Assembly (NCBI RefSeq): GCF_024502345.1 | Contig: NZ_JALDNN010000001.1 | Origin: Escherichia coli | Lineage (GTDB): Bacteria > Pseudomonadota > Gammaproteobacteria > Enterobacterales > Enterobacteriaceae | Direction: 5' to 3' (one strand) | DNA length: 64,000 nucleotides | In this document: piece by piece, positions 1 through 64,000 of the stretch | How the letters are laid out: each line of letters opens with the position of its first letter | Position numbering within the stretch: the stretch's first letter is position 1 | Notes under the pieces: generated by a model | Seen by the model: only the letters and a program-made list of their open reading frames with translations | The model's database searches: none | Told to the model about the DNA's origin: nothing | Position numbers and translations under genes: made by a program

Positions 1-1595
<1,595 letters not shown>

Positions 1596-2462
1596 TTAAG
1601 GGCGTGCGAGGAAATTCAGCACCAATTGATTGAAAGCGTCGGCATGTTCCCACTGCGCCCAGTGACCACAGTCGCGGAAGATATGCAGTTCAGAACCGGC
1701 AATGCCGGACAGCAGACGCAGCCCCGCATCCATCGGCACAAAGCGGTCGTTGCGCCCCCAGACAATCAGGGTTTGCGCTTTGATTTCCGCCAGACGTGGG
1801 CCAAAATCCGGGAACTGTTTCGGATTGGCTTCCAGGCTTTTAACAAAGTTTTCCAGGTGATCGCGGCGCGACAGCATATTATTCAGGCGCGCTTCAAACA
1901 GGGCGTCGGTCAAATCGCTGGTATCAAAAACGAAGATATCCATCATCAGCTTCAGGTTTTCGATAGTCGGCTGACGATAAAGCTGATTCAGTCGCTTAAT
2001 ACCTTCGGTTGGCATCGGCGTAAACAAACTCATGCCGCCCGTACCGCCGCCCATCAGCACCAGTTTGCCGACGCGCTCCGGCCAGTTAAGGGTGAACGCC
2101 ACAGAACTATGGCCCCCCATCGAGTTACCCAGCAGGTGGATTTTGGCGATATCCAGTTGATCCACCACGCTTTTCAGGATTCGTGCATTAAGATCCGATC
2201 GCGAACCACTATTAACGATCGAATCGCTCTTGCCCCAACCCGGACAATCCAGCAGGATCACCCGATAGCCCGCCTCTACCAGCGGATCGATATTGCGGCT
2301 GAAGTTCGCCCAGCCAGTAGCACCCGGGCCGGAACCATGCAGCAGGACAACGGTTTCGTCGCCTTGTCCGCAGTCATTAAAATGGATGCGCAGCGTTTTA
2401 CCCGCTTCTTCTACATTCAGAAAACGGCTGGTGGCGGCTTCGGTTTGTGGCTGATAACTCAT
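1596..2462 (-). CDS. mhpC: 2-hydroxy-6-ketonona-2,4-dienedioate hydrolase MhpC
   Basis: ORF 1596..2525; alpha/beta hydrolase with GNSMGG nucleophile motif; start set at [14 protein letters not shown] to avoid overlap with mhpB. Confidence 0.9.
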
Positions 2463-2479
2463 CATCTTCTCCTGCATAT

Positions 2480-3424
2480 TCAGTTCTCTGTTCTGGCGCT
2501 TAACGAGCCAAATCCGGCAATCCACTCCGGGATTGGGCGGTAATAACGCCCTTCGCTACGCCAGTTGCCAAATGCAGAAATAGCGGCAAAAGCGGCGACC
2601 CAGGTTTTGATTTCATGTGTCGACTTTCCGGCAATGGCGGAAAGCTCTTCGTTACTGACGGCATCCAGTTCCTGTATGCGTCCCTGCTCCAGCAAAGTCA
2701 TGAACTGGTTATCCCAAATCGGGTTGAGCGGATGCAGAGTTCTCTGATCCTCAACAAACTTCTCAGCGGCGCTAATCACCCGTTGCTGACGCAATTCGCG
2801 CTCACTGGCGGGTAAATCTTTCCCGCTCCCCAACAGGCGGTCGCGCATATGGGCATCGGCTTTCGCCAGTTCGGGCACCGGCGGCTGATGGGAAAGCCCA
2901 CCGGAACCCAGGAACAGCACGCGTTTATTGAGAGTGCTGGTGAAACGTCCAATGGCTTCACCCAACATGCGGGTACGCTGGAAACCGGGCAGCGGCGTGG
3001 CGACACCGTTGATGAACACAGGCAGAACTGGCACCTTATCCAGCCCACCGAGCAGGAACTCCAGCGGCTGGGCGAACCCGTGGTCCACCTGCATACAGTA
3101 AGAAACGGCAAGATCGATCCCGCTCTTCATGACGGCATGCGCACAGGCCTCCGCCAGCTCCACAGGCACTGGCAGCTCTCCTGCCGCACTGCCGAAATCA
3201 CCAATTGCCGTCGCTCCAACGCCTAAACAGAACGGTGGCATCACGTCATAGAAAAAGCCGTTGTAGTGATCTGGCGCAAACAGCACCACCAGTTCAGGGG
3301 AGAAAGCCGCAATACGCTCGCGGGCGCTGGCAATCACGCCATTGACCTCATCGAGTACCTCTTGTGCTGGGTCGACATACCCCACCAGCGGCGAGTGGGA
3401 AAGACAATGAAGATAAGCGTGCAT
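2480..3424 (-). CDS. mhpB: 3-(2,3-dihydroxyphenyl)propionate 1,2-dioxygenase MhpB
   Basis: ORF 314 aa [21 protein letters not shown]...; extradiol dioxygenase; operon position between mhpA and mhpC. Confidence 0.9.
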
Positions 3425-3425
3425 A

Positions 3426-5090
3426 TCAGGCTACCTTTTCGACAGAAACGTCGGCATCAGGGCGGGTCAGCGTCATCACCGACGCCAGTTTATTCAGGGT
3501 CTTGCCCAGGGTTTGCGGAATGGCGGTGGCGGCAACAAAGCGATCCGGGCGCATCACCACCAGCGAAGCATTGTGTTGCGCGAACCAGCTACGCAGACGA
3601 CATTGCGTATCCCCCACGCGTAGTACGCCGTCGTGGTTATCCTGTGCGGTATGAATTTGCACTTCCGGCACCACCTGAATGAAGCGTGTGCCCAACGCGC
3701 GCCACTGCTGGATTTGCTCGTCGCTCATCCCCCATAGTGGATTGCATCCCCAGCCAATTACTGCGAAGTTCGCGCCAATCGCGTTATCGAGCAGCGTCAC
3801 GTCGCCGTTTTCCAGCGTGACTTTCGGCTGAATAAACATCTTGCCGACCGGAGAGTGCTTCGCTTCGCCCTCTCGCACCAGCGCACCGCCGTAATATTGC
3901 GGCATCGGCTTGAAGCGCATTTCGAGGAAGTAGCGTTTTACTGGCGGCAGATAATTCAGCAGCCAGGAAACGCCGTCACGTAACGTACCCTGCCAGCGTT
4001 TCGGCGGAGCCAGCACGTTGCCCGCCGTCACGGACAGGTCAATCATCGCTTTGGCGTGATCGCGACGTTCTTGTTGATAGGTATCGAGCAGCGCATCGCG
4101 GGCTTTCCCCTGGATAACCAACGCCAGTTTCCATGCGAGGTTAAAGGCGTCGCGCATGCCACTGTTATAGCCCTGCCCCTGCCATACCGGCATGATGTGT
4201 GCGGCATCGCCCGCCAGCAGTACGCGATCAATACGGAAACGTTGCGCCAGTCGCGCGTTGTGGGTGTAGACACGCTGGCGAATCAATTCAACATTGTCCG
4301 GATTAGGCAGCACTTTGCTTAACAGCTTGCGCATATTTTGCGGCTCACGCAGCTGTTCTTCGGTTTCTCCTGGCATCACCATAAATTCAAAGCGACGTAC
4401 CGCATGAGGTAGCGCGGCAGAAACATACGGGCGCACCGGATCGCAACACAAATAGATATGCGGCGTACTTAACGGATCGTTGGCGATATCTACCACAATC
4501 CACTGATTTGGCGCAGTTTTACCTTCAAACGGCACATTCAGAGTGCGACGGACAAAACTTGCTCCACCGTCACAGGCTACCAGCCACTGGGCTTTGACCG
4601 TTTCCCGCTGCCCTTCTGCCGTTTTCAGGTGCAAGGTCACTTCGTCATTTTGCTGGCTGAAGGCCTCCAGCTCGCGGGCAAACAAGCAGCGCACATTCGG
4701 AAAACGCGACAACCCTTCCAGCATCACCGCATCGACCTGAGGCTGAATAAAGGCGTTACGGCGCGGCCAGCCAAATTCATCGGTCATTGGCTGAATATCA
4801 GCAAAACAGCGGCCTTTCGGGGTGAGAAAACGCATCGCGTGCCACGGTGTAGTGTGCGGCAGAACATTATCGACCAGGCCAACCGACTGCATGGTGCGCA
4901 GCGCCTCGTCATCAATACCTATCGCACGCGGGTAGTCGATCAACTTATCGAGTTTCTCCACCACCAGCACGTCAATGCCCATCTGACCGAGATAGTTCGC
5001 CATCATCAGCCCGACCGGACCGGCACCAGCGATCGCCACCTGAACGCTATGGTTAACAGCAGGCTGGATGTCAGGGTGTTGTATTGCCAT
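3426..5090 (-). CDS. mhpA: 3-(3-hydroxyphenyl)propionate hydroxylase MhpA (FAD monooxygenase)
   Basis: ORF 554 aa with N-terminal FAD fold [29 protein letters not shown]; stop abuts mhpB start. Confidence 0.9.
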
Positions 5091-5280
5091 TTCAGTACCT
5101 CACGACTCGGACAAAATGCCGTTGCGCGCACAGTACAGCGCAACTTATTTTGTTAAAAACATGTAAATGATTTTTTATTGTGCGCTCAGTATAAGAAGGG
5201 TGTTTTCGGCTACAATCAAAACATGCCCGAATGTGCACCAGGCGCACAACGTTGTTTTAACTATAGAAATGTCAATTAAT

Positions 5281-6114
5281 ATGCAGAACAATGAGCAGAC
5301 GGAATACAAAACCGTGCGCGGCTTAACCCGCGGTCTAATGTTATTAAATATGTTAAATAAACTTGATGGCGGTGCCAGCGTCGGGCTGCTGGCGGAACTC
5401 AGCGGCCTGCATCGCACCACTGTGCGGCGACTGCTGGAGACGCTGCAGGAAGAGGGATATGTCCGCCGTAGCCCCTCCGATGACAGTTTTCGTCTGACCA
5501 TCAAAGTGCGGCAATTAAGCGAAGGATTTCGTGACGAACAGTGGATTTCTGCACTGGCGGCTCCACTGCTGGGCGATCTGTTACGCGAAGTGGTATGGCC
5601 GACAGATGTGTCCACGCTGGATGTTGATGCAATGGTGGTACGCGAAACCACTCACCGTTTCAGCCGCTTATCCTTTCACCGGGCAATGGTTGGGCGGCGT
5701 TTACCGCTTCTGAAAACCGCCTCGGGCCTGACCTGGCTGGCCTTTTGCCCGGAACAAGAACGCGAGGAATTAATCGAGATGTTAGCCTCCCGCCCCGGTG
5801 ATGACTATCAACTGGCACGAGAACCGTTAAAGCTGCAAGCCATTCTGGCGCGCGCGCGCAAAGAGGGTTACGGACAGAACTACCGCGGCTGGGATCAGGA
5901 GGAGAAGATCGCCTCTATCGCCGTACCGCTGCGCAGTGAACAACGGGTGATTGGCTGTCTGAATCTGGTGTATATGGCGAGCGCAATGACCATCGAACAG
6001 GCAGCGGAAAAGCATCTTCCGGCACTACAACGGGTAGCAAAACAGATCGAAGAAGGGGTTGAATCGCAGGCTATTCTGGTGGCCGGACGGCGAAGCGGCG
6101 TGCATTTACGTTGA
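5281..6114 (+). CDS. mhpR: IclR-family transcriptional activator MhpR
   Basis: ORF 5167..6114; start placed at MQNNEQTEYKTVRGL (277 aa); divergent from mhpA. Confidence 0.85.
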   Translation: MQNNEQTEYKTVRGLTRGLMLLNMLNKLDGGASVGLLAELSGLHRTTVRRLLETLQEEGYVRRSPSDDSFRLTIKVRQLSEGFRDEQWISALAAPLLGDLLREVVWPTDVSTLDVDAMVVRETTHRFSRLSFHRAMVGRRLPLLKTASGLTWLAFCPEQEREELIEMLASRPGDDYQLAREPLKLQAILARARKEGYGQNYRGWDQEEKIASIAVPLRSEQRVIGCLNLVYMASAMTIEQAAEKHLPALQRVAKQIEEGVESQAILVAGRRSGVHLR

Positions 6115-6190
6115 CACCATCGAATGGCGCAAAACCTTTCGCGGTATGGCATGATAGCGCCCGGAAGAGAGTCAATTCAGGGTGGTGAAT

Positions 6191-7265
6191 GTGAAACCAG
6201 TAACGCTATACGATGTCGCAGAGTATGCCGGTGTCTCTTATCAGACCGTTTCCCGCGTGGTGAATCAGGCCAGCCACGTTTCTGCGAAAACGCGGGAAAA
6301 AGTGGAAGCGGCGATGGCGGAGCTGAATTACATTCCCAACCGCGTGGCACAACAACTGGCAGGGAAACAGTCGTTGCTGATTGGCGTTGCCACCTCCAGT
6401 CTGGCCCTGCACGCGCCGTCGCAAATTGTCGCGGCGATTAAATCTCGCGCCGATCAACTGGGTGCCAGCGTGGTGGTGTCGATGGTAGAACGAAGCGGCG
6501 TCGAAGCCTGTAAAGCGGCGGTGCACAATCTTCTCGCGCAACGCGTCAGTGGGCTGATCATTAACTATCCGCTGGATGACCAGGATGCCATTGCTGTGGA
6601 AGCTGCCTGCGCTAATGTTCCGGCGTTATTTCTTGATGTCTCTGACCAGACTCCCATCAACAGTATTATTTTCTCCCATGAAGACGGTACGCGACTGGGC
6701 GTGGAGCATCTGGTCGCATTGGGTCACCAGCAAATCGCGCTGTTAGCGGGCCCATTAAGTTCTGTCTCGGCGCGTCTGCGTCTGGCGGGCTGGCATAAAT
6801 ATCTCACTCGCAATCAAATTCAGCCGATAGCGGAACGGGAGGGCGACTGGAGTGCCATGTCCGGTTTTCAACAAACCATGCAAATGCTAAATGAGGGCAT
6901 CGTTCCCACTGCGATGCTGGTTGCCAACGATCAGATGGCGCTGGGCGCAATGCGCGCCATTACCGAGTCCGGGTTGCGCGTTGGTGCGGATATCTCGGTA
7001 GTGGGATACGACGATACCGAAGACAGCTCGTGTTATATCCCTCCGTTAACCACCATCAAACAGGATTTTCGCCTGCTGGGGCAAACCAGCGTGGACCGCT
7101 TGCTGCAACTCTCTCAGGGCCAGGCGGTGAAGGGCAATCAGCTGTTGCCCGTCTCACTGGTGAAAAGAAAAACCACCCTGGCGCCCAAGACGCAAACCGC
7201 TTCTCCCCGCGCGTTGGCCGATTCATTAATGCAGCTGGCACGACAAGTTTCCCGACTGGAAAGCG

Positions 7266-7273
<8 letters not shown>
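6191..7273 (+). CDS. lacI: lactose operon repressor LacI (GTG start)
   Basis: Translation VKPVTLYDVAEYAGVSYQTVSRVVNQASHVSAKTREKVEAAMAELNYIPNRVAQQLAGK... ending ...ARQVSRLESGQ; classic GTG start. Confidence 0.95.
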
Positions 7274-10470
<3,197 letters not shown>

Positions 10471-10476
10471 TAATAA

Positions 10477-11775
<1,299 letters not shown>

Positions 11776-11784
11776 GCAATCAAT

Positions 11785-11815
11785 GTCGGATGCGGCGCGA
11801 GCGCCTTATCCGACC
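11785..11815. repeat. REP (repetitive extragenic palindromic) element between lacY and lacA
   Basis: gtcggatgcggcgcgagcgccttatccgacc palindromic REP consensus. Confidence 0.6.
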
Positions 11816-11840
11816 AACATATCAGGACGGAATGATCGCA

Positions 11841-12452
11841 ATGAACATGTCGATGACAGAAAGAATAAAAGCAGGCAAGCTATTTACCGATATGTGCGAA
11901 GGCTTACCTGAAAAAAGACTTCGTGGGAAAACGTTAATGTATGAGTTTAATCACTCGCATCCATCAGAAGTTGAAAAAAGAGAAAGCCTGATTAAAGAAA
12001 TGTTTGCCACGGTAGGGGAAAACGCCTGGATAGAACCACCTGTCTATTTCTCTTACGGTTCCAACATCCATATAGGCCGCAATTTTTATGCAAATTTCAA
12101 TTTAACCATTGTCGACGACTACACGGTAACAATCGGTGATAACGTACTGATTGCACCCAACGTTACTCTTTCCGTTACGGGACACCCTGTACACCATGAA
12201 TTGAGAAAAAACGGTGAGATGTACTCTTTTCCGATAACGATTGGCAATAACGTCTGGATCGGAAGTCATGTGGTTATTAATCCAGGCGTCACCATCGGGG
12301 ATAATTCTGTTATTGGCGCGGGTAGTATCGTCACAAAAGACATTCCACCAAACGTCGTGGCGGCTGGCGTTCCTTGTCGGGTTATTCGCGAAATAAACGA
12401 CCGGGATAAGCAATATTATTTCAGAGATTACAAAGTTGAATCGTCAGTTTAA
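11841..12452 (+). CDS. lacA: galactoside O-acetyltransferase LacA
   Basis: ORF 11790..12452; start placed at MNMSMTERIKAGKLFTDMCEGLPEKRLRGK; hexapeptide-repeat acetyltransferase. Confidence 0.9.
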   Translation: MNMSMTERIKAGKLFTDMCEGLPEKRLRGKTLMYEFNHSHPSEVEKRESLIKEMFATVGENAWIEPPVYFSYGSNIHIGRNFYANFNLTIVDDYTVTIGDNVLIAPNVTLSVTGHPVHHELRKNGEMYSFPITIGNNVWIGSHVVINPGVTIGDNSVIGAGSIVTKDIPPNVVAAGVPCRVIREINDRDKQYYFRDYKVESSV

Positions 12453-12464
12453 ATTATAAAAATT

Positions 12465-12527
12465 GCCTGATACGCTTCGCTTATCAGGCCTACAAATTCA
12501 GTGATCTACGTAGGCCGCATCCGGCGT
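12465..12527. repeat. REP element pair in lacA/cynX convergent intergenic region
   Basis: gcctgatacgcttcgcttatcaggcctac and gtaggccgcatccggcg REP units. Confidence 0.6.
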
Positions 12528-12554
12528 GAACAAAGCGCAGAAACAAGCGTCGCA

Positions 12555-13736
12555 TCATGCCTCTTTGACCCACAGCTGCGGAAAACGTGCTGGTGCAAAA
12601 CGCAGGGTTATAATCATCAGCCCAACGACGCACAGCGCATGAAACGCCCAGTCCATCAGGTAATTGCCGCTGATACTACGCAGCACGCCAGAAAACCACG
12701 GGGCAAGCCCGGCGATGATAAAACCGATCCCCTGCATAAACGCCACCAGCTTGCCAGCAATAGTCGGTTGCACAGAGTGATCGAGCGCCAGCAGCAAACA
12801 GAGCGGAAATGCGCCGCCCAGACCTAAACCACACACCATCGCCCACAATACCGGCAATTGCAGCGGCAGCCAGATAAAGCCGCAGAAACCCACCAGTTGT
12901 AACGCCAGTGCCAACAGCAAAAGTTTGCGCCGATCCTGATGGCGAGCCATAGCAGGCATCAGCAAAGCTCCTGCGGCTTGCCCAAGCGTCATCAATGCCA
13001 GCAAGGAACCGCTGTACTGCGCGCTGGCACCAATCTCAATATAGAAGGCGGGTAACCAGGCAATCAGGCTGGCGTAACCACCGTTAATCAGACCGAAGTA
13101 AACACCCAGCGTCCACGCGCGAGGAGTGAAAACCACGCGAACCGGAGTGGTTGTTGTCTTGTGGGAAGTGGCGACCTCGCGGGTGCTTTGCCACCACCAG
13201 GCAAAGAGCGCAACAACGGCAGGCAGCGCCCACCAGGCGAGTGTTTGATACCAGGTTTCGCTATGTTGAACTAACCAGGGTGTCAGGGCGGCACCAAGTC
13301 CACCGCCGCCCATCAGAGCCGCGGACCACAGCCCCATCACCAGTGGCGTGCGCTGCTGAAACCGCCGTTTAATCACCGAAGGCATCACCGCCTGAATGAT
13401 GCCGATCCCCACCCCACCGAGCAGTGCGCTGCTAAGCAGCAGCTCACTTTGGGGGTAAAGCTCACGCATCAATGCACCGACGGCAATCAGTAACAAACTG
13501 ATGGCGACGCTGCGACGTTCGCTGACATGCTGATGAAGCCAGCTTCCGGCCAGCGCCAGCCCGCCCATGGTAACCACCGGCAGAGCGGTCAACAGGGCAG
13601 CCACGCTAAAGCTCATTCCGCTTGCCTGGCGCAATTGCGGTAGCAGTGGCCCGACGGAGGTGAGCAGTGGTCGCATATTAAGACCAATCAGCACCAGAAC
13701 CAGCAGTATCGTGAACGTCTTTTGATGGTTGCGCAT
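12555..13736 (-). CDS. cynX: cyanate transporter CynX (MFS); start codon uncertain
   Basis: 393-aa ORF, 12-TM MFS-like hydrophobic profile; position downstream of cynS in cynTSX order. Confidence 0.85.
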   Translation of the reverse strand: MRNHQKTFTILLVLVLIGLNMRPLLTSVGPLLPQLRQASGMSFSVAALLTALPVVTMGGLALAGSWLHQHVSERRSVAISLLLIAVGALMRELYPQSELLLSSALLGGVGIGIIQAVMPSVIKRRFQQRTPLVMGLWSAALMGGGGLGAALTPWLVQHSETWYQTLAWWALPAVVALFAWWWQSTREVATSHKTTTTPVRVVFTPRAWTLGVYFGLINGGYASLIAWLPAFYIEIGASAQYSGSLLALMTLGQAAGALLMPAMARHQDRRKLLLLALALQLVGFCGFIWLPLQLPVLWAMVCGLGLGGAFPLCLLLALDHSVQPTIAGKLVAFMQGIGFIIAGLAPWFSGVLRSISGNYLMDWAFHALCVVGLMIITLRFAPARFPQLWVKEA

Positions 13737-13741
13737 GGCTG

Positions 13742-14230
<489 letters not shown>

Positions 14231-14242
14231 TTAAAAATAAGG

Positions 14243-14902
14243 TTACGCTGCGGTCGGTTGGCGTAGCGGTATGGCACAAACGCGAGGATTAGCGGCCAGT
14301 GGCACAAACTGGCGGGTTGCGCCGTCAAACGCTGCGATGCTGCCGCTTTCAATGTCGTAGACCCAGCCGTGCAGGGCGATCCGCCCCTCTTCGAGCGCCA
14401 GGCGCACCGATGGATGAGTTTGCAAATTAGCCAACTGAGCAATGACGTTTTCACGTACCATCGCCGCAGCTTTTGACGGTAAATCGGGATGCGGGCGCGC
14501 CTCATTAACGACGCGGGCTGAATCGGCATAACGCAGCCAGTGGGAGACGGCAGGCATATGGTCCATGCACTGACAGCTGGCAATGGCGGTCATCGCGCCA
14601 CAGTTGGAATGACCGCAAATCACAATGTCAGATACCCGAAGCGCAGCGACGGCATACTCCACCGAAGCAGAAACGCCACCGGGTTCCGGCCCGTAGGAAG
14701 GGACGATATTGCCCGCGTTGCGAATAACGAACAGATCGCCAGGCTCACGTTGCGTCACCAGCTCAGGGACCAGACGGCTGTCGGAGCAGGAGATAAAAAG
14801 TGTGCGCGGGCTTTGCTGTGTCGCCAACTGTTTAAATAAGGCTTCCCGCTTCGGAAATGCCTCGCGCTGGAATTTAAGGAATCCATCAATAATCTCTTTC
14901 AC
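14243..14902 (-). CDS. cynT: carbonic anhydrase CynT
   Basis: 219-aa [50 protein letters not shown]...; beta-carbonic anhydrase CxDxR motif. Confidence 0.9.
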
Positions 14903-15011
14903 CGTTAACCTCTGTCTGTCTCTGGAATGAGAGGCAGACTACTCGCCGATTGTCATAAGGTAAAAGTCTCATTTATGATGAGTTCTATTGGATTTACTTA
15001 TAGGTTGGCGA

Positions 15012-15911
15012 ATGCTCTCTCGACATATCAATTATTTTCTTGCCGTGGCTGAACATGGCAGCTTCACCCGTGCCGCCAGTGCGTTGCACGTCTCTCAGCC
15101 TGCGCTTTCCCAGCAGATTCGCCAGTTAGAGGAGAGTTTAGGCGTGCCGCTGTTTGACCGTAGCGGGCGAACGATTCGTCTCACTGATGCAGGAGAAGTC
15201 TGGCGACAGTACGCCAGCCGGGCGTTACAGGAACTGGGGGCGGGTAAACGGGCGATTCATGATGTTGCCGATTTGACGAGAGGATCGCTGCGTATCGCCG
15301 TCACCCCCACCTTTACGAGCTACTTTATCGGCCCTTTAATGGCAGATTTCTATGCGCGCTACCCCGGCATCACGCTCCAGTTACAGGAAATGTCGCAGGA
15401 GAAAATCGAAGATCTGCTTTGCCGCGACGAGCTGGACGTTGGGATTGCCTTCGCGCCTGTGCATTCGCCGGAGCTGGAGGCAATTCCTTTACTGACAGAA
15501 AGTTTAGCGTTAGTCGTGGCGCAACATCATCCGCTGGCTGCCTGTGAACAGGTGGCGTTGAGTCGCTTGCATGATGAAAAACTGGTCCTGCTCAGCGCGG
15601 AATTTGCCACCAGAGAGCAAATTGACCACTACTGCGAGAAAGCGGGGCTGCATCCACAGGTGGTCATTGAGGCGAACTCAATTAGCGCGGTTCTGGAGCT
15701 GATTCGCCGCACTTCCCTTTCCACATTGTTACCAGCAGCGATTGCCACACAACATGACGGGCTTAAAGCTATTTCTCTTGCCCCGCCACTACTGGAGAGA
15801 ACGGCGGTTTTGTTGCGGGGGAAAAATAGCTGGCAGACAGCCGCCGCGAAGGCATTTTTGCACATGGCGTTGGAGGAATGTGCGGATGTTGGCGAGAATG
15901 AATCACGGTAG
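15012..15911 (+). CDS. cynR: LysR-family regulator CynR
   Basis: ORF 14988..15911; start placed at [41 protein letters not shown]; divergent from cynT. Confidence 0.9.
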
Positions 15912-15925
15912 CCACTGACACAATT

Positions 15926-16006
15926 GCCTGATGCGCTACGCTTATCAGGCCTACGAGTTCGGTGCTCTACGTAGGCCGGATAAGGCGTTCACGCCGCATC
16001 CGGCAT
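15926..16006. repeat. REP element pair downstream of cynR / codA
   Basis: gcctgatgcgctacgcttatcaggcctac ... gtaggccggataaggcgttcacgccgcatccggcat. Confidence 0.6.
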
Positions 16007-16043
16007 AAACTACGCTCGCTTTGTCAACACACAGCCCAGCCGA

Positions 16044-17327
16044 TCACCGTTTGTAATCGATGGCTTCCGGCTGCTCCAGATATACGGTGGTTTGTGCCGG
16101 TTGTGTGCTGGCAATCACCTTGCCGCCACGTACCGAATAACGTACCGGAACCTGACGGCGCAGCGCATCAAATCCATTTTCAGCCGGCAGGATAATCAGG
16201 TTGGCGCTGTTTCCGGCGGCAATGCCGTAATCCTGCAAATTCAACGTCCTGGCGCTGTGGTGGGTGATTAAATTCAGGCCATCGTTAATTTGCCCGTAGC
16301 CCATCAACTGACAAACATGCAGCCCCATATGCAGCACTTGCAGCATATTCGCCGTTCCCAGCGGATACCACGGATCGAAGACATCATCGTGACCAAAACA
16401 GACGTTAATGCCGGACTCCAGCATCTCTTTAACGCGCGTGATGCCGCGACGTTTTGGATACGTATCGAAACGCCCTTGCAGATGAATATTGACCAACGGG
16501 TTGGCGACAAAGTTAATACCGGACATTTTCAGCAAGCGGAACAGGCGTGAGGTATACGCCCCGTTATAGGAGTGCATTGCCGTAGTGTGGCTGGCGGTGA
16601 CTCGCGCGCCCATGCCTTCACGGTGCGCCAGGGCAGCAACGGTTTCGACAAAGCGCGACTGCTCGTCATCGATCTCATCACAGTGAACGTCGATGAGACG
16701 GTCGTATTTTTGCGCCAGGGCGAAGGTTTTATGCAGCGACTCCACGCCGTATTCACGGGTAAATTCAAAATGCGGAATCGCCCCCACTACATCTGCCCCT
16801 AAGCGTAACGCCTCTTCCAGCAACGCTTCACCGTTGGGATACGACAAAATCCCTTCCTGAGGGAAGGCGACGATTTGCAGATCAATCCACGGCGCGACTT
16901 CCTGCTTCACTTCCAGCATTGCTTTCAGCGCAGTTAGCGTTGCATCCGAAACATCGACATGGGTACGCACATGCTGAATGCCGTTGGCAATCTGCCATTT
17001 CAGCGTTTGCCAGGCGCGTTGTTTCACATCGTTATGGGTTAATAACGCTTTGCGCTCGGCCCAGCGTTCAATGCCTTCAAACAGCGTGCCGGACTGATTC
17101 CAGTTCGGTTGTCCGGCGGTTTGCGTGGTGTCCAGGTGAATATGTGGCTCCACAAACGGCGGTATAACTAAACCTTGTTCGGCATCCAGGCTGTTTTCAG
17201 TTATGGGCATCACGCCGGATTGCGCATCAATGGCGCTGATTTTTCCGTCCTGCAGATGAATCTGCCACAGCCCCTCTTTGCCTGGTAACCGGGCGTTAAT
17301 AATTGTTTGTAAAGCGTTATTCGACAC
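16044..17327 (-). CDS. codA: cytosine deaminase CodA (GTG start)
   Basis: ORF 16044..17342; start placed at [36 protein letters not shown]...; HIH metal-binding motif. Confidence 0.9.
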
Positions 17328-18576
17328 TGTTAGCCTCCACATGCGTCATTGTTGCTGTCGTTTTACGATTCAAAATCGGGTTAAGGATCAGATAGCTCAG
17401 CGCGCCACCTAATACCGCGTTGACCGGAACAATTCCCGGTAACCAGTGGCCTGCAGCAATCCCCAAGGCGACCGCCAGAATCGCCACCCAATTGACACTC
17501 ATCATACGCGTGGTCGCAAAGTGCTCATAGCGGCGACGGTTCATCAGATAGTCGGCGATGATCACGCCCCCTACCGGAGGAATAGCTGCCGAAAGGAAGG
17601 TCAGCCAGCCGACAAAATTGTTATACAGCCATAAGGCGCAGACCGTACCGATAATACCGTTAATCACCGAAAGGGTTTTGCTCGACATCCCGGTGATGTT
17701 GGCGAAACCTAAACCCGACGCATAGAGTGCGTTATCGTTGGTGGTCCAGATATTCAGCCCGAGCACCACAATCGCAGGCAACAGCAGGCCCTGAGCAATC
17801 ATCACATCAGAGATATCCGCCATCCCCAGTGCCGCCGCTCCCGCTGCACCGAAAATAAACATCAACGAGTTGCCGAGGAAAAAGGCCACCATCGCCACCA
17901 GCACCGCCAGTTTGGCATTGCGACCAAAGCGGACAAAGTCAGCGGTAAGCGTACCCGCGCTGATAAATGACCCCACAACCAGCGCCAGCGCGACATTGAA
18001 ATCTAATGGTTGTGTGGGAACGACCGCTTTTAAGGCGTCCAGGCCGCCCATGCCGTTAACGGCCAGCCACACGGAATAACCGCCAAGACAGGCGATCGCC
18101 GGAACCGCAATCACCGAAAGAACTGTCAGCGCCGAAATGCCAAAGAAGACGGTGACGGTCATCAGTAAACCGGAAACGGCAATCAGCAAATTAATATCCA
18201 GCCCGGTTGCCTTACCCACCGGAATGGCAAACATCGCCACGCCAACGCCAAACCAGCCAACCTGGGTGCCGCCCAGCAGCAGTGAAGGCAGCCATGAGCC
18301 TTTAACACCAAACGAGAAGCGAGCAAGAAGATGGGTGGTCAGGCCGGTTTTTGCGCCAATGTAACCGAGAAATGAAGTGTAAATACCGAGGAGAAGATTG
18401 CCGATGAGAACTGCGAGGAAGAAATCATGATAGCTAAGACCGGTTCCGAGAGTGCCGCCGGTCCACATACTGGCGGAAAAGAAGGTTAATCCCAGCATGA
18501 CGAACGTCAATGCCAATACCCCTTTCCGCGCCGACTGCGGGACTGGCCCCTGGCTAAAGTTGTTATCTTGCGACAC
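17317..18576 (-). CDS. codB: cytosine permease CodB
   Basis: 419-aa [44 protein letters not shown]...; overlaps codA start. Confidence 0.9.
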
Positions 18577-18728
18577 GAAATTCCCCCTTTTTGCTGTTTG
18601 AAACCCAAAAAATCCGCCGCATTCTATTCATCTGAAGATAAAAAGCAATCGTTTTCGTAGGGGAATATATTTTTTATATGAATGAGTGCGAAAAGGTGGG
18701 GGAAAATTATCGGTGTAAAAACAGTGGG

Positions 18729-19088
18729 CAGGCATGATAAGACGCGCCTGCGTCGCATCAGGCATCTGAGCATGGTGTCGGATGCGGCGCGAGCGCCTTA
18801 TCCGACCTACGGTTCAGGCCTGTAGGCATGATAAGACGCGCCTGCGTCGCATCAGGCATCGGCGCATGGTGTCGAATGCGGCGCGAGCGCCTTATCCGAC
18901 CTACGGTTCAGGCCTGTAGGCATGATAAGACGCATCAGCGTCGCATCAGGCATCGGCACACGGTGTCGGATGCGGCGCGAGCGCCTTATCCGACCTACGG
19001 TTCAGGCCTGTAGGCATGATAAGACGCGTCAGCGTCGCATCAGGCATCGGCGCATGGTGTCGGATGCGCCACGCGACGCATCCGACAA
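18729..19088. repeat. BIME/REP array: ~94-bp unit repeated ~3.8 times between codB and prpE
   Basis: Direct repeats of ggcatgataagacgcgcctgcgtcgcatcaggcatc...gtcggatgcggcgcgagcgccttatccgacctacggttcaggcctgta starting near 18731, 18825, 18920, 19013. Confidence 0.7.
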
Positions 19089-19092
19089 TACC

Positions 19093-20979
19093 TTACTCTT
19101 CCATCGCCTGGCGGATCTGATCCAACGACGCAGGATCATCAATGGTCGTCAGATCCCCAGGATCGCGTCCTTCGCAAATCGCCTGGATCGTGCGGCGCAG
19201 CATTTTTCCGGATCGCGTTTTTGGCAATTGCGAGACAAACCAGACGTGCGCCGGGCGACCAAAGTTGCCAATCTGGCTGTCCACCAGCGCCATAATTGCC
19301 TTCTCTTGCGAATGCGCCACATCACGATCTTCCAGACTGTCGCTCTCTTTCGGAATGACAAACGCCACCGCCACCTGCCCTTTCAGCGCATCTTTCACCC
19401 CAACCACAGCCACTTCGGCAACGCCCGGATGACTGGAGATACTCTCTTCAATCTCGCGCGTCCCCAGCCGATGCCCGGCAACGTTAATCACATCGTCAGT
19501 GCGCCCGAGAATAAAGTGATAACCGTCAGCATCGCGGATGCCCCAGTCAAAGGTGGCGTATACCGGGCGGGAAAACAGCGACCAGTACGTCTTCACAAAG
19601 CGGTCGTCGTCACCCCAGATGGTCTGAATACAGCCCGGCGGCAGCGGCCCTTCCACCACCAGCATCCCTTTCTCATTGACGCCACACGGCTCGCCGGTGA
19701 CTTCATTGAGCAACTGCACGTTGTAGCCATACATCGGCACGCCGGGGCTTCCCAGACGCGTCGGCCTGTCGTCCAGACCGCGAGCAATCGCCATAATCGG
19801 CCAGCCGGATTCGGTCTGCCAGTAGTTGTCGATAACCGGCACATCCAGCGTATTGCTTACCCAACTGGCGGTTGGCTCGTCCAGCGGCTCCCCCGCCAGA
19901 TAGAGTACTTCCAGCGACGAAAGATCGTGTTTGCGAATTTCAGCGGTAGGGAATTTTTTCAGCACGCGAATGGCGGTCGGCGCCGAGAACATCCGGCTAA
20001 CCTGATATTTCTCGACGATTTTCCACCACACGCCGCAGTCCGGCCAGGTCGGTAATCCTTCGTAAACGATAGTCGCCATCCCCGCCAGCAGCGGCGCGTA
20101 GACGATATACGAATGCCCCACCACCCAGCCGATATCCGAAGCACAAAAGAACACACCGCCCGCTTTGCCGCCAAAAATGGTGTCCATCGAGGTCGCCAGC
20201 GCCACCGCATATCCGCCGACGTCACGCTGCACGCCTTTAGGTTTGCCGGTTGTGCCGGAGGTGTAGAGAATGCAGGAGGTTTCGTTGGATTCCAGCCACG
20301 CCACCGGTACCCGCGCGCCGATGTGTTGATGGCGCAACGACGCGAAATCGACATCCCGCCCGCTGACGCGCGCCATTTTCGCCAGCCCGCGATCCACCAG
20401 CAAAACATGGCGCGGCTGGTGCTGCGCCTGACTTATCGCATCGTCGAGCAATTTTTTATAGGGAATGATTTTGCCACCGCGCGCTCCGGCATCAGCCGAG
20501 ACAATCAGCACCGGTTTAGCGTCATCAATTCGCGCCGCCACACTGTGCGAGGCGAATCCCCCAAACACCACCGAGTGAATAGCGCCAATGCGCGCGCAGG
20601 CCAGCAGGGTAATATGCGCTTCGGCAATCATCGGCATATACACCAGCACCCGATCGCCACGCTGCACGCCCAGTGAGCGCAGCATTGACGCCACCGCGTT
20701 CACTTCGTCATGCAGCTGGCGAAAGGTAAAGGTGCGCTCTTCTTCTGTTTCCGAAGAGACGGCAATCAATGCCAGCGCCTCTGGCTGTTTCTCCAGCCAG
20801 CGGTCGATAGCGTTGTGGCACAAGTTGGTTCGGCCTTCACAAAACCAACGGGCAAACGGCGGATTGCTGTGATCGAGCGTTTGCGTAAAGGGCGTCTGCC
20901 AGTCAATACGCCGGGCCTGCTCGGCCCAGAACTGCTCCGGTTCGTTAATCGAACGCTGATAAAATTCGCTAAAAGACAT
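19093..20979 (-). CDS. prpE: propionate--CoA ligase PrpE
   Basis: 628-aa ORF MSFSEFYQRSINEPEQFWAEQARRIDWQTPF...; acyl-CoA synthetase motifs YTSGTTGKPKG. Confidence 0.9.
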   Translation of the reverse strand: MSFSEFYQRSINEPEQFWAEQARRIDWQTPFTQTLDHSNPPFARWFCEGRTNLCHNAIDRWLEKQPEALALIAVSSETEEERTFTFRQLHDEVNAVASMLRSLGVQRGDRVLVYMPMIAEAHITLLACARIGAIHSVVFGGFASHSVAARIDDAKPVLIVSADAGARGGKIIPYKKLLDDAISQAQHQPRHVLLVDRGLAKMARVSGRDVDFASLRHQHIGARVPVAWLESNETSCILYTSGTTGKPKGVQRDVGGYAVALATSMDTIFGGKAGGVFFCASDIGWVVGHSYIVYAPLLAGMATIVYEGLPTWPDCGVWWKIVEKYQVSRMFSAPTAIRVLKKFPTAEIRKHDLSSLEVLYLAGEPLDEPTASWVSNTLDVPVIDNYWQTESGWPIMAIARGLDDRPTRLGSPGVPMYGYNVQLLNEVTGEPCGVNEKGMLVVEGPLPPGCIQTIWGDDDRFVKTYWSLFSRPVYATFDWGIRDADGYHFILGRTDDVINVAGHRLGTREIEESISSHPGVAEVAVVGVKDALKGQVAVAFVIPKESDSLEDRDVAHSQEKAIMALVDSQIGNFGRPAHVWFVSQLPKTRSGKMLRRTIQAICEGRDPGDLTTIDDPASLDQIRQAMEE

Positions 20980-21018
20980 AATGCTCTCCTGTTGAACTTA
21001 CGCCTTACCGCCGTTTAC

Positions 21019-22470
21019 TTAAATGACGTACAGGTCGAGATACTCATTGACCGGCATCTGTTCCAGGCGAGCTCTGTCGAGAGAAACCTCCAGAATGCGC
21101 TGCTGTTGGCGTGTCGGGAACTGGCGCGCGAGATTGATTTTGAATTTATCCACCAGCTTCGGAATGCCATCCTGACGGCGACGAGCATGACCAATGGGGT
21201 ACTCCACCACCACTTCTTCAAAGCGCGTGCCGTCGGTGAACTCAAGGGTTATGGCATTGGCAATAGCGCGTTTTTCCGGGTCGTGGTAGTCAGCGGTAAA
21301 TGACGGATCTTCAAAGCAATTGATCTTCTCGCGCAGGGTGTCGATGCGTTTATCTTGCGCAACGTTGTCTTCGTAATCTGCCGCTGTTAAGCGCCCGAAC
21401 AGCAGCGGGATCGCCACCATGTACTGAATGCAGTGGTCGCGGTCTGCCGGGTTATTGAGCGGCCCCTTTTTGTCGATGATGCGAATACAGGCTTCGTGGG
21501 TGCGGATGGTCACTTTTTCGATATCTGCCGCCGTTTTGCCTGCTGCCTGCATCTGTTCATAGAGCGTCATCGCCGCTTCAACTGCCGTCTGGGAGTGGAA
21601 CTCCGCCGGGAAGGAGATTTTGAACAGCACATTTTCCATAACGTAGGAACCGTACGGACGCTGGAAGCGGAACGACTCACCTTTAAAGGAGACGTCGTAG
21701 AAGCCCCACACAGGCGCAGTCAGGGCTGACGGGTAACCCATTTCGCCCGTTTTCGCCATCAGTGCCAGACGTACCGCGCGAGAAGTGGCATCGCCCGCCG
21801 CCCAGGATTTACGCGTACCGGTGTTCGGCGCATGGCGATAGGTGCGCAGCGACTGACCGTCCACCCACGCCAACGAAACGGCGTTGAGAATTTCCTCGCG
21901 GGTCAGACCGAGCATTTCGGCGACCACGGCGGTGGAAGCCACTTTCACTAACAGAACGTGGTCGAGGCCGACGCGGTTAAAGGAGTTTTCCAGCGCGATG
22001 CAGCCCTGAATTTCATGGGCTTTGATCATTCCGGTCAGCACTTGTTTCATGGTCAACGGCGCTTTGCCGCTGGCGACCGCATTGCGTGAAAGCCAGTCCG
22101 CCGTTGCCAGAATGCCGCCGAGGTTGTCGGAAGGATGGCCCCACTCTGCCGCAAGCCAGGTATCGTTGAAATCGAGCCAGCGGATCATCGCGCCGATGTT
22201 AAATGCCGCCTGGACGGGGTCGAGCTGGAACTGAGTTCCGGGGACGCGCACGCCGTTAGGTACGACGGTGCCGGGGACAATTGGCCCCAGCAGTTTTTTA
22301 CAGGCTGGGTATTCGAGAGCTTCAAGACCGCAGCCGAGCGTGTCGAGCAGGCAGAAATGTGCGGTGTCGTAGGCCACTTTAGAGCTGATTTCGTAGTTCA
22401 TCACGTAATCGACGATATCAACGATTTCACGATCAAATTCCGGGCGGATGTTGTTGATTTGAGCTGACAT
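21019..22470 (-). CDS. prpD: 2-methylcitrate dehydratase PrpD
   Basis: 483-aa [51 protein letters not shown]... Confidence 0.9.
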
Positions 22471-22503
22471 TGGGTACGTTTCCTTATTGTTATTCGTAGA
22501 GGT

Positions 22504-23673
22504 TTACTGGCGCTTATCCAGCGCGACAAACTGGCGGTCTTCCGGTCCAACATAATTGGCGGAAGGACGGATAATTTTGTTGTCCTGACGTTGTTCGATA
22601 ATGTGCGCCGCCCATCCGGTGACGCGGGCGATAACAAACAGTGGTGTGAACATCTCGGTGGGAACGCCCATCATGTTGTAGGAAACAGCGGAGAACCAGT
22701 CGAGATTGGGGAACATCTTTTTGCTCTCCCACATCACCGTTTCCAGACGATCGGCGATGTTGTACATCTTCAGCGAGCCGCCTTCCTGCGAGAGCTGCTT
22801 CGCCACACGTTTAATCACCTGGTGGCGCGGGTCGGCGATGGTATAAACCGGATGCCCAAAACCAATGACCACTTCTTTGTTTTCCACGCGCTTGCGGATA
22901 TCTGCTTCGGCTTCGTCTGGCGTTTCGTAGCGTTGCTGGATCTCCAGCGACACTTCATTCGCCCCGCCGTGTTTCGGCCCGCGCAGTGCGCCAATCGCGC
23001 CAATAATCGCGGAATACATATCAGAGCCAGTACCCGCAATCACCCGGCTGGTAAAGGTGGAGGCGTTAAACTCGTGTTCGGCGTACAGCACCAGCGAAAT
23101 ATGCATCGCCTTTTCCCAGCTTTGCGACGGCTTTTCGCCGTGCAGCAGATGCAGGAAGTGACCGCCGATGGAGTCGTCATCGGTTTCCGGCTGGATGCGT
23201 TCGCCGTTGTGGCTGTAGTGATACCAGTAGAGAAGAATCGAGCTAAGTGACGCCAGCAATTTGTCGGCAATATCCCGCGCGCCAGAGACGGTATGCCCCT
23301 CTTTTTCTGGCAGCGTGCAGCCGAGCGCGGAAACGCCGGTGCGCATAACATCCATCGGGTGTGACGCCGCCGGTAAGGCTTCCAGCACGGTACGCACGTT
23401 AGCCGGTAAACCGCGCAGGGCTTTCAGTTTCGTTTTGTAAGCGGCGAGTTCGTCACGGGTCGGCAGTTTGCCGTGGATCAGCAGATGCGCCACTTCTTCA
23501 AATTCGCAATGTTCCGCCAGATCAAGAATATCGTAACCACGGTAATGCAAGTCATTGCCACTTTTACCCACGGTGCAGAGCGCCGTATTGCCCGCCGGAA
23601 CGCCAGAAAGTGCTACCGATTTTTTCGGTTTAATGACATGGGTACTGTTTTGCAGGATCGTTGTGTCGCTCAT
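22504..23673 (-). CDS. prpC: 2-methylcitrate synthase PrpC
   Basis: ORF 22504..23802; start placed at [24 protein letters not shown] (389 aa). Confidence 0.9.
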
Positions 23674-23715
23674 ATTGTCCTCGTCATTGTTATCATTTGT
23701 AGGGTCGAGATTGTT

Positions 23716-23803
23716 GTCGGATGCGACGCCATGCGTCTTATCCGACCTACAGTTCAGTACACCCGTAGGCCTGATAAGTCGCGTCAGCGGCGCATCAGGC
23801 ATC
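23716..23803. repeat. REP element pair between prpB and prpC
   Basis: gtcggatgcgacgccatgcgtcttatccgacctac ... gtaggcctgataagtcgcgtcagcggcgcatcaggcatc. Confidence 0.6.
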
Positions 23804-23832
23804 GGTTGTCGAATACAACCAACGGGCGTTTT

Positions 23833-24723
23833 TTATTTCACCTGGCTACGGGCAAACAGGTCGTCGAGCTTCTCTTCGTACTGGTAGTAGTTGATGCTTT
23901 CGTACAGCTCGTTGCGGGTTTGCATAGTGTCGATGACACTTTTCTGCGTGCCTTCCTGACGCAGGACGTTGTAGACATGTTCAGCGGCGCGGTTCATGGC
24001 GCGGAACGCTGAAAGCGGGTACAGCGCCATTGCGACATGGGCGCTGCGTAATTCGTCGGTGGTAAACAGCGGCGTGGCACCAAATTCGGTAATGTTGGCG
24101 AGGATTGGCACCTGCACCGCATCGGCAAACTGGCGGTACATGGCGAGTTCGGTAATCGCCTCCGGGAACAACATCTCGGCACCCGCTTCAACATAGGCCT
24201 GCGCACGCTCGATCGCCGCATCCAGCCCCTCTACCGCCAGCGCATCGGTGCGCGCCATGATCACAAAATCAGGATCGGTTTTCGCATCCACCGCTGCACG
24301 GATCCGATCCACCATCTCCTCTTTCGAGACGATCGCTTTGTTCGGGCGATGACCGCAACGTTTCGCGCCAACCTGATCTTCAATATGCAATCCTGCCGCA
24401 CCGGCTTTAATCATCGATTTCACAGTGCGCGCCACGTTAAAAGCCGAAGATCCAAAACCGATATCCGCATCCACCAGCAGCGGCAGCGAGCAGACGTCGG
24501 TGATACGGCGAATGTCAGTCAGCACATCATCAAGAGTAGAAATACCGAGATCGGGCAGCCCCAGCGAACCTGCCGCCACACCACCGCCGGAGAGATAAAT
24601 CGCCTGATATCCGGCACGCTGCGCCAGCAGCGCATGGTTAGCGTTGATGGTGCCGACAATCTGCAATGGATTTTCTTTAGTGAGTGCAGCGCGAAACGCT
24701 TTACCTGGAGAGTGTAGAGACAT
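23833..24723 (-). CDS. prpB: 2-methylisocitrate lyase PrpB
   Basis: 296-aa [55 protein letters not shown]... Confidence 0.9.
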
Positions 24724-24770
24724 AGCCCATCCTTTGTTATCAACTTGTTATTTACGTTGATAAAGACAAA

Positions 24771-24786
24771 GCAAGGGGTGTGCCAC
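24771..24786 (-). promoter_or_regulatory. sigma-54 (-24/-12) promoter of prpBCDE
   Basis: Minus-strand TGGCACaccccTTGC (reverse complement of gcaaggggtgtgcca) ~50 nt upstream of prpB ATG. Confidence 0.6.
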
Positions 24787-24961
24787 AATTGCCTGAATAA
24801 AATTAAATGCTTAATTTCAATTTGTTAGAGATAAACCCATGAATTAATCCGCAAATATGCGTTTCAGTTAACGTTTCAGGCAATGTTTCACTGCGTTTCA
24901 TTGCAACAATTATGAAACAAGACTAAACCCACTATTCGGTTTCTTAACTTTGCGGTGCGCT

Positions 24962-25095
24962 ATGGCACATCCACCACGGCTGAATGACGACAAACCGGTT
25001 ATCTGGACGGTATCTGTAACGCGGCTGTTCGAGCTGTTTCGCGATATCAGTCTCGAGTTTGATCACCTGGCGAACATTACCCCTATCCAGCTTGG
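24962..25095 (+). pseudogene. prpR: prpR fragment (sigma-54 activator of prpBCDE), first ~45 codons only, cut by IS1
   Basis: [45 protein letters not shown] then IS1 left inverted repeat begins at 25096. Confidence 0.8.
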
Positions 25096-25151
25096 CGGTG
25101 ATGCTGCCAACTTACTGATTTAGTGTATGATGGTGTTTTTGAGGTGCTCCA

Positions 25152-25427
25152 GTGGCTTCTGTTTCTATCAGCTGTCCCTCCTGTTCAGCTACTGACGGGG
25201 TGGTGCGTAACGGCAAAAGCACCGCCGGACATCAGCGCTATCTCTGCTCTCACTGCCGTAAAACATGGCAACTGCAGTTCACTTACACCGCTTCTCAACC
25301 CGGTACGCACCAGAAAATCATTGATATGGCCATGAATGGCGTTGGATGCCGGGCAACCGCCCGCATTATGGGCGTTGGCCTCAACACGATTTTCCGCCAT
25401 TTAAAAAACTCAGGCCGCAGTCGGTAA
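25152..25427 (+). CDS. insA: IS1 InsA
   Basis: 91-aa [94 protein letters not shown]. Confidence 0.9.
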
Positions 25428-25849
25428 CCTCGCGCATACAGCCGGGCAGTGACGTCATCGTCTGCGCGGAAATGGACGAACAGTGGGGATACGTCGGGGC
25501 TAAATCGCGCCAGCGCTGGCTGTTTTACGCGTATGACAGGCTCCGGAAGACGGTTGTTGCGCACGTATTCGGTGAACGCACTATGGCGACGCTGGGGCGT
25601 CTTATGAGCCTGCTGTCACCCTTTGACGTGGTGATATGGATGACGGATGGCTGGCCGCTGTATGAATCCCGCCTGAAGGGAAAGCTGCACGTAATCAGCA
25701 AGCGATATACGCAGCGAATTGAGCGGCATAACCTGAATCTGAGGCAGCACCTGGCACGGCTGGGACGGAAGTCGCTGTCGTTCTCAAAATCGGTGGAGCT
25801 GCATGACAAAGTCATCGGGCATTATCTGAACATAAAACACTATCAATAA
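25346..25849 (+). CDS. insB: IS1 InsB reading frame (expressed as InsAB' by -1 frameshift)
   Basis: ORF ...[130 protein letters not shown]. Confidence 0.85.
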
Positions 25850-25864
25850 GTTGGAGTCATTACC

Positions 25865-26518
25865 CGCTTTGTCGATCAGATCTCCGGCGGGCAGCAGCAG
25901 CGCGTGGCGCTGGCCCGCGCGCTGATCCTCAAGCCGAAAGTGCTGCTGTTTGATGAGCCGTTGAGTAACCTCGACGCCAACCTGCGTCGCAGCATGCGCG
26001 ACAAGATCCGCGAGTTGCAAAAGCAGTTTGATATCACCTCGCTGTACGTCACCCACGATCAGAGCGAAGCCTTTGCGGTTTCTGATACTGTGCTGGTGAT
26101 GAACAAGGGACACATCATGCAGATCGGCTCACCGCAGGATCTTTACCGCCAGCCCGCCTCCCGCTTTATGGCGAGCTTTATGGGCGATGCCAACCTGTTC
26201 CCGGCAACCTTCAGCGACGGATACGTTGATATCTACGGCTATCATCTGCCGCGCCCGCTGCACTTTGGTACACAGGGTGAAGGGATGGTCGGTGTGCGCC
26301 CGGAAGCGATCACGCTCAGCGATCGCGGCGAAGAGAGCCAGCGCTGCGTGATCCGCCATGTCGCCTATATGGGGCCGCAGTATGAAGTGACGGTGGAATG
26401 GCACGGGCAGGAGATATTATTGCAGGTCAACGCTACGCGTCTGCAACCGGACGTCGGCGAGCAGTATTATCTTGAAATCCATCCGTACGGCATGTTTGTT
26501 CTGGCGGATGCGGCATAA
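25865..26518 (+). pseudogene. afuC: ABC transporter ATP-binding protein fragment (afuC/fbpC-like), N-terminus with Walker A missing
   Basis: Reading frame opens directly at IS1 right end: RFVDQISGGQQQRVALARALILKPKVLLFDEPLSNLD (ABC signature + Walker B) but no upstream Walker A. Confidence 0.7.
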
Positions 26519-26532
26519 CGTTTTGTGGTTTT

Positions 26533-26599
26533 GTAGGCCGGATAAGGCGCTTGTGCCGCCATCCGGCAATGCCTGATGCGCTGCGCTTATCAGGCCTAC
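26533..26599. repeat. REP element pair between afuC fragment and mmuM
   Basis: gtaggccggataaggcgcttgtgccgccatccggcaat gcctgatgcgctgcgcttatcaggcctac. Confidence 0.6.
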
Positions 26600-26626
26600 A
26601 ATGAACGATGTAGACCCGATAAACCC

Positions 26627-27559
26627 TCAGCTTCGCGCTTTTAACGCGGCGATATCCGCAGGCGTGGTGCGACAGCACCCGCCAATCAACCGTGCGCCAG
26701 CGGCCTGCCACTGCGGCAGATAATCCGCCAGCTGCGCGCAATGTTCACCGTGATGATGCCAGGTTTTGCTCACGGCATCGTAATGCTCGCCCGAGTTCGG
26801 ATACACCACCAGCGGCAGCACCGTTAAACCGTGTAAATGCTGCAACGCAGCGGTGGTGTTTTCCAGCGCAATACAGTTAATGCCTAGCGCCACCACCTGC
26901 GGATAACCCGCCAGCAACGCAACCACGTCACGCAGCGGCGTACCGTCGCTCAGGTGTTCGCTGTCGCGCAGGGTAAATGAGAACCACGCCCGCGCACGCG
27001 GATATGCGGTCAACAGCTCGGCCAACGCCTCAATCTCGGAAAAATTCGGCAGGGTTTCGCAGGCCAGCAGATCGGCCCCGGCATCCAGCAAGGCTTCCAC
27101 GCGCGGGCGATGAAACGCCTGAAATGCCTCAACGCTACAATGATAATCGCCACGGTATTCAGAGCCATCCGCCAGATACGCGCCGTAAGGCCCGACGGAT
27201 CCCGCCACCAGAAGCGTTCCCGCCTGCGGGTTCTCTGCCAGATACGCTTCACGGGCTTTACGCGCCAGCTCCACGCTTTTGCCAATCAGCGCTTTCGACT
27301 GCGCTTCATCCAGACCTCGCGCGGCGAAGCCCGCCGGCGTCGCCTGATAGCTGGCAGTGATCGCGCATTGCGCCCCCGCCCGGTAGTAATCAAGATGCAC
27401 TTCGCGGATAAGCTCCGGGTTTTCTACCAGCACTTTGGCTGACCACAGGCTGTCGGCTAAGTTACACCCTCGCGCTTCCAGCTCCGTCGCCATCGCGCCA
27501 TCCAGCAGCAGGATATCCTGTTTATCAAGAAGAGCGCGTAACGGATTATTCTGCGACAT
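26627..27559 (-). CDS. mmuM: homocysteine S-methyltransferase MmuM
   Basis: ORF 26627..27703; start placed at [34 protein letters not shown] (310 aa); C-terminal GGCCRTTP zinc site. Confidence 0.9.
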
Positions 27560-28949
27560 GTTCTGGCTCCTGTTTTGCGTTTCGGGGTTGAGTAAGGAAA
27601 TAAGCACCATAGCACAACGCAACAAACGGTAACCCGCACCACAACGCAATTCTCTGCGCTGGATCGAATGCCAGCCCAACACAGGCCACCAGGCACAGCA
27701 CAAAACCTAATACTGGCACCAGCGGATACCACGGCGCGCGATAATGTAATTCACTCAATGCCTTACCTTGTTGCAGATGACGGCGACGAAAAACAAAATG
27801 CGAGGCGCAGATACTCAGCCACACCGCTACCACCGCAAACCCGGAGATTGCCGACAGCGCAACAAATACCGTGTCCGGGGCCACCACGCTGGAAAACAGC
27901 GCCAGCACACCACCGAGCATACTGACCGACAGCGCCGTCAGTGGCACGCCGTTTTTCGTTACTCGCGCAAAACAGGCCGGTAGCGTACGTTCATTCGACA
28001 ACGACCACAGCATGCGCCCGGAGGCATATAACCCGGAGTTCGCTGCAGAAAGAATAGCCGTCAGGATCACGAAGTTAAAAATATCAGCGGCGTACGGGAT
28101 CCCTACTTTCTCAAATACCAGCACAAACGGGCTTTTCTCCACGCCCGCCTGCTGCATCGGGATCAGCGCTGCCAGCACAAACACGGTGCCGATAAAGAAA
28201 ATAATCAGTCGCGCGATGGTAGTACGAATCGCTACCGGGATAACTTTGCGCGGGTTTTCCGTTTCACCGGCGGCAATGCCGATAAGCTCGGTACCCGAAA
28301 AAGCAAAGTTCACTGCCACCATAGTCATCAAAATCGGTAAGCCACCGTGCGGGAACCAGCCTTCTGCCGTGATATTACTCAGCCCCGGCGCGGGCGAGCC
28401 ATCCTGCATCGGAATAAAGCCGAAAATCGCCGCCCCACCGAGGATGATAAAGGCGATGATAGTGACCACTTTGACCAGCGAGAACCAGAACTCCCCTTCG
28501 GCAAAAAAGCGCGTGGAGATAACATTCAGACCAAAAATAATCGCGCAGAACACCACGCACCAGACCCATACCGGCACCTGTGGAAACCAGTACTGCATAC
28601 AGAATCCAGCGGCGGTAAAGCTCGAACCCAGCGCCACGGTCCAGGTCAGCCAGTAAAGCCAGGCCACGGTATACCCGGTAGCCGGACCAAGATAGCGCGC
28701 GGCATAAACGTGAAACGCTCCGGTCTCCGGCATCGCGACCGACAGCTCGCCCAGACACTGCATAACCAGCCAGACCACCAGCGCACCAATCAGATAGGCC
28801 AGCAGCGTTCCCGCCGCTCCAGTGGTGGAAATGATGTACCCGGTATTGAAGAATAATCCTGTGCCAATCACGCCGCCCAAGGAAAGCATAATCAGGTGAC
28901 GCGTTTTCATTGTGCGCTTCAGTGGCGCATTTTGTTGTGTTGTTTGCAT
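27546..28949 (-). CDS. mmuP: S-methylmethionine permease MmuP (APC family)
   Basis: ORF 27546..28973; start placed at [37 protein letters not shown]. Confidence 0.9.
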
Positions 28950-29223
28950 ATAACCTTCTAAACGCATGGACATCTAAACATCCAAAGAAGGTTTGTTATA
29001 CCGCGTTTGTTAACAGAATGCAAAGTCAACCCTGCACCAGACGCAGATGCCCGCGCCGGGCGCTTAATAGCGGGTGGGGATTAATAATCAGATACAAAAA
29101 GGGCCGCCAGCTCATAACGCCTCCGTTGCCATGTTTTATCTAAACTTTGGCACCACAGTTGACTGACGGCGTTAACCCGGAAGTGGGAATCAAATCTCCC
29201 CACTCCCACAACCGGATGAATGC

Positions 29224-30435
29224 TTAAGCACCGCTGGCCGGGATCGGCATCTGTGATTTGCGGCTCATCAGAATAAATACCGCCAGGCCTGCCAGCAAAA
29301 TGCCCGGCGCAGAAGCCGCCATCACCCCTACCCTTCCGGTACCGAGCGCTAACATTTTCCCTGCCAGCAGCGGACCGCTCATCGCCCCCAGACGCCCGAC
29401 TGCGACGGCGGTTCCCACGCCTGTGGCGCGGATCTGCGTGCTGTAAAACAGCGGCGCCAGCGCATACAACACACTTTGCCCGCCGGTGGCGAACATCCCC
29501 GCCACAAATCCCGCCATTAGCATGCCGCTCAATGACGACACCGTACCCAGCGCCAGCAGTGAAGCCAACATCCCGGTGTAGATCAGCAGCGACATCACCA
29601 CCGGGCGCAGTTTATCCATTAACGCCCCGAGAATTAACGTGCCGCTGGCCGCGCCAATTTGCAGAGCAAACATTACGCCTGCCGCCTGCGATGGCCGAAA
29701 GCCCTGCTCCACCAGCAGCATCGGCAGCCAGTTGATCAGCATATACACCACCAGCAGGGTGAAGAAATAGCACAACCACAGCAGCAGCGTGGCACTCGCC
29801 GTCGCTGGCGCAAACAGGGCGCGCAACGGTGCGGCGGCCACCTGCGTTTGTTGGGTATAAACCTGAGATTCCGGCAGCCAGCGCATCAACAGCGGCACCA
29901 GCAGCAGCGGGATCACCCCGCCTACCCAGAACACCGTTTGCCAGGCGGAGGCCAGGCCGCTAAACCCGAGCGCTGCCGCCAGCGCCGCGCCAATCGGCAC
30001 ACCGCAGTACATCAGGCTCACCGCCGTACCGCGAAAACGCGGGCCCGCCGCCTCGGAAGTCAGCGCGATCAGATTCGGCAACGCCGCGCCCAGCCCGACG
30101 CCGGTCATCAGACGGGCAAACACCAGCGATGAGAAATCCCAGGAAATCGCCGTCGCCAGCGAGAACAGGCCGAACAGCGCCACAGAGGCAATGAGAATAC
30201 GCTTGCGGCCATAGCGGTCGGCCAGCATGCCGCCCACCAGCGCGCCGGGCAGCAGCCCGAGAATGCCCGCACTGAAGATCCAGCCCATCTGCATTTTATC
30301 CAGCGCAAACGCGTGGGCGATACCGACGGCAGCGATACCGGCGGCCTGTAAATCCAGCCCTTCCATCAGGGCAACTAAAAAGCAAAGCCCAACGGTCAAC
30401 GTCAGGCGGTAAGATGCGGAGGTACGGGTCGTCAT
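29224..30435 (-). CDS. mhpT: MFS transporter, MhpT-like (3-hydroxyphenylpropionate transporter), copy-2 cluster
   Basis: ORF 29224..30501; start placed at MTTRTSASYRLTLTVGLCFLVALMEGLDLQAAGIAA; matches MhpT as recalled with divergence. Confidence 0.8.
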   Translation of the reverse strand: MTTRTSASYRLTLTVGLCFLVALMEGLDLQAAGIAAVGIAHAFALDKMQMGWIFSAGILGLLPGALVGGMLADRYGRKRILIASVALFGLFSLATAISWDFSSLVFARLMTGVGLGAALPNLIALTSEAAGPRFRGTAVSLMYCGVPIGAALAAALGFSGLASAWQTVFWVGGVIPLLLVPLLMRWLPESQVYTQQTQVAAAPLRALFAPATASATLLLWLCYFFTLLVVYMLINWLPMLLVEQGFRPSQAAGVMFALQIGAASGTLILGALMDKLRPVVMSLLIYTGMLASLLALGTVSSLSGMLMAGFVAGMFATGGQSVLYALAPLFYSTQIRATGVGTAVAVGRLGAMSGPLLAGKMLALGTGRVGVMAASAPGILLAGLAVFILMSRKSQMPIPASGA

Positions 30436-30504
30436 AAGATGTCCCTCTGAGGTCACGATGCAGGTGAATCGCGGCTGATACGTTGCCAGCCGCGTAATCA
30501 TTTT

Positions 30505-31514
30505 TTATTTGCGGTTGCGCAGGTCCAGCGCTACGTCGACGATCATATCTTCCTGGCCGCCCACCATCCGACGTTTGCCCAGTTCCACCAGAATATCTAC
30601 TGCGCTCAGGCCATAACGTGCTGCCGCCACTTCGCAATGACGCAGAAAACTGGAGTACACCCCGGCATAGCCCAGCGCCAGCGTTTCACGATCCACCCGC
30701 ACCGGGCGGTCTTGTAGTGGACGCACTAAATCGTCGGCGGCGTCCATCAGTGCGTAGAGATCGGTTCCGTGCTGCCAACCAAGCTTATCCGCAGCGGCGA
30801 TAAATACCTCCAATGGTGCGTTGCCCGCGCCTGCGCCCATCCCTGCCAGGCTGGCGTCGACACGGTCACACCCCTCTTCTACTGCGGCAATCGAGTTCGC
30901 CACCCCAAGACTCAGGTTGTGATGCGCATGCATTCCGGTTTCTGTTTCAGGCTTCAGCACCGCTTTCAGTGCGCGGAAGCGGGCGCGAATATCGCTCATG
31001 TTCATTGCGCCGCCGGAATCGACCACATAAATACAGGTCGCGCCGTAGTTTTCCATCAGCTTCGCCTGCTGTGCCAGGTTCTCCGGTGTGGTCATATGGC
31101 TCATCATCAGAAAACCGACGGTATCCATGCCAAGCTCACGCGCATACTGAATATGCTGGGCCGACACATCCGCTTCAGTGCAGTGGGTCGCCACGCGCAC
31201 TACCCGTGCGCCGGCCTGATATGCATTTTTCAGGTCATGAATAGTGCCGATACCCGGCAGCAACAGCGTGGCAATTTTGGCATGCTTCACCACGTCCGCC
31301 GCCGCTTCAATCCACTCCAGGTCGCTGTGTGCACCAAAGCCGTAGTTGAAGCTGGAACCTTGTAAACCGTCGCCGTGGGCCACTTCAATAGAATCAACCC
31401 GTGCGTCGTCCAGCGCTTTGGCTATCTGGCGCACATTCTCCAGCGAATATTGATGACGAATAGCGTGCATACCGTCGCGCAGGGTCACGTCAGAGATATA
31501 GAGTTTTTTACCGT

Positions 31515-31518
<4 letters not shown>
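30505..31518 (-). CDS. mhpE: 4-hydroxy-2-oxovalerate aldolase MhpE, copy 2
   Basis: 337-aa [55 protein letters not shown]... Confidence 0.85.
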
Positions 31519-33280
<1,762 letters not shown>

Positions 33281-34147
33281 TTAAGGGCGTGTGAGGAAAT
33301 TCAGCACCAGTTGGTTAAAGGCATCCGCATGTTCCCACTGCGCCCAGTGCCCGCAGTCGCGGTAGATGTGCAGTTCAGAACCGGCAATCCCAGAAAGCAG
33401 GCGCAGACCGGCATCCATCGGCACAAAGCGGTCATTGCGTCCCCAGACAATCAGGGTCTGGGCTTTGATTTCACCCAGACGCGGGCTGAAATCCGGGAAC
33501 TGTTTCGGGTTGGCCTCCAGACTCTGGACAAAGTTTTCCAGGTGATCGCGACGCGACAGCATGTTATTCAGGCGCGCCTTAAACAACGCCTCGGTCAGGT
33601 CGCTGGTGTCGAAGACAAAGATCTCCATCATCAGCTTCAGGTTCTCGATGGTCGGCTCACGATACAGCTGATTCAGGCGCTTGATACCTTCGGTCGGCAT
33701 CGGGGTAAACAGGCTCATGCCGCCCGTTCCGCCGCCCATTAATACCAGTTTGCCCACGCGCTCCGGCCAGCTCAGGGTAAACGCCACAGCACTGTGACCG
33801 CCCATCGAGTTACCCAGCAGGTGGACTGTTTGAATATCCAACTGATCGACCACGCTTTTCAGGATGCGGGCGTTGAGATCGGATCGCGAACCGCGGTTAA
33901 CGATCCCATCGCTTTTGCCCCAGCCAGGACAATCCAGCAGGATCACCCGGTATCCGGCCTGTACCAACGGATCGATATTACGGCTGAAGTTTGCCCAGCC
34001 CGTCGCGCCAGGACCAGAGCCATGCAACAGCACGACGGTCTCATCGCCCTGCCCACAGTCATTGAAATGCACGCGTAGGGTTTCGCCTGCTTCCTGCACT
34101 TCCAGAAAACGACTGGTAGCGGCTTCGGTTTGCGGTTGGTAAGTCAT
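33281..34147 (-). CDS. mhpC: MhpC hydrolase, copy 2
   Basis: ORF 33281..34162; start placed at [43 protein letters not shown]. Confidence 0.85.
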
Positions 34148-34175
34148 GATGTTCTCCTGCATATTCAGTTCTGTT

Positions 34176-35129
34176 TTAGTTCTGTGTAGTGGCGCTCAGG
34201 GAGCCGAATCCGGCGATCCACTCCGGGATCGGGCGGTAATAACGGCCTTCGCTGCGCCAGTTGCCAAAAGCAGAAATGGCGGCAAAGGCGGCAAAGGCGG
34301 CAACCCAGGTTTTCACTTCGTGCGTTGATTTGCCCGCCATCGCGGACAGCTCTTCGTTACTGACCGCGTCCAGCCCCTGCAAACGCCCCTGCTCAAGCAG
34401 GGACATAAAACGGTTATCCCAGACAGGGTTAAGCGGGTGTAGCGTGTTTTGATCGACCACAAACTTCTCGGCGGCGCTGATCACCCGCTGCTGGCGCAGC
34501 TCGCGCTCGTTTTCAGGTAACTGTTTGCCACTGCCGAGCAGGCGGTCACGCATATGGGCATCAGCCTTCGCCAGCTCCGGTACCGGCGGCTGATGCGATA
34601 GCCCGCCGGAGCCTAAAAACAGCACGCGCTTATTCAGCGAGCTGGCGAAACGGCCAATCGCTTCACCGAGCATGCGGGTACGCTGAAAGCCCGGCAGCGG
34701 CGTTGCGACGCCGTTAATAAACACTGGCAGCACCGGCACCTTATCCAGGCCGCCGAGCAAAAACTCCAGCGGCTGCGCGAAGCCATGATCGACCTGCATG
34801 TTGTAGGACACGGCGAGATCGATACCGCTTTTCATTACCGCGTGGGCGCAGGCTTCAGCCAGATCTGTCGGCACCGGTAATTCCCCCGCCGCGCTACCAA
34901 AATCGCCGATCGCCGTAGCGCCAACGCCTAAACAGAACGGCGGCATCACGTCGTAGGAAAATCCGTTGTAGTGATCGGGGGCAAACAGCACGACCAGTTC
35001 AGGTTCGAACGCCGCAATACGTGCCCGAGCGCTGGCGATCACGCCATTAACCTCGTCGAGCACAGCCTGTGCCGGGTCGACATAGCCCACCAGCGGCGAG
35101 TGGGAAAGACAGTGAAGATAAGCGTGCAT
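34176..35129 (-). CDS. mhpB: MhpB extradiol dioxygenase, copy 2
   Basis: ORF 34176..35147; start placed at [49 protein letters not shown]. Confidence 0.85.
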
Positions 35130-35130
35130 A

Positions 35131-36515
35131 TCAGGCAACCTTTTCAACAGGAATGTCGGCAGTAGCGCGAGTGAGCGTCATCACCGACGCCAGTTTATTC
35201 AGGGTGCTGCCCAGGGTTTGCGGAATGGCGATGGCGGCCACGAAGCGGTCCGGACGCATGACTACCAGCGCGGCGTTGTGCTGGGCAAACCACGCGCGCA
35301 GGCGGTTTTGCGTATCGCCTATGCGGGTAACGCCGTCGTGGTTATCCTGATCGGTATGTATCTGCGTATCCGGCACGACCTGGATAAAACGCGTCCCCAG
35401 CGCCTGCCACTGTTGGATCTGCGCCTCGCTCATGCCCCATAGTGGGTTACAGCCCCAGCCAATCACCGCAAAATTCGGTCCGATGACGTTGTCGAGCAAC
35501 GTCACTTCGCCCGATTCCAGCGTCACCTTCGGCTGGATAAACATCTTGCCGACCGGTGAAGTTTTCGCGTCGCCTTCACGCACCAGCGCCCCGGCGTGGT
35601 ACTGCGGCATCGGCTTAAACCGCATTTCAAGGAAGTAGCGTTTGACCGGCGGAATATAGTTCAACAGCCAGGAAACCCCATCGCGTACCGCGCCGTGCCA
35701 GCGTTTGGGCGGCGCAAGTACGTTGCCAGCGGTCACGGAGAGGTCGATCATCGCTTTGGCGTGGTCGCGGCGTTCCTGCTGGTAGGTATCCAACAGCGCA
35801 TCGTCGGCTTTACCGTTAATCACCAGCGCCAGTTTCCATGCCAGGTTGAAAGCATCGCGCATGCCGCTGTTGTATCCCTGACCCTGCCAGACCGGCATAA
35901 TGTGCGCCGCATCGCCCGCCAGCAGCACGCGGTCAATACGAAAACGTTCGGCCAGACGAGCATTATGGGTATACACGCGCTGGCGGATCAGCTCGACGTT
36001 GTCCGGGTTCGGCAGCACTTTGCTCAGTAACTGGCGCATATTCTGCGGCTCGCTAAGCTGCGCTTCGGTTTCCCCCGGCATAACCATAAACTCAAAACGG
36101 CGCACCGCGTGCGGCAGCGCGGCAGAGACATACGGGCGCACCGGATCGCAGCATAAATACACATGCGGCGTGCTGAGCGGATCGTTGGCGATATCCACCA
36201 CAATCCACTGATTCGGCGCGGTTTTACCTTCAAACGGCACGTTCAGAGAACGTCTGACGTTGCTGCCGCCGCCGTCGCAGGCCACCAGCCACTGAGCCTT
36301 CACCGTTTCACGTTGACCGTCTGGCGCTTTCAGATTTAGCGTCACTTCGCCGTTTTGTTGGCTGAAGGCCTCCAGCTCGCGGGAGAACAGGCAGCGCACG
36401 TTGGGAAAACGCGACAACCCTTCCAACATCACCGCGTCCACCTGCGGCTGAATAAACGCATTACGACGCGACCAGCCAAATTCGTCGGTCATCGGCTGGA
36501 TATCAGCAAAGCAAC
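35131..36515 (-). pseudogene. mhpA: mhpA copy 2, 5'-truncated (first ~95 codons including FAD-binding N-terminus missing) by IS30
   Basis: Homology to copy-1 MhpA begins at ...[26 protein letters not shown] (copy-1 residue ~102); coding frame runs into IS30 left end at 36516. Confidence 0.8.
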
Positions 36516-39838
<3,323 letters not shown>

Positions 39839-40055
39839 AATTTAACCTTCATTTGATGTTGAATTGAACATATCAAAATCAGGCAATTACACAAATATAT
39901 GTACAGGCTCGCACCTGGGCTTGCCTGACTGACCGCAGGCCGGCGACGACAAGGTGGAAAAGTTCGGCGTGTGGCTCTGGCGGCAACGATCCCGCGAAGG
40001 GCGGACGGTGCTTGAGCTGTTGAACGTAAGCATGCGGGCAAACCATCTTGCGCGA

Positions 40056-40428
40056 CTATGCCGGATGCCACCTATGCGGCAGCAGCTCTGCAATCTCACT
40101 AGCTCGCTGCGTCGGCAACCGTCTCAGCACATCCTTGAGATAGGCATACGGATCGTGCCCATTATTACGGGCCGACTGGATCAAACTCATGATCGCAGCA
40201 GCGCGCTTGAGCATGCGAACCCGCGCCGAGCATTTGAGAAGGCAACGGGATGAACGCTGGCTGGATAGCCGTGGTTTTCTGGGTAAGCAGGCGAATCCAT
40301 TTGTGGACGAGGTTGGCATTGAGGCTGTAGCCCAAGGCGATGTTTGCGATGGAGGCACCGGGTTCAGAACACTCCTGAATGACCTGGGCCTTGAAAGATT
40401 TGCTGTAGGTACGGCGCTGAGGGCGCAT
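40056..40428 (-). mobile_element. IS66-family remnant: TnpA N-terminal part joined to TnpC C-terminal tail (internal deletion)
   Basis: MRPQRRTYSKSFKAQVIQECSEPGASIANIALGYSLNANLVHKWIR (IS66 TnpA-like HTH) and, in another frame, ...AAAIMSLIQSARNNGHDPYAYLKDVLRRLPTQRASEIAELLPHRW (IS66 TnpC C-terminal motif). Confidence 0.5.
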
Positions 40429-40935
40429 GGAAAATCCGCTTGATGGGCCATGGCCTTCGGCGGCGGTGTCGGGAAGGTGTGTTGGCCGGACGGATACTGT
40501 TGAACTACGTTGTCTGGGGCAACGGAAGTGTTTCGGCCCGACTCTGGAACGCGATCCGCAGCGACGACTGGGCAATTCCGCACGTTGGCCTGAGCAGCCT
40601 CGGGGAAATCGTCGTCTGGGCGCGCCCAGACGAGTTTCCGCCAAGGAACATGCAGACAAGCAAGGGGCTGCGGGCACTCGGCTACAACGTGAGGATCGGT
40701 GTTTGATCGAGGCGCCTGTGGCACACGCAGGCTGAGGAGCCAGGCGCTGTCCATTGCCTGATCAGGCCGCCCCCCTGTGCCTTGCCTGAGCAGTTGACCT
40801 GCATCAATGGGGCGGGAGAACGCTGCACATTGCACTCTTGACTCCTGAAGTTTTTCATGGTAAGCCTAATATTACAAAGTATTGCAAGGATTTCCTTGGC
40901 CGGAACCGCAAAGCGACGCGATTGGAGAGGGTGAG

Positions 40936-41217
40936 ATGAAAGCGCACCTACAGGTGATTTTCACGCTCGATGAATTGGCTGCGTACTTGAAAGTCGGCAA
41001 GCGGACGCTTTATCGGCTCGCCGCACACGGGGAAATTCCGGCTTTCAAGGTGGGCGGGACGTGGCGGCTTCGTCAAAGTGAAATCGATCAGTGCATCAAT
41101 GATCAGACCCGAGCCGGAGCAAAGAAGGAGGTGATGCGCAAGCGTGAACAGCAGAAGTCATCCGAGCAGCCCGTGTCGCCTGGGCGCACTGCCCGTCGCA
41201 GCAGGCAAAGGGCTTGA
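40936..41217 (+). CDS. small HTH DNA-binding protein (excisionase/MerR-like), tLST orf1
   Basis: ORF 40882..41217; start placed at MKAHLQVIFTLDELAAYLKVGKRTLYRLAAHGEIPAFKVGGTWRLRQSEIDQ (HTH_17-like) preceded by ggagaggg. Confidence 0.6.
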   Translation: MKAHLQVIFTLDELAAYLKVGKRTLYRLAAHGEIPAFKVGGTWRLRQSEIDQCINDQTRAGAKKEVMRKREQQKSSEQPVSPGRTARRSRQRA

Positions 41218-41251
41218 GTAACTCGTTTTCCAATTTTTCTGGAGGTATGAC

Positions 41252-41821
41252 ATGGACATCGATTTCAAGAAGTTGGCTCCCTGGAACTGGTTCAAGAACG
41301 AGCAGCAAGAGCAGCAGACCGCCTCTTCCCTGCCGGTGCAGCGCAATGACCTGCCAGCGGCGAGCGGGCCAGTCAGCCCGATCCTGCAACTGCGTCGGGA
41401 AATCGACCGGCTGTTCGATGACGCATTCCGGGGCTTCGGTTTTCCGGCGTTGAACATGCCGCAGTGGCCATCCGATTGGTCGGGCATGCTGAAGCCGGCC
41501 CTGGACATCCAGGAAACCGACAAGCAGTACAAGATTGCCCTGGAAGTGCCCGGTGTCGAGGAGAAGGACATCCAGATCACCCTCGACAACGACGTGCTGA
41601 TGGTGCGTGGCGAGAAGCGCCAGGAACAGGAGAAGAAGGAAGGTGGCTTCCACCGTGTGGAGCGCTCCTACGGCAGCTTTCAGCGTGCCTTGAACCTGCC
41701 TGACGACGCCAACCAGGATTCGATCAAGGCATCGTTCAAGAACGGGGTGCTCACGGTCACGATCGACAAGCGCGAGGTCAGCGCGCCGAAGCAGGGACGC
41801 TCGATCCCGATCAACGGCTGA
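41252..41821 (+). CDS. small heat-shock protein (Hsp20/alpha-crystallin family)
   Basis: 189-aa ORF with alpha-crystallin domain ...DIQETDKQYKIALEVPGVEEKDIQITLDNDVLMVRGEKRQEQEKKEGGFHRVERSYGSFQRALNLPDDANQDSIKASFKNGVLTVTI. Confidence 0.85.
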   Translation: MDIDFKKLAPWNWFKNEQQEQQTASSLPVQRNDLPAASGPVSPILQLRREIDRLFDDAFRGFGFPALNMPQWPSDWSGMLKPALDIQETDKQYKIALEVPGVEEKDIQITLDNDVLMVRGEKRQEQEKKEGGFHRVERSYGSFQRALNLPDDANQDSIKASFKNGVLTVTIDKREVSAPKQGRSIPING

Positions 41822-41926
41822 CGTCGCCGGCTCGTTCGTCACAAGAAAAACCCGTCCCGAGACGAGGTGTCGCGGCTCGCGATGCCTCGTCGCCTCAACC
41901 TTTTCAACCTTCTAAGGAGCATCAGC

Positions 41927-44809
41927 ATGGCCAGAAAACAATGCCAGGTCTGCGGCCAACCCGCCACCGTGCGGGTGGAAGCCAATCTCAACGGTCGTCA
42001 CAGCACCATGCTGTTGTGCGACGACCATTACCGGCAATTAGTGCGCCAGCAAAAGCGCACCGTTTCGCCGCTGGAAGCCTTGTTCGGTTCGCGCAGCGGC
42101 CTGTTCGAGGACTTCCTCGGCAGTGACTTCTTCCGCATCGGCGACGACGCGACGCCAGTTGCCGCCGATACCGATGACGTGGTCGATGCCTCGTTTGGCG
42201 AGCCCGCCGCCGCAGGTTCGGGTGCGCCGCGCCGTCGCGGCAGTGGGCTGGCCAGCCGCATCAGCGAACAGTCGGAAGCCTTGTTGCAGGAGGCCGCCAA
42301 ACACGCTGCCGAATTTGGCCGCTCCGAGGTGGATACCGAACATCTGCTGCTGGCGCTGGCCGACAGCGACGTGGTCAAGACCATCCTGGGTCAGTTCAAG
42401 ATCAAGGTCGATGACCTCAAGCGGCAGATCGAGTCTGAGGCCAAGCGCGGGGACAAGCCCTTCGAGGGCGAGATCGGCGTGTCGCCGCGCGTGAAGGATG
42501 CGCTCAGCCGCGCCTTCGTGGCCTCCAATGAACTCGGTCATTCTTATGTCGGTCCAGAGCATTTCCTGATTGGTCTGGCCGAGGAAGGCGAAGGGCTGGC
42601 CGCCAACCTGCTGCGCCGCTACGGCCTGACGCCGCAGGCGCTGCGCCAACAGGTCAGCAAGGTGGTCGGCAAGGGCGCCGAGGATGGACGCGCTGAGACG
42701 CCGACCAACACGCCCGAGCTGGATAAATACTCGCGCGACCTCACCAAGATGGCGCGCGACGGCAAGCTCGACCCGGTGATCGGCCGCGCGCAGGAGATCG
42801 AAACCACCATCGAGGTGCTGGCCCGGCGCAAGAAGAACAACCCGGTGCTGATCGGCGAGCCGGGTGTGGGCAAGACCGCCATCGTCGAAGGGCTGGCGCA
42901 GCGCATGGTGGCGGGTGAAGTGCCCGAGACCTTGCGCGACAAGCGCCTGGTGGAACTCAACATCAACGCCATGGTGGCCGGCGCCAAATATCGCGGCGAG
43001 TTCGAGGAGCGCGTGCAGAAGGTGCTGAAGGAGGTGACCGAGCACCAGGGCGAGCTGATTTTGTTCATCGACGAGGTGCACACCATCGTCGGTGCCGGCC
43101 AGGGCGGTGGCGAAGGCGGGCTGGACGTGGCCAACGTATTCAAACCGATGATGGCGCGCGGTGAACTCAACCTGATCGGCGCCACGACGCTGAACGAGTA
43201 CCAGAAATACATCGAGAAGGATGCCGCACTGGAGCGGCGCTTCCAGCCGGTGACGGTGCCCGAGCCGACGGTGGCCCAGACCATCATGATTCTGCGCGGC
43301 CTGCGCGACACCTTCGAGGCGCACCACAAGGTCAGCATCTCCGAGGACGCGATCATCGCGGCGGCCGAGTTGTCCGACCGCTACATCACGGCGCGCTTCC
43401 TGCCGGACAAGGCGATCGACCTGCTCGACCAGGCGGCCGCGCGCGTGAAGCTGTCGGCCACGGCCCGGCCGGTGGCCGTGCAGGAGCTGGAGTCCGAACT
43501 GCACCAGCTGCGGCGTGAACAGGATTACGTGGCCGCGCGCAAGCAGTACGACCAGGCCGCCGAGCTCGGCAAGCGCATCGAAGCCAAGGAGACCGAGCTC
43601 AAGAAGCTCGTCGAGAACTGGGAGCGGGAGCGGGCCTCCGGCAGTGCAGAGGTCAAGGCGGAACACGTGGCGCAGATCGTCTCGCGCCTGACCGGCATCC
43701 CTGTCAACGAGTTGACGGTGGAAGAGCGCGAAAAGCTGCTGCACTTGGAACAACGGCTGCACGAGCGCCTGGTGGGACAAGACGAGGCGGTCCGTGCCGT
43801 GGCCGATGCCGTGCGGCTGTCCCGCGCCGGCCTGCGCGAAGGCAGCAAACCGGTGGCTACCTTCCTGTTTCTGGGCCCGACCGGGGTGGGCAAGACCGAG
43901 CTCGCCAAGGCATTGGCCGAATCGATCTACGGCGATGAGCACGCCCTGTTGCGCATCGACATGTCGGAATATGGCGAACGCCATACCGTGGCGCGGCTGG
44001 TGGGCGCGCCTCCGGGCTATGTCGGTTACGACGAAGGCGGTCAGCTCACCGAGAAGGTGCGGCGCAAGCCCTACAGCGTGCTGCTGCTCGACGAGATCGA
44101 GAAGGCACACCCTGACGTCTACAACATCCTGCTGCAAGTGTTCGACGACGGTCGCCTCACCGACGGCAAGGGCCGGGTGGTGGATTTCACCAACACCATC
44201 ATCATCGCCACGTCCAACCTGGGTTCGGACATCATCCAGCGACGGCTGAAGGCGCGTGGGGCGGCCGACGAGGAGTACGAAAAGACCAAGGCCGAGGTCA
44301 TGGACGTGCTGCGCGGCCACTTCCGGCCCGAGTTCCTCAACCGCATCGACGAGATCATCGTCTTCCATGCGCTGGGTAAGGAGGAGATCCGCCACATCGT
44401 CGGCCTGCAGCTCGATCGCGTGGCGCGCAGCGCCGCCAGCCAGGGCGTGACGCTCACTTTCGATCAGACGCTGATCGACCATTTCGCGGAAGAAGGCTAC
44501 AAACCCGAGTTCGGTGCGCGTGAACTCAAGCGCCTGATCCGCAGCGAGCTGGAAACTGCGCTGGCGCGCGAGATGCTCGGTGGCGGCATCGGCAAGGGCG
44601 ATCACGCCAGCGCACGCTGGGACGACAAGGCCGAACGCGTGGTGTTCGAACGCAAAGAGCCACTGCAGACCCCGGCCGAGCCGGAGCAGCCGGATGCCGC
44701 GAAGGCGACCGAGCCGGAGCAGCCGGATGCCGCGAAGGCGACCGAGACGCCGCACGGCGACGCTGGCAAAGGCTCGCGCAAGAAGAAGTCGGCGAGCGAC
44801 GCATCTTGA
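41927..44809 (+). CDS. clpK: ClpK/ClpG-type stand-alone AAA+ disaggregase (two AAA domains, N-terminal zinc-binding extension)
   Basis: ORF 41867..44809; start at [15 protein letters not shown] after aaggag; Walker A GEPGVGKT / Walker [10 protein letters not shown] (AAA1), GPTGVGKT / [11 protein letters not shown] (AAA2); ClpB-like M-domain. Confidence 0.9.
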
Positions 44810-45060
44810 TGGCGGGCGAGGCTGCCGTGTCCGACCCCAAGGGCCTGGCATGGGCAGCCTCCCTGGCCTCGATCGCGGTGGCGTTCGTGGCCGCGGGTCA
44901 CGCGGTCGTCTACAAGCGTGATCCGCGGTCGACCACGCCGTGGGGGCTGCTCATCAGCGGCGGCACTGCCCTCCCGCTCGCTGGCCATCCGTTTGCGTGA
45001 CGGTGCGGCCCGTCTGTTCACCTGATCCTCTGGCAACTCGACTTTCGAGGAACACAGCCC

Positions 45061-46788
45061 ATGGAAAAAAAGAATCAATGGAATACCGGCTACTGGATCG
45101 TTGCCCTCCTGCTGTTGTTGAGTTTGCAGAGCTACTGGCAGACGGCGAAAACCGTCGAGCCGGTGCCCTACAGCGAGTTCGAGAAGGCGCTGGCCGAGGG
45201 GCGCGTGGCCGAAGTGCTGGTGTCGGATCGTACGGTGACCGGGCGCCTGAAGTCGCCGGACAGCCGGGGCAAGACGACGATCGTGGCAACGAGGGTCGAA
45301 CCCGATCTTGCCGATCGCCTGTCGAAGTACGACGTGCCCTATGCCCGCGTGTTGGAGAGCACCTGGCTGCGCGATGTGCTGTCGTGGATCCTGCCAGCGG
45401 TAGCCTTCTTTGGCGTCTGGTTCTTCCTGTTCCGCCGCTTCGCCGAGAAGCAGGGCATGGGCGGGTTTCTCAACATCGGTAAGAGCCGCGCCAAGGTGTT
45501 CGTGGAAAAGAACACCGGTGTGACGTTCGCCGATGTCGCGGGGGGGGATGAGGCCAAGGCGGAGCTGGTCGAGATCGTCGATTTCCTGAAGAATCCGCAG
45601 GACTATGGCCGTCTCGGGGCGCGCATTCCCAAGGGCGTGTTGCTGGTCGGCCCACCGGGCACCGGCAAGACATTGCTGGCCAAGGCTGTTGTCGGCGAGG
45701 CGGCGGTGCCCTTCTTCTCCATCTCCGGATCAGAGTTTGTCGAGATGTTCGTCGGCGTGGGTGCGGGCCGCACGCGCGGCGTCGGCGGCCACGACGAGAG
45801 CGAGCAGACCCTCAACCAACTGCTCACGGAGATGGACGGCTTCGACAGCTCGGTCGGGCTGATCATCCTCGCCGCCACCAACCGCCCCGAAATCCTCGAC
45901 CAGGCTCTGCTGCGTGCCGGCCGCTTCGACCGCCAGGTGCTGGTGGACCGGCCCGACAAGAAGGGGCGGCTGGACATCCTGAAGGTTCATGTCAAGAAGG
46001 TGACGCTGGCCCAGGATGTAGACCTCGAACAGGTAGCAGCACTGACCACGGGCTTTTCCGGCGCGGACCTCGCCAATAGGGTCAACAAGGCGGCGCTGGC
46101 GGCGAGGAGACGCCGTGCGTCCGCCGTGGAATTGCAGGACTTCACCGCGACCATCGAGCGCATCGTGGCGGGCCTGGAAAAGAAGAGCCGCGTGCTCAAT
46201 CCCAAGGAGCGGGAAACCGTGGCCCATCACGAGATGGGCCATGCGCTGGTGGCGCTGGCGCTGCCCGAAACCGACCCCGTACACAAGATCTCGATCATCC
46301 CGCGCGGCATCGGCGCGCTGGGCTACACCTTGCAGCGCCCCACCGAAGACCGCTTCCTGATGACGCGTACCGATCTCGAGCACAAGATCGCCGTACTGCT
46401 GGGCGGGCGTGCCGCCGAAAAGCTGGTGTTCGGCGAGTTGTCTACCGGGGCGGCGGACGATCTGGCGCGAGCCACCGACATCGCCCGCGACATGATCACC
46501 CGCTTTGGCATGGACGAGGGCCTGGGCTACATCGCCTTCGAGGCGCAGCGGCCCCGCTTTCTCGATACACCGGAACTGGCCCACGGCGGTTGCCGGGTGG
46601 CCGAATCGACCCAGGCGCGCATCGATCAGGCTATCCGCGACATCGTGATGGGCGTGTTCGAGCGCGCCTACCGGATTCTCGACATCTACCGCGCGGTGCT
46701 GGAGCGCTGCGCGCGCGAGCTGCTGGCGCGGGAAGCGCTCGACGAAAGCGATATCCGTCAATTGACTCAAGGACTTGTTCGGAACTGA
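45061..46788 (+). CDS. ftsH: FtsH-family membrane AAA+ zinc metalloprotease (island copy); apparent in-frame gap removing Walker B
   Basis: 575-aa ORF; two N-terminal TM segments, Walker [34 protein letters not shown], zinc site HEMGHAL; only GRTRGVG between GVGA and GHDE. Confidence 0.8.
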
Positions 46789-46875
46789 AAACAGTAGTAG
46801 GTGCCATTCAGAGTAAACCGACGGCTCTGTTCAGTGCGTCATCCAATTCGTCGGCATTGTTCAAGGAGAACCGAT

Positions 46876-47334
46876 ATGTCTGCATTGACTCCGTGGGACC
46901 CCTTCCGGGAACTGGATGAATTGCAAAACCGCCTGGCGACGATGTTCGGACGAATACCCCAGCGACAGGGCGCCCGTACCGGCAACGAAGCCATGACCAC
47001 GGCGGACTGGGCACCAATGGCGGACATCAGCGAGGATGAGAACGCATTCCTCCTCAAGCTGGATCTGCCGGAGGTCCCCAAGGATGCCGTGCGCGTCAGC
47101 GCGGAAAACGGTGTGCTCACCATCAGCGGCGAGCGCAAACTGGAAAAAGAGGAGCAGGGCAAGAAGTTCCACCGCATCGAACGTGCGTATGGCCGCTTTG
47201 TGCGCAGCTTTGTCTTGCCTGACAACGTTGATCCGACCAAGGTGACGGCTTCCATGAAAGACGGCGTACTGGAAGTGCGGCTTGTCAAGGCCGAGCAAGC
47301 CAAACCGAAACAGATTGAAATCTCAGTCAACTAA
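46876..47334 (+). CDS. small heat-shock protein (Hsp20 family), second copy
   Basis: ORF 46801..47334; start placed at MSALTPWDPFRELDELQNRLATMF after aaggag; alpha-crystallin core ...FLLKLDLPEVPKDAVRVSAENGVLTISGERK... Confidence 0.85.
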   Translation: MSALTPWDPFRELDELQNRLATMFGRIPQRQGARTGNEAMTTADWAPMADISEDENAFLLKLDLPEVPKDAVRVSAENGVLTISGERKLEKEEQGKKFHRIERAYGRFVRSFVLPDNVDPTKVTASMKDGVLEVRLVKAEQAKPKQIEISVN

Positions 47335-47356
47335 CTTCAATCAGGAGCCCAAGATC

Positions 47357-48271
47357 ATGAATATCAAACAGCCACAATACACCTTCTCCGCACTTGCCCT
47401 GGCGGTCGTCGTCGGACTGAGCGGACCGGCTCTGGCCCAATCGGCGGCAGGTTCTAGCCCAGGTGCTGCAGCCCCCTCTGCCGCATCCAAGGCGGCACAG
47501 CCACAAGTAGATGACAAGGCCGCCCGGGAAGCCGATAAAAAGCGTGCCGAGCTCACTCAAGACGCCATCACGGCGCTCACCAAGACCCAGGAGGCTTTGA
47601 CCCTCCTTGATGCAAAGAAGACCAAGGAGGCGCTTGCTGCGCTGGAACTGGCCAGCGGAAAGCTGGAACTGGTATTGGCACGTGACGCCAAACTTGCTTT
47701 GGCGCCGGTCGATGTACGCGTCATCACCCACGATATCCACGCCAACGTGGAATCGGTAAAGAAAGCGGTCAAGTTGTCTCGGGAGTTGTTGGGTGATGGC
47801 GAGGTGCAAAAGGCCCGGCCCATCGTTGCCAATCTGGCCAGCGAAATCGTAATCCAAACCGACAACCTTCCGATGGCAACGTACCCGGCAGCGATCAAGT
47901 CGGCCGCACGGCTCATCGACAGCGGCAAGATCGACAACGCCAAAGCGGAACTCGCCCGAGCACTGAACACGCTGGTGGTGACCTCGGTCGCCTTTCCTCT
48001 GCCCGTGCTACGGGCCGAAGCCGCGATGGCAAAAGCTGAAAAGCTGGCCGAGACCGACAGGCGCGATGCCAAGCAGAACGAGGAGCTCAGCACCTTGCTG
48101 TCGTCCGTGCGCACGGAGATCGAGATGGCGCAGATCCTGGGTTATGGCAAGAAGGCGGACTTCAAACCCATTTTCGATCAGGTGAAGTCCATTGAGCAAA
48201 AGTCGGCTGGTGGCAAAAGCGGCAAGGGATGGTTCGACGAGTTGAAGACGCGCATCCAAAAGCTGTTTTGA
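47357..48271 (+). CDS. yfdX: YfdX-family periplasmic protein (tLST YfdX1-like)
   Basis: ORF 47282..48271; start at MNIKQPQYTFSALALAVVVGLSGPALAQ (signal peptide); Ala/Lys-rich helical protein; position in tLST order. Confidence 0.65.
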   Translation: MNIKQPQYTFSALALAVVVGLSGPALAQSAAGSSPGAAAPSAASKAAQPQVDDKAAREADKKRAELTQDAITALTKTQEALTLLDAKKTKEALAALELASGKLELVLARDAKLALAPVDVRVITHDIHANVESVKKAVKLSRELLGDGEVQKARPIVANLASEIVIQTDNLPMATYPAAIKSAARLIDSGKIDNAKAELARALNTLVVTSVAFPLPVLRAEAAMAKAEKLAETDRRDAKQNEELSTLLSSVRTEIEMAQILGYGKKADFKPIFDQVKSIEQKSAGGKSGKGWFDELKTRIQKLF

Positions 48272-48373
48272 GGTGATGAAGGGGCTGACTGCTCTGTCGG
48301 TCAGTCTCGCGATGTTCGCATTCAGCCCCAACAGATTCGCCTATTTTCACTATCTCATACGAGGCATATCACC

Positions 48374-49261
48374 ATGAATGAGCAAACACCGAATCCCAAT
48401 GCGACGAACGAAGGAATAAACGAACAAGCCGCGGTAAGCAGCCTTCCTGTCAGTCCAGAGTCCAAGCCTGAAGTCGTCACGGAGGTACAGCCTGAGGTTC
48501 AGAAAGAAACGGACTCGCAGGCGGCAGACAAACGTAAACAAGTCCTCGATGAGGCAGTCTCGGCCTTGTCGCTGACCAAATCAGCGCTGGCCGCACTTGA
48601 CGGCAAGGACACTGCACGCGCATTGGCAACGCTGGCCGAAGTGACGGGAAAGCTGGAGCTGATCGTCGCGCGCGAACCCACGCTCGCCCTGGCCGGCGTT
48701 GATGTGCGCACCATCGTGCACGACTTGTTCGCCAACACGGAAACCATTGAGGCGATGACCGACGAGGCGCTGGATGCCCTCAAACATGGCGAGGTGCAAC
48801 AGGCTCGCCACGTGCTGGCTTTGCTGGCCAGTGAAATCGTGATCACGGTCACCAACATCCCTTTGGCGTCCTATCCCGCAGCCGTGAAGGCAGTCGTGCC
48901 GCTGATCGATCAGGGCAAGATCGAAGAAGCCAAAGCCGCGCTGCAGTCAGCGCTCAGCACGCTGGTCGAGGAGCGCAGCGTGCTTCCGCTGCCCGTCCTG
49001 CGTGCGAAGCTGCTCCTGAAGCGCGCCGAGCCTCTGGTAGAAGATGGTCAGCGCAGCGAAGCATCCAATGAGCGCCTGGAGACATTGTTGAACGAAGCCC
49101 GGCAGCAGTTGGAAATGGCAGAACTGCTGGGCTATGGAAAAAGGAAGGACTTTGAGCCCCTGTACGCTGAACTCAAGAAAATCAAGGAAAAGACGGGAGG
49201 GGGAGGCTTCGGAAAAGGCTGGCTCGATGAAGTCAAGGCAAAACTGTCCAGGTTGTTCTGA
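48374..49261 (+). CDS. yfdX: YfdX-family protein paralogue (tLST YfdX2-like); no obvious signal peptide
   Basis: 295-aa ORF sharing C-terminal motifs with the preceding gene (…LPLPVLRA…AEKLAE…ILGYGKK.DF.P…KGW.DE.K..…LF). Confidence 0.6.
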   Translation: MNEQTPNPNATNEGINEQAAVSSLPVSPESKPEVVTEVQPEVQKETDSQAADKRKQVLDEAVSALSLTKSALAALDGKDTARALATLAEVTGKLELIVAREPTLALAGVDVRTIVHDLFANTETIEAMTDEALDALKHGEVQQARHVLALLASEIVITVTNIPLASYPAAVKAVVPLIDQGKIEEAKAALQSALSTLVEERSVLPLPVLRAKLLLKRAEPLVEDGQRSEASNERLETLLNEARQQLEMAELLGYGKRKDFEPLYAELKKIKEKTGGGGFGKGWLDEVKAKLSRLF

Positions 49262-49270
49262 AACCGCTGG

Positions 49271-49295
49271 AGAGGGGGCGCATAGTGCCCCCTCT
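49271..49295 (+). terminator. GC-rich hairpin downstream of yfdX2 (possible intrinsic terminator; U-tract not immediately adjacent)
   Basis: agagggggc-gcatagt-gccccctct perfect 9-bp stem, followed ~20 nt later by tttgattttttattttg. Confidence 0.35.
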
Positions 49296-49350
49296 CTTGT
49301 CCCATGAGTGTTTGATTTTTTATTTTGTATAGATCTTTAGGAGATATTGC

Positions 49351-49962
49351 ATGAACACAGACACCATCACCGATTCCAGTGCGGATGACCCCACCAAAGC
49401 ACTGTGTTCGCTTAGCCAAAATTGGTGGCTTTTTGTGCTGCGCGGTGTCTTGGCATTGATTTTTGCAGCCCTCGCGTTCTGGATGCCACAATCGGCTCTG
49501 TTGGCCATGACCATCATGTTCGGCGCATTTTCCTTGGTCAATGGCGCGTTCAACTTGTTTGCAGCGGTGCGCCATATCCAGAAAAAAGAGCGCTGGGGCT
49601 GGTTGTTGTTCAGCGGCATTGTCGGCATACTTACGGGCGTCGTCGTCCTGGTTGCTCCTTGGGTCGCCACGATAGTCTTGGCTTCTTTTTTATGGGCTAG
49701 CGTGGGCTTCTGGGCGATTTTCACCGGTGTGCTGGAGATATCTGCCGCCGTTCGGCTGCGTCGGGAAATCAAGGGTGAAATCTGGCTTGCCCTCAGTGGA
49801 CTGCTCTCGATTATCCTTGGTGCTATCGTCTTGTGGATATTTTTTACCCGTCCGGTCGAGTCATTCGTGGCCGCAGGCTGGCTGTTGGGTTTCCATGCGG
49901 CAGTCTATGGCGTCACGCTTTTGTTCTTGAGTTGGAGTCTTCGCAAAACGCGCCTGGGGTAA
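49351..49962 (+). CDS. hdeD: HdeD-family acid-resistance membrane protein
   Basis: 203-aa ORF with ~6 hydrophobic segments (…WWLFVLRGVLALIFAALAFWMPQSALLAMTIMFGAFSLVNGAFNLFAAV…); tLST order. Confidence 0.75.
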   Translation: MNTDTITDSSADDPTKALCSLSQNWWLFVLRGVLALIFAALAFWMPQSALLAMTIMFGAFSLVNGAFNLFAAVRHIQKKERWGWLLFSGIVGILTGVVVLVAPWVATIVLASFLWASVGFWAIFTGVLEISAAVRLRREIKGEIWLALSGLLSIILGAIVLWIFFTRPVESFVAAGWLLGFHAAVYGVTLLFLSWSLRKTRLG

Positions 49963-50041
49963 GAGCGTGCCAAACCAAAATCTATGGATATGAGCATCCT
50001 CGATTCATGCCTCCATAGAAATGACATCGAAGGAGTCATAC

Positions 50042-51187
50042 ATGCAGATACAATATAGCTATCGAGCTATCGACAAAGAGTTTCATGAACCTTGGCAGAG
50101 AGCTTTGGGAAATGTGATCGAGCACGCCCTCAAGCCATTGCTCGACAAACACACTAAAGATTCAGCGCGACTTCAAATCGTCCTTGATCGCGACAAGATC
50201 AAGCGGCAATTTCTGGCCAGTGGCTATATGCACCTGCCCGGCAAAAAGATTGTCAGCGTTACTGCATCACATGACGAGCTGACGCCCCTCGCGCAGATGC
50301 TCGCACAGTCGTTGTTCCGTCAGGCCAAGAAGCATTTTGACCGACTGCATGCTCAGGATCAAATCAAGCGCAAAGCACGACGCGAGCGCTTGCGCGAGCT
50401 CAAGGTGCGGATTGCCGCAAAACCCGCATCAGCCGCCCATGAGGCCGAGGTGACCCGAATGCCTCTACTGTCGAAACTTGAGGCTGTCGCAAGGCGTGAG
50501 CTGGCTTATCTGCGGGCCGTCGGCGATTTACCGCGCGATTATCCGACGCTGCGCGACGTGGTGGATGAAGCGATTGTCCGAGCTAAGGTGGAATGGCAAT
50601 CCGTGCCGGGGGAAAAAGAGGCTTACACCGGTCTTTTGAAGCATCTGTTCGCCGTCCTGGATAACGAAGTGGCAAGCAGCCGGCAATTTGGCGAATTCGT
50701 TTCTCTGGACGCGCCGGTCGAACCGGATGCCCAAGACGTGGCCGAGGCCATGGTGGAAGAGGAAATCTTCGAATTTTATCAGCACGATGACACACTCAAG
50801 CTGGCCGATATTTTCGCTGGCAGTCAGCATCCCGATGTCGCAACGATCGCGGAACAGGAGGAGCTGATTGATCGGTCGAGCGAGTTCGCTTTTGCATTTG
50901 ACCTGCTGAAGGACATGCCGCGTTTGTGGCGGCGCATTTTTCTGCTTATCCGTGTGGACGGGCTGAATGCCAGCAGCGTCTCTGAAATCCTGCTGATTCC
51001 TAGTAAGGAAGATGCTGTCCAAAGGTGGCTCATGCAGGCCGAAGCATTCATCGCTGCTCATCTGGAAGAGGCCGGAGTAAGCAAAAACGGGAACGATTGG
51101 CTCCAAGGCGTTGATTGGCCGGCATTGTCTGTGACCCGAAGCGAGGCAGCCTCACTGTGGTCCAAGGAGGCGAACCATGAAGAATGA
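50042..51187 (+). CDS. hypothetical protein (tLST orf11); C-terminal segment resembles sigma-70 region 4 HTH
   Basis: ORF 50021..51187; ATG at 50042 preceded by aggag; C-terminal LKDMPRLWRRIFLLIRVDGLNASSVSEILLIPSKEDAVQRWLMQAEAFIAAHL. Confidence 0.5.
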   Translation: MQIQYSYRAIDKEFHEPWQRALGNVIEHALKPLLDKHTKDSARLQIVLDRDKIKRQFLASGYMHLPGKKIVSVTASHDELTPLAQMLAQSLFRQAKKHFDRLHAQDQIKRKARRERLRELKVRIAAKPASAAHEAEVTRMPLLSKLEAVARRELAYLRAVGDLPRDYPTLRDVVDEAIVRAKVEWQSVPGEKEAYTGLLKHLFAVLDNEVASSRQFGEFVSLDAPVEPDAQDVAEAMVEEEIFEFYQHDDTLKLADIFAGSQHPDVATIAEQEELIDRSSEFAFAFDLLKDMPRLWRRIFLLIRVDGLNASSVSEILLIPSKEDAVQRWLMQAEAFIAAHLEEAGVSKNGNDWLQGVDWPALSVTRSEAASLWSKEANHEE

Positions 51188-51617
51188 TCTTCACCTCGTC
51201 TGCCCGCATTGCCAGTCCATCAACCGCGTACCGACTGCGAAGCTATCGGAACATCCCAACTGTGGCCGCTGCCAGCAGCCCTTGTTCACGGGCGAGCCCA
51301 TCGAGTTGACCACGGCGACGTTCTCGCGCCACGTGGAGCGCAGCGATCTGCCGCTGCTGGTCGATTTCTGGGCGCCATGGTGCGGGCCGTGCAAGATGAT
51401 GGCGCCACAGTTCCAGCAAGCGGCGCACCAGCTCGAACCGACGATCCGGCTGGCGAAGGTGAATACCGAGGCTGAGCCCCACCTGGCCGCGCAGTTCGGT
51501 ATCCGCAGCATCCCGACGCTCGCCCTGTTCCAGGGTGGGCGGGAGATCGCCCGTCAGGCCGGCGTGATGGGCGCGCAGGACATCGTGCGCTGGACGTCGA
51601 CGCAAGTGGGACGCTGA
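51177..51617 (+). CDS. thioredoxin with N-terminal zinc-finger extension (Trx2-like)
   Basis: 146-aa ORF: CPHCQSINRV...CGRCQQPLF zinc ribbon and active site WAPWCGPCKMMAP. Confidence 0.85.
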   Translation: MKNDLHLVCPHCQSINRVPTAKLSEHPNCGRCQQPLFTGEPIELTTATFSRHVERSDLPLLVDFWAPWCGPCKMMAPQFQQAAHQLEPTIRLAKVNTEAEPHLAAQFGIRSIPTLALFQGGREIARQAGVMGAQDIVRWTSTQVGR

Positions 51618-51620
51618 CCG

Positions 51621-53336
51621 ATGCAGGGCTTGCTCGGCACTACGCTAATCCTGCTGGCGGCTTGCAGCCTGGCGGCGATGGCGACGGCGGCGTTCAGAGT
51701 GCCCGCCTTGCTGGGGTATCTCTCTGTCGGCGTTGTACTGGGCCCCTCAGTCATCGGCGTGATCGCGCCGGGGGAGACGCTGAGCTTTCTGTCCGAGCTG
51801 GGCGTGGCGCTGCTGTTGTTCATGGTCGGACTGGAATTCTCCCTCGGAGACTTCTGGCTCGCCCGCAGGACGGTGCTGATGGCGGGCGCTCTGCAGATGA
51901 TCGCCGTGGCCCCGCCGCTGATCCTGCTATTGATGTGGCTGGGGCAGCCCGGCCAGAGCGCCGCGCTGCTCGGCACTGCGGCGGCCATGTCGTCCACGGC
52001 GCTGGTCAGCCGACAACTGGCCGACCAAGGCGAGCTCACCACCCGCCACGGACGCAGTGCCATCGCCGTGCTGGTCTTTCAGGACCTGGCCAGCGTGCCC
52101 CTGCTGGCCTTGCTGGCGATCTGGGCGCGCGGCGACTCGCCGAAGATCGAGCATGTGCTGCTCGAAGTATTCGGTGTGCTGCTGCTGTTCGCGGCAGCGG
52201 CCCTCGCCTCGCGCCGTCTGTTGCATGGCCTGCTGGGCTGGGTGGCGCGGCGGGGCCACGAGGAATCGTTCGTGCTCGTCTCCTTGTGCGTGGTGGTGGC
52301 CGCCGCCGCCGCTGCGCACGCGGTCGGCGTATCTGCCGCCCTGGGGGCCTTCCTCGCCGGGATGGTGCTGGGCGAGAGCGACTTCCGGCACCACATGGAA
52401 AGCCACCTCAGGCCGTTTCGCGATGTGTTGTCGGGCGTGTTCTTCGTGACCATCGGCCTGCAACTGGACGCAGCACAGATTCTTTCGGCACCGCTGGCGG
52501 TGCTGGCGTGGCTGGTGGTGCTGGTACCGGTCAAGATCCTGCTCAATACACTGGCCTTGCGGGCGACGCGCCTGTCCGCCCTCGATGCCTGGCGCACGGG
52601 CATAGCGTTGGGGCACGGCGGCGAGTTCGCCCTGCTGTTGTTGGGCACGGTCTTGCAGCAGCATCTGATCCCCGCGACCGTCGTCCAACCCATGCTGGTC
52701 GCGCTGGTGCTCAGCATGGCCCTGGCACCGCTACTGATCCGCCATCACGATGTACTTGCCCGGTTCTTGAGCCGCACCGGCGGCGTCATTCAGCCACCCC
52801 AGGCTGAAGAAGTCGAGATCGCCGCGCAGACGACGCGATATCGAGACCATGTCATCATTTGCGGCGCGGGCGAGCTTGGCCTGACAGTCAGCGAGATTCT
52901 TCGCCACGCCGGCGTGGCGCATCTGCTGCTGGAGGCGGACGCGCAGAAGGTCGAGGCCGCGCGTGCCGCCGGCGCGCCGGTGTTCCATGCCGATGCCAGT
53001 CGGCCCGATACCTTGCTGGCTGCCGGCTTGACGCATGCACACTTGGTGGTGCTGACGTTCGCCCATGCCCAGCAAGCGTTGCGCATCGCCCAGGCGATTG
53101 CCGAGCACCGTCCGGCGCTGACCTTGTGGGTGTCATGCAGAAGTACGACCGCGGCCGATGCATTTCGCGCCATGCCCAACGTGCGCGTGTATCAGCAATC
53201 CTTTGCCGCAGCTATTGGGCTGGCGGAACAGGTGATGTCGACGCTTGGCATGTCGACCGAGCTGATTGAAGGACACATCAGCGCAATGCGCCGCCGTCTC
53301 GACAGCAGCCGTTTTCCAGGGAGTTCATCGTCATGA
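51621..53336 (+). CDS. kefB: KefB-like monovalent cation:proton antiporter-2 (CPA2) with C-terminal TrkA-N/RCK domain
   Basis: 571-aa ORF; 12-13 TM segments then Rossmann-type VIICGAGELG... regulatory domain. Confidence 0.8.
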   Translation: MQGLLGTTLILLAACSLAAMATAAFRVPALLGYLSVGVVLGPSVIGVIAPGETLSFLSELGVALLLFMVGLEFSLGDFWLARRTVLMAGALQMIAVAPPLILLLMWLGQPGQSAALLGTAAAMSSTALVSRQLADQGELTTRHGRSAIAVLVFQDLASVPLLALLAIWARGDSPKIEHVLLEVFGVLLLFAAAALASRRLLHGLLGWVARRGHEESFVLVSLCVVVAAAAAAHAVGVSAALGAFLAGMVLGESDFRHHMESHLRPFRDVLSGVFFVTIGLQLDAAQILSAPLAVLAWLVVLVPVKILLNTLALRATRLSALDAWRTGIALGHGGEFALLLLGTVLQQHLIPATVVQPMLVALVLSMALAPLLIRHHDVLARFLSRTGGVIQPPQAEEVEIAAQTTRYRDHVIICGAGELGLTVSEILRHAGVAHLLLEADAQKVEAARAAGAPVFHADASRPDTLLAAGLTHAHLVVLTFAHAQQALRIAQAIAEHRPALTLWVSCRSTTAADAFRAMPNVRVYQQSFAAAIGLAEQVMSTLGMSTELIEGHISAMRRRLDSSRFPGSSSS

Positions 53337-53830
53337 AATCAACACGCCTTAACCCATTTCAGGTCTTACGTGACCAATTGGCCATCATGAGTTTTTACGA
53401 GCGCTTCGAGCAGGTCGTCGCGCTCGTGCTGTCGGCGGTGATCGCCGTCATCATCGTGGTGTCGCTGTTCCAGCTCATCTCCATCGTCTTCACGCTGCTG
53501 GTTCTAGATGCCTTCAATCCCCTGGACCACGAGGTATTCCAGAGCGTGTTCGGCATGATCATGACGCTCTTGATCGCGATGGAGTTCAAGCATTCCATCG
53601 TGCGCGTGGCGCTGCGTCGGGACAGCATCATCCAGGTCAAGACGGTGGTCCTGATCGCGCTGATCGCACTCTCCCGCAAGTTCGTGATCCTCGACTCCAA
53701 CGCGAGCCCCGCAAAGATAGCCGCGCTGGCTAGCGCCACGCTGGCTCTGGGTGCGACCTACTGGCTGCTGCGCAAGCGCGGCGACCGCGCCGCCGAGACC
53801 TCTGAGCATGACCCGTCATCATCCCAGTGA
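53333..53830 (+). CDS. psiE: PsiE-family inner-membrane protein
   Basis: 165-aa ORF, four hydrophobic segments; position in tLST order; overlaps upstream and downstream genes. Confidence 0.6.
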   Translation: MKSTRLNPFQVLRDQLAIMSFYERFEQVVALVLSAVIAVIIVVSLFQLISIVFTLLVLDAFNPLDHEVFQSVFGMIMTLLIAMEFKHSIVRVALRRDSIIQVKTVVLIALIALSRKFVILDSNASPAKIAALASATLALGATYWLLRKRGDRAAETSEHDPSSSQ

Positions 53831-54773
53831 TCCGCGCACGGCGCTCTTGCAACACCGCTGGCTCAACCGCCTGCAGACCGGGCTGTTGGTCCTGACCCTG
53901 GTCGGGATCGCAGCCGCAGCAGGGAGACTGCCGTTTGGGGAAGGCTGCCTGTGGCTCGCGCTGTTTGCCATTGCAGGTGCGTTGCTGCTGGAACCGGTAG
54001 CCGCGTCGGCGCTGAGCTTGCGCCTGTACCGCGTACGGGCCTTGCACCCGCAAGAAGCCCACAAGATGTGGGCCCTATTGCGCGAGCTGCCCGCCCGTGC
54101 CGGTTTGCCCGCCACGCCGGTGCCGCACTATGTGCCCAGTGCCGTCGTCAACGCCTTCGCCACCGGATCGAAGCAGGAGGCATCGATCGCCCTCACCGAT
54201 GGCCTGCTGCGCAGCCTGAGCCCACGCGAGCTGGCGGGTGTGCTCGTGCACGAGGTCGCGCACATCGCTAATGAGGATCTGCGTGTCATGGGGCTGGCGG
54301 ATTCCGACAGTCGCCTCACGAGCCTACTGGCCCTTATGGGACAGATCGCGATCCAGCTCAGCCTGCCCGCGCAGCTGGTTGGCGCGGCGGAGGTCTATTG
54401 GCCTGGTCTATTGTTATTGGCCGCATCGCCCCAGCTGGCCCTGCTCGCACAGCTCGGCTTGTCTCGCGTGCGTGAGTTCGACGCTGACCGCCTTGCGGCG
54501 GAACTGACTGGCGACCCGCAGGGGCTGGCGTCCGTGCTGGCAAAAATCGAGCGGGTCAGCCGCTCCTGGCGTGCCTGGCTATGGCCGGGATGGGGCAATC
54601 CCGAGCACTCCTGCTTGCGTACGCGTCCGGCAACGCAAGAGCGCATTGCACGCCTGCTGACGTTGGCGCCTGGGCCAGCATCAGCGTTGCCACTCCGCGC
54701 GCCCCATTTTTTGCCGGAATCCGCTTTGGCGACGCGCCCACCGAGCTGGCGCCCGAGCGGGCTGTGGCGCTGA
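53808..54773 (+). CDS. M48-family zinc metalloprotease (HtpX-like)
   Basis: ORF 53751..54773; start placed at MTRHHPSDPRTALLQHRWLNRL; HExxH motif VLVHEVAHIANEDL; N-terminal TM segments. Confidence 0.75.
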   Translation: MTRHHPSDPRTALLQHRWLNRLQTGLLVLTLVGIAAAAGRLPFGEGCLWLALFAIAGALLLEPVAASALSLRLYRVRALHPQEAHKMWALLRELPARAGLPATPVPHYVPSAVVNAFATGSKQEASIALTDGLLRSLSPRELAGVLVHEVAHIANEDLRVMGLADSDSRLTSLLALMGQIAIQLSLPAQLVGAAEVYWPGLLLLAASPQLALLAQLGLSRVREFDADRLAAELTGDPQGLASVLAKIERVSRSWRAWLWPGWGNPEHSCLRTRPATQERIARLLTLAPGPASALPLRAPHFLPESALATRPPSWRPSGLWR

Positions 54774-54797
54774 TTGCCCATCAACAGGAGACGTCTC

Positions 54798-55949
54798 ATG
54801 GCCTATCTCGACCCGTACCAACGCCCCGCGCCGGACCGCTTCGTCCGGCGCGGGCTCTTCATCACCGCCTGCATTGCCGCGCTCATGCTGCTGTGGCAGT
54901 TTCTGCCCGCCATCGAGGCATGGTTCAGTCCGCGCGAGGCAGCAGAACGCACCGTGATGGCGCGTGGCGATCTGGCGGCGGACGAGAAAACCACCATCGA
55001 ACTGTTCGAAAAATCGCGCGCCTCGGTGGTCTACATCACCACCGCGCAATTAGTACGCGATGTCTGGACGCGCAACGTGTTCTCCGTGCCGCGCGGCACT
55101 GGCTCGGGCTTCATCTGGGACGACGCCGGCCACGTCGTCACCAACTTCCACGTCATCCAGGGCGCGTCCGAAGCCACCGTCAAACTGGCCGACGGCCGCG
55201 ACTACCAGGCCGCGCTGGTGGGGATGAGCCCCGCGCACGACATCGCCGTGCTCAAGATCGGCGTCGGTTTCAAGCGCCCGCCGGCCGTGCCGGTCGGCAC
55301 CAGTGCCGACCTCAAGGTGGGTCAGAAGGTGTTCGCTATCGGCAACCCCTTCGGCCTGGACTGGACGCTCACCACAGGTATCGTCTCCGCGCTCGACCGC
55401 TCGTTGCCGGGAGAAGCGGGCGGCCCGGCCATCGATCACCTGATCCAGACCGACGCCGCCATCAACCCCGGCAATTCCGGTGGCCCGCTGCTCGATTCGG
55501 CTGGGCGGCTGATCGGAATCAATACCGCCATCTACAGTCCGTCTGGCGCCTCGGCCGGCATAGGCTTTGCGGTGCCGGTCGATACCGTCATGCGCGTGGT
55601 GCCGCAACTCATAAAGACCGGCAAGTACATCCGTCCGGCACTGGGCATCGAGGTGGATGAGCAGATCAACGCGCGTCTGCAGGCGCTGACCGGCAGTAAG
55701 GGCGTATTCGTATTGCGCGTGACGCCGGGCTCGGCGGCGCACAGGGCCGGGCTCGTCGGCGTCGAGGTCACCGCAGGCGGCATCGTGCCCGGCGATCGCG
55801 TTATCAGCATCGACGGTATCGCCGTCGACGACGTCACCACATTACAGGCCCGGCTAGACGACAAGAACGTTGGAGATGTTGTGGTCTTGTTAGTGGAGCG
55901 GGCCGGCAAGACTCGCGAGATGCTTGTGGAACTACAACCGGGAGTTTGA
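54798..55949 (+). CDS. degP: DegP/HtrA-family periplasmic serine protease with single PDZ domain
   Basis: ORF 54774..55949; start at MAYLDPYQRP after aggag; catalytic H (TNFHVI), D (DIAVLKI), S (GNSGGPLL); C-terminal PDZ. Confidence 0.85.
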   Translation: MAYLDPYQRPAPDRFVRRGLFITACIAALMLLWQFLPAIEAWFSPREAAERTVMARGDLAADEKTTIELFEKSRASVVYITTAQLVRDVWTRNVFSVPRGTGSGFIWDDAGHVVTNFHVIQGASEATVKLADGRDYQAALVGMSPAHDIAVLKIGVGFKRPPAVPVGTSADLKVGQKVFAIGNPFGLDWTLTTGIVSALDRSLPGEAGGPAIDHLIQTDAAINPGNSGGPLLDSAGRLIGINTAIYSPSGASAGIGFAVPVDTVMRVVPQLIKTGKYIRPALGIEVDEQINARLQALTGSKGVFVLRVTPGSAAHRAGLVGVEVTAGGIVPGDRVISIDGIAVDDVTTLQARLDDKNVGDVVVLLVERAGKTREMLVELQPGV

Positions 55950-56173
55950 TGGAAAGTGGGTCATGGATCTGCACAGCGAAGCAGCCAAGCGACTTCAGCC
56001 TTGCGCCGAACTACGAGCCCTAGCTAGGGATGGTCTGAAGTAGCCCTGTATTTCCGGCTGACTTCAGCCACTGCTGATTTTGAAAGCGGTGAACCGATCA
56101 AAAACGATCGGATCACCCGCTCATTTCGGTGCTTTCAGCCGTCGCGAGCACCTTGCGACGGCCATTTTCCGCA

Positions 56174-56770
56174 TTACAGGCGCACCTCTCCTGCGCTTGC
56201 CAGCAAATGTCGGCGGGCCATCCATAGGTTCGACAGGGCAAACAGCGTCACCAGTTGTGCAGTGTTCCTCACCAGCCCTCGGAAACGTACCTTGGTGTAG
56301 CCGAACTGCCGCTTGATCACGCGAAACGGGGGCTCTACCTTCGCTCGCACTTGCGCCTTGGCCTTCTCGATCTTGCGCTTGGCTTTGTACAGGGCGCTGC
56401 GTTTATCGAGCATCTTGTAGGTGCTGCGGCGTGCTGCGACCTGCCAGATCACTTCTCGGTCGGCATGCTCGGAGCGCTTTTCGACGCCGGTGTAGCCGGC
56501 ATCGGCGCAGACGACGTTCTCGTCGCCGTGCAGCAGCTTGTCGACCTGGGTGACATCCGCCACGGTGGCTGCCGTGCCCACCACGCTGTGTACCAGCCCC
56601 GATTCATCATCAACGCCGATGTGCGCCTTCATGCCAAAGTAATACTGGTTCCCCTTCTTGGTCTGGTGCATTTTCGGGTCGCGCTTGCCGTCCTGGTTCT
56701 TGGATGAACTGGGCGCGTGGATCAGCGTGGCATCGACGATAGTCCATCTTGATAATATCGGGCCGCTCAA
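56174..56770 (-). pseudogene. IS5-family transposase fragment (C-terminal ~190 aa; 5' part absent)
   Basis: ...DATLIHAPSSSKNQDGKRDPKMHQTKKGNQYYFGMKAHIGVDDESGLVHSVVGTAATVADVTQVDKLLHGDENVVCADAGYTGVEKR... DDE_Tnp_1-type motifs; no N-terminal domain upstream. Confidence 0.65.
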
Positions 56771-56911
56771 CGCTCGGGTACCAGGAGGTGACGGACCCGT
56801 ATACCAAAGAAAAATACTTTGAGTACGCCCATGACGGCAAACTGATGGGGCAGCTACTGATACCCTCGAACCCTGACAATCAGGAATAAAACAACGACAA
56901 AGGAGACAAGA

Positions 56912-57379
56912 ATGACAATACTTTCACTAAGTCGGTTTATGCTGGCGGGTGTACTGCTCGCGAGCTTTAATGCCTCTGCTATCCCGGGGTTCTGGCAGCA
57001 GGGTTACGGTCAGGGCAATACGGAATACAGCGTGACCGAAGCCAGCGGAAAGACGTTTACCATCAACTGCACAGGGAACCCGGACCAGAATGGTTTCTAT
57101 CAGCATTCAGTCTTTCTTACCCTTGCCGATGACAAGATGGTCAGTTCGCACGATGACGACACTACTATCACCGTAGTGATGGATCACCAGCAGTACATTA
57201 TTCCGTCCAGCCTGGGCTGGCGTAACGGCGATAACGCCTGGTTTGACTTCATCAGCAATATCTCTGAGGCCGGGCAGTTCGACGTCTACGTCAATGACCA
57301 CAAAGCAGGGACCTTCACTGCGGACCGGAAGAACACTGAGAAAGTTCTGTCCACTCTCGGAGACTGCAGCAACGACTGA
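56912..57379 (+). CDS. secreted hypothetical protein with signal peptide (YkfB/YfjT-like by size and context)
   Basis: 155-aa [26 protein letters not shown]... ; two Cys (CTGNP...DCSND); precedes DUF905/antirestriction cluster as in CP4-type prophages. Confidence 0.45.
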
Positions 57380-57455
57380 TAGTAGTATCTTCCCCAGCAA
57401 ATCCACCCCGACAGCTAGCAGGCTGCCGGGGTTTTCTTTTATCAGGAGCCCGAAA

Positions 57456-57695
57456 ATGACCCAATCCGTGTTGCTGCCACCGGGGCCTTTCACCCGGAGA
57501 CAAGCGCAAGCGGTCACTACCACGTACAGCAATATCACACTCGAAGACGACCAGGGCAGTCACTTCCGTCTGGTGGTTCGTGATACTGAAGGCCGGATGG
57601 TCTGGCGGGCATGGAACTTTGAGCCGGATGCCGGTGAAGGTCTTAACCGCTATATCCGCACCTCAGGCATCCGTACAGACACGGCCACCCGCTGA
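57456..57695 (+). CDS. DUF905-family small protein (YkfF-like)
   Basis: ORF 57243..57695; start at [79 protein letters not shown]. Confidence 0.6.
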
Positions 57696-57792
57696 TCGCG
57701 AAGCATTTACCCGCATTCACCTCCCCGAACACACTTTATATCCCCATACGCCAGCCATCGCCGCTGGCGTTTTTATTGACGGAGACATACCC

Positions 57793-58251
57793 ATGACAAC
57801 ACAGACGCAGCACGACCTCGCACCCGCTAACCAACCCGAATTTGAACTGACCGTCACGCCGGTCCCCGATGAACAGCGTATCGATTTCTGGCCACAGTAC
57901 TTTGGCGCTATCCCGCAGTGGCTACTCCTGGAGCCGCATATCTTCGCCTGGATGGACCGCTTCTGTGAGGGCTACAGCGGTGGTATCTGGTCGTTCTACA
58001 CCCTCAGCAATGGCGGCGCATTTATGTCCCCCGAGCCTGACAACGATGAGACATGGCGTCTGTTTAACTGCCTGAACGGTAACGATGCCCAAATGAGTGC
58101 AGAAGCAGCAGGTATTGCTGTCTGCCTGATTGCGTATAGCCACCATGCCTGCCGTACAGAATGTGACGCGATGACCGCACACTATTACCGCCTGCGGGAG
58201 TATGCCATGCAACATCCAGAGGCTCACGCCATTCTGCGTATTATCGACTGA
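57793..58251 (+). CDS. antirestriction protein (KlcA/ArdB-like; YafX/YfjX family)
   Basis: ORF 57580..58251; start at MTTQTQHDLAPANQPEFELTVTPVPDEQRIDFWPQYFGAIPQWLLLEPHIFAWMDRFCEGYSGGIWSFYTLSNGGAFM... Confidence 0.75.
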   Translation: MTTQTQHDLAPANQPEFELTVTPVPDEQRIDFWPQYFGAIPQWLLLEPHIFAWMDRFCEGYSGGIWSFYTLSNGGAFMSPEPDNDETWRLFNCLNGNDAQMSAEAAGIAVCLIAYSHHACRTECDAMTAHYYRLREYAMQHPEAHAILRIID

Positions 58252-58266
58252 CCGAAGGAGCAACAG

Positions 58267-58743
58267 ATGAAACAGCTTTCCTTTTTACCCGGCGAGATGA
58301 CGCCACAGGACCGGCGTCTCATTCAGCGGGCGCTCAGGGCTCTGGACCGCCACCTGCATGAGCCCGGCGTAGCCTTCACCTCTACCCACGCCGTACGTGA
58401 ATGGCTGCGACTGCATATGGCCGCGCTTGAGCGGGAAGAGTTCCGGGTGTTGTATCTGGACAACCAGAATCAGTTGATTGCCCATGAAACGCTCTTCACC
58501 GGCACGATTAACCGCACCGAGGTGCATCCCCGGGAGGTGGTCAAACGTGCTCTGCACTTCAACGCGGCGGCGGTGATACTCGCGCATAACCATCCTTCCG
58601 GCGAGACGACACCTAGCCAGGCCGACAAAACCCTCACGCAGCGACTGGTTCAGGTGCTTCAGCTGGTGGATATCCGTGTCCTTGACCATCTGATTGTCGG
58701 TGGCAGGCAAATCTATTCGTTCGCAGAACACGGTCTGCTTTGA
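58267..58743 (+). CDS. RadC-like JAB/MPN-domain protein (YkfG/YeeS/YfjY family)
   Basis: 158-aa ORF with JAMM motif ...AAAVILAHNHPSGETTPSQADKTLTQRL... Confidence 0.8.
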   Translation: MKQLSFLPGEMTPQDRRLIQRALRALDRHLHEPGVAFTSTHAVREWLRLHMAALEREEFRVLYLDNQNQLIAHETLFTGTINRTEVHPREVVKRALHFNAAAVILAHNHPSGETTPSQADKTLTQRLVQVLQLVDIRVLDHLIVGGRQIYSFAEHGLL

Positions 58744-58751
58744 GGTATTAC

Positions 58752-58973
58752 ATGAAAATTATCAGTAAACGCAGGGCAATGACGATATACCGCCAGCATC
58801 CTGAGTCCCGAATCTTTCGCTACTGCACCGGCAAATACCAGTGGCACGGTAGCGTCTGTCATTACACCGGCAGGGACGTTCCGGATATCGCCGGAGTCCT
58901 CGCGGTATACGCCGAACGCCGCCAGGACCGCAATGGGCCCTATACCTGCCTGATGAGCATCACCCTGAACTGA
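58752..58973 (+). CDS. DUF987-family protein (YkfH/YeeT/YpjJ-like)
   Basis: ORF 58740..58973; start at MKIISKRRAMTIYRQHPESRIFRYCTGKYQWHGSVCHYTGRDVPDIAGVLAVYAERRQDRNGPYTCLMSITLN. Confidence 0.65.
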   Translation: MKIISKRRAMTIYRQHPESRIFRYCTGKYQWHGSVCHYTGRDVPDIAGVLAVYAERRQDRNGPYTCLMSITLN

Positions 58974-58991
58974 CAATAGTGGAGAACTGTA

Positions 58992-59671
<680 letters not shown>

Positions 59672-60249
59672 ACATTGCGTACAACCTTCCCGATTTACAT
59701 TTCTGAACTTCCTCCCTTGTTTACCTATTGCGTAATGCGCCTGCTACTACCCGGCAGGCGCGTTATCTTTTTACGGACAAACAATCATGCAACCAGAAGT
59801 TGAAGTATTAACCGATCATAATGAGCTAATTTGTTCGAGCTTTATTGAACACATTGCCAACACATTAAATTTAGGAGTGGTGTACAACTAAACCTGCAGC
59901 CAAGGATGTATAGTGAGCGAAGCCCTATCAGGCCTTTTTGGTCAGTAGATAAGATTGATCTTCGTTGATAGAATTTACTTACACCAGCTGTTACATTAAG
60001 ATAATTTTTTGGTGGGAGAATGATAAGATCTTACGTAACAATTTGATTTTAATGGTGCGATAATAGGAACATAACACACCACATATAACCATTGATAAAC
60101 ATACATATTTTCTTGTTTCATCTTTATAAATGCCCCCTTTTGTGCCCCCGCCTTGGTTTTCATACGACTCGATGAGCCTTTCATCGAGTCGTTAATCTCA
60201 CCAATTTCTTCACAGACCGTGCAAACCTTCTCAGCTCTTTAAGCCCCCC

Positions 60250-60618
60250 TCACTGACGCGATCGGCTAAGAACAATATTACTTACTTCCCGATAAGAACA
60301 ACTGTTCATTAATCCGCATGCTTTCCTGGCATGAAGGATATCTGTCACGGTCAGATATGGCGCTTGTTCCTGTGAGGAAAATCCACTGCGATCGATACGG
60401 ACTAACTCATACTTCTCCACCAGAAAGTTGATAGCATTAGCCAGGGTGATACCGGCATCGATATGTTCCTGTATGACGGTTTCATCACAGAAAGGTGTAT
60501 CGTTTAGCGTCAGGCCATAATGCTGTTCCAGCAGACGACTAAGTAACATTTGCCAGATAGTCACGGGCGATAGGCATGGCTTCGCCGCCCGCATATTTTT
60601 TGCAGGTTGAAATTTCAT
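60250..60618 (-). CDS. type IV toxin, CbtA family, second divergent copy
   Basis: 122-aa [83 protein letters not shown]... Confidence 0.8.
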
Positions 60619-60638
60619 TTTTTCTCTCGTGAAAGTAA

Positions 60639-60956
60639 TTAACGTTGAGTGGGATAAACGGCGATGTATACGTAGCCGCAGCTGCCAAGGGTATCGGCTT
60701 CGCAGGTAAAACCGTCGTGGTACAGGGTGACGCTGTGGGCATGACGAGGATTCAGTTCACCGGAGGTCAGCATCAATTCCATCTGGCTGATAAAGTGCGG
60801 GAAAGTTTCATCCAGTTTCCGGCATTCGGCGTCACTGAATTGACCGGTGTTGCTGGCCCGGTCAGCCAGATAATGCAGCCGGTTCCCTTCTTGCACAAGG
60901 CGGGCTCCCAGGCGCGGCGTGATATCCCGCTGCAGGCCCCATGTGATGTTACTCAT
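60639..60956 (-). CDS. type IV antitoxin, CbeA family, second copy
   Basis: 105-aa [108 protein letters not shown] (~85% identical to first copy). Confidence 0.8.
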
Positions 60957-60975
60957 TGATAAACCTCTTTTATTT

Positions 60976-61197
60976 TCAATTCAGGGTGATGCTCATTAGA
61001 CAGGCATAAGGCCCGTTGCGATCCTGGCGGCGTTCGGCGTATATCGCCAGCACACCGGGAATGTCAGGAACCACCTTACCGGTGTAATGACAGACACTGC
61101 CATGCCACTGGTATCTGCCAGTGCAGAATCGAAAAATGCGGGAGGCCGGATGCTGACGGTAAATCGTCATTGCCCGGCGTTTACTGATAATTTTCAT
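60976..61197 (-). CDS. DUF987-family protein, second copy
   Basis: ORF 60976..61209; start at MKIISKRRAMTIYRQHPASRIFRFCTGRYQWHGSVCHYTGKVVPDIPGVLAIYAERRQDRNGPYACLMSITLN. Confidence 0.65.
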   Translation of the reverse strand: MKIISKRRAMTIYRQHPASRIFRFCTGRYQWHGSVCHYTGKVVPDIPGVLAIYAERRQDRNGPYACLMSITLN

Positions 61198-61205
61198 GTC
61201 ATACC

Positions 61206-61688
61206 TCAAAGCAAACCGTGTTCAGCGAACGACAATATCTGCGTGCCACCGACGATGAGATGGTCAGGCACACGGATATCAACGAGCTGAAGCGCCTGCA
61301 CCAGACGCTGCGTGACAGCTTTATCAGCCTGACTGGGTGTGGTGTCACCGGAAGGGTGGTTATGCGCAAATAACACTGCTGCCGCATTGAAATACAGGGC
61401 CCGCTTGACCACCTCACGGGGATGAACCTCGGTGCTGCTGATGGAACCGGCAAACAGGATTTCGTGGGTAATCAACTGGTTCTGCTGGTTCAGGTACAGC
61501 ACCATAAACTCTTCGCGCTCCAGTCCCGCCATTTTCAGTTTCAGCCAGTCACGGGCAGCCTGAGTGGAGGTGAATGCCACACCTGTTTCTCGCAGGTGTC
61601 GGTCAAGCAGCGTTAAAGCGCGTTTTACCGTGCGTTGTGCGGCCAATGGAAGTGCCGTAGCCTGTGGGATAAGTGACTGTTCCATCAT
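61206..61688 (-). CDS. RadC-like JAB/MPN-domain protein, second copy
   Basis: 160-aa ORF ...AAAVLFAHNHPSGDTTPSQADKAVTQRLVQALQLVDIRVPDHLIVGG... Confidence 0.8.
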   Translation of the reverse strand: MMEQSLIPQATALPLAAQRTVKRALTLLDRHLRETGVAFTSTQAARDWLKLKMAGLEREEFMVLYLNQQNQLITHEILFAGSISSTEVHPREVVKRALYFNAAAVLFAHNHPSGDTTPSQADKAVTQRLVQALQLVDIRVPDHLIVGGTQILSFAEHGLL

Positions 61689-61696
61689 AAGTATCC

Positions 61697-62587
61697 TTAA
61701 TCAATAATGCGCAGAATGGCGCTGGATTCAGGGTGCTGCAGAACGTAATCCCGCAGGCGGTAATAGTGTTCAGTCATGGCATTGCATTCGGTGCGACAGG
61801 TGTGATGGCTGTATTCAATCAGGCAGACAGTGATACCTGCGGCTTCCGCGCTCATTTGCGCACTATTGCCGTTCATGCCGTTGAACAGGTGCCATTTATC
61901 GTCACCGTCAGCATCAGGGGCCATAAACGCTCCGCCATTGCTGAGCGTATAAAAGGACCAGATACCGAAAGTCATCTCCGACTGGCTGCCGAAGCGAACT
62001 CCGGCGCGGATATGCTGTGCGCTACCGTCACCAAAGTTCACGTAGCCTCCATTGTCATGACCGTTATTCAGGGACAGCCCCTGCCAGATATACTGAAGCT
62101 GCGGCTCCAGTATCAGGCCATTGGTCACACTGAACGGCAGACCCGTTTCCAGCGAACCCAGCCAGCCCCAGCCGTGGGTAGCGAAACTGTCTGCATCAGA
62201 CGTCGCTTTCAGGTTATGACGGGAGCCCTGAGCCACCACATCTGTCCACAGGCCGCTGGCGGCATGCACGGCGGTCAGATAACCGCCCAGGCTGTACACA
62301 TCATCACGGGCACTCCCGGCACGGGAGCGGTCATCGTCTTTTATATCAACAGAAGAATGTCCCGCTGCACCATACACACCGGCTTTCAGCGAAGAGTTGC
62401 TCAGCAAGTCGCCGCCCAGTTGTACAAAGCCGTAGCTGCCGCTGCTTTCCGGTATCGCACCCTGCGCAATTCCGCCGTTATTTTCATGCCCCATATGACC
62501 ACCCTGGATGCGCCCCCAGACTCCGCTGCCACCTTTGACCGCGCTGCGCTGGTTGTAGCTACCTGCCAGTGCGCGGTCATAGTCCAT
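61697..62587 (-). pseudogene. in-frame fusion: Ag43-like autotransporter beta-domain fragment (N-terminal ~207 aa) + C-terminal half of antirestriction protein
   Basis: ...LEPQLQYIWQGLSLNNGHDNGGYVNFGDGSAQHIRAGVRFGSQSEMTFG (Ag43/flu C-terminal beta-barrel segment) joined to IWSFYTLSNGGAFMAPDADGDDKWHLFNGMNGNSAQMSAEAAGITVCLIEYSHH...ILRIID (matches residues ~66-152 of the intact antirestriction gene at 57793-58251). Confidence 0.6.
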
Positions 62588-62646
62588 GCTCTGCGCAAAC
62601 AGCGAAGCATAAAGAGCAACTTCAGCACGATAGCCAGCTTCGCTGG

Positions 62647-63012
62647 TCAGATACCCACAGCTTCACCCGCCAGACAGGGCGCGTCGTTGCAGTTCAGCAG
62701 CAGGCTGACCAGTCGACGGTCCAGCCCCGGAAACAGATCGGCTACACCTGTACGATGAGCGAAGGTCAGCACATCCAGCTCGGCCTGCGCACCACTCACG
62801 CCCGTCCGCAGGCGGTAACAACCGTTGCTACATTCAAGATCCAGATACATCAGCCGTTCGCGAAAATCGCGGTACAGAGTACGAGCAGATACACCAAACT
62901 CTGCTGTCAGCCTGCGCATATTCAGCGTTTCACCTGCAACGAGGCGACTGATAATCAGCGACAGCCTGATCGCCAGCCTGTCGTGGCGGCGCTCTGTCTG
63001 TGTCATTATCAT
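62647..63012 (-). pseudogene. HTH transcriptional regulator fragment (YfjR-like, N-terminal ~105 aa only)
   Basis: [54 protein letters not shown]... HTH then early stop; only ~60 bp separates it from the Ag43 fragment. Confidence 0.45.
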
Positions 63013-63232
63013 TTCTCCATACGAGTTAACTGACTGAAAGGGTTATGATTCTAAAGAAGGGGTCTGACAGGGTATGTCCGGGGCAATAACTATTTTTCGA
63101 TGGACAGGAAGCCACTGCTCACTGGGTAAGCCGGGGTTTTTGTTCAATTAATCAGCAATACAAGAAGAGGTGAATTGACAGGGCATGTCATTCTTTAACG
63201 AGGCATTAACTTTTCAGATGCAGAATCTGAAT

Positions 63233-63979
63233 TTAAACAGACTGAAACTGTGACAACATCGTTTCCGCCATCACCCACAGCGCACGGTTGAGTTTTACGT
63301 CCCCGTCAATGCCACGCACCGCACGGGTATGCGTTCGCCCGCCTTTAGCATTACGTCCACTAAGCCCGCCCTTAATCAGGTTTTCCTGTACACGCTGATA
63401 AGTGGTCCACAGATCATTGCTCTCATCCTGCCAGCGGCGTGGGGAGAGTATCTGCGATTCATTAACAGGCTGGTGGTCCTCACCAAAGCGATACGTAAGC
63501 GCTGCTTTAGCAAGTGCCTGCTGCGCAGGTGGCGGTAGCATCAGAGACTGCATGGCATCGCGTTTCTCTTCCACCCGGTCAAAAATCCCAAGCACTTCAT
63601 AAGCCCCTTCAATCACCTGACTCACCACATCACCTTTGTGTGGTACCCGCACCTCACCAAACGACTCACCGCAGACAAGCCCGTTCTGACACACCGCACG
63701 AAATAATCCCGGCAGCATTTGATACGAACTGGTGCCATCATGAGAGTTAAGCAGAATGATTTCCGGCACCTGTTTACCTGTAATTTGCCCCTCCCGACGC
63801 AGGCGAAGCATGTGCTTGGTGTGTTCCCGACGCCCCGGGTCACGCACGCGGGTCTGACAGGCAAAGAATGGCTGAAAGCCTTCGCGCTGCAGGTTGTCCA
63901 GCAGGGATATGGTTGGAATATAGGTATAACGTTCGCTGCGGGATTTGTGTTTGTCCTGACTGAAAACGCTGGGCACCAC
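63233..63979 (-). CDS. DUF932-family protein (YafZ/YfjQ-like), CP4-type prophage remnant; true start may lie beyond the window end
   Basis: 248-aa ORF ...ILLNSHDGTSSYQMLPGLFRAVCQNGLVCGESFGEVRVPHKGDVVSQVIEGAYEVLGIFDRVEEKRDAMQSLML... Confidence 0.55.
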   Translation of the reverse strand: MVPSVFSQDKHKSRSERYTYIPTISLLDNLQREGFQPFFACQTRVRDPGRREHTKHMLRLRREGQITGKQVPEIILLNSHDGTSSYQMLPGLFRAVCQNGLVCGESFGEVRVPHKGDVVSQVIEGAYEVLGIFDRVEEKRDAMQSLMLPPPAQQALAKAALTYRFGEDHQPVNESQILSPRRWQDESNDLWTTYQRVQENLIKGGLSGRNAKGGRTHTRAVRGIDGDVKLNRALWVMAETMLSQFQSV

Positions 63980-64000
63980 ACGAAACAGCTCTTCACGGGT

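Follow-up and report, generated by a model that had tools for sequence, protein, structure and literature searches.

The Escherichia coli DNA analyzed here, a window of 64,000 nucleotides, carries a complete IS1 that joins a 45-codon remnant of prpR to the 3' part of afuC, and this joint is probably the scar of a chromosomal deletion anchored on a resident IS1, most probably by one-ended transposition of that element into prpR. Sequence inspection showed that the three parts of the joint are contiguous and exact to the base, with both prpR and afuC cut flush at the IS1 termini:

24962-25096, plus strand: prpR', the first 45 codons of the gene for the sigma-54 activator PrpR; ATG at 24962, translation ending in ...IQLG
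24962-25123, plus strand: PrpR'-IS1 fusion ORF of 53 codons, 45 native and 8 IS1-encoded (GDAANLLI), with a TAG at 25121-25123
25097-25864, plus strand: IS1, complete, 768 bp, with ends GGTGATGCTGCCAACTTACTGAT... and ...ATCAATAAGTTGGAGTCATTACC
about 25097-25119 and about 25842-25864: IRL and IRR of IS1, respectively
25152-25427, within IS1: insA, encoding a 91-aa InsA
25346-25849, within IS1: insB frame of 167 aa
about 25398-25409, within IS1: A6C frameshift site, with TTTAAAAAAC at about 25398-25407
25865-26518, plus strand: 'afuC (fbpC), codons 132-348 and the stop codon

The translation of prpR' is a 100% match to residues 1-45 of K-12 PrpR. It covers only positions 4-48 of the 538 positions in the NCBIfam PrpR model, with a score of 72 bits against a cut-off of 703, and the domain set that defines PrpR (i.e., PrpR_N sensing, AAA+ sigma-54 activation and a C-terminal HTH) is not present; prpR' is a gene remnant and not a functional PrpR member. 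The 'afuC fragment is 100% identical to residues 132-348 of the full-length AfuC/FbpC of strain N9 and starts 5 residues before LSGGQ. It retains the ABC signature, the Walker B motif, the H-loop and the TOBE domain and lacks Walker A (GPSGCGKT, residues 39-46) and the Q-loop; the complete nucleotide-binding domain, including Walker A, of an AfuC/FbpC protein is missing, and the alignment to the NCBIfam ferric ABC ATPase model (positions 132-350 of 351) scored 404.8 bits, below the cut-off of 496.

The element between these two remnants, the single IS1 copy of the window, has the length of about 768 bp, the imperfect inverted repeats of about 23 bp (GGTGATGCTGCCAACTTA... and GGTAATGACTCCAACTTA...), the insA and insB frames and the A6C programmed -1 frameshift site that characterize IS1; both ORFs match the IS1 family transposase model NF033558 of NCBIfam. 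Simple insertion of IS1 duplicates 8-9 bp of its target (PMC12428005). No such duplication was found here, as the 9 bp to the left of IS1 are CAGCTTGGC and the 9 bp to the right are CGCTTTGTC, and no k-mer of at least 5 bases is common to the two 15-bp flanks, which argues against a simple insertion but not against the element being IS1. The preliminary description of this DNA, which had prpR stopping after about 45 codons at the left end of IS1, the frame past IS1 opening within afuC without its Walker A, and no target duplication, thus proved accurate in all three respects.

Comparison with K-12 showed that the two flanks are collinear, in the same orientation and separated in K-12 by DNA that is missing here, as expected of an adjacent deletion. 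Positions 23713-25096 align to K-12 down to coordinate 348,309 and the alignment resumes from 25865 onward at 278,409, both descending, leaving a single gap of 69,899 bp (278,410-348,308) with order and orientation kept. An inversion was ruled out, as both flanks are in the reference orientation. The absence of a duplication together with flanks that are collinear across the K-12 gap therefore indicates a deletion joint, and the IS1-mediated deletion that had been proposed from K-12 gene order is supported by the intact IS1, the missing duplication, the flush genes and the collinear flanks. However, the K-12 interval of 69.9 kb is the wrong measure of the event, because the afuC side is part of a tLST-bearing, CP4-6-like island with a pre-existing, shared IS1|'afuC junction. 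Measured against arrangements of the AH04 and G3/10 types, the additional loss at the joint amounts to 12.0 kb and 3.3 kb, respectively.

The island on the right-hand flank, annotated by transfer from strains N9 and Z226-5, is composed as follows:

25865-64000: portion of the island within the window, including 'afuC
26627-27559, minus strand: mmuM, intact; NCBIfam equivalog, 454.9 bits
27546-28949, minus strand: mmuP, intact; NCBIfam equivalog, 981.9 bits
29224-36513: foreign mhpT-E-F-D-C-B-'mhpA copy
36578-40800: IS30, ISEc52 and IS256 remnants
about 41252-55949: tLST/LHR
also within 25865-64000: IS5 remnant, CP4-6-type ykf/yaf genes and the Ag43 island

This CP4-6-like island with its tLST is 99.8-99.9% identical in 74 complete genomes, and the afuC-mmuM-mmuP stretch is 99.94% identical to K-12. 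The tLST, with the gene set hsp20-clpK-ftsH-hsp20GI-yfdX1/2-hdeD-trx-kefB-psiE-htpX-degP, was called at the level of the region, as N9 and Z226-5 carry this annotation over stretches with 99.8-99.9% identity to positions 41,252-55,949. Islands carrying the tLST, or locus of heat resistance, are flanked by mobile elements, including IS5, IS3 and Tn7 flanks (PMC8290217); the right flank of the window holds the complete gene set, and AH04, G3/10, E. coli C and others have an identical one. The tLST papers searched contained no mention of the IS1 at the island border or of prpR loss.

Further analysis of the IS1 at this border showed that one of its junctions is constant while the other is variable with nested endpoints, as expected of adjacent deletions. 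At least 9 complete genomes, as well as 9 of 10 further contigs, carry the identical IS1|'afuC junction, and a 204-aa 'AfuC ORF is indexed in 256 blocks. Over all 768 positions, the IS1 of the window is identical to the copy at this junction in AH04, AH02, CT01, G3/10, CX08 and CX12; the junction also matches in LHM10-1 (where it was confirmed at base level), A30 and CP52E, in which the IS1 has a 7-bp internal deletion. On its left side, the element abuts lctP in AH04 and LHM10-1, rclC/DUF417 in contig L037, yahM in G3/10 and L036, 'mrkB in CX12 and prpR' in the window. A mirror series was found flush with IRR, with 0 bp lost in K-12, N9 and Z226-5, 187 bp in ST540 and 753 bp in AH04, G3/10 and the window, and the lctP|IS1 left junction is identical in Z226-5 and AH04. 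In G3/10, the island lies at the canonical thrW-proA site and gene order agrees with K-12 throughout the region, so that the equivalent joint of this strain represents a true deletion. The lineage of the window is set apart by the prpR junction alone, and the IS1|'afuC end is older and shared. A search of 5,426 complete E. coli genomes recovered neither the full joint nor the left junction, and a 50-mer of the left junction was absent from one genome per GTDB species.

Taking these junctions into consideration, the IS1 would have resided for a long time at the afuB/afuC border of the CP4-6-like island, which contains mmuPM, the foreign mhp cluster and the tLST. In a first step, before the lineage of the window arose, a 753-bp deletion flush with IRR would have taken 'afuB and afuC codons 1-131, giving the IS1|'afuC junction now present in many strains. 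In a second step, confined to the lineage of the window, IRL of the same IS1 would have been joined to prpR nucleotide 135 with loss of the interval, which would have comprised prpR codons 46-528, yahO/N/M and whatever separated yahM from the island in this background. The chemistry could be one-ended intramolecular replicative transposition of IS1 into a preferred prpR target (i.e., an "adjacent deletion"), and an adjacent deletion by the IS1 transposase is the most likely event at prpR. In adjacent deletions made by IS1, the loss begins exactly at one end of the element (Turlan and Chandler 1995, as cited in PMC9330008). The joint shares this terminus-exact start with the system of Turlan and Chandler, to the extent that PMC9330008 relates it, along with retention of the IS and its other junction, the absence of an 8-9 bp duplication and variable distal endpoints. 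It differs from that system in belonging to a series found in nature, with deletions on either side of a single chromosomal IS1 in unrelated strain backgrounds, and in that we infer the transposase step, because a two-step route would yield an identical end product.

Eight public contigs carry the exact 53-aa PrpR'-IS1 fusion, in at least 3 flanking haplotypes, which include a SNP 10 bp from the junction and one haplotype that is 99.93% identical to K-12. Data sets ERR1600703 and SRR16124226 share the backbone of the window, and SRR7257301, ERR11500803 and SRR29934129 have other backbones. With at least 3 haplotypes at the junction of prpR nucleotide 135 and IRL, IS1 copies therefore reach this site independently, which suggests that prpR nucleotide 135 is a preferred, recurrent IS1 target. 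The same range of haplotypes leaves room for a simple insertion to have preceded the deletion in the lineage of the window. A heptamer resembling an IS1 end, CATTACC, occurs at a distance of 16-22 bp from the prpR target (chance expectation of about 0.04 per 60 nt) and is absent from the other junction flanks; it may give a weak hint at a hot spot in prpR. We tentatively consider a broader scenario, in which prpR nucleotide 135 would be a site- and orientation-specific hot spot hit independently in several E. coli lineages, with convergent, perhaps selected, loss of PrpR, and the IS1 at the tLST border would act as a stepwise "deletion engine" eroding the ykg/lut, bet, yah and prpR genes of new hosts. 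A 41-aa partial PrpR (P0004, 869 index blocks), which initially resembled a set of contig ends at an IS, was dismissed; its breaks at nucleotide 125 adjoin a common C/T SNP at nucleotide 126 and are therefore strain-mixture breaks that provide no evidence. In the literature, searches for prpR together with IS1 yielded nothing but false matches (pRprA plasmids and strain lists).

The two-step route, in which IS1 inserts at prpR nucleotide 135 in the same orientation and homologous recombination between two IS1 copies then removes the interval, is possible but clearly the less probable origin of the joint; the same holds whether recombination took place within the chromosome or during import of the island from a donor with one crossover inside IS1. 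This route would leave no target duplication, as observed, and some of the 8 contigs with the fusion are likely to be plain insertions. Moreover, the DNA to the left of IS1 shows at most 98.2% identity to any of the 5,426 complete E. coli genomes (96.5-96.7% for the prpB-prpR' stretch), and the DNA to the right shows 99.8-100%, with the step in identity falling exactly at IS1; this step fits the IS1-anchored deletion and is also what a crossover inside IS1 during import would produce. However, the allele of a simple insertion (IS1-CAGCTTGGC-prpR codon 46 onward) is absent from the 5,426 genomes and from JGI metagenome contigs. The latter contained neither the left junction nor the right junction that a simple insertion of IS1 into prpR would create, and no two-step route or intermediate could thus be documented. 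A PrpR starting at the GTG of codon 50, which stood in for the 3' part of prpR left by such an insertion, matched only loci without IS1 and is uninformative on the route. The complete identity of the IS1 with the island copy, with no chimeric IS1 betraying a crossover, is weakly informative, and the approximately 8 distinct joints around one IS1 would each need an extra insertion and recombination, which is less parsimonious than adjacent deletion.

Considering that IS1 is a 768-bp multicopy repeat, two copies (prpR'-IS1-X and Y-IS1-'afuC) might have been collapsed in assembly and the DNA between them skipped. All short-read public contigs with the left junction end 26-140 nt into IS1 and the lone metagenome contig that crosses IS1 has a different right partner; thus, no independent assembly confirms the full prpR'-IS1-'afuC joint. 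The window is, however, unbroken through remnants of IS30, ISEc52, IS256 and IS5, and the island within it agrees with finished genomes over its whole length. This continuity through other IS copies makes a repeat-induced misjoin less likely and suggests an assembly of long-read quality. In addition, the partners are the nearest collinear neighbors in the same orientation, which would be rare for a random misjoin at IS1 ends, and comparable joints at this IS1 are present in finished genomes; an assembly artefact is accordingly very unlikely. Metagenome contig L019, in which IS1 continues into a PAS/Aer-like gene, was left out as a real partner, being a possible chimera across the repeat.

An insertion without any loss, in which the island or an IS1-bounded segment was put into prpR by IS1 cointegration or composite transposition and the rest of prpR lies beyond the far end next to a second IS1, appears extremely unlikely. 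The right flank is clearly mobile, being shared between unrelated backgrounds at 99.9% identity, and the far end of the island, where the rest of prpR would lie, is outside the window, in which no tRNA gene was found. On the other hand, the order and orientation of the flanks are those of the standard chromosome, and in G3/10, where the island is at thrW-proA, the yah genes end at IS1 with no second flank copy at the far end. The left partners lctP, rclC, yahM and prpR all lie on one side of the island in chromosomal order, which is expected of nested deletions and not of independent insertions.

The prp genes to the left of the joint, i.e., the structural genes of the 2-methylcitrate pathway (prpBCDE), and their control region are arranged as follows:

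19093-20979, minus strand: prpE, open ORF, 628 aa
21019-22470, minus strand: prpD, open ORF, 483 aa
about 22504-23673, minus strand: prpC, spanned by an open ORF
23833-24723, minus strand: prpB, open ORF, 296 aa; 560.9 bits against the NCBIfam methylisocitrate lyase model
24770-24785, minus strand: sigma-54 (-24/-12) promoter of prpBCDE, TGGCACACCCCTTGCT, 47 nt upstream of the prpB ATG
24860-24885, plus strand: two adjacent CGTTTCA-type partial matches to the PrpR enhancer consensus CGTTTCATGAAACG (PMC4987338)

The ORF lengths of prpE, prpD and prpB equal the annotated lengths in AH04, G3/10 and GDSC2227PM. Within the 64-kb window, TGGCAC-N5-TTGCW is matched at the promoter alone, and the two CGTTTCA-type matches, each with 3 mismatches to the consensus and not significant singly, represent putative PrpR enhancers. 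No second prpR and no yahO, yahN, yahM, yahL or yahK DNA was found within the window. The preliminary description was therefore right that the sigma-54 promoter is intact and that its dedicated activator is destroyed. Expression of prpBCDE requires both sigma-54 and PrpR, with 2-methylcitrate as the signal (PMC4987338). With the promoter and prpBCDE intact and the sole dedicated enhancer-binding activator in the window cut to 45 residues, prpBCDE is predicted not to be inducible, and because of this known requirement for PrpR, propionate use via the 2-methylcitrate cycle is predicted to be lost. The DNA found between afuC and prpR in K-12 (yah, bet and ykg/lut genes by K-12 order) is also missing from the locus. 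The window could thus represent a tLST-bearing, heat- and chlorine-tolerant E. coli lineage that is unable to induce propionate catabolism. Propionate is abundant in the gut, and the predicted loss would be relevant to gut fitness.

While IS1 deletion joints are textbook biology and the mechanism adds little, one chromosomal IS1 with approximately 8 natural joints documents with unusual clarity how IS1 nibbles in both directions at the edge of an island. Having no counterpart in the 5,426 complete genomes, the joint itself marks its lineage precisely, and the recurrent prpR target could be used for studying IS1 target choice. A close known counterpart is IS1B of K-12, located at afuB' in CP4-6 (b0263-b0265), which is the same element at the same locus and differs from the IS1 of the window at 2 of 768 positions (99.74% identity); N9 and Z226-5 likewise have the K-12-type IS1|'afuB junction. 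Compared with K-12, the window lacks 753 bp more on the afu side and the other end of its IS1 abuts prpR instead of IS30B/yagB, while its island carries the tLST and the foreign mhp cluster, both of which K-12 lacks. Large IS1-related chromosomal deletions have reportedly also arisen in the nfsB region of clinical and laboratory E. coli. These nfsB deletions (Wan et al. 2023, as cited in PMC12428005), likened here by citation only, are likewise large, bounded by IS1 and accompanied by the loss of metabolic genes, at a different locus.

As the preliminary description had proposed, prpR is cut after about 45 codons; a scripted check of the sequence showed that exactly 45 native codons (...ITPIQLG) remain, starting at 24962 and ending at 25096, and the prpR frame continues for 8 codons within IS1 to a stop at 25123. 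The elements of the joint are:

24962-25096, plus strand: prpR', 5' remnant of the propionate activator gene, 45 native codons
25097-25864, plus strand: complete IS1 of 768 bp, left end GGTGATGCTGCCAACTTACTGAT, right end ...AAGTTGGAGTCATTACC
25152-25427, plus strand: insA, IS1 transposase family by NCBIfam
25346-25849, plus strand: insB frame, IS1 transposase family by NCBIfam
25865-26518, plus strand: 'afuC (fbpC), 3' remnant of a transporter ATPase gene, AfuC/FbpC residues 132-348, identical to the full-length N9 protein

This IS1, which has the A6C frameshift site, is the only copy in the 64-kb window. The afuC fragment indeed lacks the Walker A motif (residues 39-46) and opens just before LSGGQ, and it matches positions 132-350 of the 351 in the NCBIfam model with 404.8 bits, under the curated cut-off of 496. 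The reported absence of a target duplication was borne out as well, with 9-bp flanks of CAGCTTGGC and CGCTTTGTC and no common k-mer of at least 5 bases found by script between the two 15-bp IS1 flanks. REP-type palindromes (GCCGGATAAGGCG... and ...GCCTGATGCGCTGCGCTTATCAGGCC) are found at 26519-26600, immediately past the afuC stop and between afuC and mmuM.

Alignment to K-12 placed window 23713-25096 at 349,693 descending to 348,309 and window 25865-29125 at 278,409 descending to 275,149. The flanks thus keep K-12 order and orientation, which excludes an inversion at the joint, and are separated by a single gap of 69,899 bp (278,410-348,308), in agreement with the IS1-linked deletion first suggested. 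This 69.9-kb figure measures what is missing in K-12 coordinates and does not stand for one event; compared to the AH04 type the window has lost a further 12,040 bp, and compared to the G3/10 type 3,280 bp. In G3/10, the canonical thrW-proA-proB-phoE site holds the island with the identical IS1/'afuC end, and the yah genes break off at IS1, so that its equivalent joint is certainly a deletion rather than an island inserted at a new place. For the window, it is considered very improbable that an IS1-bounded island was inserted into prpR.

The IS1/'afuC junction was base-identical, with IS1 matching at 768/768 positions, in AH04, AH02, CT01, G3/10, CX08 and CX12. LHM10-1, A30 and CP52E also matched over this junction with an IS1 carrying a 7-bp internal deletion; in LHM10-1 the junction was confirmed to the base. 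Among further contigs retrieved via the 204-aa 'AfuC ORF, which gave 256 index blocks in the assembly collection, the junction was identical in 9 of 10. Collapse of the window's assembly at IS1 is an unlikely explanation of the joint. By strain, the left-hand neighbor of IS1 varies, and a mirror series of losses flush with its right terminal inverted repeat (IRR) was found on the opposite side.

Partners of IS1 in E. coli genomes and retrieved comparison loci (L036 to L038)
Left partner lctP: AH04, LHM10-1, L038
Left partner rclC/DUF417: L037
Left partner yahM (K-12 equivalent 345,027): G3/10, L036
Left partner 'mrkB: CX12
Left partner prpR': the window
IRR-flush loss of 0 bp: K-12, N9, Z226-5 (348 bp of 'afuB and full afuC kept)
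IRR-flush loss of 187 bp: ST540
IRR-flush loss of 753 bp: AH04, G3/10, CX12, the window

The lctP/IS1 left junction is identical in Z226-5 and AH04, and the right side differs by the 753-bp loss. Because the series is nested on both sides, a single chromosomal IS1 has repeatedly lost DNA at either terminus with the opposite junction kept; loss from one terminus with retention of the other junction is the defining behavior of IS1 adjacent deletions according to PMC9330008. Three other arrangements were observed: ST540 has plasmid-like genes (repB, integrase) left of IS1, beside its 187-bp deletion; in 027_SK3, a deletion internal to afuB'-afuC does not abut the IS; and CX12 has a mrk (type 3 fimbriae) segment between two IS1 copies.

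The left side (1-25096) has the ordinary chromosomal order mhp-lacIZYA-cynXSTR-codAB-prpEDCB and a best identity of 98.2-98.3% among 5,426 complete E. coli genomes (96.7% for the prpB-prpR' stretch), while the right side (25865-64000) shares 99.8-99.9% identity with 74 complete genomes, with identity rising to at least 99.8% precisely at IS1. The two flanks differ strongly in their history, and IS1 therefore marks the exact boundary at which host-type DNA meets a mobile island that is widely shared. The source lineage of the window is unsampled among complete genomes; three public contigs (L015, L016 and L021, from ERR1600703, SRR16124226 and ERZ19692964) are at least 99.9% identical to it over the prp region. 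The right side contains, in order:

'afuC-mmuM-mmuP, 99.94% identity with K-12 CP4-6
29224-36513: second, foreign mhpT-E-F-D-C-B-'mhpA cluster, inside the island
IS30, ISEc52 and IS256 remnants, between the foreign mhp cluster and tLST
about 41,252-55,949: complete stress-tolerance/heat-resistance locus (tLST/LHR) with hsp20, clpK, ftsH, yfdX1/2, hdeD, trx, kefB, psiE, htpX and degP
past tLST: CP4-6-type ykf/yaf genes and Ag43 island

The foreign cluster shares only 82.7% identity with the native mhp genes (1-4805) and 78.5% with those of Klebsiella pneumoniae, and so stems from a different enterobacterium. An IS30/IS911-type junction cuts its mhpA short. The tLST region (41252-55949) has 99.8-99.9% identity to N9, Z226-5, AH04, E. 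coli C and others. No tRNA genes were found within the window, so thrW would lie past its right end. Two stretches present in Z226-5, of about 0.66 kb and about 2.2 kb, are missing from the window at 61966-62655 and onward, in the antirestriction/Ag43 region of a second, inverted island.

Intramolecular replicative transposition by the island's resident IS1 is the best-supported account and is moderately favored. The resident IS1, with its pre-existing 'afuC junction, would have attacked a preferred site in prpR and the interval between would have been deleted, with IS1 and the 'afuC junction kept; the anatomy, the collinearity, the shared junction and the nested series are observed directly, and from them we infer both the role of the transposase and this sequence of events. 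Simple IS1 insertion at a prpR hot spot followed by homologous recombination between IS1 copies, possibly during import of the island, is the main, less favored alternative and is also compatible with the sharp identity break at IS1; no intermediate allele was found among the 5,426 complete genomes and JGI metagenome contigs. The mechanism favored here, replicative transposition, is a textbook one and the joint is a further instance of a known process. The prpR'/IS1 junction, and with it the prpR'-IS1-'afuC joint, was not found among the 5,426 complete genomes, and the tLST papers checked contained no mention of the joint. Beyond the preliminary description, this IS1 belongs to the tLST island's border, where it has made a natural two-sided nested deletion series, and the prpR breakpoint appears to be a recurrent IS1 target.

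The exact 53-aa PrpR'-IS1 fusion was found on 8 public contigs (L014 to L021), of which the short-read ones stop inside IS1, so that this evidence covers the left junction; a metagenome contig crossing IS1 may be chimeric and was rejected as evidence of the right partner. Three of the eight (L015, L016 and L021) share the unusual backbone of the window with at least 99.9% identity, and the others have different flanks, one with 99.93% identity to K-12 and the rest with 96-97% to the window. The final 373 nt before the junction fall into at least 3 haplotypes that differ by as many as 12 substitutions, including one just 10 bp from IS1. Since a single origin plus recombination would need a crossover inside these 10 bp, the simplest reading is that IS1 independently hit the same prpR nucleotide, in the same orientation, at least twice, which suggests that nt 135 is a preferred target and hot spot for IS1. 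An IS1-end-like heptamer, CATTACC, 16-22 bp from the target is a weak hint of such a hot spot, as none of the other junction flanks has a similar heptamer. At nt 125, breaks in hundreds of public contigs (869 index blocks) give a 41-aa "partial PrpR"; these were rejected as gene truncations because they adjoin a common C/T polymorphism at nt 126 (window 25087, third position of codon 42), and they probably reflect strain mixtures within samples.

The σ54 promoter of prpBCDE is intact, as first described, with TGGCACACCCCTTGCT at 24770-24785 on the minus strand as the single match in 64 kb. The prpB, prpD and prpE ORFs are open at expected lengths and an open ORF extends across prpC, which suggests that the prpR-destroying event was recent. 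According to PMC4987338, which cites Palacios and Escalante-Semerena (2000, 2004), PrpR is a σ54 enhancer-binding protein needed for prpBCDE and is activated by 2-methylcitrate. Destruction of this activator, also part of the preliminary description, is evident from the 45 of 528 residues left (model positions 4-48 of 538), and no second prpR was found within the 64-kb window; prpBCDE is therefore predicted to be uninducible. Between codB and prpE, a 94-bp unit of REP/BIME-like palindromic sequences is repeated 3.6 times in tandem (18730-19068, 95% matches), and a similar unit of about 94-100 bp is found between prpC and prpB (23713-23811), where contig L018, one of those carrying the fusion, has three.

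Follow-up and report, generated by a model that had tools for sequence, protein, structure and literature searches.

Positions 40936-55949 of the window, a 64,000-nucleotide stretch of Escherichia coli DNA (NZ_JALDNN010000001.1), almost certainly represent an intact copy of LHR1/tLST1, the heat- and chlorine-tolerance island, in the chromosomal E. coli form exemplified by FAM21845. The gene content and order had been predicted to match LHR/tLST, and this is borne out: the block shares 99.8% identity, across 100% of its length, with E. coli chromosomal loci annotated as tLST, is colinear with the LHR1 of FAM21845 and encodes a disaggregase that passes the ClpK model. The NCBI annotation of the 99.8%-identical loci names clpK, hsp20, yfdX1/2, hdeD-GI, trx-GI, kefB-GI and psiE-GI. 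The core genes of published LHR/tLST lists (PMC8290217, PMC8407380), namely sHsp20, clpK, sHspGI, yfdX1 (pscA), yfdX2 (pscB), hdeD, orf11, trx, kefB, orf14, orf15 and degP, are all present in the expected order, in one direction and with open frames. A stand-alone ClpK-type disaggregase gene has the sHsp20 gene 105 nt upstream of it, the GC content of ~62% is well above that of the host, and mobile elements lie at both sides.

Published assignment to tLST1 uses at least 90% identity and at least 80% coverage to the reference NZ_CP025739. Judged instead against the FAM21845 LHR1 (99.7% over the full length) and the S43 and 2273-PO3 (NZ_CP061749) copies, to which it is likewise far above 90%/80%, the block very likely belongs to tLST1. 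At least 80% of the block is present in 118 of 5426 complete E. coli genomes and 1367 plasmid records match it, with copies on plasmids of Klebsiella, Enterobacter and Raoultella that cover it in full at 98.7% identity. The system is thus an already described one, and its identification is correct but ordinary rather than a discovery; scientifically nothing is new, because the island, its variants, gene functions and distribution have already been published.

Composition and gene content of the island

The rise in GC content expected across 40.9-56.0 kb is clear, with 62.2% in the block versus 51.8-54.8% in the flanks, both IS-rich and native (54.6% for native E. coli DNA at 1-26000, 51.8% for the IS block at 36501-40791 and 52.9% for the right flank). 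Published values for LHR are 61.8-62.3% (Mercer 2015; FAM21845 paper). Inside the block the GC is uneven, at 0.54-0.59 for sHSP-GI, yfdX1, yfdX2, hdeD and orf11 and 0.65-0.67 for the GC-richer clpK, ftsH, trx, kefB, htpX and degP, and GC3 per gene is 0.60-0.85. The original prediction also mentioned several spurious antisense ORFs longer than 300 aa; such ORFs exist and are spurious, but there are only two, at 42038-44851 (937 aa) and 45730-46770 (346 aa). clpK and ftsH each contain a single TTA/CTA/TCA codon, at 42038 and 45730 respectively, which are the exact ends of the antisense ORFs, and codon-shuffled clpK gives an antisense open run averaging 713 aa. These long antisense ORFs are therefore artefacts of codon bias.

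Every ORF that had been named is found on the plus strand, co-directional and free of internal stops. The total of 14 does not hold, since the NCBI annotation of relatives has 15 CDS, the extra one being a 63-aa ORF at 44809-45000. All 15 are open and are separated by intergenic gaps of -23 to +105 nt. The first, orf1 (40936..41217), encodes a 93-aa excisionase/MerR-type HTH protein (TIGR01764 'excise', 52 bits against a cutoff of 28.8), and is followed by the gene for the 189-aa small heat-shock protein sHSP20 (41252..41821), identified by Hsp20-family matches and by its annotation as hsp20 in the 99.8%-identical loci. The 960-aa ClpK disaggregase (41927..44809) scores 2132 bits with the NCBI curated model NF033606 (cutoff 1900), and a motif scan found both AAA modules intact, with Walker A and Walker B in each. 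In its tail a 33-bp repeat occurs twice (44676-44746; TRF), the number of copies being 1, 2 or 4 depending on the strain. The 63-aa hypothetical ORF that follows (44809..45000) is orf4 of the LHR numbering; it is annotated in relatives and a family search gave no match. Remnants of a cardiolipin synthase gene have been reported somewhere in LHR1 (Boll 2017), and these may sit in this interval between clpK and ftsH.

Downstream of ftsH (45061..46788, see below) lie the genes for the 152-aa sHSP20-GI (46876..47334; Hsp20-family matches), for YfdX1/PscA (47357..48271, 304 aa) and YfdX2/PscB (48374..49261, 295 aa), the two proteins of the block in which Pfam YfdX was found, and for the 203-aa membrane protein HdeD-GI (49351..49962; Pfam DUF308). 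By eye, the N-terminal sequence of YfdX1 looks signal-peptide-like on the printed sequence. The hypothetical orf11 (50042..51187) is an uninterrupted open frame of 381 aa with no family match in profile searches. It is followed by the 146-aa thioredoxin Trx-GI (51177..51617), which scores 155.9 bits with the TrxC model (cutoff 125) and has a CGPC active site at residue 69, by the 571-aa K+/H+ antiporter KefB-GI (51621..53336; CPA2 and KefB/KefC models) and by the 165-aa PsiE-GI, or orf14 (53333..53830; Pfam PsiE), the gene for which overlaps kefB by 4 nt. From sHSP20-GI to PsiE-GI, all of these assignments other than Trx-GI draw also on the annotation of relatives. The last two genes encode proteases: orf15 (53808..54773), a 321-aa M48/HtpX-like zinc protease with an HEVAH motif (Pfam Peptidase_M48; HtpX models), and DegP-GI (54798..55949), a 383-aa S1C serine protease with a PDZ domain and a GNSGG motif (Do-family model; Pfam Trypsin_2 and PDZ). 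Catalytic motifs are kept in ClpK, Trx, the HtpX-like protease and DegP, as judged by motif scan.

Upstream of the block, orf0 (40443..40706, plus strand) is a 264-nt hypothetical gene that corresponds in length and position to the 'orf0' of the FAM21845 paper; it is annotated as hypothetical in relatives, and no Pfam or NCBIfam family was found for it. Homology to the Klebsiella plasmid copy starts at 40792, and the conserved upstream region (40792..40935, plus strand) includes the published position of the LHR promoter, ~63 nt before orf1 (Mercer 2015). Since no consensus turned up in 40792..40935 in a simple scan for sigma-70 sites, a promoter upstream of orf1 rests on that published prediction. 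Past the degP stop by ~190 nt is a terminator-like hairpin (56138..56162, plus strand), an 11-bp stem then CAUUUUCC, with an MFE of -22 kcal/mol in a 61-nt folding window (z = -3.7; no fold of equal stability in 200 shuffles). The published terminator is located 177 bp past ORF16 (Mercer 2015). The block is best explained as an operon-like, horizontally acquired unit.

Predicted function and the FtsH-GI allele

Published tLST1 genetics suggest three modules that would act jointly. sHSP20, ClpK and sHSP-GI would hold and disaggregate cytoplasmic proteins damaged by heat or oxidant; YfdX1, YfdX2 and HdeD would protect the envelope; and Trx, KefB, the PsiE-like orf14, the M48 protease and DegP would handle oxidative and chlorine damage, with KefB guarding membrane lipids. 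Deletion of sHsp20, clpK, sHspGI, pscA, pscB or hdeD lowers both heat and chlorine resistance, and deletion of kefB lowers chlorine resistance (PMC8407380). One hallmark of LHR/tLST is that carriers survive 60 °C with a D60 above 6 min and tolerate chlorine; for the present island this is expected from the literature on near-identical loci (PMC8407380; Mercer 2015; Boll 2017). The 60 °C and oxidant tolerance originally attributed to the source strain is a prediction from this literature rather than a property visible in the sequence. A strain with an intact tLST1 would be expected to outlive ordinary E. coli in mild pasteurisation-type heating and chlorine sanitation, which gives the call of an intact tLST1 a practical value for food and water safety.

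The presence of a tLST alone is no guarantee of the extreme phenotype, because isolates with truncated variants are described in the cited literature as only moderately heat resistant. The island could look intact and yet be silent or weakly protective here, if the host background or its regulators do not drive the high expression needed. The moderately resistant carriers of truncated variants would fit such a situation, as would the high expression and fitness cost that a review ascribes to the system and the missing sigma-70 consensus upstream of orf1. However, it is rather unlikely, as all seven genes on which heat or chlorine resistance depends are intact, the 144 nt upstream are conserved with functional plasmid copies, and a near-identical LHR1 makes both FAM21805 and K-12 transconjugants resistant (Boll 2017).

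The gene at 45061..46788 (plus strand, 1728-nt ORF) had been listed simply as FtsH, and this has to be corrected. The 575-aa FtsH-GI allele that it encodes, characterized by Pfam AAA, by alignment to the Klebsiella plasmid FtsH and by motif scan, has in-frame deletions of 69 and 12 bp (81 bp in total) that take away the Walker B motif. In comparison with the 602-aa Klebsiella plasmid allele, 27 residues are deleted, IIFIDELDAL among them; positions 49-73 of the Pfam AAA model are absent and no hhhhDE motif was found in FtsH-GI by motif scan. Walker A (GPPGTGKT) and the HEMGH zinc site are kept. A functional FtsH AAA+ protease needs Walker A, Walker B and HEXXH, and FtsH-GI falls short on the second of these; due to this loss it is probably ATPase-dead. 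Related tLST subtypes with larger ftsH deletions have equal heat resistance. An identical 575-aa protein accession is present in EC2001, S43 and FAM21845. As FtsH-GI is still in frame, retains Walker A, the zinc site and the membrane anchor, and has the identical accession in these three carriers, it might be kept as an ATPase-dead subunit that joins host FtsH in mixed assemblies and dampens it, although this is quite unlikely. If it were true, sigma-32 could be stabilized, adding to stress tolerance.

Flanking DNA and mobility

The IS debris expected on either side is confirmed by NCBIfam models, with IS30, IS3-family, IS256 and IS66 sequences on the left and an IS5 remnant on the right. The IS30 copy (36516..37738, plus strand) has an intact transposase (ORF 36578-37729; 276 bits) and appears to be a late insertion at the mhpA'/IS3' junction; its 1223-bp span is missing from the otherwise colinear S43 locus. 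Next is an N-terminally truncated IS3-family (ISEc52-like) transposase fragment (37739..38642, plus strand; model positions 104-368 of 369), which is annotated as partial in EC2001 and NCTC11121 and which in other carriers contains a group II intron at 38163/38164. An IS256-family transposase gene (38540..39838, minus strand; 405 bits), annotated in relatives as a C-terminally truncated pseudogene, and IS66-family remnants (40056..40428, minus strand), consisting of a transposase C-terminal tail (28 bits) and a TnpA accessory fragment (67.9 bits), complete the left side. The right-hand IS5-family transposase remnant (56174..56770, minus strand) is N-terminally truncated (model positions 113-285 of 285). 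It is shared with plasmid copies up to 56547-56743, and colinearity with E. coli carriers stops at 56781, where the composite ends.

Further left, where plain E. coli DNA had been assumed, is a second, diverged mhpT-mhpE-F-D-C-B cluster ending in an mhpA' that lacks its N-terminus (29224..36513, minus strand; gene coordinates from the NCTC11121 annotation). Its nucleotide identity is 82.6% to the native mhp copy at 1-4805 and 78% to Klebsiella mhp. Within E. coli records it is matched at 99.9% in 105 and at 80-90% in 4819, with none in between, and it lies next to tLST1 in every carrier open to cross-check. These comparisons mark the left neighbour of tLST1 as a foreign mhp cluster rather than native E. 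coli sequence. The whole mosaic is lodged in the CP4-6 cryptic prophage. The foreign mhp neighbour and this location, like the copy-number repeat in the ClpK tail and the loss of Walker B by the 'FtsH' that the main E. coli subtype encodes, are incremental details, maybe useful to annotators.

The limits 40936-55949 are too narrow for the unit shared with plasmids, since IS66'-orf0-tLST-IS5' recurs with the same ends, at least 40113-56743, in many plasmids. In this window the island belongs to a mosaic that spans at least 27.6 kb and is composed of the foreign mhp, the IS30/IS3'/IS256'/IS66' debris, orf0, tLST and IS5'. No recombinase is encoded by the island itself and the same IS-flanked unit is found on Klebsiella, Enterobacter and Citrobacter plasmids; we therefore infer that it spread via plasmid carriage and recombination, not self-transposition. 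IS sequences at both sides, and the constant ends of the plasmid-shared unit, could instead suggest that the 15-kb block moves by itself as a composite transposon, with the flanking IS as its ends, and inserted here independently of the neighbouring DNA. This is very unlikely, because the remnants on the two sides are truncated and come from different families (IS66 left, IS5 right), neither with a complete transposase, and hence provide no matched IS pair able to move the segment. Moreover, the foreign mhp cluster and the CP4-6 backbone recur alongside the block in E. coli, and LHR1 reached K-12 in mating along with ~700 kb of donor chromosome (Boll 2017). The true E. coli vehicle of tLST1 may be a larger CP4-6-type mosaic (foreign mhp, IS debris, tLST and the GTPase-to-CbtA backbone) and not the 15-kb block, an idea less exotic than that of a maintained dead FtsH-GI subunit. 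An origin of the block in chimeric assembly or contaminating plasmid DNA, rather than in this chromosome, is extremely improbable despite the abundance of very similar sequence on Klebsiella plasmids, as four independent complete genomes (EC2001, NCTC11121, S43 and FAM21845) share its left and right junctions and the window resembles chromosomal E. coli copies (99.8%) more than it does those on plasmids (98.7%).

Comparison with described LHR/tLST systems

The island shares the sHsp20, ClpG/ClpK and sHsp core, the oxidative-stress module and the overall logic with tLST2/LHR2 and with tLSTa/tLST3a/TLPQC of P. aeruginosa clone C, but these have a cardiolipin synthase and a functional ftsH, and the island has neither. 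The match to TLPQC put forward originally thus holds only in the sense of a related variant: TLPQC/tLSTa/tLST3a was rejected as the ClpG model gives 1301 bits, below its cutoff of 1900, while the ClpK model passes, and as there is no cls and ftsH is without Walker B. tLST2/LHR2 is defined by the cardiolipin synthase (orfA), by orfC/orfD within orf11 and by a GGDEF gene (orfE) between kefB and orf14 (Boll 2017). An ORF scan of the block found no such ORFs and no room for them; the clpK-ftsH gap has the 63-aa ORF only, orf11 is intact and kefB and psiE overlap, and tLST2/LHR2 was accordingly rejected.

Klebsiella, Raoultella and Enterobacter plasmid tLST copies with full-length ftsH (e.g. pD16KP0042-1) are closer, with 100% coverage at 98.7% and homology over 40792-56547. 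They differ in having a 602-aa FtsH with Walker B intact, a 949-aa ClpK with one repeat copy, and another left flank. The original reference, the AW1.7 LHR or tLST1_AW1.7 (Mercer 2015), a form common on IncF plasmids, has the same core genes, order, GC and flanking mobile elements, and its copies on plasmids align to 94% of the block with 98.8-99.3% identity. According to its published description, AW1.7 has a 901-bp deletion in ftsH that leaves the fragments orf5 and orf6. The window has no such internal deletion and keeps one long 1728-nt ftsH ORF with only the 81-bp in-frame loss, so that the AW1.7 subtype was rejected in favour of the FAM21845 type.

The LHR1 of FAM21845 and FAM21805 (Boll 2017; PMC5514686) is 'tLST1' in the nomenclature of Zhang & Yang 2022 and Li 2025. 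The window differs from FAM21845 in having two copies of the 33-bp ClpK repeat (960 aa) instead of four (982 aa), in lacking two insertions that the left IS debris of FAM21845 contains, a group II intron and a Mu-like prophage, and in a 4.4-kb deletion directly right of the IS5' remnant. The orf0 seen here, the transposases on the 5' and 3' sides and the long ftsH ORF all appear in the FAM21845 paper. In all, the two loci have the same genes in the same order, the 575-aa FtsH ORF, 62% GC and the same chromosomal neighbourhood, and align colinearly over 38164-56781, which reaches from IS3' to IS5', at 99.67-99.69% nucleotide identity.

Gene content, composition and variant of the island

The block at 40936-55949 contains every ORF that the original prediction named, from orf1 to degP, co-directional as it described, and all on the + strand. 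None has an internal stop, and the intergenic spacing ranges from -23 to +105 nt. A 63-aa ORF (44809-45000, + strand) lies between clpK and ftsH; it is present in the NCBI annotation of near-identical loci and was absent from the original list. The ClpK protein scores 2132 bits against the NCBI curated ClpK model (cutoff 1900) and only 1301 bits against the sister ClpG model. Pfam matches are found for YfdX (two proteins), DUF308 (the HdeD family), PsiE, Peptidase_M48 and trypsin with PDZ. The thioredoxin is above the cutoff of the TrxC model, and there are clear similarities to KefB/CPA2, HtpX-like and Do-family protease models. Catalytic motifs are kept in ClpK (both AAA modules), the thioredoxin (CGPC), the M48 protease (HEVAH) and DegP (GNSGG). 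The HTH protein encoded by orf1 (40936-41217) gives 67 bits to the NCBIfam MADS1 anti-phage HTH model (cutoff 80) and also matches an excisionase-type HTH domain; the likeness to the MADS1 protein is probably a generic HTH similarity.

Chromosomal loci in many E. coli genomes match the block at 99.8% identity with 100% coverage; these loci are annotated with clpK, hsp20, hsp20-GI, yfdX1, yfdX2, hdeD-GI, trx-GI, kefB-GI and psiE-GI. At least 80% of the block is present in 118 of 5426 complete genomes, and 1367 plasmid records, mostly from Klebsiella, match it at ~98.7% identity. FAM21845 is a heat-resistant cheese isolate with a complete published genome, the LHR of which has a GC content of 62.3% and a 264-nt orf0 5' of orf1, with three transposase genes lying 5' and a single one 3' (PMC5514686). 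Window positions 38164-56781 are colinear with this LHR locus at 99.67-99.69% identity. The hallmarks of tLST2/LHR2 are a cardiolipin synthase, the insertion of orfC/orfD within orf11, and a GGDEF gene that follows kefB (Boll 2017). The block has none of them: the clpK-ftsH interval holds only the 63-aa ORF, orf11 runs without interruption, and the kefB and psiE reading frames overlap. The predicted LHR/tLST identity is thus borne out by annotated loci, colinearity and protein models alike, and from the FAM21845 alignment together with the missing hallmarks the block is very likely LHR1, 'tLST1' in recent nomenclature. The window is not FAM21845 itself, as that strain carries a Mu-like prophage, a group II intron and four copies of a repeat in ClpK.

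The GC content of the block is 62.2%, compared with 54.6% for native E. coli DNA (1-26000), 51.8% for the IS block to the left (36501-40791) and 52.9% for the right flank. The elevation over the flanks that was predicted is therefore present, although composition varies within the block. The segment from sHSP-GI through yfdX1, yfdX2 and hdeD to orf11 has a GC fraction of 0.54-0.59 and both outer segments 0.65-0.67, with GC3 of individual genes between 0.60 and 0.85. This unevenness is consistent with published proposals that such islands were assembled as modular mosaics (PMC8290217).

Two antisense ORFs exceed 300 aa, at 42038-44851 (937 aa) and 45730-46770 (346 aa). Both occupy the codon-aligned antisense frame, in which stops are possible only opposite sense TTA, CTA or TCA codons. 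There is exactly one such codon in clpK (42038) and one in ftsH (45730), which form the ends of both antisense ORFs, and when clpK is codon-shuffled the antisense open run still averages 713 aa. These ORFs are therefore artefacts of codon bias and spurious, as had been supposed.

Variation in FtsH and ClpK

The AAA domain of the window FtsH is split in two by Pfam, with model positions 49-73 absent. Compared with its 602-aa counterpart from a Klebsiella plasmid copy, the 575-aa window protein lacks 23 and 4 residues, including ...APAIIFIDELDAL, the Walker B motif, as a result of in-frame deletions of 69 bp and 12 bp. A motif scan of the protein finds Walker A and HEMGH and no Walker B. An AAA+ protein without Walker B should not hydrolyse ATP, and on this established biochemistry the window FtsH should be defective. 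When the island is compared with its Klebsiella plasmid counterpart, pN/pS is 0.59 for ftsH and 0.46 for the other genes pooled, but with 26 substitutions the numbers are too small to speak for or against relaxed selection on ftsH. The literature, including a review (PMC8290217), calls the ftsH of tLST1 truncated or deleted, without effect on heat resistance. In FAM21845 the same ORF is a single long one annotated plainly as FtsH, whereas the original LHR reference strain, AW1.7, has a 901-bp deletion (PMC5514686).

ClpK carries a 33-bp (11-aa) tandem repeat in its C-terminal tail (44676-44746). Plasmid alleles from Klebsiella and Citrobacter have a single copy, the window and E. coli S43 have two, and FAM21845 has four. 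The copy number explains the spans of 14981 and 15014 bp among the E. coli matches.

Flanking elements, chromosomal site and spread

The flanking IS elements were called correctly. On the left, NCBIfam models identify IS30 with its transposase intact, a fragment of an IS3-family element (positions 104-368 of the model), IS256, an IS66 TnpA fragment and an IS66 transposase tail; on the right they identify a fragment of an IS5-family element (positions 113-285 of the model). One of the Klebsiella plasmid copies is homologous over 40792-56547. The interval 40113-56743, comprising IS66', orf0, tLST and IS5' (primes denote truncated remnants), is common to many plasmids, and some share sequence further left, to 38334 or 37750. 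Because of this sharing, what was described as 'IS debris' is best read as part of the unit that is passed around, not as local decay. The IS30 (36516-37738) is missing from S43, which implies that its insertion is later than the rest of the arrangement. The left IS3-family fragment is an insertion hotspot, and the window has none of the insertions seen elsewhere: a group II intron (ltrA) at exactly 38163/38164 in other carriers (locus L001, 6958-9229, and the FAM21845 loci L004/L007), an additional IS110 in S43, and a Mu-like prophage within the intron in FAM21845.

The IS block is adjoined on its left by a second cluster of aromatic-acid catabolic genes (29224-36513; mhpT, mhpEFDCB and a truncated mhpA) with a GC content of 58.8% and 82.6% identity to the native mhp operon of the window (1-4805). 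Identity across E. coli genomes is bimodal, with 105 records at 99% or above, 4819 at 80-90%, which have the native copy only, and none between. Among the 60 foreign-mhp carriers listed are at least 22 of the 25 tLST1 carriers that match best, and most of the 105 records could be matched to tLST1 carriers. With identities of 78% to the mhp genes of Klebsiella and 83% to those of native E. coli, the cluster is taken to come from neither.

In S43 the CP4-6 cryptic prophage houses the whole arrangement, which has mmuP on one side and a ykfA-like GTPase gene on the other, near tRNA-Thr and proA. The Citrobacter freundii plasmid p6_A (NZ_CP048383.1, 4980-28535) carries IS256-IS66'-orf0-tLST, with ftsH deleted, followed by the GTPase-to-CbtA backbone genes found next to tLST1 in E. 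coli chromosomes; the GTPases of p6_A and S43 share one protein accession. Such an arrangement is evidence of joint movement of tLST1 and some of the CP4-6-type backbone between a chromosome and a plasmid. Transfer of LHR1 into K-12 was rare, and then occurred with ~700 kb of donor chromosome (Boll 2017). Together with the plasmid-shared unit and the CP4-6 context, these observations argue against self-transposition and for spread by plasmid carriage and by homologous recombination of a larger mosaic. Readings of the block as a composite transposon or as an assembly artefact were considered and rejected. In the literature covered, which did not include the survey of Zhang & Yang (2022; PMC9004401), tLST/LHR was not found paired with mmuP, mhpA, mhpT or CP4-6.

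Further rearrangements are seen on both sides. An IS1 copy (25097-25864) joins prpR, cut ~134 nt after its start, to fbpC (afuC), from which ~390 nt are missing at the 5' end. In comparison with E. coli NCTC11121, most of prpR, yahO, yahN, yahM and an afuB remnant are lost; FAM21845 retains the ecp/ykg region beyond the IS1. With most of the gene removed, the propionate catabolism regulator is probably inactive in this strain. At 56779-56781, directly right of the IS5 remnant, ~4.4 kb is missing relative to E. coli EC2001 and S43 (a GTPase gene, a DUF932 gene, yfjR, ypjK and part of a yfjS/yafY gene). Two CP4-type island end modules then lie tail to tail (57580-59671, +; 60250-63979, -), encoding antirestriction, RadC/JAB, DUF987 and CbeA/CbtA-type toxin-antitoxin proteins; they share 81% identity across 1.26 kb. 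The window is colinear with S43 as far as 60068, which falls 17 nt inside the position of the S43 tRNA-Thr (thrW), and ARAGORN finds no tRNA gene in the whole window. The facing modules, this end point and the lack of a tRNA gene suggest that the attachment site was rearranged or holds a second island. Rfam finds no RNA family at gathering thresholds in 36-64 kb.

Comparison with characterized LHR loci

A sigma-70 consensus scan gives no site 5' of orf1 and four sites in 16 kb, against 2.4 expected; the main LHR promoter has been placed 63 bp before ORF1 (Mercer 2015). After degP, a strong hairpin with a short U tract (56138-56162) was missed by the scan and is confirmed by folding (-22 kcal/mol, z = -3.7). 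It lies near the terminator placed 177 bp after ORF16 (Mercer 2015).

According to the literature on characterized loci, sHsp20, ClpK and sHsp-GI keep the aggregation and oxidation of proteins in check and reverse them, the envelope is where YfdX1, YfdX2 and HdeD act, and KefB shields membrane lipids from chlorine. Heat and chlorine resistance fall on deletion of sHsp20, clpK, sHspGI, pscA (yfdX1), pscB (yfdX2) or hdeD, and chlorine resistance on deletion of kefB (PMC8407380; review PMC8290217). All seven genes are intact in the window, so that heat and chlorine resistance is a reasonable prediction from the literature for the strain. The original observation and its interpretation are both sound, and the system is a thoroughly described one. 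The picture is refined by the loss of Walker B in FtsH, a repeat polymorphism in ClpK, a shared unit wider than first stated, a foreign mhp cluster linked to the island, and the location within CP4-6.

Follow-up and report, generated by a model that had tools for sequence, protein, structure and literature searches.

The clpK gene and its island

The window (the whole 64-kb stretch of DNA that was analysed) carries the clpK gene, also named clpG-GI, on its plus strand. The mechanical ORF of clpK begins at a GTG codon at position 41867 (41867-44809), and the ATG start used here was taken from RefSeq homologues. The genes in this part of the window are as follows.

41252-41821, plus strand: sHSP20 gene upstream of clpK
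41927-44809, plus strand: clpK (clpG-GI) coding sequence, 960 aa
44809-45000, plus strand: hypothetical ORF of 63 aa, whose ATG overlaps the clpK stop codon (TGATG)
45061-46788, plus strand: FtsH-like ORF of 575 aa downstream of clpK, without the Walker B segment

Membership of the ClpK family was judged by a score above the curated cut-off of NCBIfam profile NF033606 together with a full-length alignment that included the ClpG-specific N1 region. The product scored 2132.2 bits against a cut-off of 1900 and aligned end to end. Residues 1-960 aligned to profile positions 1-949, so that the protein of the window corresponds to the profile plus exactly one 11-residue unit. The N-terminal Cys-rich segment (CQVCG...LLCDDHY) was visible in the translation. 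Long antisense ORFs overlie clpK, for example one of 937 aa on the minus strand at 42038-44851; these are the usual by-product of a gene with 65% GC.

Positions 38164-56781 were collinear, at 99.7% identity, with the annotated locus of heat resistance (LHR) of E. coli 504239, in which the order is HTH, hsp20, clpK, ftsH, hsp20-GI, yfdX1/2, hdeD-GI, trx-GI, kefB-GI, psiE-GI, htpX and a serine protease (degP). The flanks of the island were E. coli chromosome of the prp/mhp/mmu region. GC content was 0.59-0.66 over much of the island compared to a background of about 0.50-0.59, with peaks of 0.64-0.66 in several 2-kb bins. Judged by its collinearity with strain 504239, clpK sits in an LHR/tLST island.

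A perfect 33-nt tandem repeat in the C-terminal tail

The C-terminal extension (CTE) of the window ClpK contains a short tandem array, with the following features.

44657-44806, plus strand: CTE coding region, 50 aa, made of EPLQTPA, two 11-aa units and 21 aa
44676-44746, plus strand: full extent of the tandem identity, 2.15 copies (TRF)
44678-44710, plus strand: repeat unit 1, GAGCCGGAGCAGCCGGATGCCGCGAAGGCGACC, 33 nt, encoding 11 aa (sequence read and TRF)
44711-44743, plus strand: repeat unit 2, identical to unit 1 (sequence read and TRF)
44676-44680, 44709-44713 and 44742-44746, plus strand: CCGAG, a 5-nt direct repeat and likely slippage microhomology
44744-44776, plus strand: the next 33 nt, tentatively an old degenerate copy of the unit, sharing 17 of 33 nt

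The first-pass annotation had described a perfect head-to-tail 33-bp duplication close to the clpK stop codon, encoding one 11-residue peptide twice. Direct reading of the sequence and TRF agreed on the duplication (44676-44746, period 33, 2.2 copies, 100% matches, 0 indels, score 142), and translation in frame confirmed the repeated peptide, as the units begin at a codon boundary of the clpK frame. The interval given there, 44677-44743, ended correctly and began one base early, the real start being 44678. Beyond the two 33-mers the identity runs on for 2 nt upstream and 3 nt downstream because CCGAG stands at either border as well as at the junction. From the end of the array to the stop codon (44807-44809) there are 63 nt, or 21 codons.

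By chance alone a perfect 33-nt tandem copy would be expected about 64000 x 4^-33 times in a window of this size, and the copy is not a chance event. Only one other tandem array in the window scored at least 60 by TRF, a 94-nt intergenic repeat at 18730-19068. When the 33 nt that follow the array (44744-44776) were compared with the unit, the 17 of 33 identities stood against an in-frame null mean of 10.8 (SD 2.8), and 1.7% of the in-frame 33-mers of clpK reached 17. This match is suggestive only and we do not claim the segment as an ancient third copy.

Changes in the array by whole units keep the reading frame and leave the overlapping 63-aa ORF unaffected. No promoter-like or terminator-like sites were found within 44300-45200, and a regulatory role of the repeat was set aside on this ground. 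Phase variation was also considered and rejected: the 33-nt unit keeps the frame and no promoter is involved. Since the frame is kept, on/off switching is not possible.

Copy number among clpK alleles and the origin of the array

A 601-nt query around the repeat found the clpK tail in 142 of 5,426 complete E. coli genomes, with matches that spanned either 601 or 568 nt, a difference of 33 nt. A 42-nt probe centred on the junction between units, which is unable to match a one-copy allele, was matched by 66 genomes (67 records, 66 of them at 99% identity or above), and these therefore carry at least two copies; multi-copy alleles thus make up 46% (66/142) of the E. coli alleles. Comparison of ClpK C-termini, which the first-pass annotation had proposed as a check of its predicted length polymorphism, returned alleles of one, two, three and four units with products of 949, 960, 971 and 982 aa, all from intact RefSeq coding sequences. 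One unit (WP_000101613) was found in AW1.7, BKQWHE, the H15 plasmid, CX12, 027_SK3, C236-04A and NCTC11121, and the reference protein of 949 aa likewise has one. The two-copy allele of the window is RefSeq protein WP_000101612.1, and NCTC11023 also carries two, with a single G-to-A substitution. Exactly three copies (WP_001548197) were confirmed by sequence in KL53, 730V1 and 22AR0118, which gave exact matches to a synthetic three-copy allele with both flanks. FAM21845 has four perfect units.

The clpK tail was also present in 1,236 plasmids, mostly from Klebsiella, and the junction in only two of these, both E. coli plasmids. Scans of genome and metagenome contigs for the initial 19 nt of the unit gave 127 loci, nine of which were true clpK tails, the rest being mostly chance matches in GC-rich genomes; one of the nine, on a human-gut metagenome contig, has two copies. 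If the second copy had arisen in the sequencing or assembly of the source genome it would not be expected elsewhere, whereas the identical two-copy allele occurs in 60-odd independent complete E. coli genomes, in two plasmids and in the human-gut contig, and an array of 66 nt fits within a normal sequencing read. On this evidence the repeat is not an assembly artefact, an explanation to which we give practically no chance.

The one-copy state points to how the array may have formed. In E. coli the single unit is flanked by CCGAG direct repeats. Slipped-strand mispairing or unequal exchange classically gives rise to length changes at short direct repeats. The founding duplication would have come about by replication slippage or unequal exchange between the two CCGAG copies, which the one-copy allele carries at a spacing of 33 nt. 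A pair of perfect units would then misalign more easily, and the array could grow or shrink by whole units, which would give CTEs of 39, 50, 61 and 72 aa for one to four units with the reading frame and the downstream overlapping ORF untouched. Slipped-strand mispairing, the origin already suggested in the first-pass annotation, is the mechanism we infer, and both the microhomology at the borders and the recurrent change on identical haplotypes fit it.

Recurrence was examined by haplotype comparison over 6.2 kb (41400-47630 of the window) in 19 E. coli-type alleles, which gave 50 gap-free SNP columns. C236-04A, with one copy, and ECONIH4, with two, differed at no SNP over the 6.2 kb, on both sides of the repeat. 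FAM21845 (four copies) and VG888 (two) differed at one SNP, and KL53 (three) and FAM21845 at two; copy number thus differs between haplotypes that are only 0-3 SNPs apart over 6.2 kb. VG888, KL53 and FAM21845 lie on one sub-haplotype and carry two, three and four copies, respectively. The 873.10 plasmid has two copies on an AW1.7-type background, which has a 901-bp ftsH deletion and elsewhere carries one copy. In all, four haplotype backgrounds were each found with more than one copy-number state. When copy number was placed on the neighbour-joining tree of the island SNPs it required 10 Fitch changes, compared to a mean of 9.1 for permuted labels and so no fewer than random, and from this lack of phylogenetic signal we take the changes to be recurrent. 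Repeated expansion and contraction is the simplest reading of a tree that is built on few sites (50 SNPs, 19 alleles) in islands that are mosaic. A donor for the patch of synonymous SNPs in clpK that is private to the window was not found among the E. coli genomes or plasmids.

Exchange between islands by recombination could make copy number look homoplastic. The two-copy state might accordingly be one old duplication that marks a lineage, its scatter being due to exchange between islands and not to repeated slippage. All E. coli multi-copy alleles do belong to a single subtype (EPLQTP), the SNP patterns of the mosaic islands are not tree-like, and copy number is stable, at two, across the laboratory lineages E. 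coli C, C122, NCTC122 and WG5 with its derivatives. However, the existence of four states would require several events anyway, one-copy and two-copy alleles can be identical at every other position of the 6.2 kb on either side of the repeat, a single sub-haplotype holds three of the states, and the units are still perfectly identical in almost all alleles. We therefore consider a single inherited duplication very unlikely and prefer recurrent slippage. That these long-separated lineages of the E. coli C group have all kept two copies also means that, over laboratory time scales, the array is not hypermutable.

The same segment has changed in other clpK lineages. Among the C-terminal fragments of ClpK/ClpG homologues that were compared, one A. 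baumannii protein has the peptide AEPEKPDAAKA twice. Its DNA contains a tandem duplication of the homologous 33-nt unit, GAGCCTGAGAAGCCCGATGCCGCGAAGGCGGCC, relative to a one-copy plasmid, in which the unit is flanked by CGGCCGAG (11 of 12 matching, with AAG). Both copies carry four Acinetobacter-specific bases and are told apart by one later G-to-A change. Since both copies carry these lineage-specific bases the duplication would postdate the split of the lineages, and judged by them it is independent of the E. coli one. The Acinetobacter junction was found in 10 plasmids out of about 39-44 that carry clpK (about 25%). A 931-aa allele of Klebsiella and Kluyvera (tail ending ...|SDAS) has a 54-nt deletion, bounded by two GGCGA motifs, which removes 18 aa including the KKK patch; it is the commonest Klebsiella allele and accounts for most of the rows in the spread of matches listed from the 1,236 clpK plasmids. 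Tails of the Pseudomonas type show a KPAR|KPAR duplication.

The extension, its possible function and related systems

The CTE of the window ClpK has a net charge of -3 and consists of 94% disorder-promoting residues, and it is predicted to be intrinsically disordered. An AF2 model of the last 229 aa, made from the single sequence (pLDDT 57.7), placed the last structured element at a strand pair ending in RVVFER and predicted no secondary structure after it; as overall confidence was low, the model only weakly suggests an unstructured tail. With every further unit, the stretch that separates the AAA2 ring from the basic KKK patch at the terminus grows by 11 residues, including two prolines, and its net charge shifts by -2. 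The remark in the first-pass annotation that the repeat could modulate the extension is correct only as regards length and charge.

Katikaridis et al. (2021, J Biol Chem; PMC8024975) described the ClpG CTE as a Pro/Lys-rich stretch of 20-40 residues that is predicted to be disordered. Deletion of the whole CTE left disaggregation of MDH and luciferase in vitro and basal ATPase activity essentially unchanged (PMC8024975). Complementation of dnaK103 by the deletion protein was lower, slightly so for lethal heat and more so for growth at 41 °C (PMC8024975), and because of this reduction at 41 °C the CTE has some role in vivo that its length could affect. The authors themselves state that the role of the CTE needs more study (PMC8024975). 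These published deletion data argue that any functional effect of the repeat would be small.

Selection might nevertheless act on the number of acidic, Pro-rich 11-aa modules, with CTE length or charge modulating ClpK in vivo. Possible routes would be how far the terminal KKK patch reaches or how well it is shielded, interactions within the hexamer or with partners, and control of toxicity. Such tuning would accord with the independent duplication of a homologous unit in E. coli-type and Acinetobacter-type clpK, with the frequency of multi-copy alleles (66/142 E. coli genomes and 10 of about 40 Acinetobacter plasmids), with the dnaK103 result and with the shift in charge that each unit brings. 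Against it, copy number has no visible association with source or phenotype and is random with respect to haplotype. Heat-resistant strains include both the one-copy AW1.7 and the four-copy FAM21845, the phenotype of the latter having been reported (PMC5514686). Moreover the CTE is dispensable in vitro, the commonest Klebsiella allele has a tail that is shortened by 18 aa and has no KKK patch, and the border microhomology is enough by itself to explain why this segment duplicates. We regard adaptive tuning as unlikely. The version in which the length of the CTE spacer is a selected tuning knob and the E. coli and Acinetobacter expansions are convergent, for instance through masking of the KKK patch, control of toxicity or contacts with partners or the membrane is given a slim chance; if it were true, a CTE so far without function would gain a measurable role.

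Disaggregation in vitro does not need the CTE, and tail lengths in nature run from 21 to 72 aa; the repeat is therefore most likely near-neutral. Overall we think it probable that the array is an in-frame VNTR in the disordered CTE of ClpK/ClpG-GI, born by slippage, whose effect on the disaggregase is most likely small or nil.

The first-pass annotation had also suggested the repeat as a typing marker. This stands for sub-typing of islands and fails for clades: copy number is homoplastic, with no phylogenetic signal on the SNP tree, and for that reason the marker is to be read as a VNTR. As the array rides on a horizontally transferred island, it types the island and not the host. An amplicon across about 44.6-44.8 kb would resolve at least five clpK tail lengths (-54, 0, +33, +66 and +99 bp relative to the reference), which could serve for sub-typing of LHR/tLST islands in food, clinical and wastewater E. 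coli, with modest practical value. Copy number also explains odd identity values for clpK. Marti et al. (2017) reported clpK of FAM21845 to be only 96.6% similar to that of AW1.7 and left this unexplained; the value coincides exactly with 2850/2949, as three additional units would predict. This is relevant wherever clpK is scored by percent identity or coverage. In addition, CTEs of 21, 39, 50, 61 and 72 aa in otherwise near-identical proteins form a natural allelic series that is a resource for work on CTE function.

A description of the clpK repeat or its peptide was not found in the literature searched (by the peptide, and by clpK with repeat terms), and the CTE study makes no mention of repeat polymorphism (PMC8024975). 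The alleles are already public as separate RefSeq proteins, and in the literature searched the polymorphism is undescribed.

The closest system is the CTE of ClpG/ClpG-GI itself (PMC8024975), which likewise follows the AAA2 small domain as a Pro/Lys-rich stretch with predicted disorder, the window gene being the E. coli orthologue in the same tLST/LHR island. It differs in that 20-40 residues were described there, whereas natural E. coli alleles have 39, 50, 61 or 72 through whole-unit repeats, and a deletion allele of 21 residues also exists. The Klebsiella-type deletion allele resembles the array in being an in-frame length change of this CTE bounded by microhomology (GGCGA), and it likewise shows that the tail tolerates change. 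In contrast to the array it is a 54-nt deletion that leaves no KKK patch, with no expansion, and it is dominant in Klebsiella plasmids and not in E. coli chromosomes.

Phase-variable contingency loci share repeat-driven sequence change with the clpK array. They are defined by shifts of frame or promoter spacing, whereas the clpK unit is frame-neutral and lies in a region free of promoter-like sites, and by instability on a clonal scale, which was not seen across E. coli C and its relatives; the array thus falls outside this class. In-frame coding VNTRs, or minisatellites, are the better comparison. RecA-independent rearrangements of tandem repeats have been studied in E. coli, and coding VNTR loci are used in MLVA typing. 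The clpK array has the properties of such loci, namely perfect head-to-tail units, a unit length divisible by three (33 = 3 x 11), copy number that varies among near-identical strains and alleles, and microhomology at the borders. It differs from them in its low copy number (1-4), its apparently slow change and its place on a horizontally transferred island. Nothing in the repeat challenges current understanding; as an in-frame VNTR within a disordered tail it is ordinary, and it adds a new example to a familiar class.

Length variation in the ClpK tail

In Fig. 4 of Marti et al. (2017), clpK of strain FAM21845 was given as 96.6% similar to that of AW1.7, without explanation. When the two loci were compared (L151, FAM21845, and L006, AW1.7) this value was found to equal 2850/2949, and the three additional 33-nt units in FAM21845 fully account for it.

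Other length changes were observed in the tail. The commonest ClpK tail of Klebsiella plasmids among the matches listed carries an in-frame 54-nt deletion with GGCGA at its borders; the C-terminal extension thereby loses its basic KKK patch, and the protein is 931 aa long.

Window 44709-44797 (equivalent position): 54-nt clpK tail deletion, in loci L010, L013, L040 and L054 and metagenome loci L069, L075, L089 and L101

Pseudomonas-type ClpG-GI tails, read from homologue fragments P0006 and P0019 versus P0029, contained a tandem duplication of 4 aa (KPAR|KPAR) immediately N-terminal of the KKK patch, which is a further small repeat event in the same C-terminal tail as the 33-nt unit.

Private substitutions in clpK of the window

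Within 28 nt of the window clpK (42715-42742, aa 263-272) there were six substitutions, all at third codon positions and fully synonymous. This patch was present in none of 147 E. coli genomes and none of 1,277 plasmids, all of them clpK carriers (top identity 96.7%), and resembles a short tract of gene conversion by a divergent donor. Beyond it, the window gene has three further private SNPs (42538, 43592 and 43702), one of which gives A556T.

Island junction and chromosomal portion

At the left junction of the island, window 36515-38164 is unlike strain 504239 (L001 11070-13767), where a group II intron (ltrA) is located; the intron is absent in the window, which has approx. 1.2 kb of different sequence at 36515-37739.

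36578-37729: ORF at the left junction, 383 aa

The chromosomal portion contains a tandem array at 18730-19068 (94-nt unit, 3.6 copies, 95% matches) with REP/BIME-like palindromic sequence inside it.

Open reading frames downstream of clpK

A hypothetical ORF of 63 aa (44809-45000), conserved across all E. coli-type islands examined, begins with an ATG that overlaps the clpK stop (TGATG, 44807-44811), and this overlap suggests that the two are translationally coupled.

45061-46788: FtsH-like ORF, 575 aa

The FtsH-like ORF is without approx. 30 residues, the gap falling between FVGVGA and GGHDE. Since the missing segment includes the Walker B motif, for which the counterpart in solved FtsH 7tdo is FIDEID, the product is probably ATPase-dead. 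This 575-aa form is annotated as intact in several RefSeq genomes. In other islands the gene carries a 1-nt frameshift (504239 and E. coli C), a 901-bp deletion (AW1.7-type) or an 84-nt deletion at 45839-45922 (730V1).

Follow-up and report, generated by a model that had tools for sequence, protein, structure and literature searches.

A tLST1 island ftsH that lost its Walker B segment in frame is probably a decaying relic in Escherichia coli

We find that the island-borne ftsH gene in a 64,000-nucleotide stretch of Escherichia coli DNA (contig NZ_JALDNN010000001.1; hereafter, the window) encodes an FtsH that has lost its Walker B segment, and that, at a probability of about 0.72, this short ftsH is an ATPase-dead, decaying relic rather than an ATP-bound substrate trap or a new kind of enzyme. 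The gene is the chromosomal E. coli tLST1 (LHR1/TLPQC-2) allele of the island protease gene ftsH_GI, and the in-frame loss of 78 nt and 12 nt has taken out helix α2, the β3 strand that bears Walker B, and a portion of the pore-2 loop. In the scenario that we favor, the product would lack ATP hydrolysis and most probably the normal folding of the AAA α/β core, and with these any ATP-driven unfoldase-protease work. Since the deletion, the gene would have drifted under relaxed constraint, with further breakage in sublineages, its reading frame still being open because neither deletion happened to shift it and because the allele is recent (≥99.8% identity among carriers), and not because it is needed. 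Heat and chlorine resistance of the island comes from sHsp20, ClpK, sHsp-GI, YfdX1/2, HdeD-GI, and KefB, with ftsH dispensable. We base this reading on repeated independent lesions in the gene, on relaxed selection, and on the published full heat resistance of tLST1 in the absence of a functional ftsH (PMC8290217, PMC8407380, PMC5514686).

Upon mapping the island gene by gene against the annotated ECONIH4, K. pneumoniae, and tLST2 loci (Table 1), we placed 15 of 15 island genes on the annotated ECONIH4 island at 99.7% identity, in the order orf1(HTH)-sHsp20-clpK-(cls remnant)-(defective ftsH)-sHsp20GI-yfdX1-yfdX2-hdeD-orf11-trx-kefB-psiE-htpX-like-degP. Genes for a full cls, orfC/D, and GGDEF are absent from the window island, and its gene order is that of tLST1. 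Matches of the flanking chromosome locate it in the E. coli chromosome near mhp/prp/lac, and its GC content is 0.59 to 0.66 over most of 40-56 kb, dipping to 0.56 at 48-50 kb. Strains with near-identical islands are known for extreme heat and chlorine resistance (PMC4563881, PMC8407380, PMC5514686).

Table 1. Features of the tLST1 island and its short ftsH, in window coordinates.
Feature	Position	Strand	Basis
tLST1/LHR1 core, HTH orf1 to degP-like orf16, containing ftsH	40936..55949	+	gene-by-gene mapping
orf4, 63-aa N-terminal remnant of island cardiolipin synthase	44809..45000	+	alignment with tLST2 cls product
Shine-Dalgarno-like GAGGA, 9 nt upstream of ATG, translation signals kept	45047..45051	+	sequence
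ftsH_GI, short tLST1 allele, intact 575-aa ORF	45061..46788	+	program ORF list; exact protein WP_060659165.1
G8 homopolymer, codons A160-G161-G162-D163, in frame in window	45540..45547	+	sequence
Walker A GPPGTGKT, aa 197-204, intact	45649..45672	+	motif scan; matches GxxGxGK[ST]
Pore-1 loop MFVG, aa 229-232, intact, directly upstream of scar	45745..45756	+	motif scan
Deletion scar A235-GRTRGVG-G243	45763..45789	+	DNA and protein alignments with full-length alleles
Sensor-1 and second region of homology (SRH), aa 273-291, sequence intact	45877..45933	+	motif scan
HEMGH zinc site, M41 protease domain, aa 390-394, intact	46228..46242	+	motif scan; matches HExxH

The original prediction, of a 29-aa in-frame gap that removes the Walker B segment and leaves the frame, Walker A, the SRH, and HEMGH intact, proved accurate. 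Seven residues separate GVGA from GHDE in the window protein, compared to 36 in E. coli FtsH (PDB 7vhp sequence), a gap of 29 aa that becomes 30 aa when measured against the full-length island FtsH (tLST2, 609 aa). A motif scan found every other element in place, including the sensor-1 Asn and the SRH arginine fingers, whereas the Walker B pattern hhhhDE was absent, and neither hhhhD[DE] nor the relaxed hhhD[DE] matched anywhere in the 575-aa protein, so that no substitute Walker B was found elsewhere. By the family criteria that we applied (FtsH, AAA+/M41 membrane protease; NCBIfam TIGR01241), the protein still belongs to FtsH, with a score of 664.5 bits against a cut-off of 600, in a match that is broken into two stretches, the second starting at profile position 268; the full-length tLST2 FtsH scores 779 bits in one stretch. 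The motif IIFIDE[LI]D, or a near variant, was kept in 38 of 38 distant homologues (48-80% identity; full-length, from a scan of GTDB genome contigs and, among the matches listed, at ≤87% identity), as well as in close full-length alleles, and all 40 relatives compared have the segment that is missing here. Walker B is carried by the full-length alleles of tLST2, as IIFIDELD, and by those of the Klebsiella tLST1 type. Hence, because homologues and close full-length alleles keep the motif, the window protein must have lost it secondarily, and variation within the family does not account for its absence.

Alignment with full-length alleles resolved the scar into not one but two in-frame deletions, one of 26 aa (78 nt, joined at about 45765/45766) and one of 4 aa, GGPI (12 nt, within a TCGGCGGCC repeat at about 45782-45790), which together eliminated helix α2, the IIFIDELD strand β3, and some of the pore-2 loop. 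Imperfect direct repeats that are present in full-length alleles flank both, with GGCCCGTGTGCGCG and GGGCCGCGCGCGCG lying 78 nt apart around the larger deletion, and GTCGGCGGCC and ATCGGCGGCC lying 12 nt apart around the smaller one. The aligned alleles show two slippage or recombination events between these short GC-rich repeats as the source of the 78-nt and 12-nt losses.

The Walker B loss in the window ftsH is not an assembly artefact. The original prediction had left room for an assembly or alignment error, and a GC-rich, repetitive region can in principle collapse; nothing else was found in favor of this explanation, whose probability we consider negligible. Against it, in ~100 complete E. 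coli genome records, contributed by many laboratories and platforms, BLAST matched the 1728-nt allele in one unbroken piece at 99.8-100% identity, and the same scar recurs on at least 1000 contigs, which excludes an artefact. The exact window protein, WP_060659165.1, was found on 3 contigs in an exact-sequence look-up, and the commonest variant, WP_000412528.1 (annotated in the ECONIH4 record), on at least 1000; the window gene is 99.8% identical to an allele annotated as "ATP-dependent metallopeptidase FtsH/Yme1/Tma family protein" in ~100 E. coli genomes. Junction-specific searches detected the window-type scar on 0 of 72,556 plasmids and the Raoultella scar (see below) on only one. Among 269 plasmids with any island-ftsH match, only 32 retained this region of the gene, and the majority of plasmid-borne islands have lost most of ftsH. 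A metagenome contig scan with the 18-nt junction GGCGTGGGTGCGGGCCGC gave 120 matches, all of them chance matches in GC-rich DNA, with no island ftsH among them.

From the missing segment, we can safely infer that the short ftsH product does not hydrolyze ATP, and this part of the original prediction stands. Its reading of the protein as a trap variant that binds ATP without hydrolyzing it is not supported. We regard a trap, in which a normally folded protein takes up ATP via Walker A and holds substrates without hydrolysis, as very improbable. Classical trap variants carry a point change of the Walker B acidic residue within an intact fold, and such engineered mutants of FtsH and other AAA+ proteins (e.g., the Glu-to-Gln "trap") keep the fold, the Mg-coordinating aspartate, and ATP binding. 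While loss of ATP hydrolysis is expected in both, the short FtsH has lost, beyond the catalytic glutamate, a whole central β-strand of the nucleotide-binding fold together with its preceding helix, and the Walker B aspartate that normally coordinates Mg2+ in AAA+ proteins is deleted as well. The presence of Walker A, the pore-1 loop, the SRH arginines, and HEMGH in the sequence would fit a trap, but AlphaFold models of the short FtsH and of a full-length control, made with the same alignment at identical depth, point to a disrupted core. In the control, the AAA core had a pLDDT of ~76-89, with α2 at 235-247 and β3 at 251-256, whereas the short FtsH fell to 28-48 over residues 223-298, a loss of confidence that covers β4, the SRH, and β5; β5 itself was lost, and the sensor-1/SRH stretch had a pLDDT <50 compared to ~76-79 in the control. 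AlphaFold confidence is not a measurement of stability. Outside the core, N-terminal helices 9-31 and 102-130 flank a β-rich domain at pLDDT ~75-85, as in the control, and from these model helices we assigned the N-terminal two-helix and periplasmic domain; protease-domain helices reached ~75-95. Given the missing Walker B and the disrupted core, both ATP-dependent proteolysis and hexamer formation are predicted to be absent. Furthermore, substitutions that arose after the deletion strike conserved AAA positions (A211V, R247S in the HDEREQ motif, L340R, and E343K), and the evolutionary evidence likewise points to a decaying relic.

Comparison of related alleles shows at least four independent removals of Walker B among tLST1-type islands: in the window type, in the H6/14EC017 type, in the Raoultella type, and by a 901-bp deletion in AW1.7. 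Three of these four losses are in frame, above the one in three expected by chance, which counts against a relic, though in a tiny sample. The H6/14EC017 type (572 aa; about 198 contigs) reused the same repeat pairs as the window allele with different crossover points (breakpoint GAARVRGIGGHDE), and the Raoultella/Klebsiella type (570 aa; 2 contigs) lost 105 nt in frame, joining ...VRDLFEQ to TLNQ.... Like the window allele, both lost α2-β3 in frame between short GC-rich repeats and keep the remaining ORF intact in some carriers, whereas their breakpoints and allele backgrounds are different and their abundance is lower. A single origin of the window-type and H6-type scars via recombination was rejected, because 5 of 18 nt differ, each state fits a different repeat copy, and the H6-type allele is EA7-like on both sides of its scar. 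Further breakage is found at the G8 tract, which arose by a GTG-to-GGG (V162G) change common to all tLST1-type alleles and is a frameshift hot spot in other strains, with a shift of -1 in EA7, E. roggenkampii pY546, and K. variicola, of +1 in E. coli C, and of +2 in 14EC017 and TUM14664; some of these G-tract length differences could be long-read homopolymer errors. Close relatives also carry a +7-nt insertion, an 11-nt deletion, and 3' truncations, and frameshifted derivatives exist of the H6-type allele too. This lesion density is very high for ftsH alleles that are only ~2% diverged, whereas no such lesion occurs in the clpK (2.9 kb) or kefB (1.7 kb) of these islands.

Such a density would also fit an adaptive inactivation, in which an active foreign FtsH_GI is harmful in Enterobacteriaceae, by degrading σ32/LpxC or by mixing with the essential host FtsH, and lesions that kill its ATPase are positively selected, the Walker B deletion being the commonest solution. 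Both the recurrence of Walker B removal and the loss of most of ftsH from most plasmid-borne islands agree with this idea. However, many plasmids of E. coli and Salmonella carry a tLST2 whose 609-aa ftsH is intact, which argues that an active copy is tolerated, and the lesions lie at mutational hot spots (the G8 run and the GC-rich repeats) that by themselves raise the rate of neutral loss. The htpX-like orf15 and orf11, moreover, look relaxed or frameshifted without any toxicity argument. We consider positive selection for inactivation a possible but doubtful cause, one that leaves the present product functionless and thus overlaps with the relic explanation.

After the deletion, ftsH shows relaxed constraint relative to the required island genes. 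Among six window-type islands, we counted 7 synonymous and 11 nonsynonymous changes in ftsH (pN/pS ~0.53), compared to 48 and 21 in the seven experimentally required heat-resistance genes (pN/pS ~0.15; Fisher p = 0.027) and 14 and 2 in clpK (p = 0.005). Neutrality of ftsH was not rejected in this sample (p = 0.18), whereas a long-term ω of about 0.08 was (p = 1e-4). The loss of a catalytic element and the relaxed constraint relative to neighbors are what is expected of a gene relic; a disrupted reading frame, in contrast, is absent from the window and most carriers and occurs only in sublineages. The htpX-like orf15 and orf11 likewise look relaxed or frameshifted. In a parsimony count that leaves out, by hand, alignment artefacts at codons 236-241, none of 13 post-deletion nonsynonymous events fell in the N-terminal 140 codons (P = 0.027), and 6 of the 13 fell in codons 205-255, adjoining the scar (p = 5e-4). 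Codon 238 changed twice, from A to T and from A to P. Such a distribution might stem from selection, residual or compensatory, acting on a protein that is expressed.

Several observations count against a relic: the 575-aa ORF is intact in most carriers, the Shine-Dalgarno-like site is kept, the gene sits within an operon, and pN/pS is 0.53 instead of 1. Between clpK and sHsp20-GI, we found 0 promoter-like sites and terminator-like sites only at chance level, and hence nothing convincing that would uncouple ftsH from the operon. These features would be compatible with a retained pseudo-enzyme that inserts into the membrane via its intact N-terminal domain and acts without ATP; it could, for example, be a dead subunit that tunes σ32/LpxC turnover together with host FtsH, or a holdase or scaffold acting through M41. 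The N-terminal 140 codons free of nonsynonymous change, the possibly compensatory changes near the scar with their parallel change at codon 238, and the persistence of three independent in-frame Walker B excisions point the same way, as does the hetero-oligomerization of full-length FtsH_GI with core FtsH in P. aeruginosa (PMC6629908). But neutrality is not rejected, and about one fifth of sampled window-type alleles are frameshifted at G8 (among 39 sampled rows at ≥99% identity, ~31 were 1728 nt long and 7 were 1729 nt long), as are derivatives of the H6 type. AW1.7 is highly heat resistant despite missing 901 bp of ftsH, the AAA core is modeled as disordered, and poisoning of the essential FtsH of E. 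coli by a dead subunit would presumably carry a cost. We consider a residual pseudo-enzyme role unlikely, and nothing requires it.

A bolder version, which we hold to be less likely still, is that the repeated α2-β3 excision is a selected conversion to an ATPase-dead membrane subunit that co-assembles with the essential host FtsH, as full-length FtsH_GI does with FtsH1 in P. aeruginosa, and damps or retunes its activity. This subunit would keep its membrane/periplasmic and M41 domains and could affect, for example, σ32 or LpxC turnover, and the substitutions adjoining the scar, including the two at codon 238, could be compensatory. If true, modulation of host FtsH by a dead subunit would amount to a novel regulatory trick, which nothing here requires.

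The relic reading agrees with what has been published on this gene. That tLST1 carries a defective copy of ftsH is already recognized and widespread, with a truncated or dysfunctional ftsH (orf5 and orf6) reported for the AW1.7 LHR/tLST1 (Mercer 2015; Nguyen 2017, as TLPQC-2; Kamal 2021; Wang 2021). The tLST1 ftsH has been called truncated, with comparable heat resistance for tLST1 and tLST2 (PMC8290217), and orf4-6 were described as "truncated and dysfunctional" and omitted from the set of functional genes (PMC8407380). AW1.7, which served Mercer 2015 as reference strain of high heat resistance, has a 901-bp deletion in ftsH (PMC5514686), which on the window allele maps to ~880 nt (nt 636-1515). 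The two genes share the island type and the position between the cls remnant (orf4) and sHsp20-GI, are 99.7% identical over nucleotides 1-635, both miss Walker B, and are both regarded as non-contributing to heat resistance. In AW1.7, however, one out-of-frame deletion has reduced the gene to a 228-aa N-terminal fragment plus a 47-aa C-terminal ORF, whereas the window gene misses only 90 nt in frame, and its 575-aa ORF keeps the whole protease domain. Marti 2017 named the longer form in FAM21845 simply "FtsH", with the missing Walker B unremarked. In the literature open to searching (subscription-only papers lay outside its scope), we found no explicit description of Walker B loss in tLST1 FtsH, and the in-frame loss within an intact ORF seems not to have been made explicit before.

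Another close comparison is with the orthologous tLST2 (LHR2) FtsH_GI, which is 94% identical to the window protein outside the gap, and with the FtsH_GI/FtsH2 of the P. aeruginosa clone C tLSTa (Kamal 2019). They share with the window protein the N-terminal two-helix/periplasmic domain, Walker A, MFVG, the SRH, and HExxH, but keep α2-β3 with IIFIDELD, which the window protein lacks. P. aeruginosa FtsH2 was shown to be proteolytically active, to serve as a backup for core FtsH, and to assemble into homo- and hetero-oligomers (PMC6629908). Annotation pipelines and at least one paper treat the 575-aa ORF as an FtsH protease. Because the ATP-hydrolysis element is missing despite the above-cut-off family score, the short ftsH should not be counted as a proteolytic component of tLST1 resistance, a point relevant to explanations of how food-borne and clinical E. 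coli withstand heat and chlorine. The allele series illustrates cleanly, on a small scale, the dismantling of an essential housekeeping protease's horizontally acquired duplicate within a new host, with short GC-rich repeats and a homopolymer directing where it breaks.

A second decayed gene lies in the same island segment. orf4, entered as a 63-aa "Phospholipase" in Table S1 of Mercer 2015, matches the N-terminal 50 aa of the protein encoded by tLST2 cls at 64% identity.

The FtsH encoded by the heat-resistance island lacks its Walker B segment, as originally predicted from the sequence, with a gap of 29 residues relative to E. coli FtsH and of 30 residues relative to full-length island FtsH, and the Walker A, MFVG, SRH and HEMGH motifs are intact. 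No substitute Walker B, whether hhhhD[DE] or the relaxed hhhD[DE], was found anywhere else in the protein. All 38 distant homologues that we extracted (48-80% identity; many proteobacterial and other lineages) retain IIFIDE[LI]D, exactly or with slight variation, and so do close full-length island alleles; its absence in the short allele is thus a derived loss. An assembly or alignment artefact was excluded, because the same 1728-nt allele occurs in ~100 complete E. coli genome records, each time as one BLAST piece at 99.8-100% identity. The exact protein of the window (WP_060659165.1) lies on 3 contigs, and the commonest short variant on at least 1000.

Features of the island and its ftsH gene in the window
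Feature	Position	Strand	Detail
IS3 and integrase remnants	~37739-38333		compared with locus L001, 1036-3900
Island genes, HTH regulator to DegP-like protease	40936-55949		15 genes
clpK 3' tandem duplication	44676-44746		perfect, 33 nt, 2.2 copies
orf4, N-terminal remnant of island cardiolipin synthase	44809-45000		63 aa; 64% identity to first 50 aa of tLST2 cls
Island ftsH	45061-46788	+	575 aa
G8 homopolymer in ftsH	45540-45547		from GTG-to-GGG (V162G) change common to all tLST1-type alleles
Segment at Walker B gap	45763-45789		encodes A235 to G243
GC-rich tandem repeat near ftsH 3' end	46702-46739		15 nt, GAGCGCTGCGCGCGC, 2.5 copies
orf11	50042-51187
htpX-like orf15	53808-54773

Two full-length genes, one from tLST2 (609 aa) and one of the tLST1 type from Klebsiella (602 aa), served as alignment references and revealed two in-frame deletions instead of one, the first removing 78 nt (26 residues) and the second 12 nt (residues GGPI). 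In the full-length gene, imperfect direct repeats flank both deleted blocks, GGCCCGTGTGCGCG and GGGCCGCGCGCGCG at a distance of 78 nt, GTCGGCGGCC and ATCGGCGGCC at one of 12 nt, an arrangement characteristic of replication slippage or of recombination over short homologies. Mapped onto an AlphaFold model of full-length FtsH, the first deletion takes out helix α2 (235-247), the Walker B-bearing strand β3 (251-256) and the turn after it, and the second falls within the pore-2 loop.

The nucleotide-binding sheet has β3 as its central strand, which bears both the aspartate that coordinates Mg and the catalytic glutamate. In models of the full-length and short proteins built from the same 41-sequence alignment, the AAA α/β core had a pLDDT of ~76-89 in the former and of 28-48 over residues 223-298 in the latter, although AlphaFold confidence is no measure of stability. 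Strand β5, formed in the full-length model (321-324), was not formed in the short one, while the N-terminal domain, the AAA small subdomain and the M41 helices were modeled normally in the full-length protein and were unaffected in the short one. The low core confidence agrees with the role of β3 from first principles, and as β3 is lost together with both acidic residues, the lesion cannot be equated with a 'trap' point mutant of Walker B. Hence, the proposed pseudo-enzyme or trap variant is supported only in part: the missing segment stands, whereas a protein that binds but does not hydrolyse ATP is unlikely, given that β3 itself is gone and the AAA core is modeled at low pLDDT.

Damage to this gene is recurrent. 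A panel of close ftsH alleles, which we retrieved and aligned, shows no fewer than four independent removals of Walker B. Besides the window type, with its in-frame losses of 78 and 12 nt, the H6/14EC017 type involves the same two repeat pairs with other crossover points (GAARVRGIGGHDE) in an allele background that is EA7-like on the upstream and downstream sides of the scar; the Raoultella/Klebsiella type lacks an in-frame 105-nt stretch bounded by GAGCAG repeats (junction VRDLFEQ/TLNQ); and the AW1.7 plasmid type carries an out-of-frame deletion (901 bp published, ~880 nt by our mapping) that gives rise to orf5 (228 aa) and orf6 (47 aa) as published. The G8 run is a frameshift hot spot whose length varies among strains, being -1 in EA7, Enterobacter roggenkampii pY546 and K. 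variicola, +1 in the E. coli C group (7 of 39 sampled near-identical rows had 1729 nt) and +2 in 14EC017 and TUM14664, part of which could be long-read homopolymer error. Further lesions included a +7-nt insertion, an 11-nt deletion and 3' truncations in a third island type, alongside in-frame changes of 9, 6 and 24 nt. Just 32 of the 269 plasmid records with any island-ftsH match contained this part of the gene, and none of the records with a match had the window-type scar. Only tLST2 has kept an intact full-length ftsH.

Helix α2 is an indel hot spot even in alleles whose Walker B survives: the 'full-length' tLST1-type Klebsiella plasmid allele (loci L002, L091 and L088; gene nt ~720), which carries a functional-FtsH annotation, has itself lost 9 nt there (RDLFEQ to CEL), shortly before Walker B, and a 9-nt duplication occupies this site in EA7 and TUM14664. 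A 24-nt in-frame insertion in the K. pneumoniae 6072 allele adjoins the position of the 15-nt tandem repeat, pointing to another slippage-prone site.

That ftsH of tLST1 is defective and dispensable is already known. Nguyen et al. (2017) described truncated cls and FtsH ORFs as conserved throughout TLPQC-2, with expression and function unknown; Kamal et al. (2021; PMC8290217) reported ftsH_GI as truncated in tLST1 and functional in tLST2, with comparable heat resistance; Wang et al. regarded orf4-6 as truncated and dysfunctional and kept them out of the functional gene set; and a 2025 survey added more ftsH deletions among tLST variants. Marti et al. (2017; PMC5514686) termed precisely the 575-aa form in FAM21845 'FtsH', contrasting it with the 901-bp deletion of AW1.7, and left its missing Walker B unmentioned. 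Full-length FtsH_GI has Walker A and B intact and assembles with itself and with core FtsH into homo- and hetero-oligomers (Kamal et al., 2019; PMC6629908). In the searchable literature, we found no statement of precisely how Walker B was excised in frame from the common chromosomal allele, and no mention of a repeat-mediated mechanism, independent recurrence or a G8 hot spot for tLST1 ftsH.

Counting substitutions over six window-type E. coli islands, we obtained 7 synonymous and 11 nonsynonymous changes in ftsH (pN/pS 0.53), against 48 and 21 in total for the seven genes experimentally needed for heat/chlorine resistance (pN/pS 0.15; Fisher p = 0.027) and 14 and 2 for clpK (p = 0.005). Neutrality of ftsH was not rejected in these islands (p = 0.18), and the long-term ω of ~0.08, measured between tLST1 and tLST2 alleles, was rejected (p = 1e-4). 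Synonymous and nonsynonymous counts were 13 and 5 in kefB, 4 and 1 in both degP and yfdX1, 3 and 9 in orf11, and 4 and 13 in htpX-like orf15, suggesting that orf11 and orf15 are likewise relaxed and ftsH is not the sole such island gene. The annotation marks orf15 as frameshifted in two of the six strains (AR_0369 and STK77-E). All three substitutions separating the window from the common ftsH allele are nonsynonymous (E343K, N543Y, T559A). Pure drift fits imperfectly: none of 13 curated post-deletion nonsynonymous events fell in the N-terminal 140 codons (P = 0.027) and 6 of the 13, among them A238T and A238P in separate sublineages, lay no more than 25 codons from the scar (p = 5e-4), both on small numbers. 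The clustering near the scar could reflect compensatory selection or, alternatively, a local mutational bias of the GC-rich repeat region.

Overall, on the best-supported reading (probability roughly 0.7), the short FtsH is the relic of an FtsH gained by horizontal transfer, dead as an ATPase and probably misfolded. It would be drifting under relaxed constraint while the remaining island genes do the work, its frame presumably still open because both deletions kept it and happened recently. That inactivation was favoured instead of merely tolerated, an account overlapping with that of a relic, is rather doubtful, and a residual modulatory role, though possible, is unsupported and quite improbable. 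The main value of the case lies in a caveat for annotation and in a tidy example of gene decay directed by repeats.

The flanking chromosome matches place the window in the mhp/prp/lac region of E. coli, and its high-GC island (GC 0.59-0.66 over most of 40-56 kb) is of the LHR1/tLST1/TLPQC-2 type, 15 of 15 genes matching the annotated ECONIH4 island at 99.7% identity. ftsH sits between orf4, whose frame is still open and which does not differ from the ECONIH4 copy, and sHsp20-GI. The clpK duplication encodes an 11-aa repeat at the ClpK C-terminus, and as clpK measures 2883 nt in the window and some strains and 2850 nt in others, the repeat number is polymorphic. Mobile elements flanking the island vary in content from strain to strain; the upstream remnants equal those of ECONIH4, whereas the group II intron (ltrA) and extra IS copies that ECONIH4 has there are absent from the window. 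An unannotated stretch of Acinetobacter baumannii plasmid NZ_CP137056.1 matches the sequence to the left of the ftsH scar region at 97.8% identity, indicating that tLST-type ftsH sequence occurs, on a plasmid, beyond Enterobacteriaceae.

Follow-up and report, generated by a model that had tools for sequence, protein, structure and literature searches.

The window, that is, the whole 64,000-nucleotide stretch of E. coli DNA analysed here, was identified as the tLST/LHR heat-resistance island and showed 99.9% identity to E. coli chromosomal copies. With this island, Enterobacteriaceae of food-borne and hospital origin withstand 60 °C and chlorine, and orf11 is its sole gene without an assigned function. 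The orf11 coding sequence occupies 50042..51187 on the + strand (381 codons and a stop codon), as supported by the ORF list, RefSeq entry WP_001166995.1 ('hypothetical protein') and an alignment of homologues running from residue 1. A 388-aa version starting at ATG 50021 (ORF 50021..51187) was rejected, as this ATG has no Shine-Dalgarno sequence and homologues begin at the second Met; the Met at 50042 is the first residue in all 49 aligned homologues. The 381-aa start was preferred because the Shine-Dalgarno sequence AAGGAG (50030..50035, + strand), recognized by sequence reading, lies 6 nt upstream of its ATG (50042).

The upstream neighbour of orf11 is hdeD-GI (DUF308; 49351..49962, + strand; ORF list and RefSeq). 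Scanning of the 79-nt gap between hdeD-GI and orf11 for a sigma-70-type promoter or a terminator gave no match, and the terminator-like hairpins found around orf11 were located exclusively within coding sequence. On the downstream side, the start of trx-GI, encoding a Zn-ribbon thioredoxin (51177..51617, + strand), overlaps the end of orf11 by 11 nt (orf11 stop codon, 51185-51187), and by sequence reading the trx-GI Shine-Dalgarno sequence AAGGAGG (51164-51170, + strand) lies inside orf11. These coordinates agree with a preliminary description of this DNA, which had placed a 381-aa orf11 between hdeD and the thioredoxin gene with an 11-nt overlap with the latter. The translational coupling that it suggested for the pair gains support from conservation of the overlap, which recurs as 11 nt in tLST-type loci (L013-L021) and is also present in a split locus (L010, see below).

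Reviews put the identity of orf11 to anything known at <30% (PMC8290217), and all database names examined for its product were hypothetical except for one JGI/IMG entry, RaiA. PADLOC and PHROGs scans gave no match for Orf11, and therefore Orf11 is not a member of a known defence or phage family.

Distribution and neighbourhood of the orf11 family

The family profile matched 131 clusters (50% identity) at E<=1e-30 and 465 clusters at E<=1e-10, conservation extending over the full length, and the family spans Proteobacteria to Actinobacteria, Chloroflexota, Nitrospirae and Acidobacteria. Published proteomics of island-carrying E. coli detected 11 island proteins, 'a hypothetical protein' among them, and found the host proteome hardly altered beyond the island proteins (PMC7010813); the hypothetical protein is probably Orf11. 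Given the 131 and 465 clusters matching the profile, and the island 'hypothetical protein' seen by proteomics, orf11 is not a chance ORF.

Deletion of orf11 left heat survival, chlorine survival and lipid oxidation unchanged (PMC8407380), so any role of Orf11 in Enterobacteriaceae is subtle, or visible only in recovery or dormancy assays. The missing phenotype would also suit a dispensable passenger without current function in Enterobacteriaceae, carried along with the island, as would the interruption of the LHR2 copy by orfC/orfD (PMC5383660) and the truncated forms common in databases. We regard a passenger as extremely improbable. Full-length copies are dominant, forming a cluster of 5909 members against 131-418 members for the fragments (P0022, P0024 and P0029), and at least 80% of the gene is present in 144 of the 151 E. 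coli genomes with a match and in 252 of 279 plasmid records; the probable detection of the protein and the conservation of the family across the above phyla argue in the same direction.

Around Orf11 homologues in 80 genome loci, genes for KefB (36 loci), Clp (35, in 26 of them directly upstream), Trx (34), sHSP (34), HdeD (32) and FtsH (31) were found. HdeD-like genes adjoin the homologue in 21/80 loci, thioredoxin is located directly downstream in 9/80, and Balon-like genes adjoin it in 6/80. The sole PDB match of the Balon-like neighbour was Balon MSMEG_1130. Balon genes occur most often beside RaiA genes, and both proteins have been seen on one ribosome (PMC10901736); the gene association was also noted elsewhere (PMC6514570). 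Many family copies are located mid-operon with gaps of 12-80 nt, and solitary copies beside housekeeping genes have conserved sigma-32-type promoters in front of them.

Domain organization of Orf11

The AF2 model of Orf11 had an overall pLDDT of 77.8, with residues 1-104 (50042..50353, + strand) mostly at 80-92, and its N-terminal elements were E2-8, H12-37, E43-51, E56-65, E69-77 and H80-125, giving the order beta1-alpha1-beta2-beta3-beta4-alpha2. The top 19 Foldseek matches (E 1e-4 to 2.3e-2) all belonged to the HPF/RaiA family; target-normalised TM scores were 0.65-0.83 for the eight at E<=1e-3, and the best matches were HPF/YfiA structures. The family profile aligned with HPF 4v8h_AX among PDB sequences (E=1.6e-4, profile positions 16-109 against 10-98 of 101) and with E. 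coli HPF (E=4.6e-4), and the N-terminal profile scored 25 bits against E. coli HPF and 21 bits against E. coli RaiA. In Pfam searches of individual members, PF02482 Ribosomal_S30AE was found at E<=1e-3 in 14/50 homologues (best 1.7e-8). The window protein itself generated no S30AE match in Pfam at E<=10 and no TIGR00741 match, the best fused members reached 23.9 and 21 bits on TIGR00741, under the 40.9 cut-off, and a phmmer search of PDB with Orf11 gave HPF 9sda at a sub-threshold E=0.38. Sub-threshold single-sequence matches in Pfam, NCBIfam and PDB phmmer searches were not counted as evidence alone. Residues 1 to ~104 of Orf11 are thus predicted, with support at the family level, to adopt the HPF/RaiA fold. 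The HPF/RaiA-like N-terminus proposed in the preliminary description is borne out at this level by Pfam, the profile and Foldseek, and the strand-helix-strand-strand-helix order given there is replaced by the beta-alpha-beta-beta-beta-alpha order predicted by AF2, which is canonical for HPF.

Helix alpha2 continues as a basic segment at residues 105-125 (50354..50416, + strand; KRKARRERLRELK), in which alignment and column counts showed R110 to be invariant and R113 and R116 to be nearly invariant among homologues. The net charge of residues 80-125 is +9 in Orf11 and +7.9 on average in the family. The alpha2 signature of the family, L.RQ.KKH.DRL, matches that of HPF (LARQLTKHKDKL), so that the fold and the basic signature ending helix alpha2 are common to Orf11 and HPF/RaiA (YfiA). 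The two also share a linkage to stress and, in some loci of the Orf11 family and often for RaiA, a Balon-like gene alongside. Orf11 differs from HPF/RaiA in scoring under the curated family thresholds, in the 20-residue arginine-rich prolongation of alpha2, in its location outside the rpoN-hpf operon context, and in the sigma module of 220 residues that follows, at a place left empty in short HPF and taken by a dimerisation domain in long HPF. No Pfam domain corresponding to the long-HPF C-terminal dimerisation domain was found in Orf11 or in 50 members.

The remainder of the protein resembles an extracytoplasmic function (ECF) sigma factor. The sigma2-like domain (residues 126-214; 50417..50683, + strand) contains RRELAYLRAxGDLP..DVVDEA, corresponding to regions 2.1-2.2, and LLKxLFxxIDREVAASR, corresponding to regions 2.3/2.4. 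An acidic linker of net charge -13 follows (residues 215-265; 50684..50836, + strand), with the nearly invariant core AEAMVEEExYEFYQPDD; it aligns to the RpoE linker DAIEAENFE and is predicted to be disordered (AF2 pLDDT <50 at 217-225, 239-254 and 258-264). The sigma4-like domain (residues 266-345; 50837..51076, + strand) carries LPxxWRR as region 4.1 and a helix-turn-helix of which the recognition helix is non-canonical and unconserved. The C-terminal tail (residues 346-381 and the stop codon; 51077..51187, + strand; pLDDT 28-45) carries the trx-GI ribosome-binding site; in the alignment it is limited to tLST-type copies and missing from most homologues.

The single-sequence matches of Orf11 to Pfam Sigma70_r4_2 (E=0.065), PRK12528 (ECF sigma, E=0.016) and PhyR (E=0.027) were sub-threshold, and the window protein is under the curated sigma thresholds TIGR02937, PF08281 and PF04542. 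It generated no TIGR02937 match, the best fused member scored 26.7 bits (cut-off 42.9), and no Sigma70_r2 match was listed by Pfam in any of 50 members. Member-wise Pfam searches at E<=1e-3 found Sigma70_r4_2 in 17/50 homologues and PhyR_sigma-like (PF22233) in 16/50, the family profile matched the ECF sigmas AlgU (8e-6) and RpoE (5e-5) among PDB sequences, and hhalign against RpoE gave E=5.7e-6 over residues 29-184. The C-terminal two thirds of Orf11 appears to have a sigma fold, and a sigma4 helix-turn-helix domain is present in the family. Judged at the family level by sequence, residues 126-345 appear to constitute a complete but divergent ECF sigma module made up of sigma2, the acidic linker and sigma4. 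The earlier proposal of a sigma-70 region-4-like C-terminus therefore stands as to sigma4 similarity, which family Pfam and profile matches support, and needs correction as to place and extent: the similarity lies at residues ~287-339 with ~40 residues following, and a whole ECF module at 126-345, instead of region 4 alone, appears to be present. Between them, the family Pfam and profile searches and Foldseek returned sigma70_r4 and S30AE matches and no unrelated fold.

Stand-alone relatives and conservation of the sigma-like module

Sigma genes related to the C-terminal module also occur on their own. Seven of eight stand-alone relatives scanned passed TIGR02937 over the whole model length (46.7-72.3 bits; cut-off 42.9), and hhalign of Orf11 126-348 against them gave E=4e-46 (100%). 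The linker motif FYQPDED is kept in these relatives without HPF. They are found in stress clusters (with PsiE and GrpE, with DUF308, and beside Balon), some without any HPF gene. One metagenomic contig (L010/L011) carries separate genes for an HPF-like protein, a sigma and a Zn-ribbon thioredoxin in the order of the fusion, with overlaps of 4 nt (HPF-like/sigma) and 8 nt (sigma/thioredoxin), and the HPF-like gene ends in the basic helix segment. This was the one clear split HPF/sigma pair among the stand-alone relatives, the other contigs being too short or having no HPF gene. Because the full length is conserved and the split form preserves the gene order of the fusion, with overlaps, the fusion appears to be functional, not accidental.

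Conservation is unevenly distributed along the fused proteins. Positions conserved in at least 90% were most frequent in the linker core (residues 229-256; 12/28, the highest of any segment) and numbered 8/24 in region 2.2 and 6/20 in region 4.1; none was found in the specificity loop (0/8) or the recognition helix (0/22). Regions 2.1-2.2 and 4.1 of sigma, and likewise the linker, exceed the HPF core in conservation, a pattern that would also fit re-use of the HPF fold for another purpose. RpoE R171/R173/R176/R178 align to Q/W/Q/E in Orf11. The fused members differ from ECF sigmas (RpoE, AlgU, SigW, EcfG) in failing TIGR02937 and having no Sigma70_r2 match, in lacking the region 2.3/2.4 Trp and the recognition-helix Arg residues, both kept in stand-alone relatives, in the change of the region 2.2 Gln to Asp, and in an acidic sigma4 (net charge about -6). 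They also differ in having, in the searches run, no adjacent classical anti-sigma gene (none conserved among the neighbours in the 80 genome loci) and no conserved target promoter. The latter search, a crude one for ECF-type promoters, used 5-mer/4-mer pairs with 14-19 nt spacing in 227 upstream regions (31 sequence clusters); its best sense motifs were shared by 8 clusters, whereas the antisense control reached 9, and these motifs were all GC-rich noise.

These data bear on the possibility that Orf11 is a genuine ECF sigma, with the HPF-fold domain acting as a cis anti-sigma or a sensor of idle ribosomes and the released sigma targeting proteostasis promoters. Genes fused to or co-transcribed with ECF sigmas typically encode their regulators, and the 4-nt overlap of the split HPF/sigma pair conforms to this pattern. 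The ordinary-looking stand-alone ECF relatives, which pass the ECF model over its whole length and of which some lie in stress clusters without HPF, favour a real transcriptional role of the module as judged from sequence. Nevertheless, we consider a genuine sigma rather unlikely for the fused members, all of which are under the sigma cut-offs: the residues for promoter recognition are lost, with no recognition-helix position conserved, no shared promoter motif rose above the antisense control, and many copies lie mid-operon behind gaps of 12-80 nt. The knockout leaves island resistance unreduced, and the host proteome is almost unchanged by the island. That module 2 (residues 126-345) drives promoter-specific initiation is likewise doubtful.

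A degenerate promoter-reading surface would also be expected of a decoy in the style of PhyR, a sigma mimic that captures an anti-sigma or the coupled Zn-ribbon thioredoxin and so works as a redox or stress switch. The sigma-like (anti-anti-sigma) domain of PhyR is itself sigma-derived with a degenerate DNA-reading surface, the PhyR family (PRK09191) is among the best NCBIfam matches of nearly all fused members, Pfam PF22233 matches 16/50 members, and the start/stop overlap with the thioredoxin gene is conserved in tLST-type loci and the split locus. Unlike PhyR, however, Orf11 has no receiver domain, an HPF domain being fused instead, and no NepR-like gene was noticed among the neighbours; thioredoxin is directly downstream in just 9/80 loci, and the PhyR matches cover sigma4 only and are no better than those to ordinary ECF sigmas. 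Such a decoy is very improbable.

Proposed function of the fusion and previously reported HPF chimeras

In characterised ECF sigmas, region 2.2 contacts the beta-prime clamp helices of core RNA polymerase, region 4.1 the beta flap, and the linker the RNA exit channel. The argument from conservation to core binding rests on these textbook roles. Our preferred reading, held tentatively and at slightly less than even confidence, is that Orf11 is a two-module stress protein composed of an HPF/RaiA-type domain with a basic helix (module 1, residues 1-125) and a divergent ECF sigma (module 2, residues 126-345). Under proteotoxic stress, Orf11 would be made together with the island chaperones and proteases; this step is proposed because the family is co-located with chaperones and proteases across phyla and solitary copies have sigma-32-type promoters. 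Module 1 would dock in the 30S decoding region like HPF/RaiA, silencing and protecting idle ribosomes, and in some lineages may act together with the Balon-like A-site factor encoded next door. Module 2 would serve mainly as a handle for RNA polymerase or for a partner, through which transcription is linked to, or silenced along with, translation; it would not be the promoter-specific sigma of the island. It is read as a handle because the putative core-binding segments (2.2, 4.1 and the linker) are kept and the promoter-reading surface is unconserved. By analogy with HPF, module 1 probably binds ribosomes, and module 2 may bind the RNA polymerase core, for which our confidence is somewhat below even.

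In E. coli, Orf11 would be an accessory, heat and chlorine resistance as read from killing curves being independent of it in the published knockout. The effect of hibernation factors typically becomes visible during recovery and prolonged dormancy rather than in kill curves. An HPF-type assignment suggests why survival assays of the orf11 knockout saw nothing.

If the HPF domain sits on idle ribosomes and the sigma module on the RNA polymerase core, polymerase could be parked on hibernating ribosomes during severe heat, or, equivalently, sigma availability could be gated by vacant ribosomes, making Orf11 a ribosome-occupancy-sensing sigma factor. We hold this ribosome-polymerase link with low confidence; it fits because the fusion is conserved and a split gene pair occurs, the putative core-binding segments are conserved, and an invariant acidic linker faces an invariant basic helix. 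In heat-shock gene clusters of many phyla, the family couples a fold that silences ribosomes in HPF with one that binds RNA polymerase in sigma factors, and the fusion could reveal a new way to coordinate the shutdown of translation and transcription.

The HPF-sigma architecture itself is not new. A 2025 preprint (bioRxiv 10.1101/2025.11.04.686544) describes chimeric isoforms of HPF in which the dimerisation domain is missing and Csp, SigE or CBS domains are fused, horizontally spread and often beside Balon, and reports a 'SigE-HPF fusion' on E. coli plasmid pEc78. The pEc78 fusion very probably belongs to the same protein family as Orf11: it likewise has an HPF N-domain without the long-HPF C-terminal domain, joined to a SigE-like part, on Enterobacteriaceae plasmids. 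Orf11 fits the description of a chimeric HPF, consisting of an HPF and a SigE-like part, being mobile (carried by 279 plasmid records and 151 E. coli genomes) and coexisting with canonical hpf; both hpf and raiA are native to E. coli K-12. The passages on SigE-HPF draw no link to the heat-resistance island or orf11 and give no experiment on this fusion; nor do they describe the complete sigma2 and sigma4 module, the split three-gene form or the conservation pattern.

The preprint (10.1101/2025.11.04.686544) reads the chimeras as pure hibernation factors, in which the sigma-derived part would replace the long-HPF dimerisation domain in ribosome pairing or stabilisation of binding, with no role at the polymerase. 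The lack of a detectable long-HPF C-terminal domain in Orf11 and 50 members is in line with this, as are archaeal Hib/HibA, which show that a protein fusing HPF with a further module can still function in hibernation. We nevertheless consider a pure hibernation role for Orf11 unlikely. A part that only spaced or dimerised would hardly be expected to surpass the HPF core in conservation, as regions 2.1-2.2 and 4.1 of sigma and the linker do; stand-alone ECF relatives that have no HPF retain FYQPDED, and the sigma module also occurs beside Balon without HPF. The partner in known HPF fusions is a CBS domain or a duplicated C-terminal domain, whereas in Orf11 it is an ECF sigma.

Domain architecture of Orf11

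The 1146 bases of orf11 (50042-51187, + strand) showed 99.9% identity to E. coli chromosomal copies, in which the annotated gene order is hsp20, clpK, ftsH, hsp20-GI, yfdX1, yfdX2, hdeD-GI, 'hypothetical protein', trx-GI, kefB-GI, psiE-GI, htpX and S1C protease. The longest ORF covers 50021..51187 (+); because an AAGGAG lies 6 nt 5′ of the ATG at 50042 (+) and all homologues in alignment A1 start at this Met, Orf11 was assigned 381 residues. The trx-GI gene starts at 51177 (+) with its AAGGAGG inside orf11 (51164-51170, +), confirming the 11-nt overlap of the two genes noted in the preliminary description, and the overlap was found again in the tLST-type loci L013-L021. A second Orf11 allele, about 70% identical (P0021 cluster, 160 members; L017-L021), is carried by Pseudomonas species, P. 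aeruginosa among them, and by Pantoea and E. coli, and keeps both the 381-aa length and the trx overlap.

As a single sequence, Orf11 generated only weak hits: Sigma70_r4_2 in Pfam (E=0.065), the ECF sigma PRK12528 (E=0.016), PhyR (E=0.027) and an HPF chain in PDB (E=0.38). A search of 5.8 billion proteins yielded full-length relatives with identities as low as 35%; several had precomputed S30AE, Sigma70_r4_2 or PhyR_sigma-like matches, and some had JGI names such as 'RaiA / sigma24'. When the 50 full-length relatives from which A1 was built were scanned singly against Pfam (E<=1e-3), Sigma70_r4_2 was matched in 17, PhyR_sigma-like in 16 and Ribosomal_S30AE in 14 (best 1.7e-8). Against PDB sequences, the A1 profile matched the ECF sigmas AlgU (8.4e-6) and RpoE (5e-5), and HPF/RaiA proteins from end to end (4v8h_AX, 1.6e-4; E. 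coli HPF, 4.6e-4).

The AlphaFold model (pLDDT 77.8) has four parts: a beta-alpha-beta-beta-beta-alpha unit whose last helix has 45 residues (2-125), then two helical domains (129-214 and 266-343) with a disordered stretch (about 215-265) between them. In PDB, the best 19 Foldseek matches of this model came without exception from the HPF/RaiA family (E from 1e-4); target-normalised TM was 0.65-0.83 for the eight matches at E<=1e-3, with Vibrio HPF 4hei at the top. Full-length ECF sigmas ranked next, at a probability of about 0.9. The S30AE matches, the profile match to HPF and the Foldseek ranking bear out, at family level, the HPF/RaiA-like N-terminus that had been suspected from the sequence alone. 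The sigma-70 region-4-like C-terminus proposed with it exists, as the Sigma70_r4_2 matches indicate, as one part of what appears to be a whole ECF sigma and not as region 4 alone. The sigma part scored 14.7 against EcfG-type RpoE bound to NepR (5uxx_C; 146/163), 12.6 against SigW-RsiW (142), 11.5 against CnrH-CnrY (134) and 9.3 against PhyR (113). A PhyR-like decoy, to which the PhyR_sigma-like matches would conform, is a very improbable reading. That Orf11 joins an HPF-type domain to an ECF sigma module is nearly certain.

Stand-alone sigma relatives and the split form

An exhaustive HMM search with the Orf11 family profile over 1.84 billion cluster representatives retrieved 465 clusters at E<=1e-10, of which 131 reached E<=1e-30. 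The majority were 340-390 aa and aligned end to end with the profile, and proteins of 220-290 aa matched only positions ~125-350. Seven of eight scanned stand-alone relatives, which lack the HPF part, passed the NCBI sigma70-ECF model TIGR02937 over its full length (46.7-72.3 bits, cut-off 42.9); the eighth, P0198, scored 38.5 bits. None of the fused proteins reached any curated sigma or HPF threshold, and Orf11 was therefore termed 'divergent' and assigned to neither curated family. In profile-profile comparison, Orf11 126-348 matched the stand-alone proteins (alignment A3) at 100% probability (E=4e-46), these matched E. coli RpoE at 98% (E=9e-14), and Orf11 126-348 matched RpoE directly at 85% (E=5.7e-6, covering RpoE 29-184 of 191). 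At the level of sequence profiles, the stand-alone proteins thus provide a transitive link from Orf11 to RpoE.

The stand-alone clade in A3 comprises P0183, P0197, P0212, P0213, P0186, P0198, P0220, P0176, P0190, P0199 and P0180, and is also represented by L047 1900-2706 and L091 1715-2551. Its linker carries an unusual, strongly conserved motif, IPETPP...GxEIxxFYQPDEDLKLED, and Gln of region 2.2 is replaced by Asp. Its members are found among stress genes. DUF308 precedes P0197 at locus L009, where a candidate BON/OsmY-like ORF (1-363), read from translation as another osmotic-stress neighbour, lies 5′ of both; a stand-alone relative was also located before PsiE and GrpE.

On two metagenomic contigs (L010 and L011), three genes overlap serially in the order of the HPF domain, sigma module and trx-GI in the window: the gene for a 117-aa HPF-like protein with a clear S30AE match shares its last 4 nt with the beginning of the gene for stand-alone sigma P0212, which overlaps a Zn-ribbon thioredoxin gene by 8 nt. 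As the Orf11 N-terminal profile covered the separate HPF-like protein from end to end, arginine-rich tail included (42.7 bits), the fusion junction was placed at about residue 120-128.

Conservation and possible function

Sigma factors bind the beta-prime clamp helices through region 2.2 and the beta flap through region 4.1, and in ECF sigmas the linker runs through the RNA exit channel. Among 37 sequences <80% identical, positions conserved at >=90% numbered 12/28 in the linker core (229-256), 8/24 in region 2.2, 6/20 in region 4.1 and 4/21 in the basic extension, with 0/8 in the specificity loop and 0/22 in the recognition helix. RpoE DNA-contacting R171, R173, R176 and R178 correspond to Q, W, Q and E in Orf11 (profile alignment), and stand-alone relatives retain a Trp in region 2.3/2.4 and the recognition-helix 'AR', both of which are gone from the fused ones. 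Charge is segregated along the family proteins (mean net charge about +3 in the HPF core, +8 in residues 80-125, -4 in sigma2, -14 in the linker and -6 in sigma4), and the sigma4 recognition helix carries about -2 versus +3 in RpoE. Given the established roles of region 2.2, region 4.1 and the linker, we infer that core binding may have been kept while promoter reading is not conserved.

The best reading, held tentatively at somewhat under even odds, is that Orf11 would be a stress-induced HPF-type ribosome binder with a polymerase-core-binding sigma handle. That Orf11 is a true sigma factor regulated by its HPF-fold domain, suggested by the stand-alone relatives that pass TIGR02937 and disfavoured by the variable recognition helix, is unlikely, at about one chance in four; slightly less likely still is a pure hibernation factor with sigma-derived filler, at odds with the conserved linker core and region 2.2.

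Reviews put the identity of the orf11 product to proteins of known function at <30% (PMC8290217). When 13 island genes were deleted singly in E. coli MG1655 lacZ::LHR, heat or chlorine survival depended only on sHsp20, clpK, sHspGI, pscA, pscB, hdeD and kefB, and lipid oxidation was unchanged in the orf11 deletion (PMC8407380). In LHR2, a mechanosensitive-channel gene and another ORF interrupt orf11 (PMC5383660). Proteomics detected 11 island proteins, 'a hypothetical protein' among them, and whole-cell-extract differences were almost exclusively island-encoded proteins (PMC7010813). These data argue against Orf11 as a sigma factor required for the island's own expression in E. coli, which is disfavoured; they say nothing on recovery or dormancy phenotypes. 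A passenger gene, which the deletion results would suit, is the least probable reading of all.

'Chimeric HPF isoforms' without the long-HPF dimerisation domain, fused to Csp, SigE or CBS domains, spread horizontally and often beside Balon, a ribosome hibernation factor, are described in the available part of a bioRxiv preprint from November 2025 (10.1101/2025.11.04.686544); in that part, 'a SigE-HPF fusion' is named on E. coli plasmid pEc78 without experiment on it, and this fusion resembles Orf11 in its described architecture. We found orf11 in 279 plasmid records, 31 from Escherichia, and the database names consulted for it are 'hypothetical protein' save one IMG 'RaiA' label. New here, beyond the architecture sighted in the preprint, are the tie of this architecture to tLST orf11, the sigma part as an apparently complete ECF module with bona fide ECF sigmas as nearest relatives, the split three-gene form, the predicted sigma-32-type promoters, the conservation pattern and the stress-cluster context in numbers.

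Genomic context and upstream elements

One genome per species was scanned, giving 80 loci from Alpha-, Beta- and Gammaproteobacteria, Gaiellaceae, Kocuria, Chloroflexota, Nitrospirae, Blastocatellia, Calditrichota and others, with neighbours called by tblastn with island proteins. Neighbours were a Clp ATPase at 35 loci (26 directly upstream on the same strand), KefB / Na-H exchanger at 36, Zn-ribbon thioredoxin at 34 (nine directly downstream), sHSP at 34, HdeD at 32 (21 adjacent), FtsH at 31, YfdX at 19, a cardiolipin-synthase-like PLD at nine (seven directly downstream) and an eRF1-like baeRF at seven (six adjacent). The sole PDB match of the baeRF neighbour (Pfam baeRF_family10) was Balon MSMEG_1130. 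Such Balon-like eRF1-family genes lie beside Orf11 homologues at L002 (8750-9964), L004 (9156-10598), L026, L027, L030, L031 and L022, and at L091 one (440-1630) immediately precedes a stand-alone sigma relative without HPF domain. Balon genes are commonest beside RaiA genes, and both proteins have been seen together on the ribosome (PMC10901736); the baeRF-HPF association was noted earlier (PMC6514570).

Some homologues are solitary chromosomal genes beside glmS or an ADP-heptose epimerase gene. Six solitary loci, from Sedimenticola and related Gammaproteobacteria, share CTTGAA-N13-16-CC(C/T)CAT about 60 nt upstream in otherwise unalignable sequence (L052, about 590-650; L064, L069, L074, L062 and L044, about 5915-5975), in the form CTTGAAttg-N10-CCTCAT[A/G]T, with the variant CTTGAT...CCCCATAT in L044. 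By its sequence, this motif is a predicted sigma-32-type heat-shock promoter. A crude search of 227 upstream regions (31 clusters) found no shared bipartite promoter above the antisense control, and the 79-nt hdeD-orf11 gap in the window held no sigma-70-type promoter or terminator match.

In the alphaproteobacterial island version, a GC-rich hairpin (e.g. GGCCGGCGCGATGACGGTCGCGCCGGCC, GGCCCGGCGCGATATCGGTCGCGCCGGACC, GGCCGCGGGGCAGCATCCGCCCCGCGGCC) lies between the clp stop and the orf11 homologue, within the 60-100 nt directly before its start (about 5900-5990; L048, L057, L060, L066, L070, L079 and L085). Its stem varies compensatorily and is followed by no T-run; it may serve to stabilise the mRNA or as an attenuator. 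Inside orf11, a terminator-like hairpin (50916-50944, +; TGCCGCGTTTGTGGCGGCG then CATTTTTCTG) falls exactly where the invariant region 4.1 motif PRLWRRIF is encoded and is probably just a consequence of the coding sequence. GC content is 0.59-0.66 in the island (40000-56000) versus 0.50-0.57 in the flanks, and the hdeD-orf11 stretch (48-52 kb; 0.56-0.60) lies below the remainder of the island. Three tandem Rfam naRNA4 copies (CssrE, RF02564; 77 nt each, 17-nt gaps, 65-70 bits) at 18731-18995 (-) form a REP-like nucleoid-associated RNA array with no relation to the island.

Follow-up and report, generated by a model that had tools for sequence, protein, structure and literature searches.

An open reading frame (ORF) for part of an IS5-family transposase lies at the right edge of a stress island in the 64,000-nucleotide stretch of Escherichia coli DNA analysed here (the window), raising the question of what it is left from and whether it ever served to move the island. 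The island is the locus of heat resistance LHR1, or tLST: its genes run in the order sHSP20, ClpK, FtsH, sHSP-GI, YfdX1/2, HdeD-GI, Trx-GI, KefB-GI, PsiE-GI, HtpX and DegP, its GC content is high (0.58-0.67 over 41-56 kb except for two 1-kb bins of 0.53-0.54 at 49-51 kb; flanks approximately 0.46-0.60), and it is 99.8% identical to the PGAP-annotated copies of E. coli Z226-5 and E. coli C. On the left it is preceded by the mhp operon, in which mhpA is truncated, and by a pile-up of IS elements; on the right the CP4-6-like genes ykfB, ykfF, yafX, ykfG and onward follow. The transposase fragment sits, as a preliminary description of this DNA had placed it, at the right edge of the GC-rich module.

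Passages on the island's surroundings in Mercer et al. 2015 (PMC4563881), Boll et al. 2017 (PMC5383660) and Kamal et al. 2021 (PMC8290217) describe it as consistently bordered by mobile elements or transposases, among them IS5, IS3 and Tn7; those passages do not resolve the flanks to the nucleotide level at this junction, whereas we have worked out the insertion site, the empty site and the microhomology junctions. An IS flanking the LHR and an annotated pseudogene beside it are thus already known in kind; the nucleotide-level history is the new detail.

The transposase fragment and the IS remnant that contains it

The features between the last LHR gene and the first intact gene of the neighbouring island are as follows.

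54798-55949, plus strand: degP, the last LHR gene (orf16), encoding a DegP/HtrA-like S1C serine protease (Pfam Trypsin_2 and PDZ_2; PGAP 'S1C family serine protease' in the identical E. coli C sequence)
55950-56027, plus strand: native LHR 3' flank, 78 bp, ending in CTAGCTAG, whose second CTAG (56024-56027) is the target site
56028-56743, minus strand: ISPa16-like IS5-family remnant, 716 bp of approximately 1.19 kb, larger than the ORF
56028-56043, plus strand: inner terminal inverted repeat GGATGGTCTGAAGTAG, intact, on the downstream side of the transposase stop, aligning to ISPa16 GGAAGGTCTGAAGTAG
56081-56162, plus strand: two strong predicted hairpins in the subterminal non-coding region of the IS (minimum free energy -44.5 kcal/mol, z = -5.7)
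56174-56743, minus strand: transposase pseudogene, codons 138-326 (189 codons) and stop; DDE_Tnp_1 kept, no DNA-binding N-terminus
56740-56743: junction 1, TAGT microhomology between the IS and a brxR-type gene
56744-56781, minus strand: stub of a BrxR-family WYL regulator gene, 38 bp, supplying the first 9 codons of the ORF in a non-brxR frame
56779-56781: junction 2, TAC microhomology of a 4,390-bp deletion
56782-56889, plus strand: 3' fragment of a yafY/yfjS lipoprotein gene, the last 35 codons and stop (Pfam YfjS_YafY), 100% identical to E. coli C yafY from position 11273 of its locus (L001)
56912-57379, plus strand: ykfB, the first intact gene of the CP4-6-like island rightward (PGAP name in identical sequence)

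The ORF, 198 aa from a TTG start, occupies 56174-56770 on the minus strand. Its residues 10-182 match positions 7-200 of the 200-position Pfam DDE_Tnp_1 profile (E 2.7e-35, 122.4 bits against a cutoff of 23), and NCBIfam transpos_IS5_4 matches it at 216.9 bits (cutoff 140) through positions 113-285 of 285 only; the catalytic domain therefore stands above the curated cutoffs of both collections. DUF772, the N-terminal domain of a full-length IS5-family transposase, lies at residues 50-112 of an intact 326-aa relative and is absent from the ORF, which BLASTP aligns to residues 131-326 of that relative at 94% identity, so that profile and domain matches cover only the C-terminal 60% of the protein. 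Codons 1-9 (56744-56770) belong to the brxR fragment rather than to the transposase.

With the intact element as query, tblastn and sensitive blastn found neither an N-terminal transposase half nor any other copy in the 64-kb window, and no second terminal inverted repeat was found there at up to three mismatches, 56028-56043 being the sole match. The preliminary description had called the ORF an orphan 3' fragment without N-terminal domain, comprising some 190 C-terminal residues of DDE_Tnp_1 type, and had proposed looking for the matching 5' half or inverted repeat; the profile ends, the missing DUF772 and the empty searches within the window agree with it, and the length can now be given as 189 residues (138-326 of 326). 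Mapping the exact boundaries, where it had allowed that an intact IS5-family element might come to light, revealed none.

What the boundaries do reveal is an IS remnant that extends beyond the gene: besides codons 138-326 of the transposase it holds 130 bp of non-coding DNA and the transposase-distal repeat. Because the transposase gene converges on degP, the missing portion is the outer one: approximately 476 bp with the outer repeat, the promoter side and transposase codons 1-137. By blastn the remnant is 98.6% identical to an LHR-linked copy in Klebsiella and 89.5% to nt 1-716 of ISPa16, and its collinearity with both runs from 56028 to 56743 and ends there.

ISPa16, from the Pseudomonas aeruginosa plasmid Rms149 (NC_007100), is the closest named element of the IS5 family; it is 1192 bp long, has the repeats GGAAGGTCTGAAGTAG and GGAAGGTCTGAAAAAG, and has CTAG on both sides. 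Intact relatives are built alike: they measure approximately 1.19 kb, encode one transposase of 326 aa that carries DUF772 and DDE_Tnp_1, have the 16-bp repeat GGAAGGTCTGAAGTAG and target CTAG. The remnant differs in consisting of nt 1-716 from the transposase-distal end with a single repeat, where an autonomous IS of the IS5 group has two; that repeat has one mismatch to ISPa16 (GGATGG against GGAAGG). At 89.5-90.4% nucleotide identity for the remnant, and 94% amino-acid identity for the intact LHR-linked transposase, the divergence from ISPa16 is borderline for calling them the same IS. Taken as a whole, the feature is very probably a non-functional ISPa16-like IS5-family remnant that travels with the LHR1/tLST heat-resistance island.

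Insertion site and outer ends in other LHR copies

Past the degP stop (55949) the window reads ...GAGCCCTAGCTAG/GGATGGTCTGAAGTAG..., the IS end falling at 56028, 78 bp after degP. IS-free LHR copies (L022/L023) share the window's flank up to exactly 56027, and in Acinetobacter, Klebsiella and pFAM21805 such copies run through the CTAG site as GAGCCCTAGCTAG/TGCAGTGG...; the flank sequence of Acinetobacter pittii p1_005046 and of K. pneumoniae OW849087 is GAGCCCTAGCTAG/TGCAGTGGGGGG.... At least 60 plasmids, among them the LHR2 plasmid pFAM21805 (NZ_KY416992), preserve this native flank over 429 bp. The IS5-type insertion abuts CTAG, the empty site is CTAGCTAG/TGCAG, and any CTAG copy at the outer end would have gone with that end. 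Since IS-free LHR copies exist and read through CTAG, the ISPa16-like element appears to be a secondary, simple insertion into the CTAG of a pre-existing LHR flank. On the same comparisons it characterises the LHR1 lineage, of which it is a marker, and is absent from LHR2-type copies.

The native IS-free flank (3029-3457 of L022/L023) is AT-rich and apparently non-coding, and in many plasmids, from Acinetobacter, Klebsiella, E. coli and Pseudomonas fragi, it breaks off sharply at ...GGGTTAGGATGAAACTT. This may be where an older mobile unit truly ended; an inverted copy of the end sequence, sought in the window as a test for a transposon end, was not found.

The inserted element has lost its outer end at positions that differ by lineage, to IS903 in Klebsiella and to an IS3-family element in Kluyvera. 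K. pneumoniae CP041936 and the second LHR of E. coli EcPF16 (WP_001446313.1) carry the element at the same point and in the same orientation after degP, at 98.6-99.6% identity; unlike the window they retain an intact 326-aa transposase ORF, yet their outer repeat is gone. The outer ends are as follows.

K. pneumoniae CP041936: transposase intact, IS903 in place of the last ~24 bp
E. coli EcPF16, second LHR: same cut point as CP041936, then an IS3-family fragment
Raoultella and Enterobacter plasmids: cut ~10 bp earlier
Kluyvera ascorbata: cut at ~nt 980 by an IS3-family element
Other plasmids: cut at ~nt 531-543

Outer-end cuts across lineages include IS nt ~1157 and ~1168. No intact outer repeat was found in the Klebsiella, Raoultella, Enterobacter, Kluyvera and EcPF16 second-LHR copies examined. 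EcPF16 itself (L020 1-4470) has two chromosomal LHR copies. One has the truncated IS; in the other, whose IS lies at 76.1-77.3 kb of NZ_CP054224, the 326-aa transposase gene is intact, and behind it comes an IS3 fragment that is split by a group II intron. A scan of species-representative contigs for the LHR/IS junction matched Kluyvera ascorbata only.

The left edge of the island is of a different make, and adjoins the LHR with the following feature.

40056-40428, minus strand: IS66-family remnant, made up of a DDE_Tnp_IS66_C tail at 40056-40220 (E 2.9e-17) and a tnpA-like HTH_Tnp_1 ORF at 40165-40428

Beyond it lie IS256, partial IS3/ISEc52 and intact IS30. Klebsiella LHR plasmids share the left flank from 40113 and Acinetobacter copies from 40506 only, so the IS66-family remnant, too, is lineage-specific. 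In the pile-up at 36578-39838, which resembles the insN/insI region of CP4-6 in K-12, an intact IS30 (383 aa) abuts the truncated mhpA, and a partial orfB of IS3/ISEc52 and a gene of the IS256 family (432-aa ORF) make up the rest.

Two microhomology junctions within a CP4-like island

At junction 1 the IS reads ...GACGATAGT/GCCC and intact brxR ...CCCGTAGT/CCATCTTG, with TAGT shared at 56740-56743. The brxR partner is 3'-truncated, its last approximately 212 bp being gone. The counterpart of the DNA past 56743 in E. coli C is a minus-strand gene with a WYL domain, annotated as a BrxR-family regulator in some genomes; the stub of the window is continuous with brxR there (L001 6845-7535) and 97.5% identical to the intact brxR of strain HM670, where a 301-aa BrxR homologue heads a defence cassette. 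At least 115 complete E. coli genomes have the IS/brxR junction, as do 8/8 metagenome contigs retrieved with a junction probe; among species-representative genome contigs it had 0 matches. From 55900 to 56781, that is, from degP through the IS fragment to the 38 bp of brxR, the window is 100% identical to E. coli C and approximately 100 other complete genomes, and PGAP labels the gene at this common junction, B6N50_RS18600 in E. coli C, 'IS5 family transposase, incomplete, missing N-terminus' (pseudogene).

Where the window leaves off, E. coli C-type genomes run on with ~690 bp of brxR and then a GTPase gene, a DUF932 gene, yfjR, ypjK and full-length yafY. In this common E. coli arrangement the junction also creates a chimera (E. 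coli C, L001 6275-7534, minus strand): a frameshifted N-terminal part of brxR, with wHTH and WYL, shares its reading frame with the DDE domain of the IS5 remnant, as an uninterrupted 419-codon ORF behind the brxR start; PGAP treats it as two pseudogenes, and it is deleted in the window.

Junction 2 ends the shared stretch. The window position 56781/56782 joins E. coli C L001 6882 to 11273 with TAC shared, and relative to E. coli C the 4,390-bp deletion has taken the rest of brxR, the GTPase gene, the DUF932 gene, yfjR, ypjK and 112 yafY codons. A search of 5,426 complete E. coli genomes gave no instance of the resulting brxR/yafY junction. It does occur in a Logan contig of 2.3 kb, ERR2855845 (L007), which matches the window there at 100% identity, and this independent assembly shows the junction to be genuine.

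A second rare variant was seen in a Logan contig (L006) and up to three similar contigs, with the junction GGGTA/TTGCC and its right endpoint at ypjK codon 3. The left deletion endpoints of this contig (~3850-3855) and of the window (56776-56782) coincide within 1 nt at GGGTA(C), corresponding to 6880-6882 of L001; the right endpoints are 563 bp apart, at codon 113 of yafY for the window and L007 and at codon 3 of ypjK for L006. Because the window, L006 and Z226-5 share the degP SNP T143M (window 55225), found only in these three among the fetched LHR copies, the two variants may possibly have arisen by sequential nested deletion. A fixed left end with variable right ends could instead point to a localised break rather than to random illegitimate recombination, the 38-bp brxR stub marking a recurrent site-specific double-strand break or nicking site with one-sided resection; we regard this as rather unlikely, and if true it would mean a fragile or targeted site, previously unnoticed, adjoining a heat-resistance island. 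An IS insertion was considered as the cause of the shared breakpoint and rejected: no complete E. coli genome has a match broken at that endpoint. Compared with all fetched LHR copies, the window also has three private substitutions, synonymous at HtpX I280, HtpX R313S and synonymous at DegP T193 (window 54647, 54744 and 55376).

From these observed junctions we infer the order and mechanism of events. In an enterobacterial LHR1 ancestor the IS would have inserted, in convergent orientation to the operon, at the CTAG lying 78 bp past degP. In the E. coli chromosomal lineage a TAGT microhomology deletion would then have removed the outer ~476 bp of the IS and joined the rest to a brxR-type regulator gene, truncated at its 3' end, from the host CP4-like island; and in the window's lineage the 4,390-bp TAC microhomology deletion would have followed, leaving one inverted repeat and a pseudogene with the DDE domain only.

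The same arrangement is also found outside the E. coli chromosome: the 254-kb Citrobacter freundii plasmid p6_A (NZ_CP048383; L025 6536-30091) carries the entire chromosomal block, in the order IS256, IS66 remnant, LHR, IS5 remnant, truncated brxR, and the GTPase gene through a CbtA toxin gene. Since this plasmid holds the complete E. coli arrangement, a larger CP4-like island is the present vehicle, inside which LHR1 moves between replicons and species.

Mobilisation, retention and possible function of the remnant

Could the LHR nevertheless once have been a composite transposon between two IS copies, since decayed? This is what the preliminary description had taken the boundaries to be compatible with, and its observation of IS-derived sequence on both sides of the module stands: the left IS66-type and right IS5-type remnants are common to E. 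coli chromosomes and Klebsiella plasmids, in keeping with the phrase 'flanked by mobile elements' that is applied to the LHR/tLST in the literature passages cited above. What fails is the pairing. The left debris is IS66-family, IS256, IS3 and IS30, not IS5, so that the flanks come from different families, and no second ISPa16-like or IS5 repeat or sequence exists elsewhere in the window; neither two copies of one IS nor two usable ends are available. Both outer IS ends around the LHR unit are deleted or overwritten. The IS5-type element itself looks like a simple CTAG insertion absent from other LHR variants, and its outer end, needed for mobilisation, is missing in the window and in every relative examined. 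TAGT and TAC microhomology at the two truncation junctions speaks for illegitimate recombination, not transposase action, and the block shared by E. coli and the Citrobacter plasmid travels within a larger CP4-like island. The composite model is thus already largely refuted, and we hold it to be very improbable. An IS-flanked island, as the nucleotide map makes clear, is not proof of composite transposition.

Without DUF772 or another DNA-binding domain, promoter side or outer repeat, the remnant should be unable to transpose or to mobilise the heat-resistance island. A strict promoter scan of 55800-57000 gave no promoter-like site on the minus strand and one, of no obvious relevance, on the plus strand, and the TTG start is preceded by CCTCCTGGTACCCGAGCG, which has no Shine-Dalgarno or other purine-rich motif. 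The remnant is therefore best read as dead and, by prediction, not expressed; because the domain is complete and has no internal stop, a truncated protein made from read-through transcription is possible.

Could such a protein be functional, as a domesticated DDE protein or as the active partner of a transposase encoded elsewhere? The ORF is open, it holds a whole DDE_Tnp_1 domain, and the fragment is 100% identical across ~100 genomes. This conservation reflects recent clonal or horizontal spread, however, and together with only 2 differences in 570 nt from the intact E. coli copy, both nonsynonymous, it appears to carry no statistical power on selection. The protein would also lack the N-terminal DNA-binding domain and would start in unrelated brxR sequence with neither a Shine-Dalgarno motif nor a same-strand promoter-like site, and its upstream part changes with the lineage, from the 419-codon chimera of E. 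coli C to the 198 aa of the window. We find a functional protein barely credible.

A role for the DNA of the inner end deserves more consideration, and would add to the reading as a dead remnant rather than replace it: the hairpins may have been exapted as a terminator or 3' stabiliser of the LHR operon. Both are very stable in the LHR sense direction, and the second (56138-56162) is followed by CAUUUUCC, a short U-run that makes it a predicted terminator-like structure. A prediction in Mercer et al. 2015 (PMC4563881) puts an LHR terminator 177 bp after orf16, at about the same position; every independent truncation that we saw spares at least ~530 bp of the inner end; and the hairpin region is largely conserved in ISPa16. 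Yet the U-tract is short, a strict terminator scan of 55800-57000 called none, and IS-free LHR variants, LHR2 among them, work with a different flank. Passive retention would also be enough, since degP and the transposase ORF are ~225 bp apart and a deletion that removed the region would need an endpoint in that interval. An Rfam scan of 55700-57100 gave no match at E <= 1. We consider exaptation a possibility on the unlikely side.

As exact k-mer markers, the LHR/IS, IS/brxR and brxR/yafY junctions could distinguish LHR1 sub-lineages among food, clinical and wastewater E. coli, a use of modest practical value.

One further arrangement involves the remnant after loss of the island. In E. coli 99COLEC (L026 5384-6472), CP61_Sichuan and 2017.10.01CC, a truncated mhpT runs directly into the final 165 bp of the IS5 remnant, with the truncated brxR after it; from this fusion, a large deletion appears to have taken the mhp operon together with the IS pile-up, the LHR in its entirety and the greater part of the IS remnant, leaving the tail as a scar.
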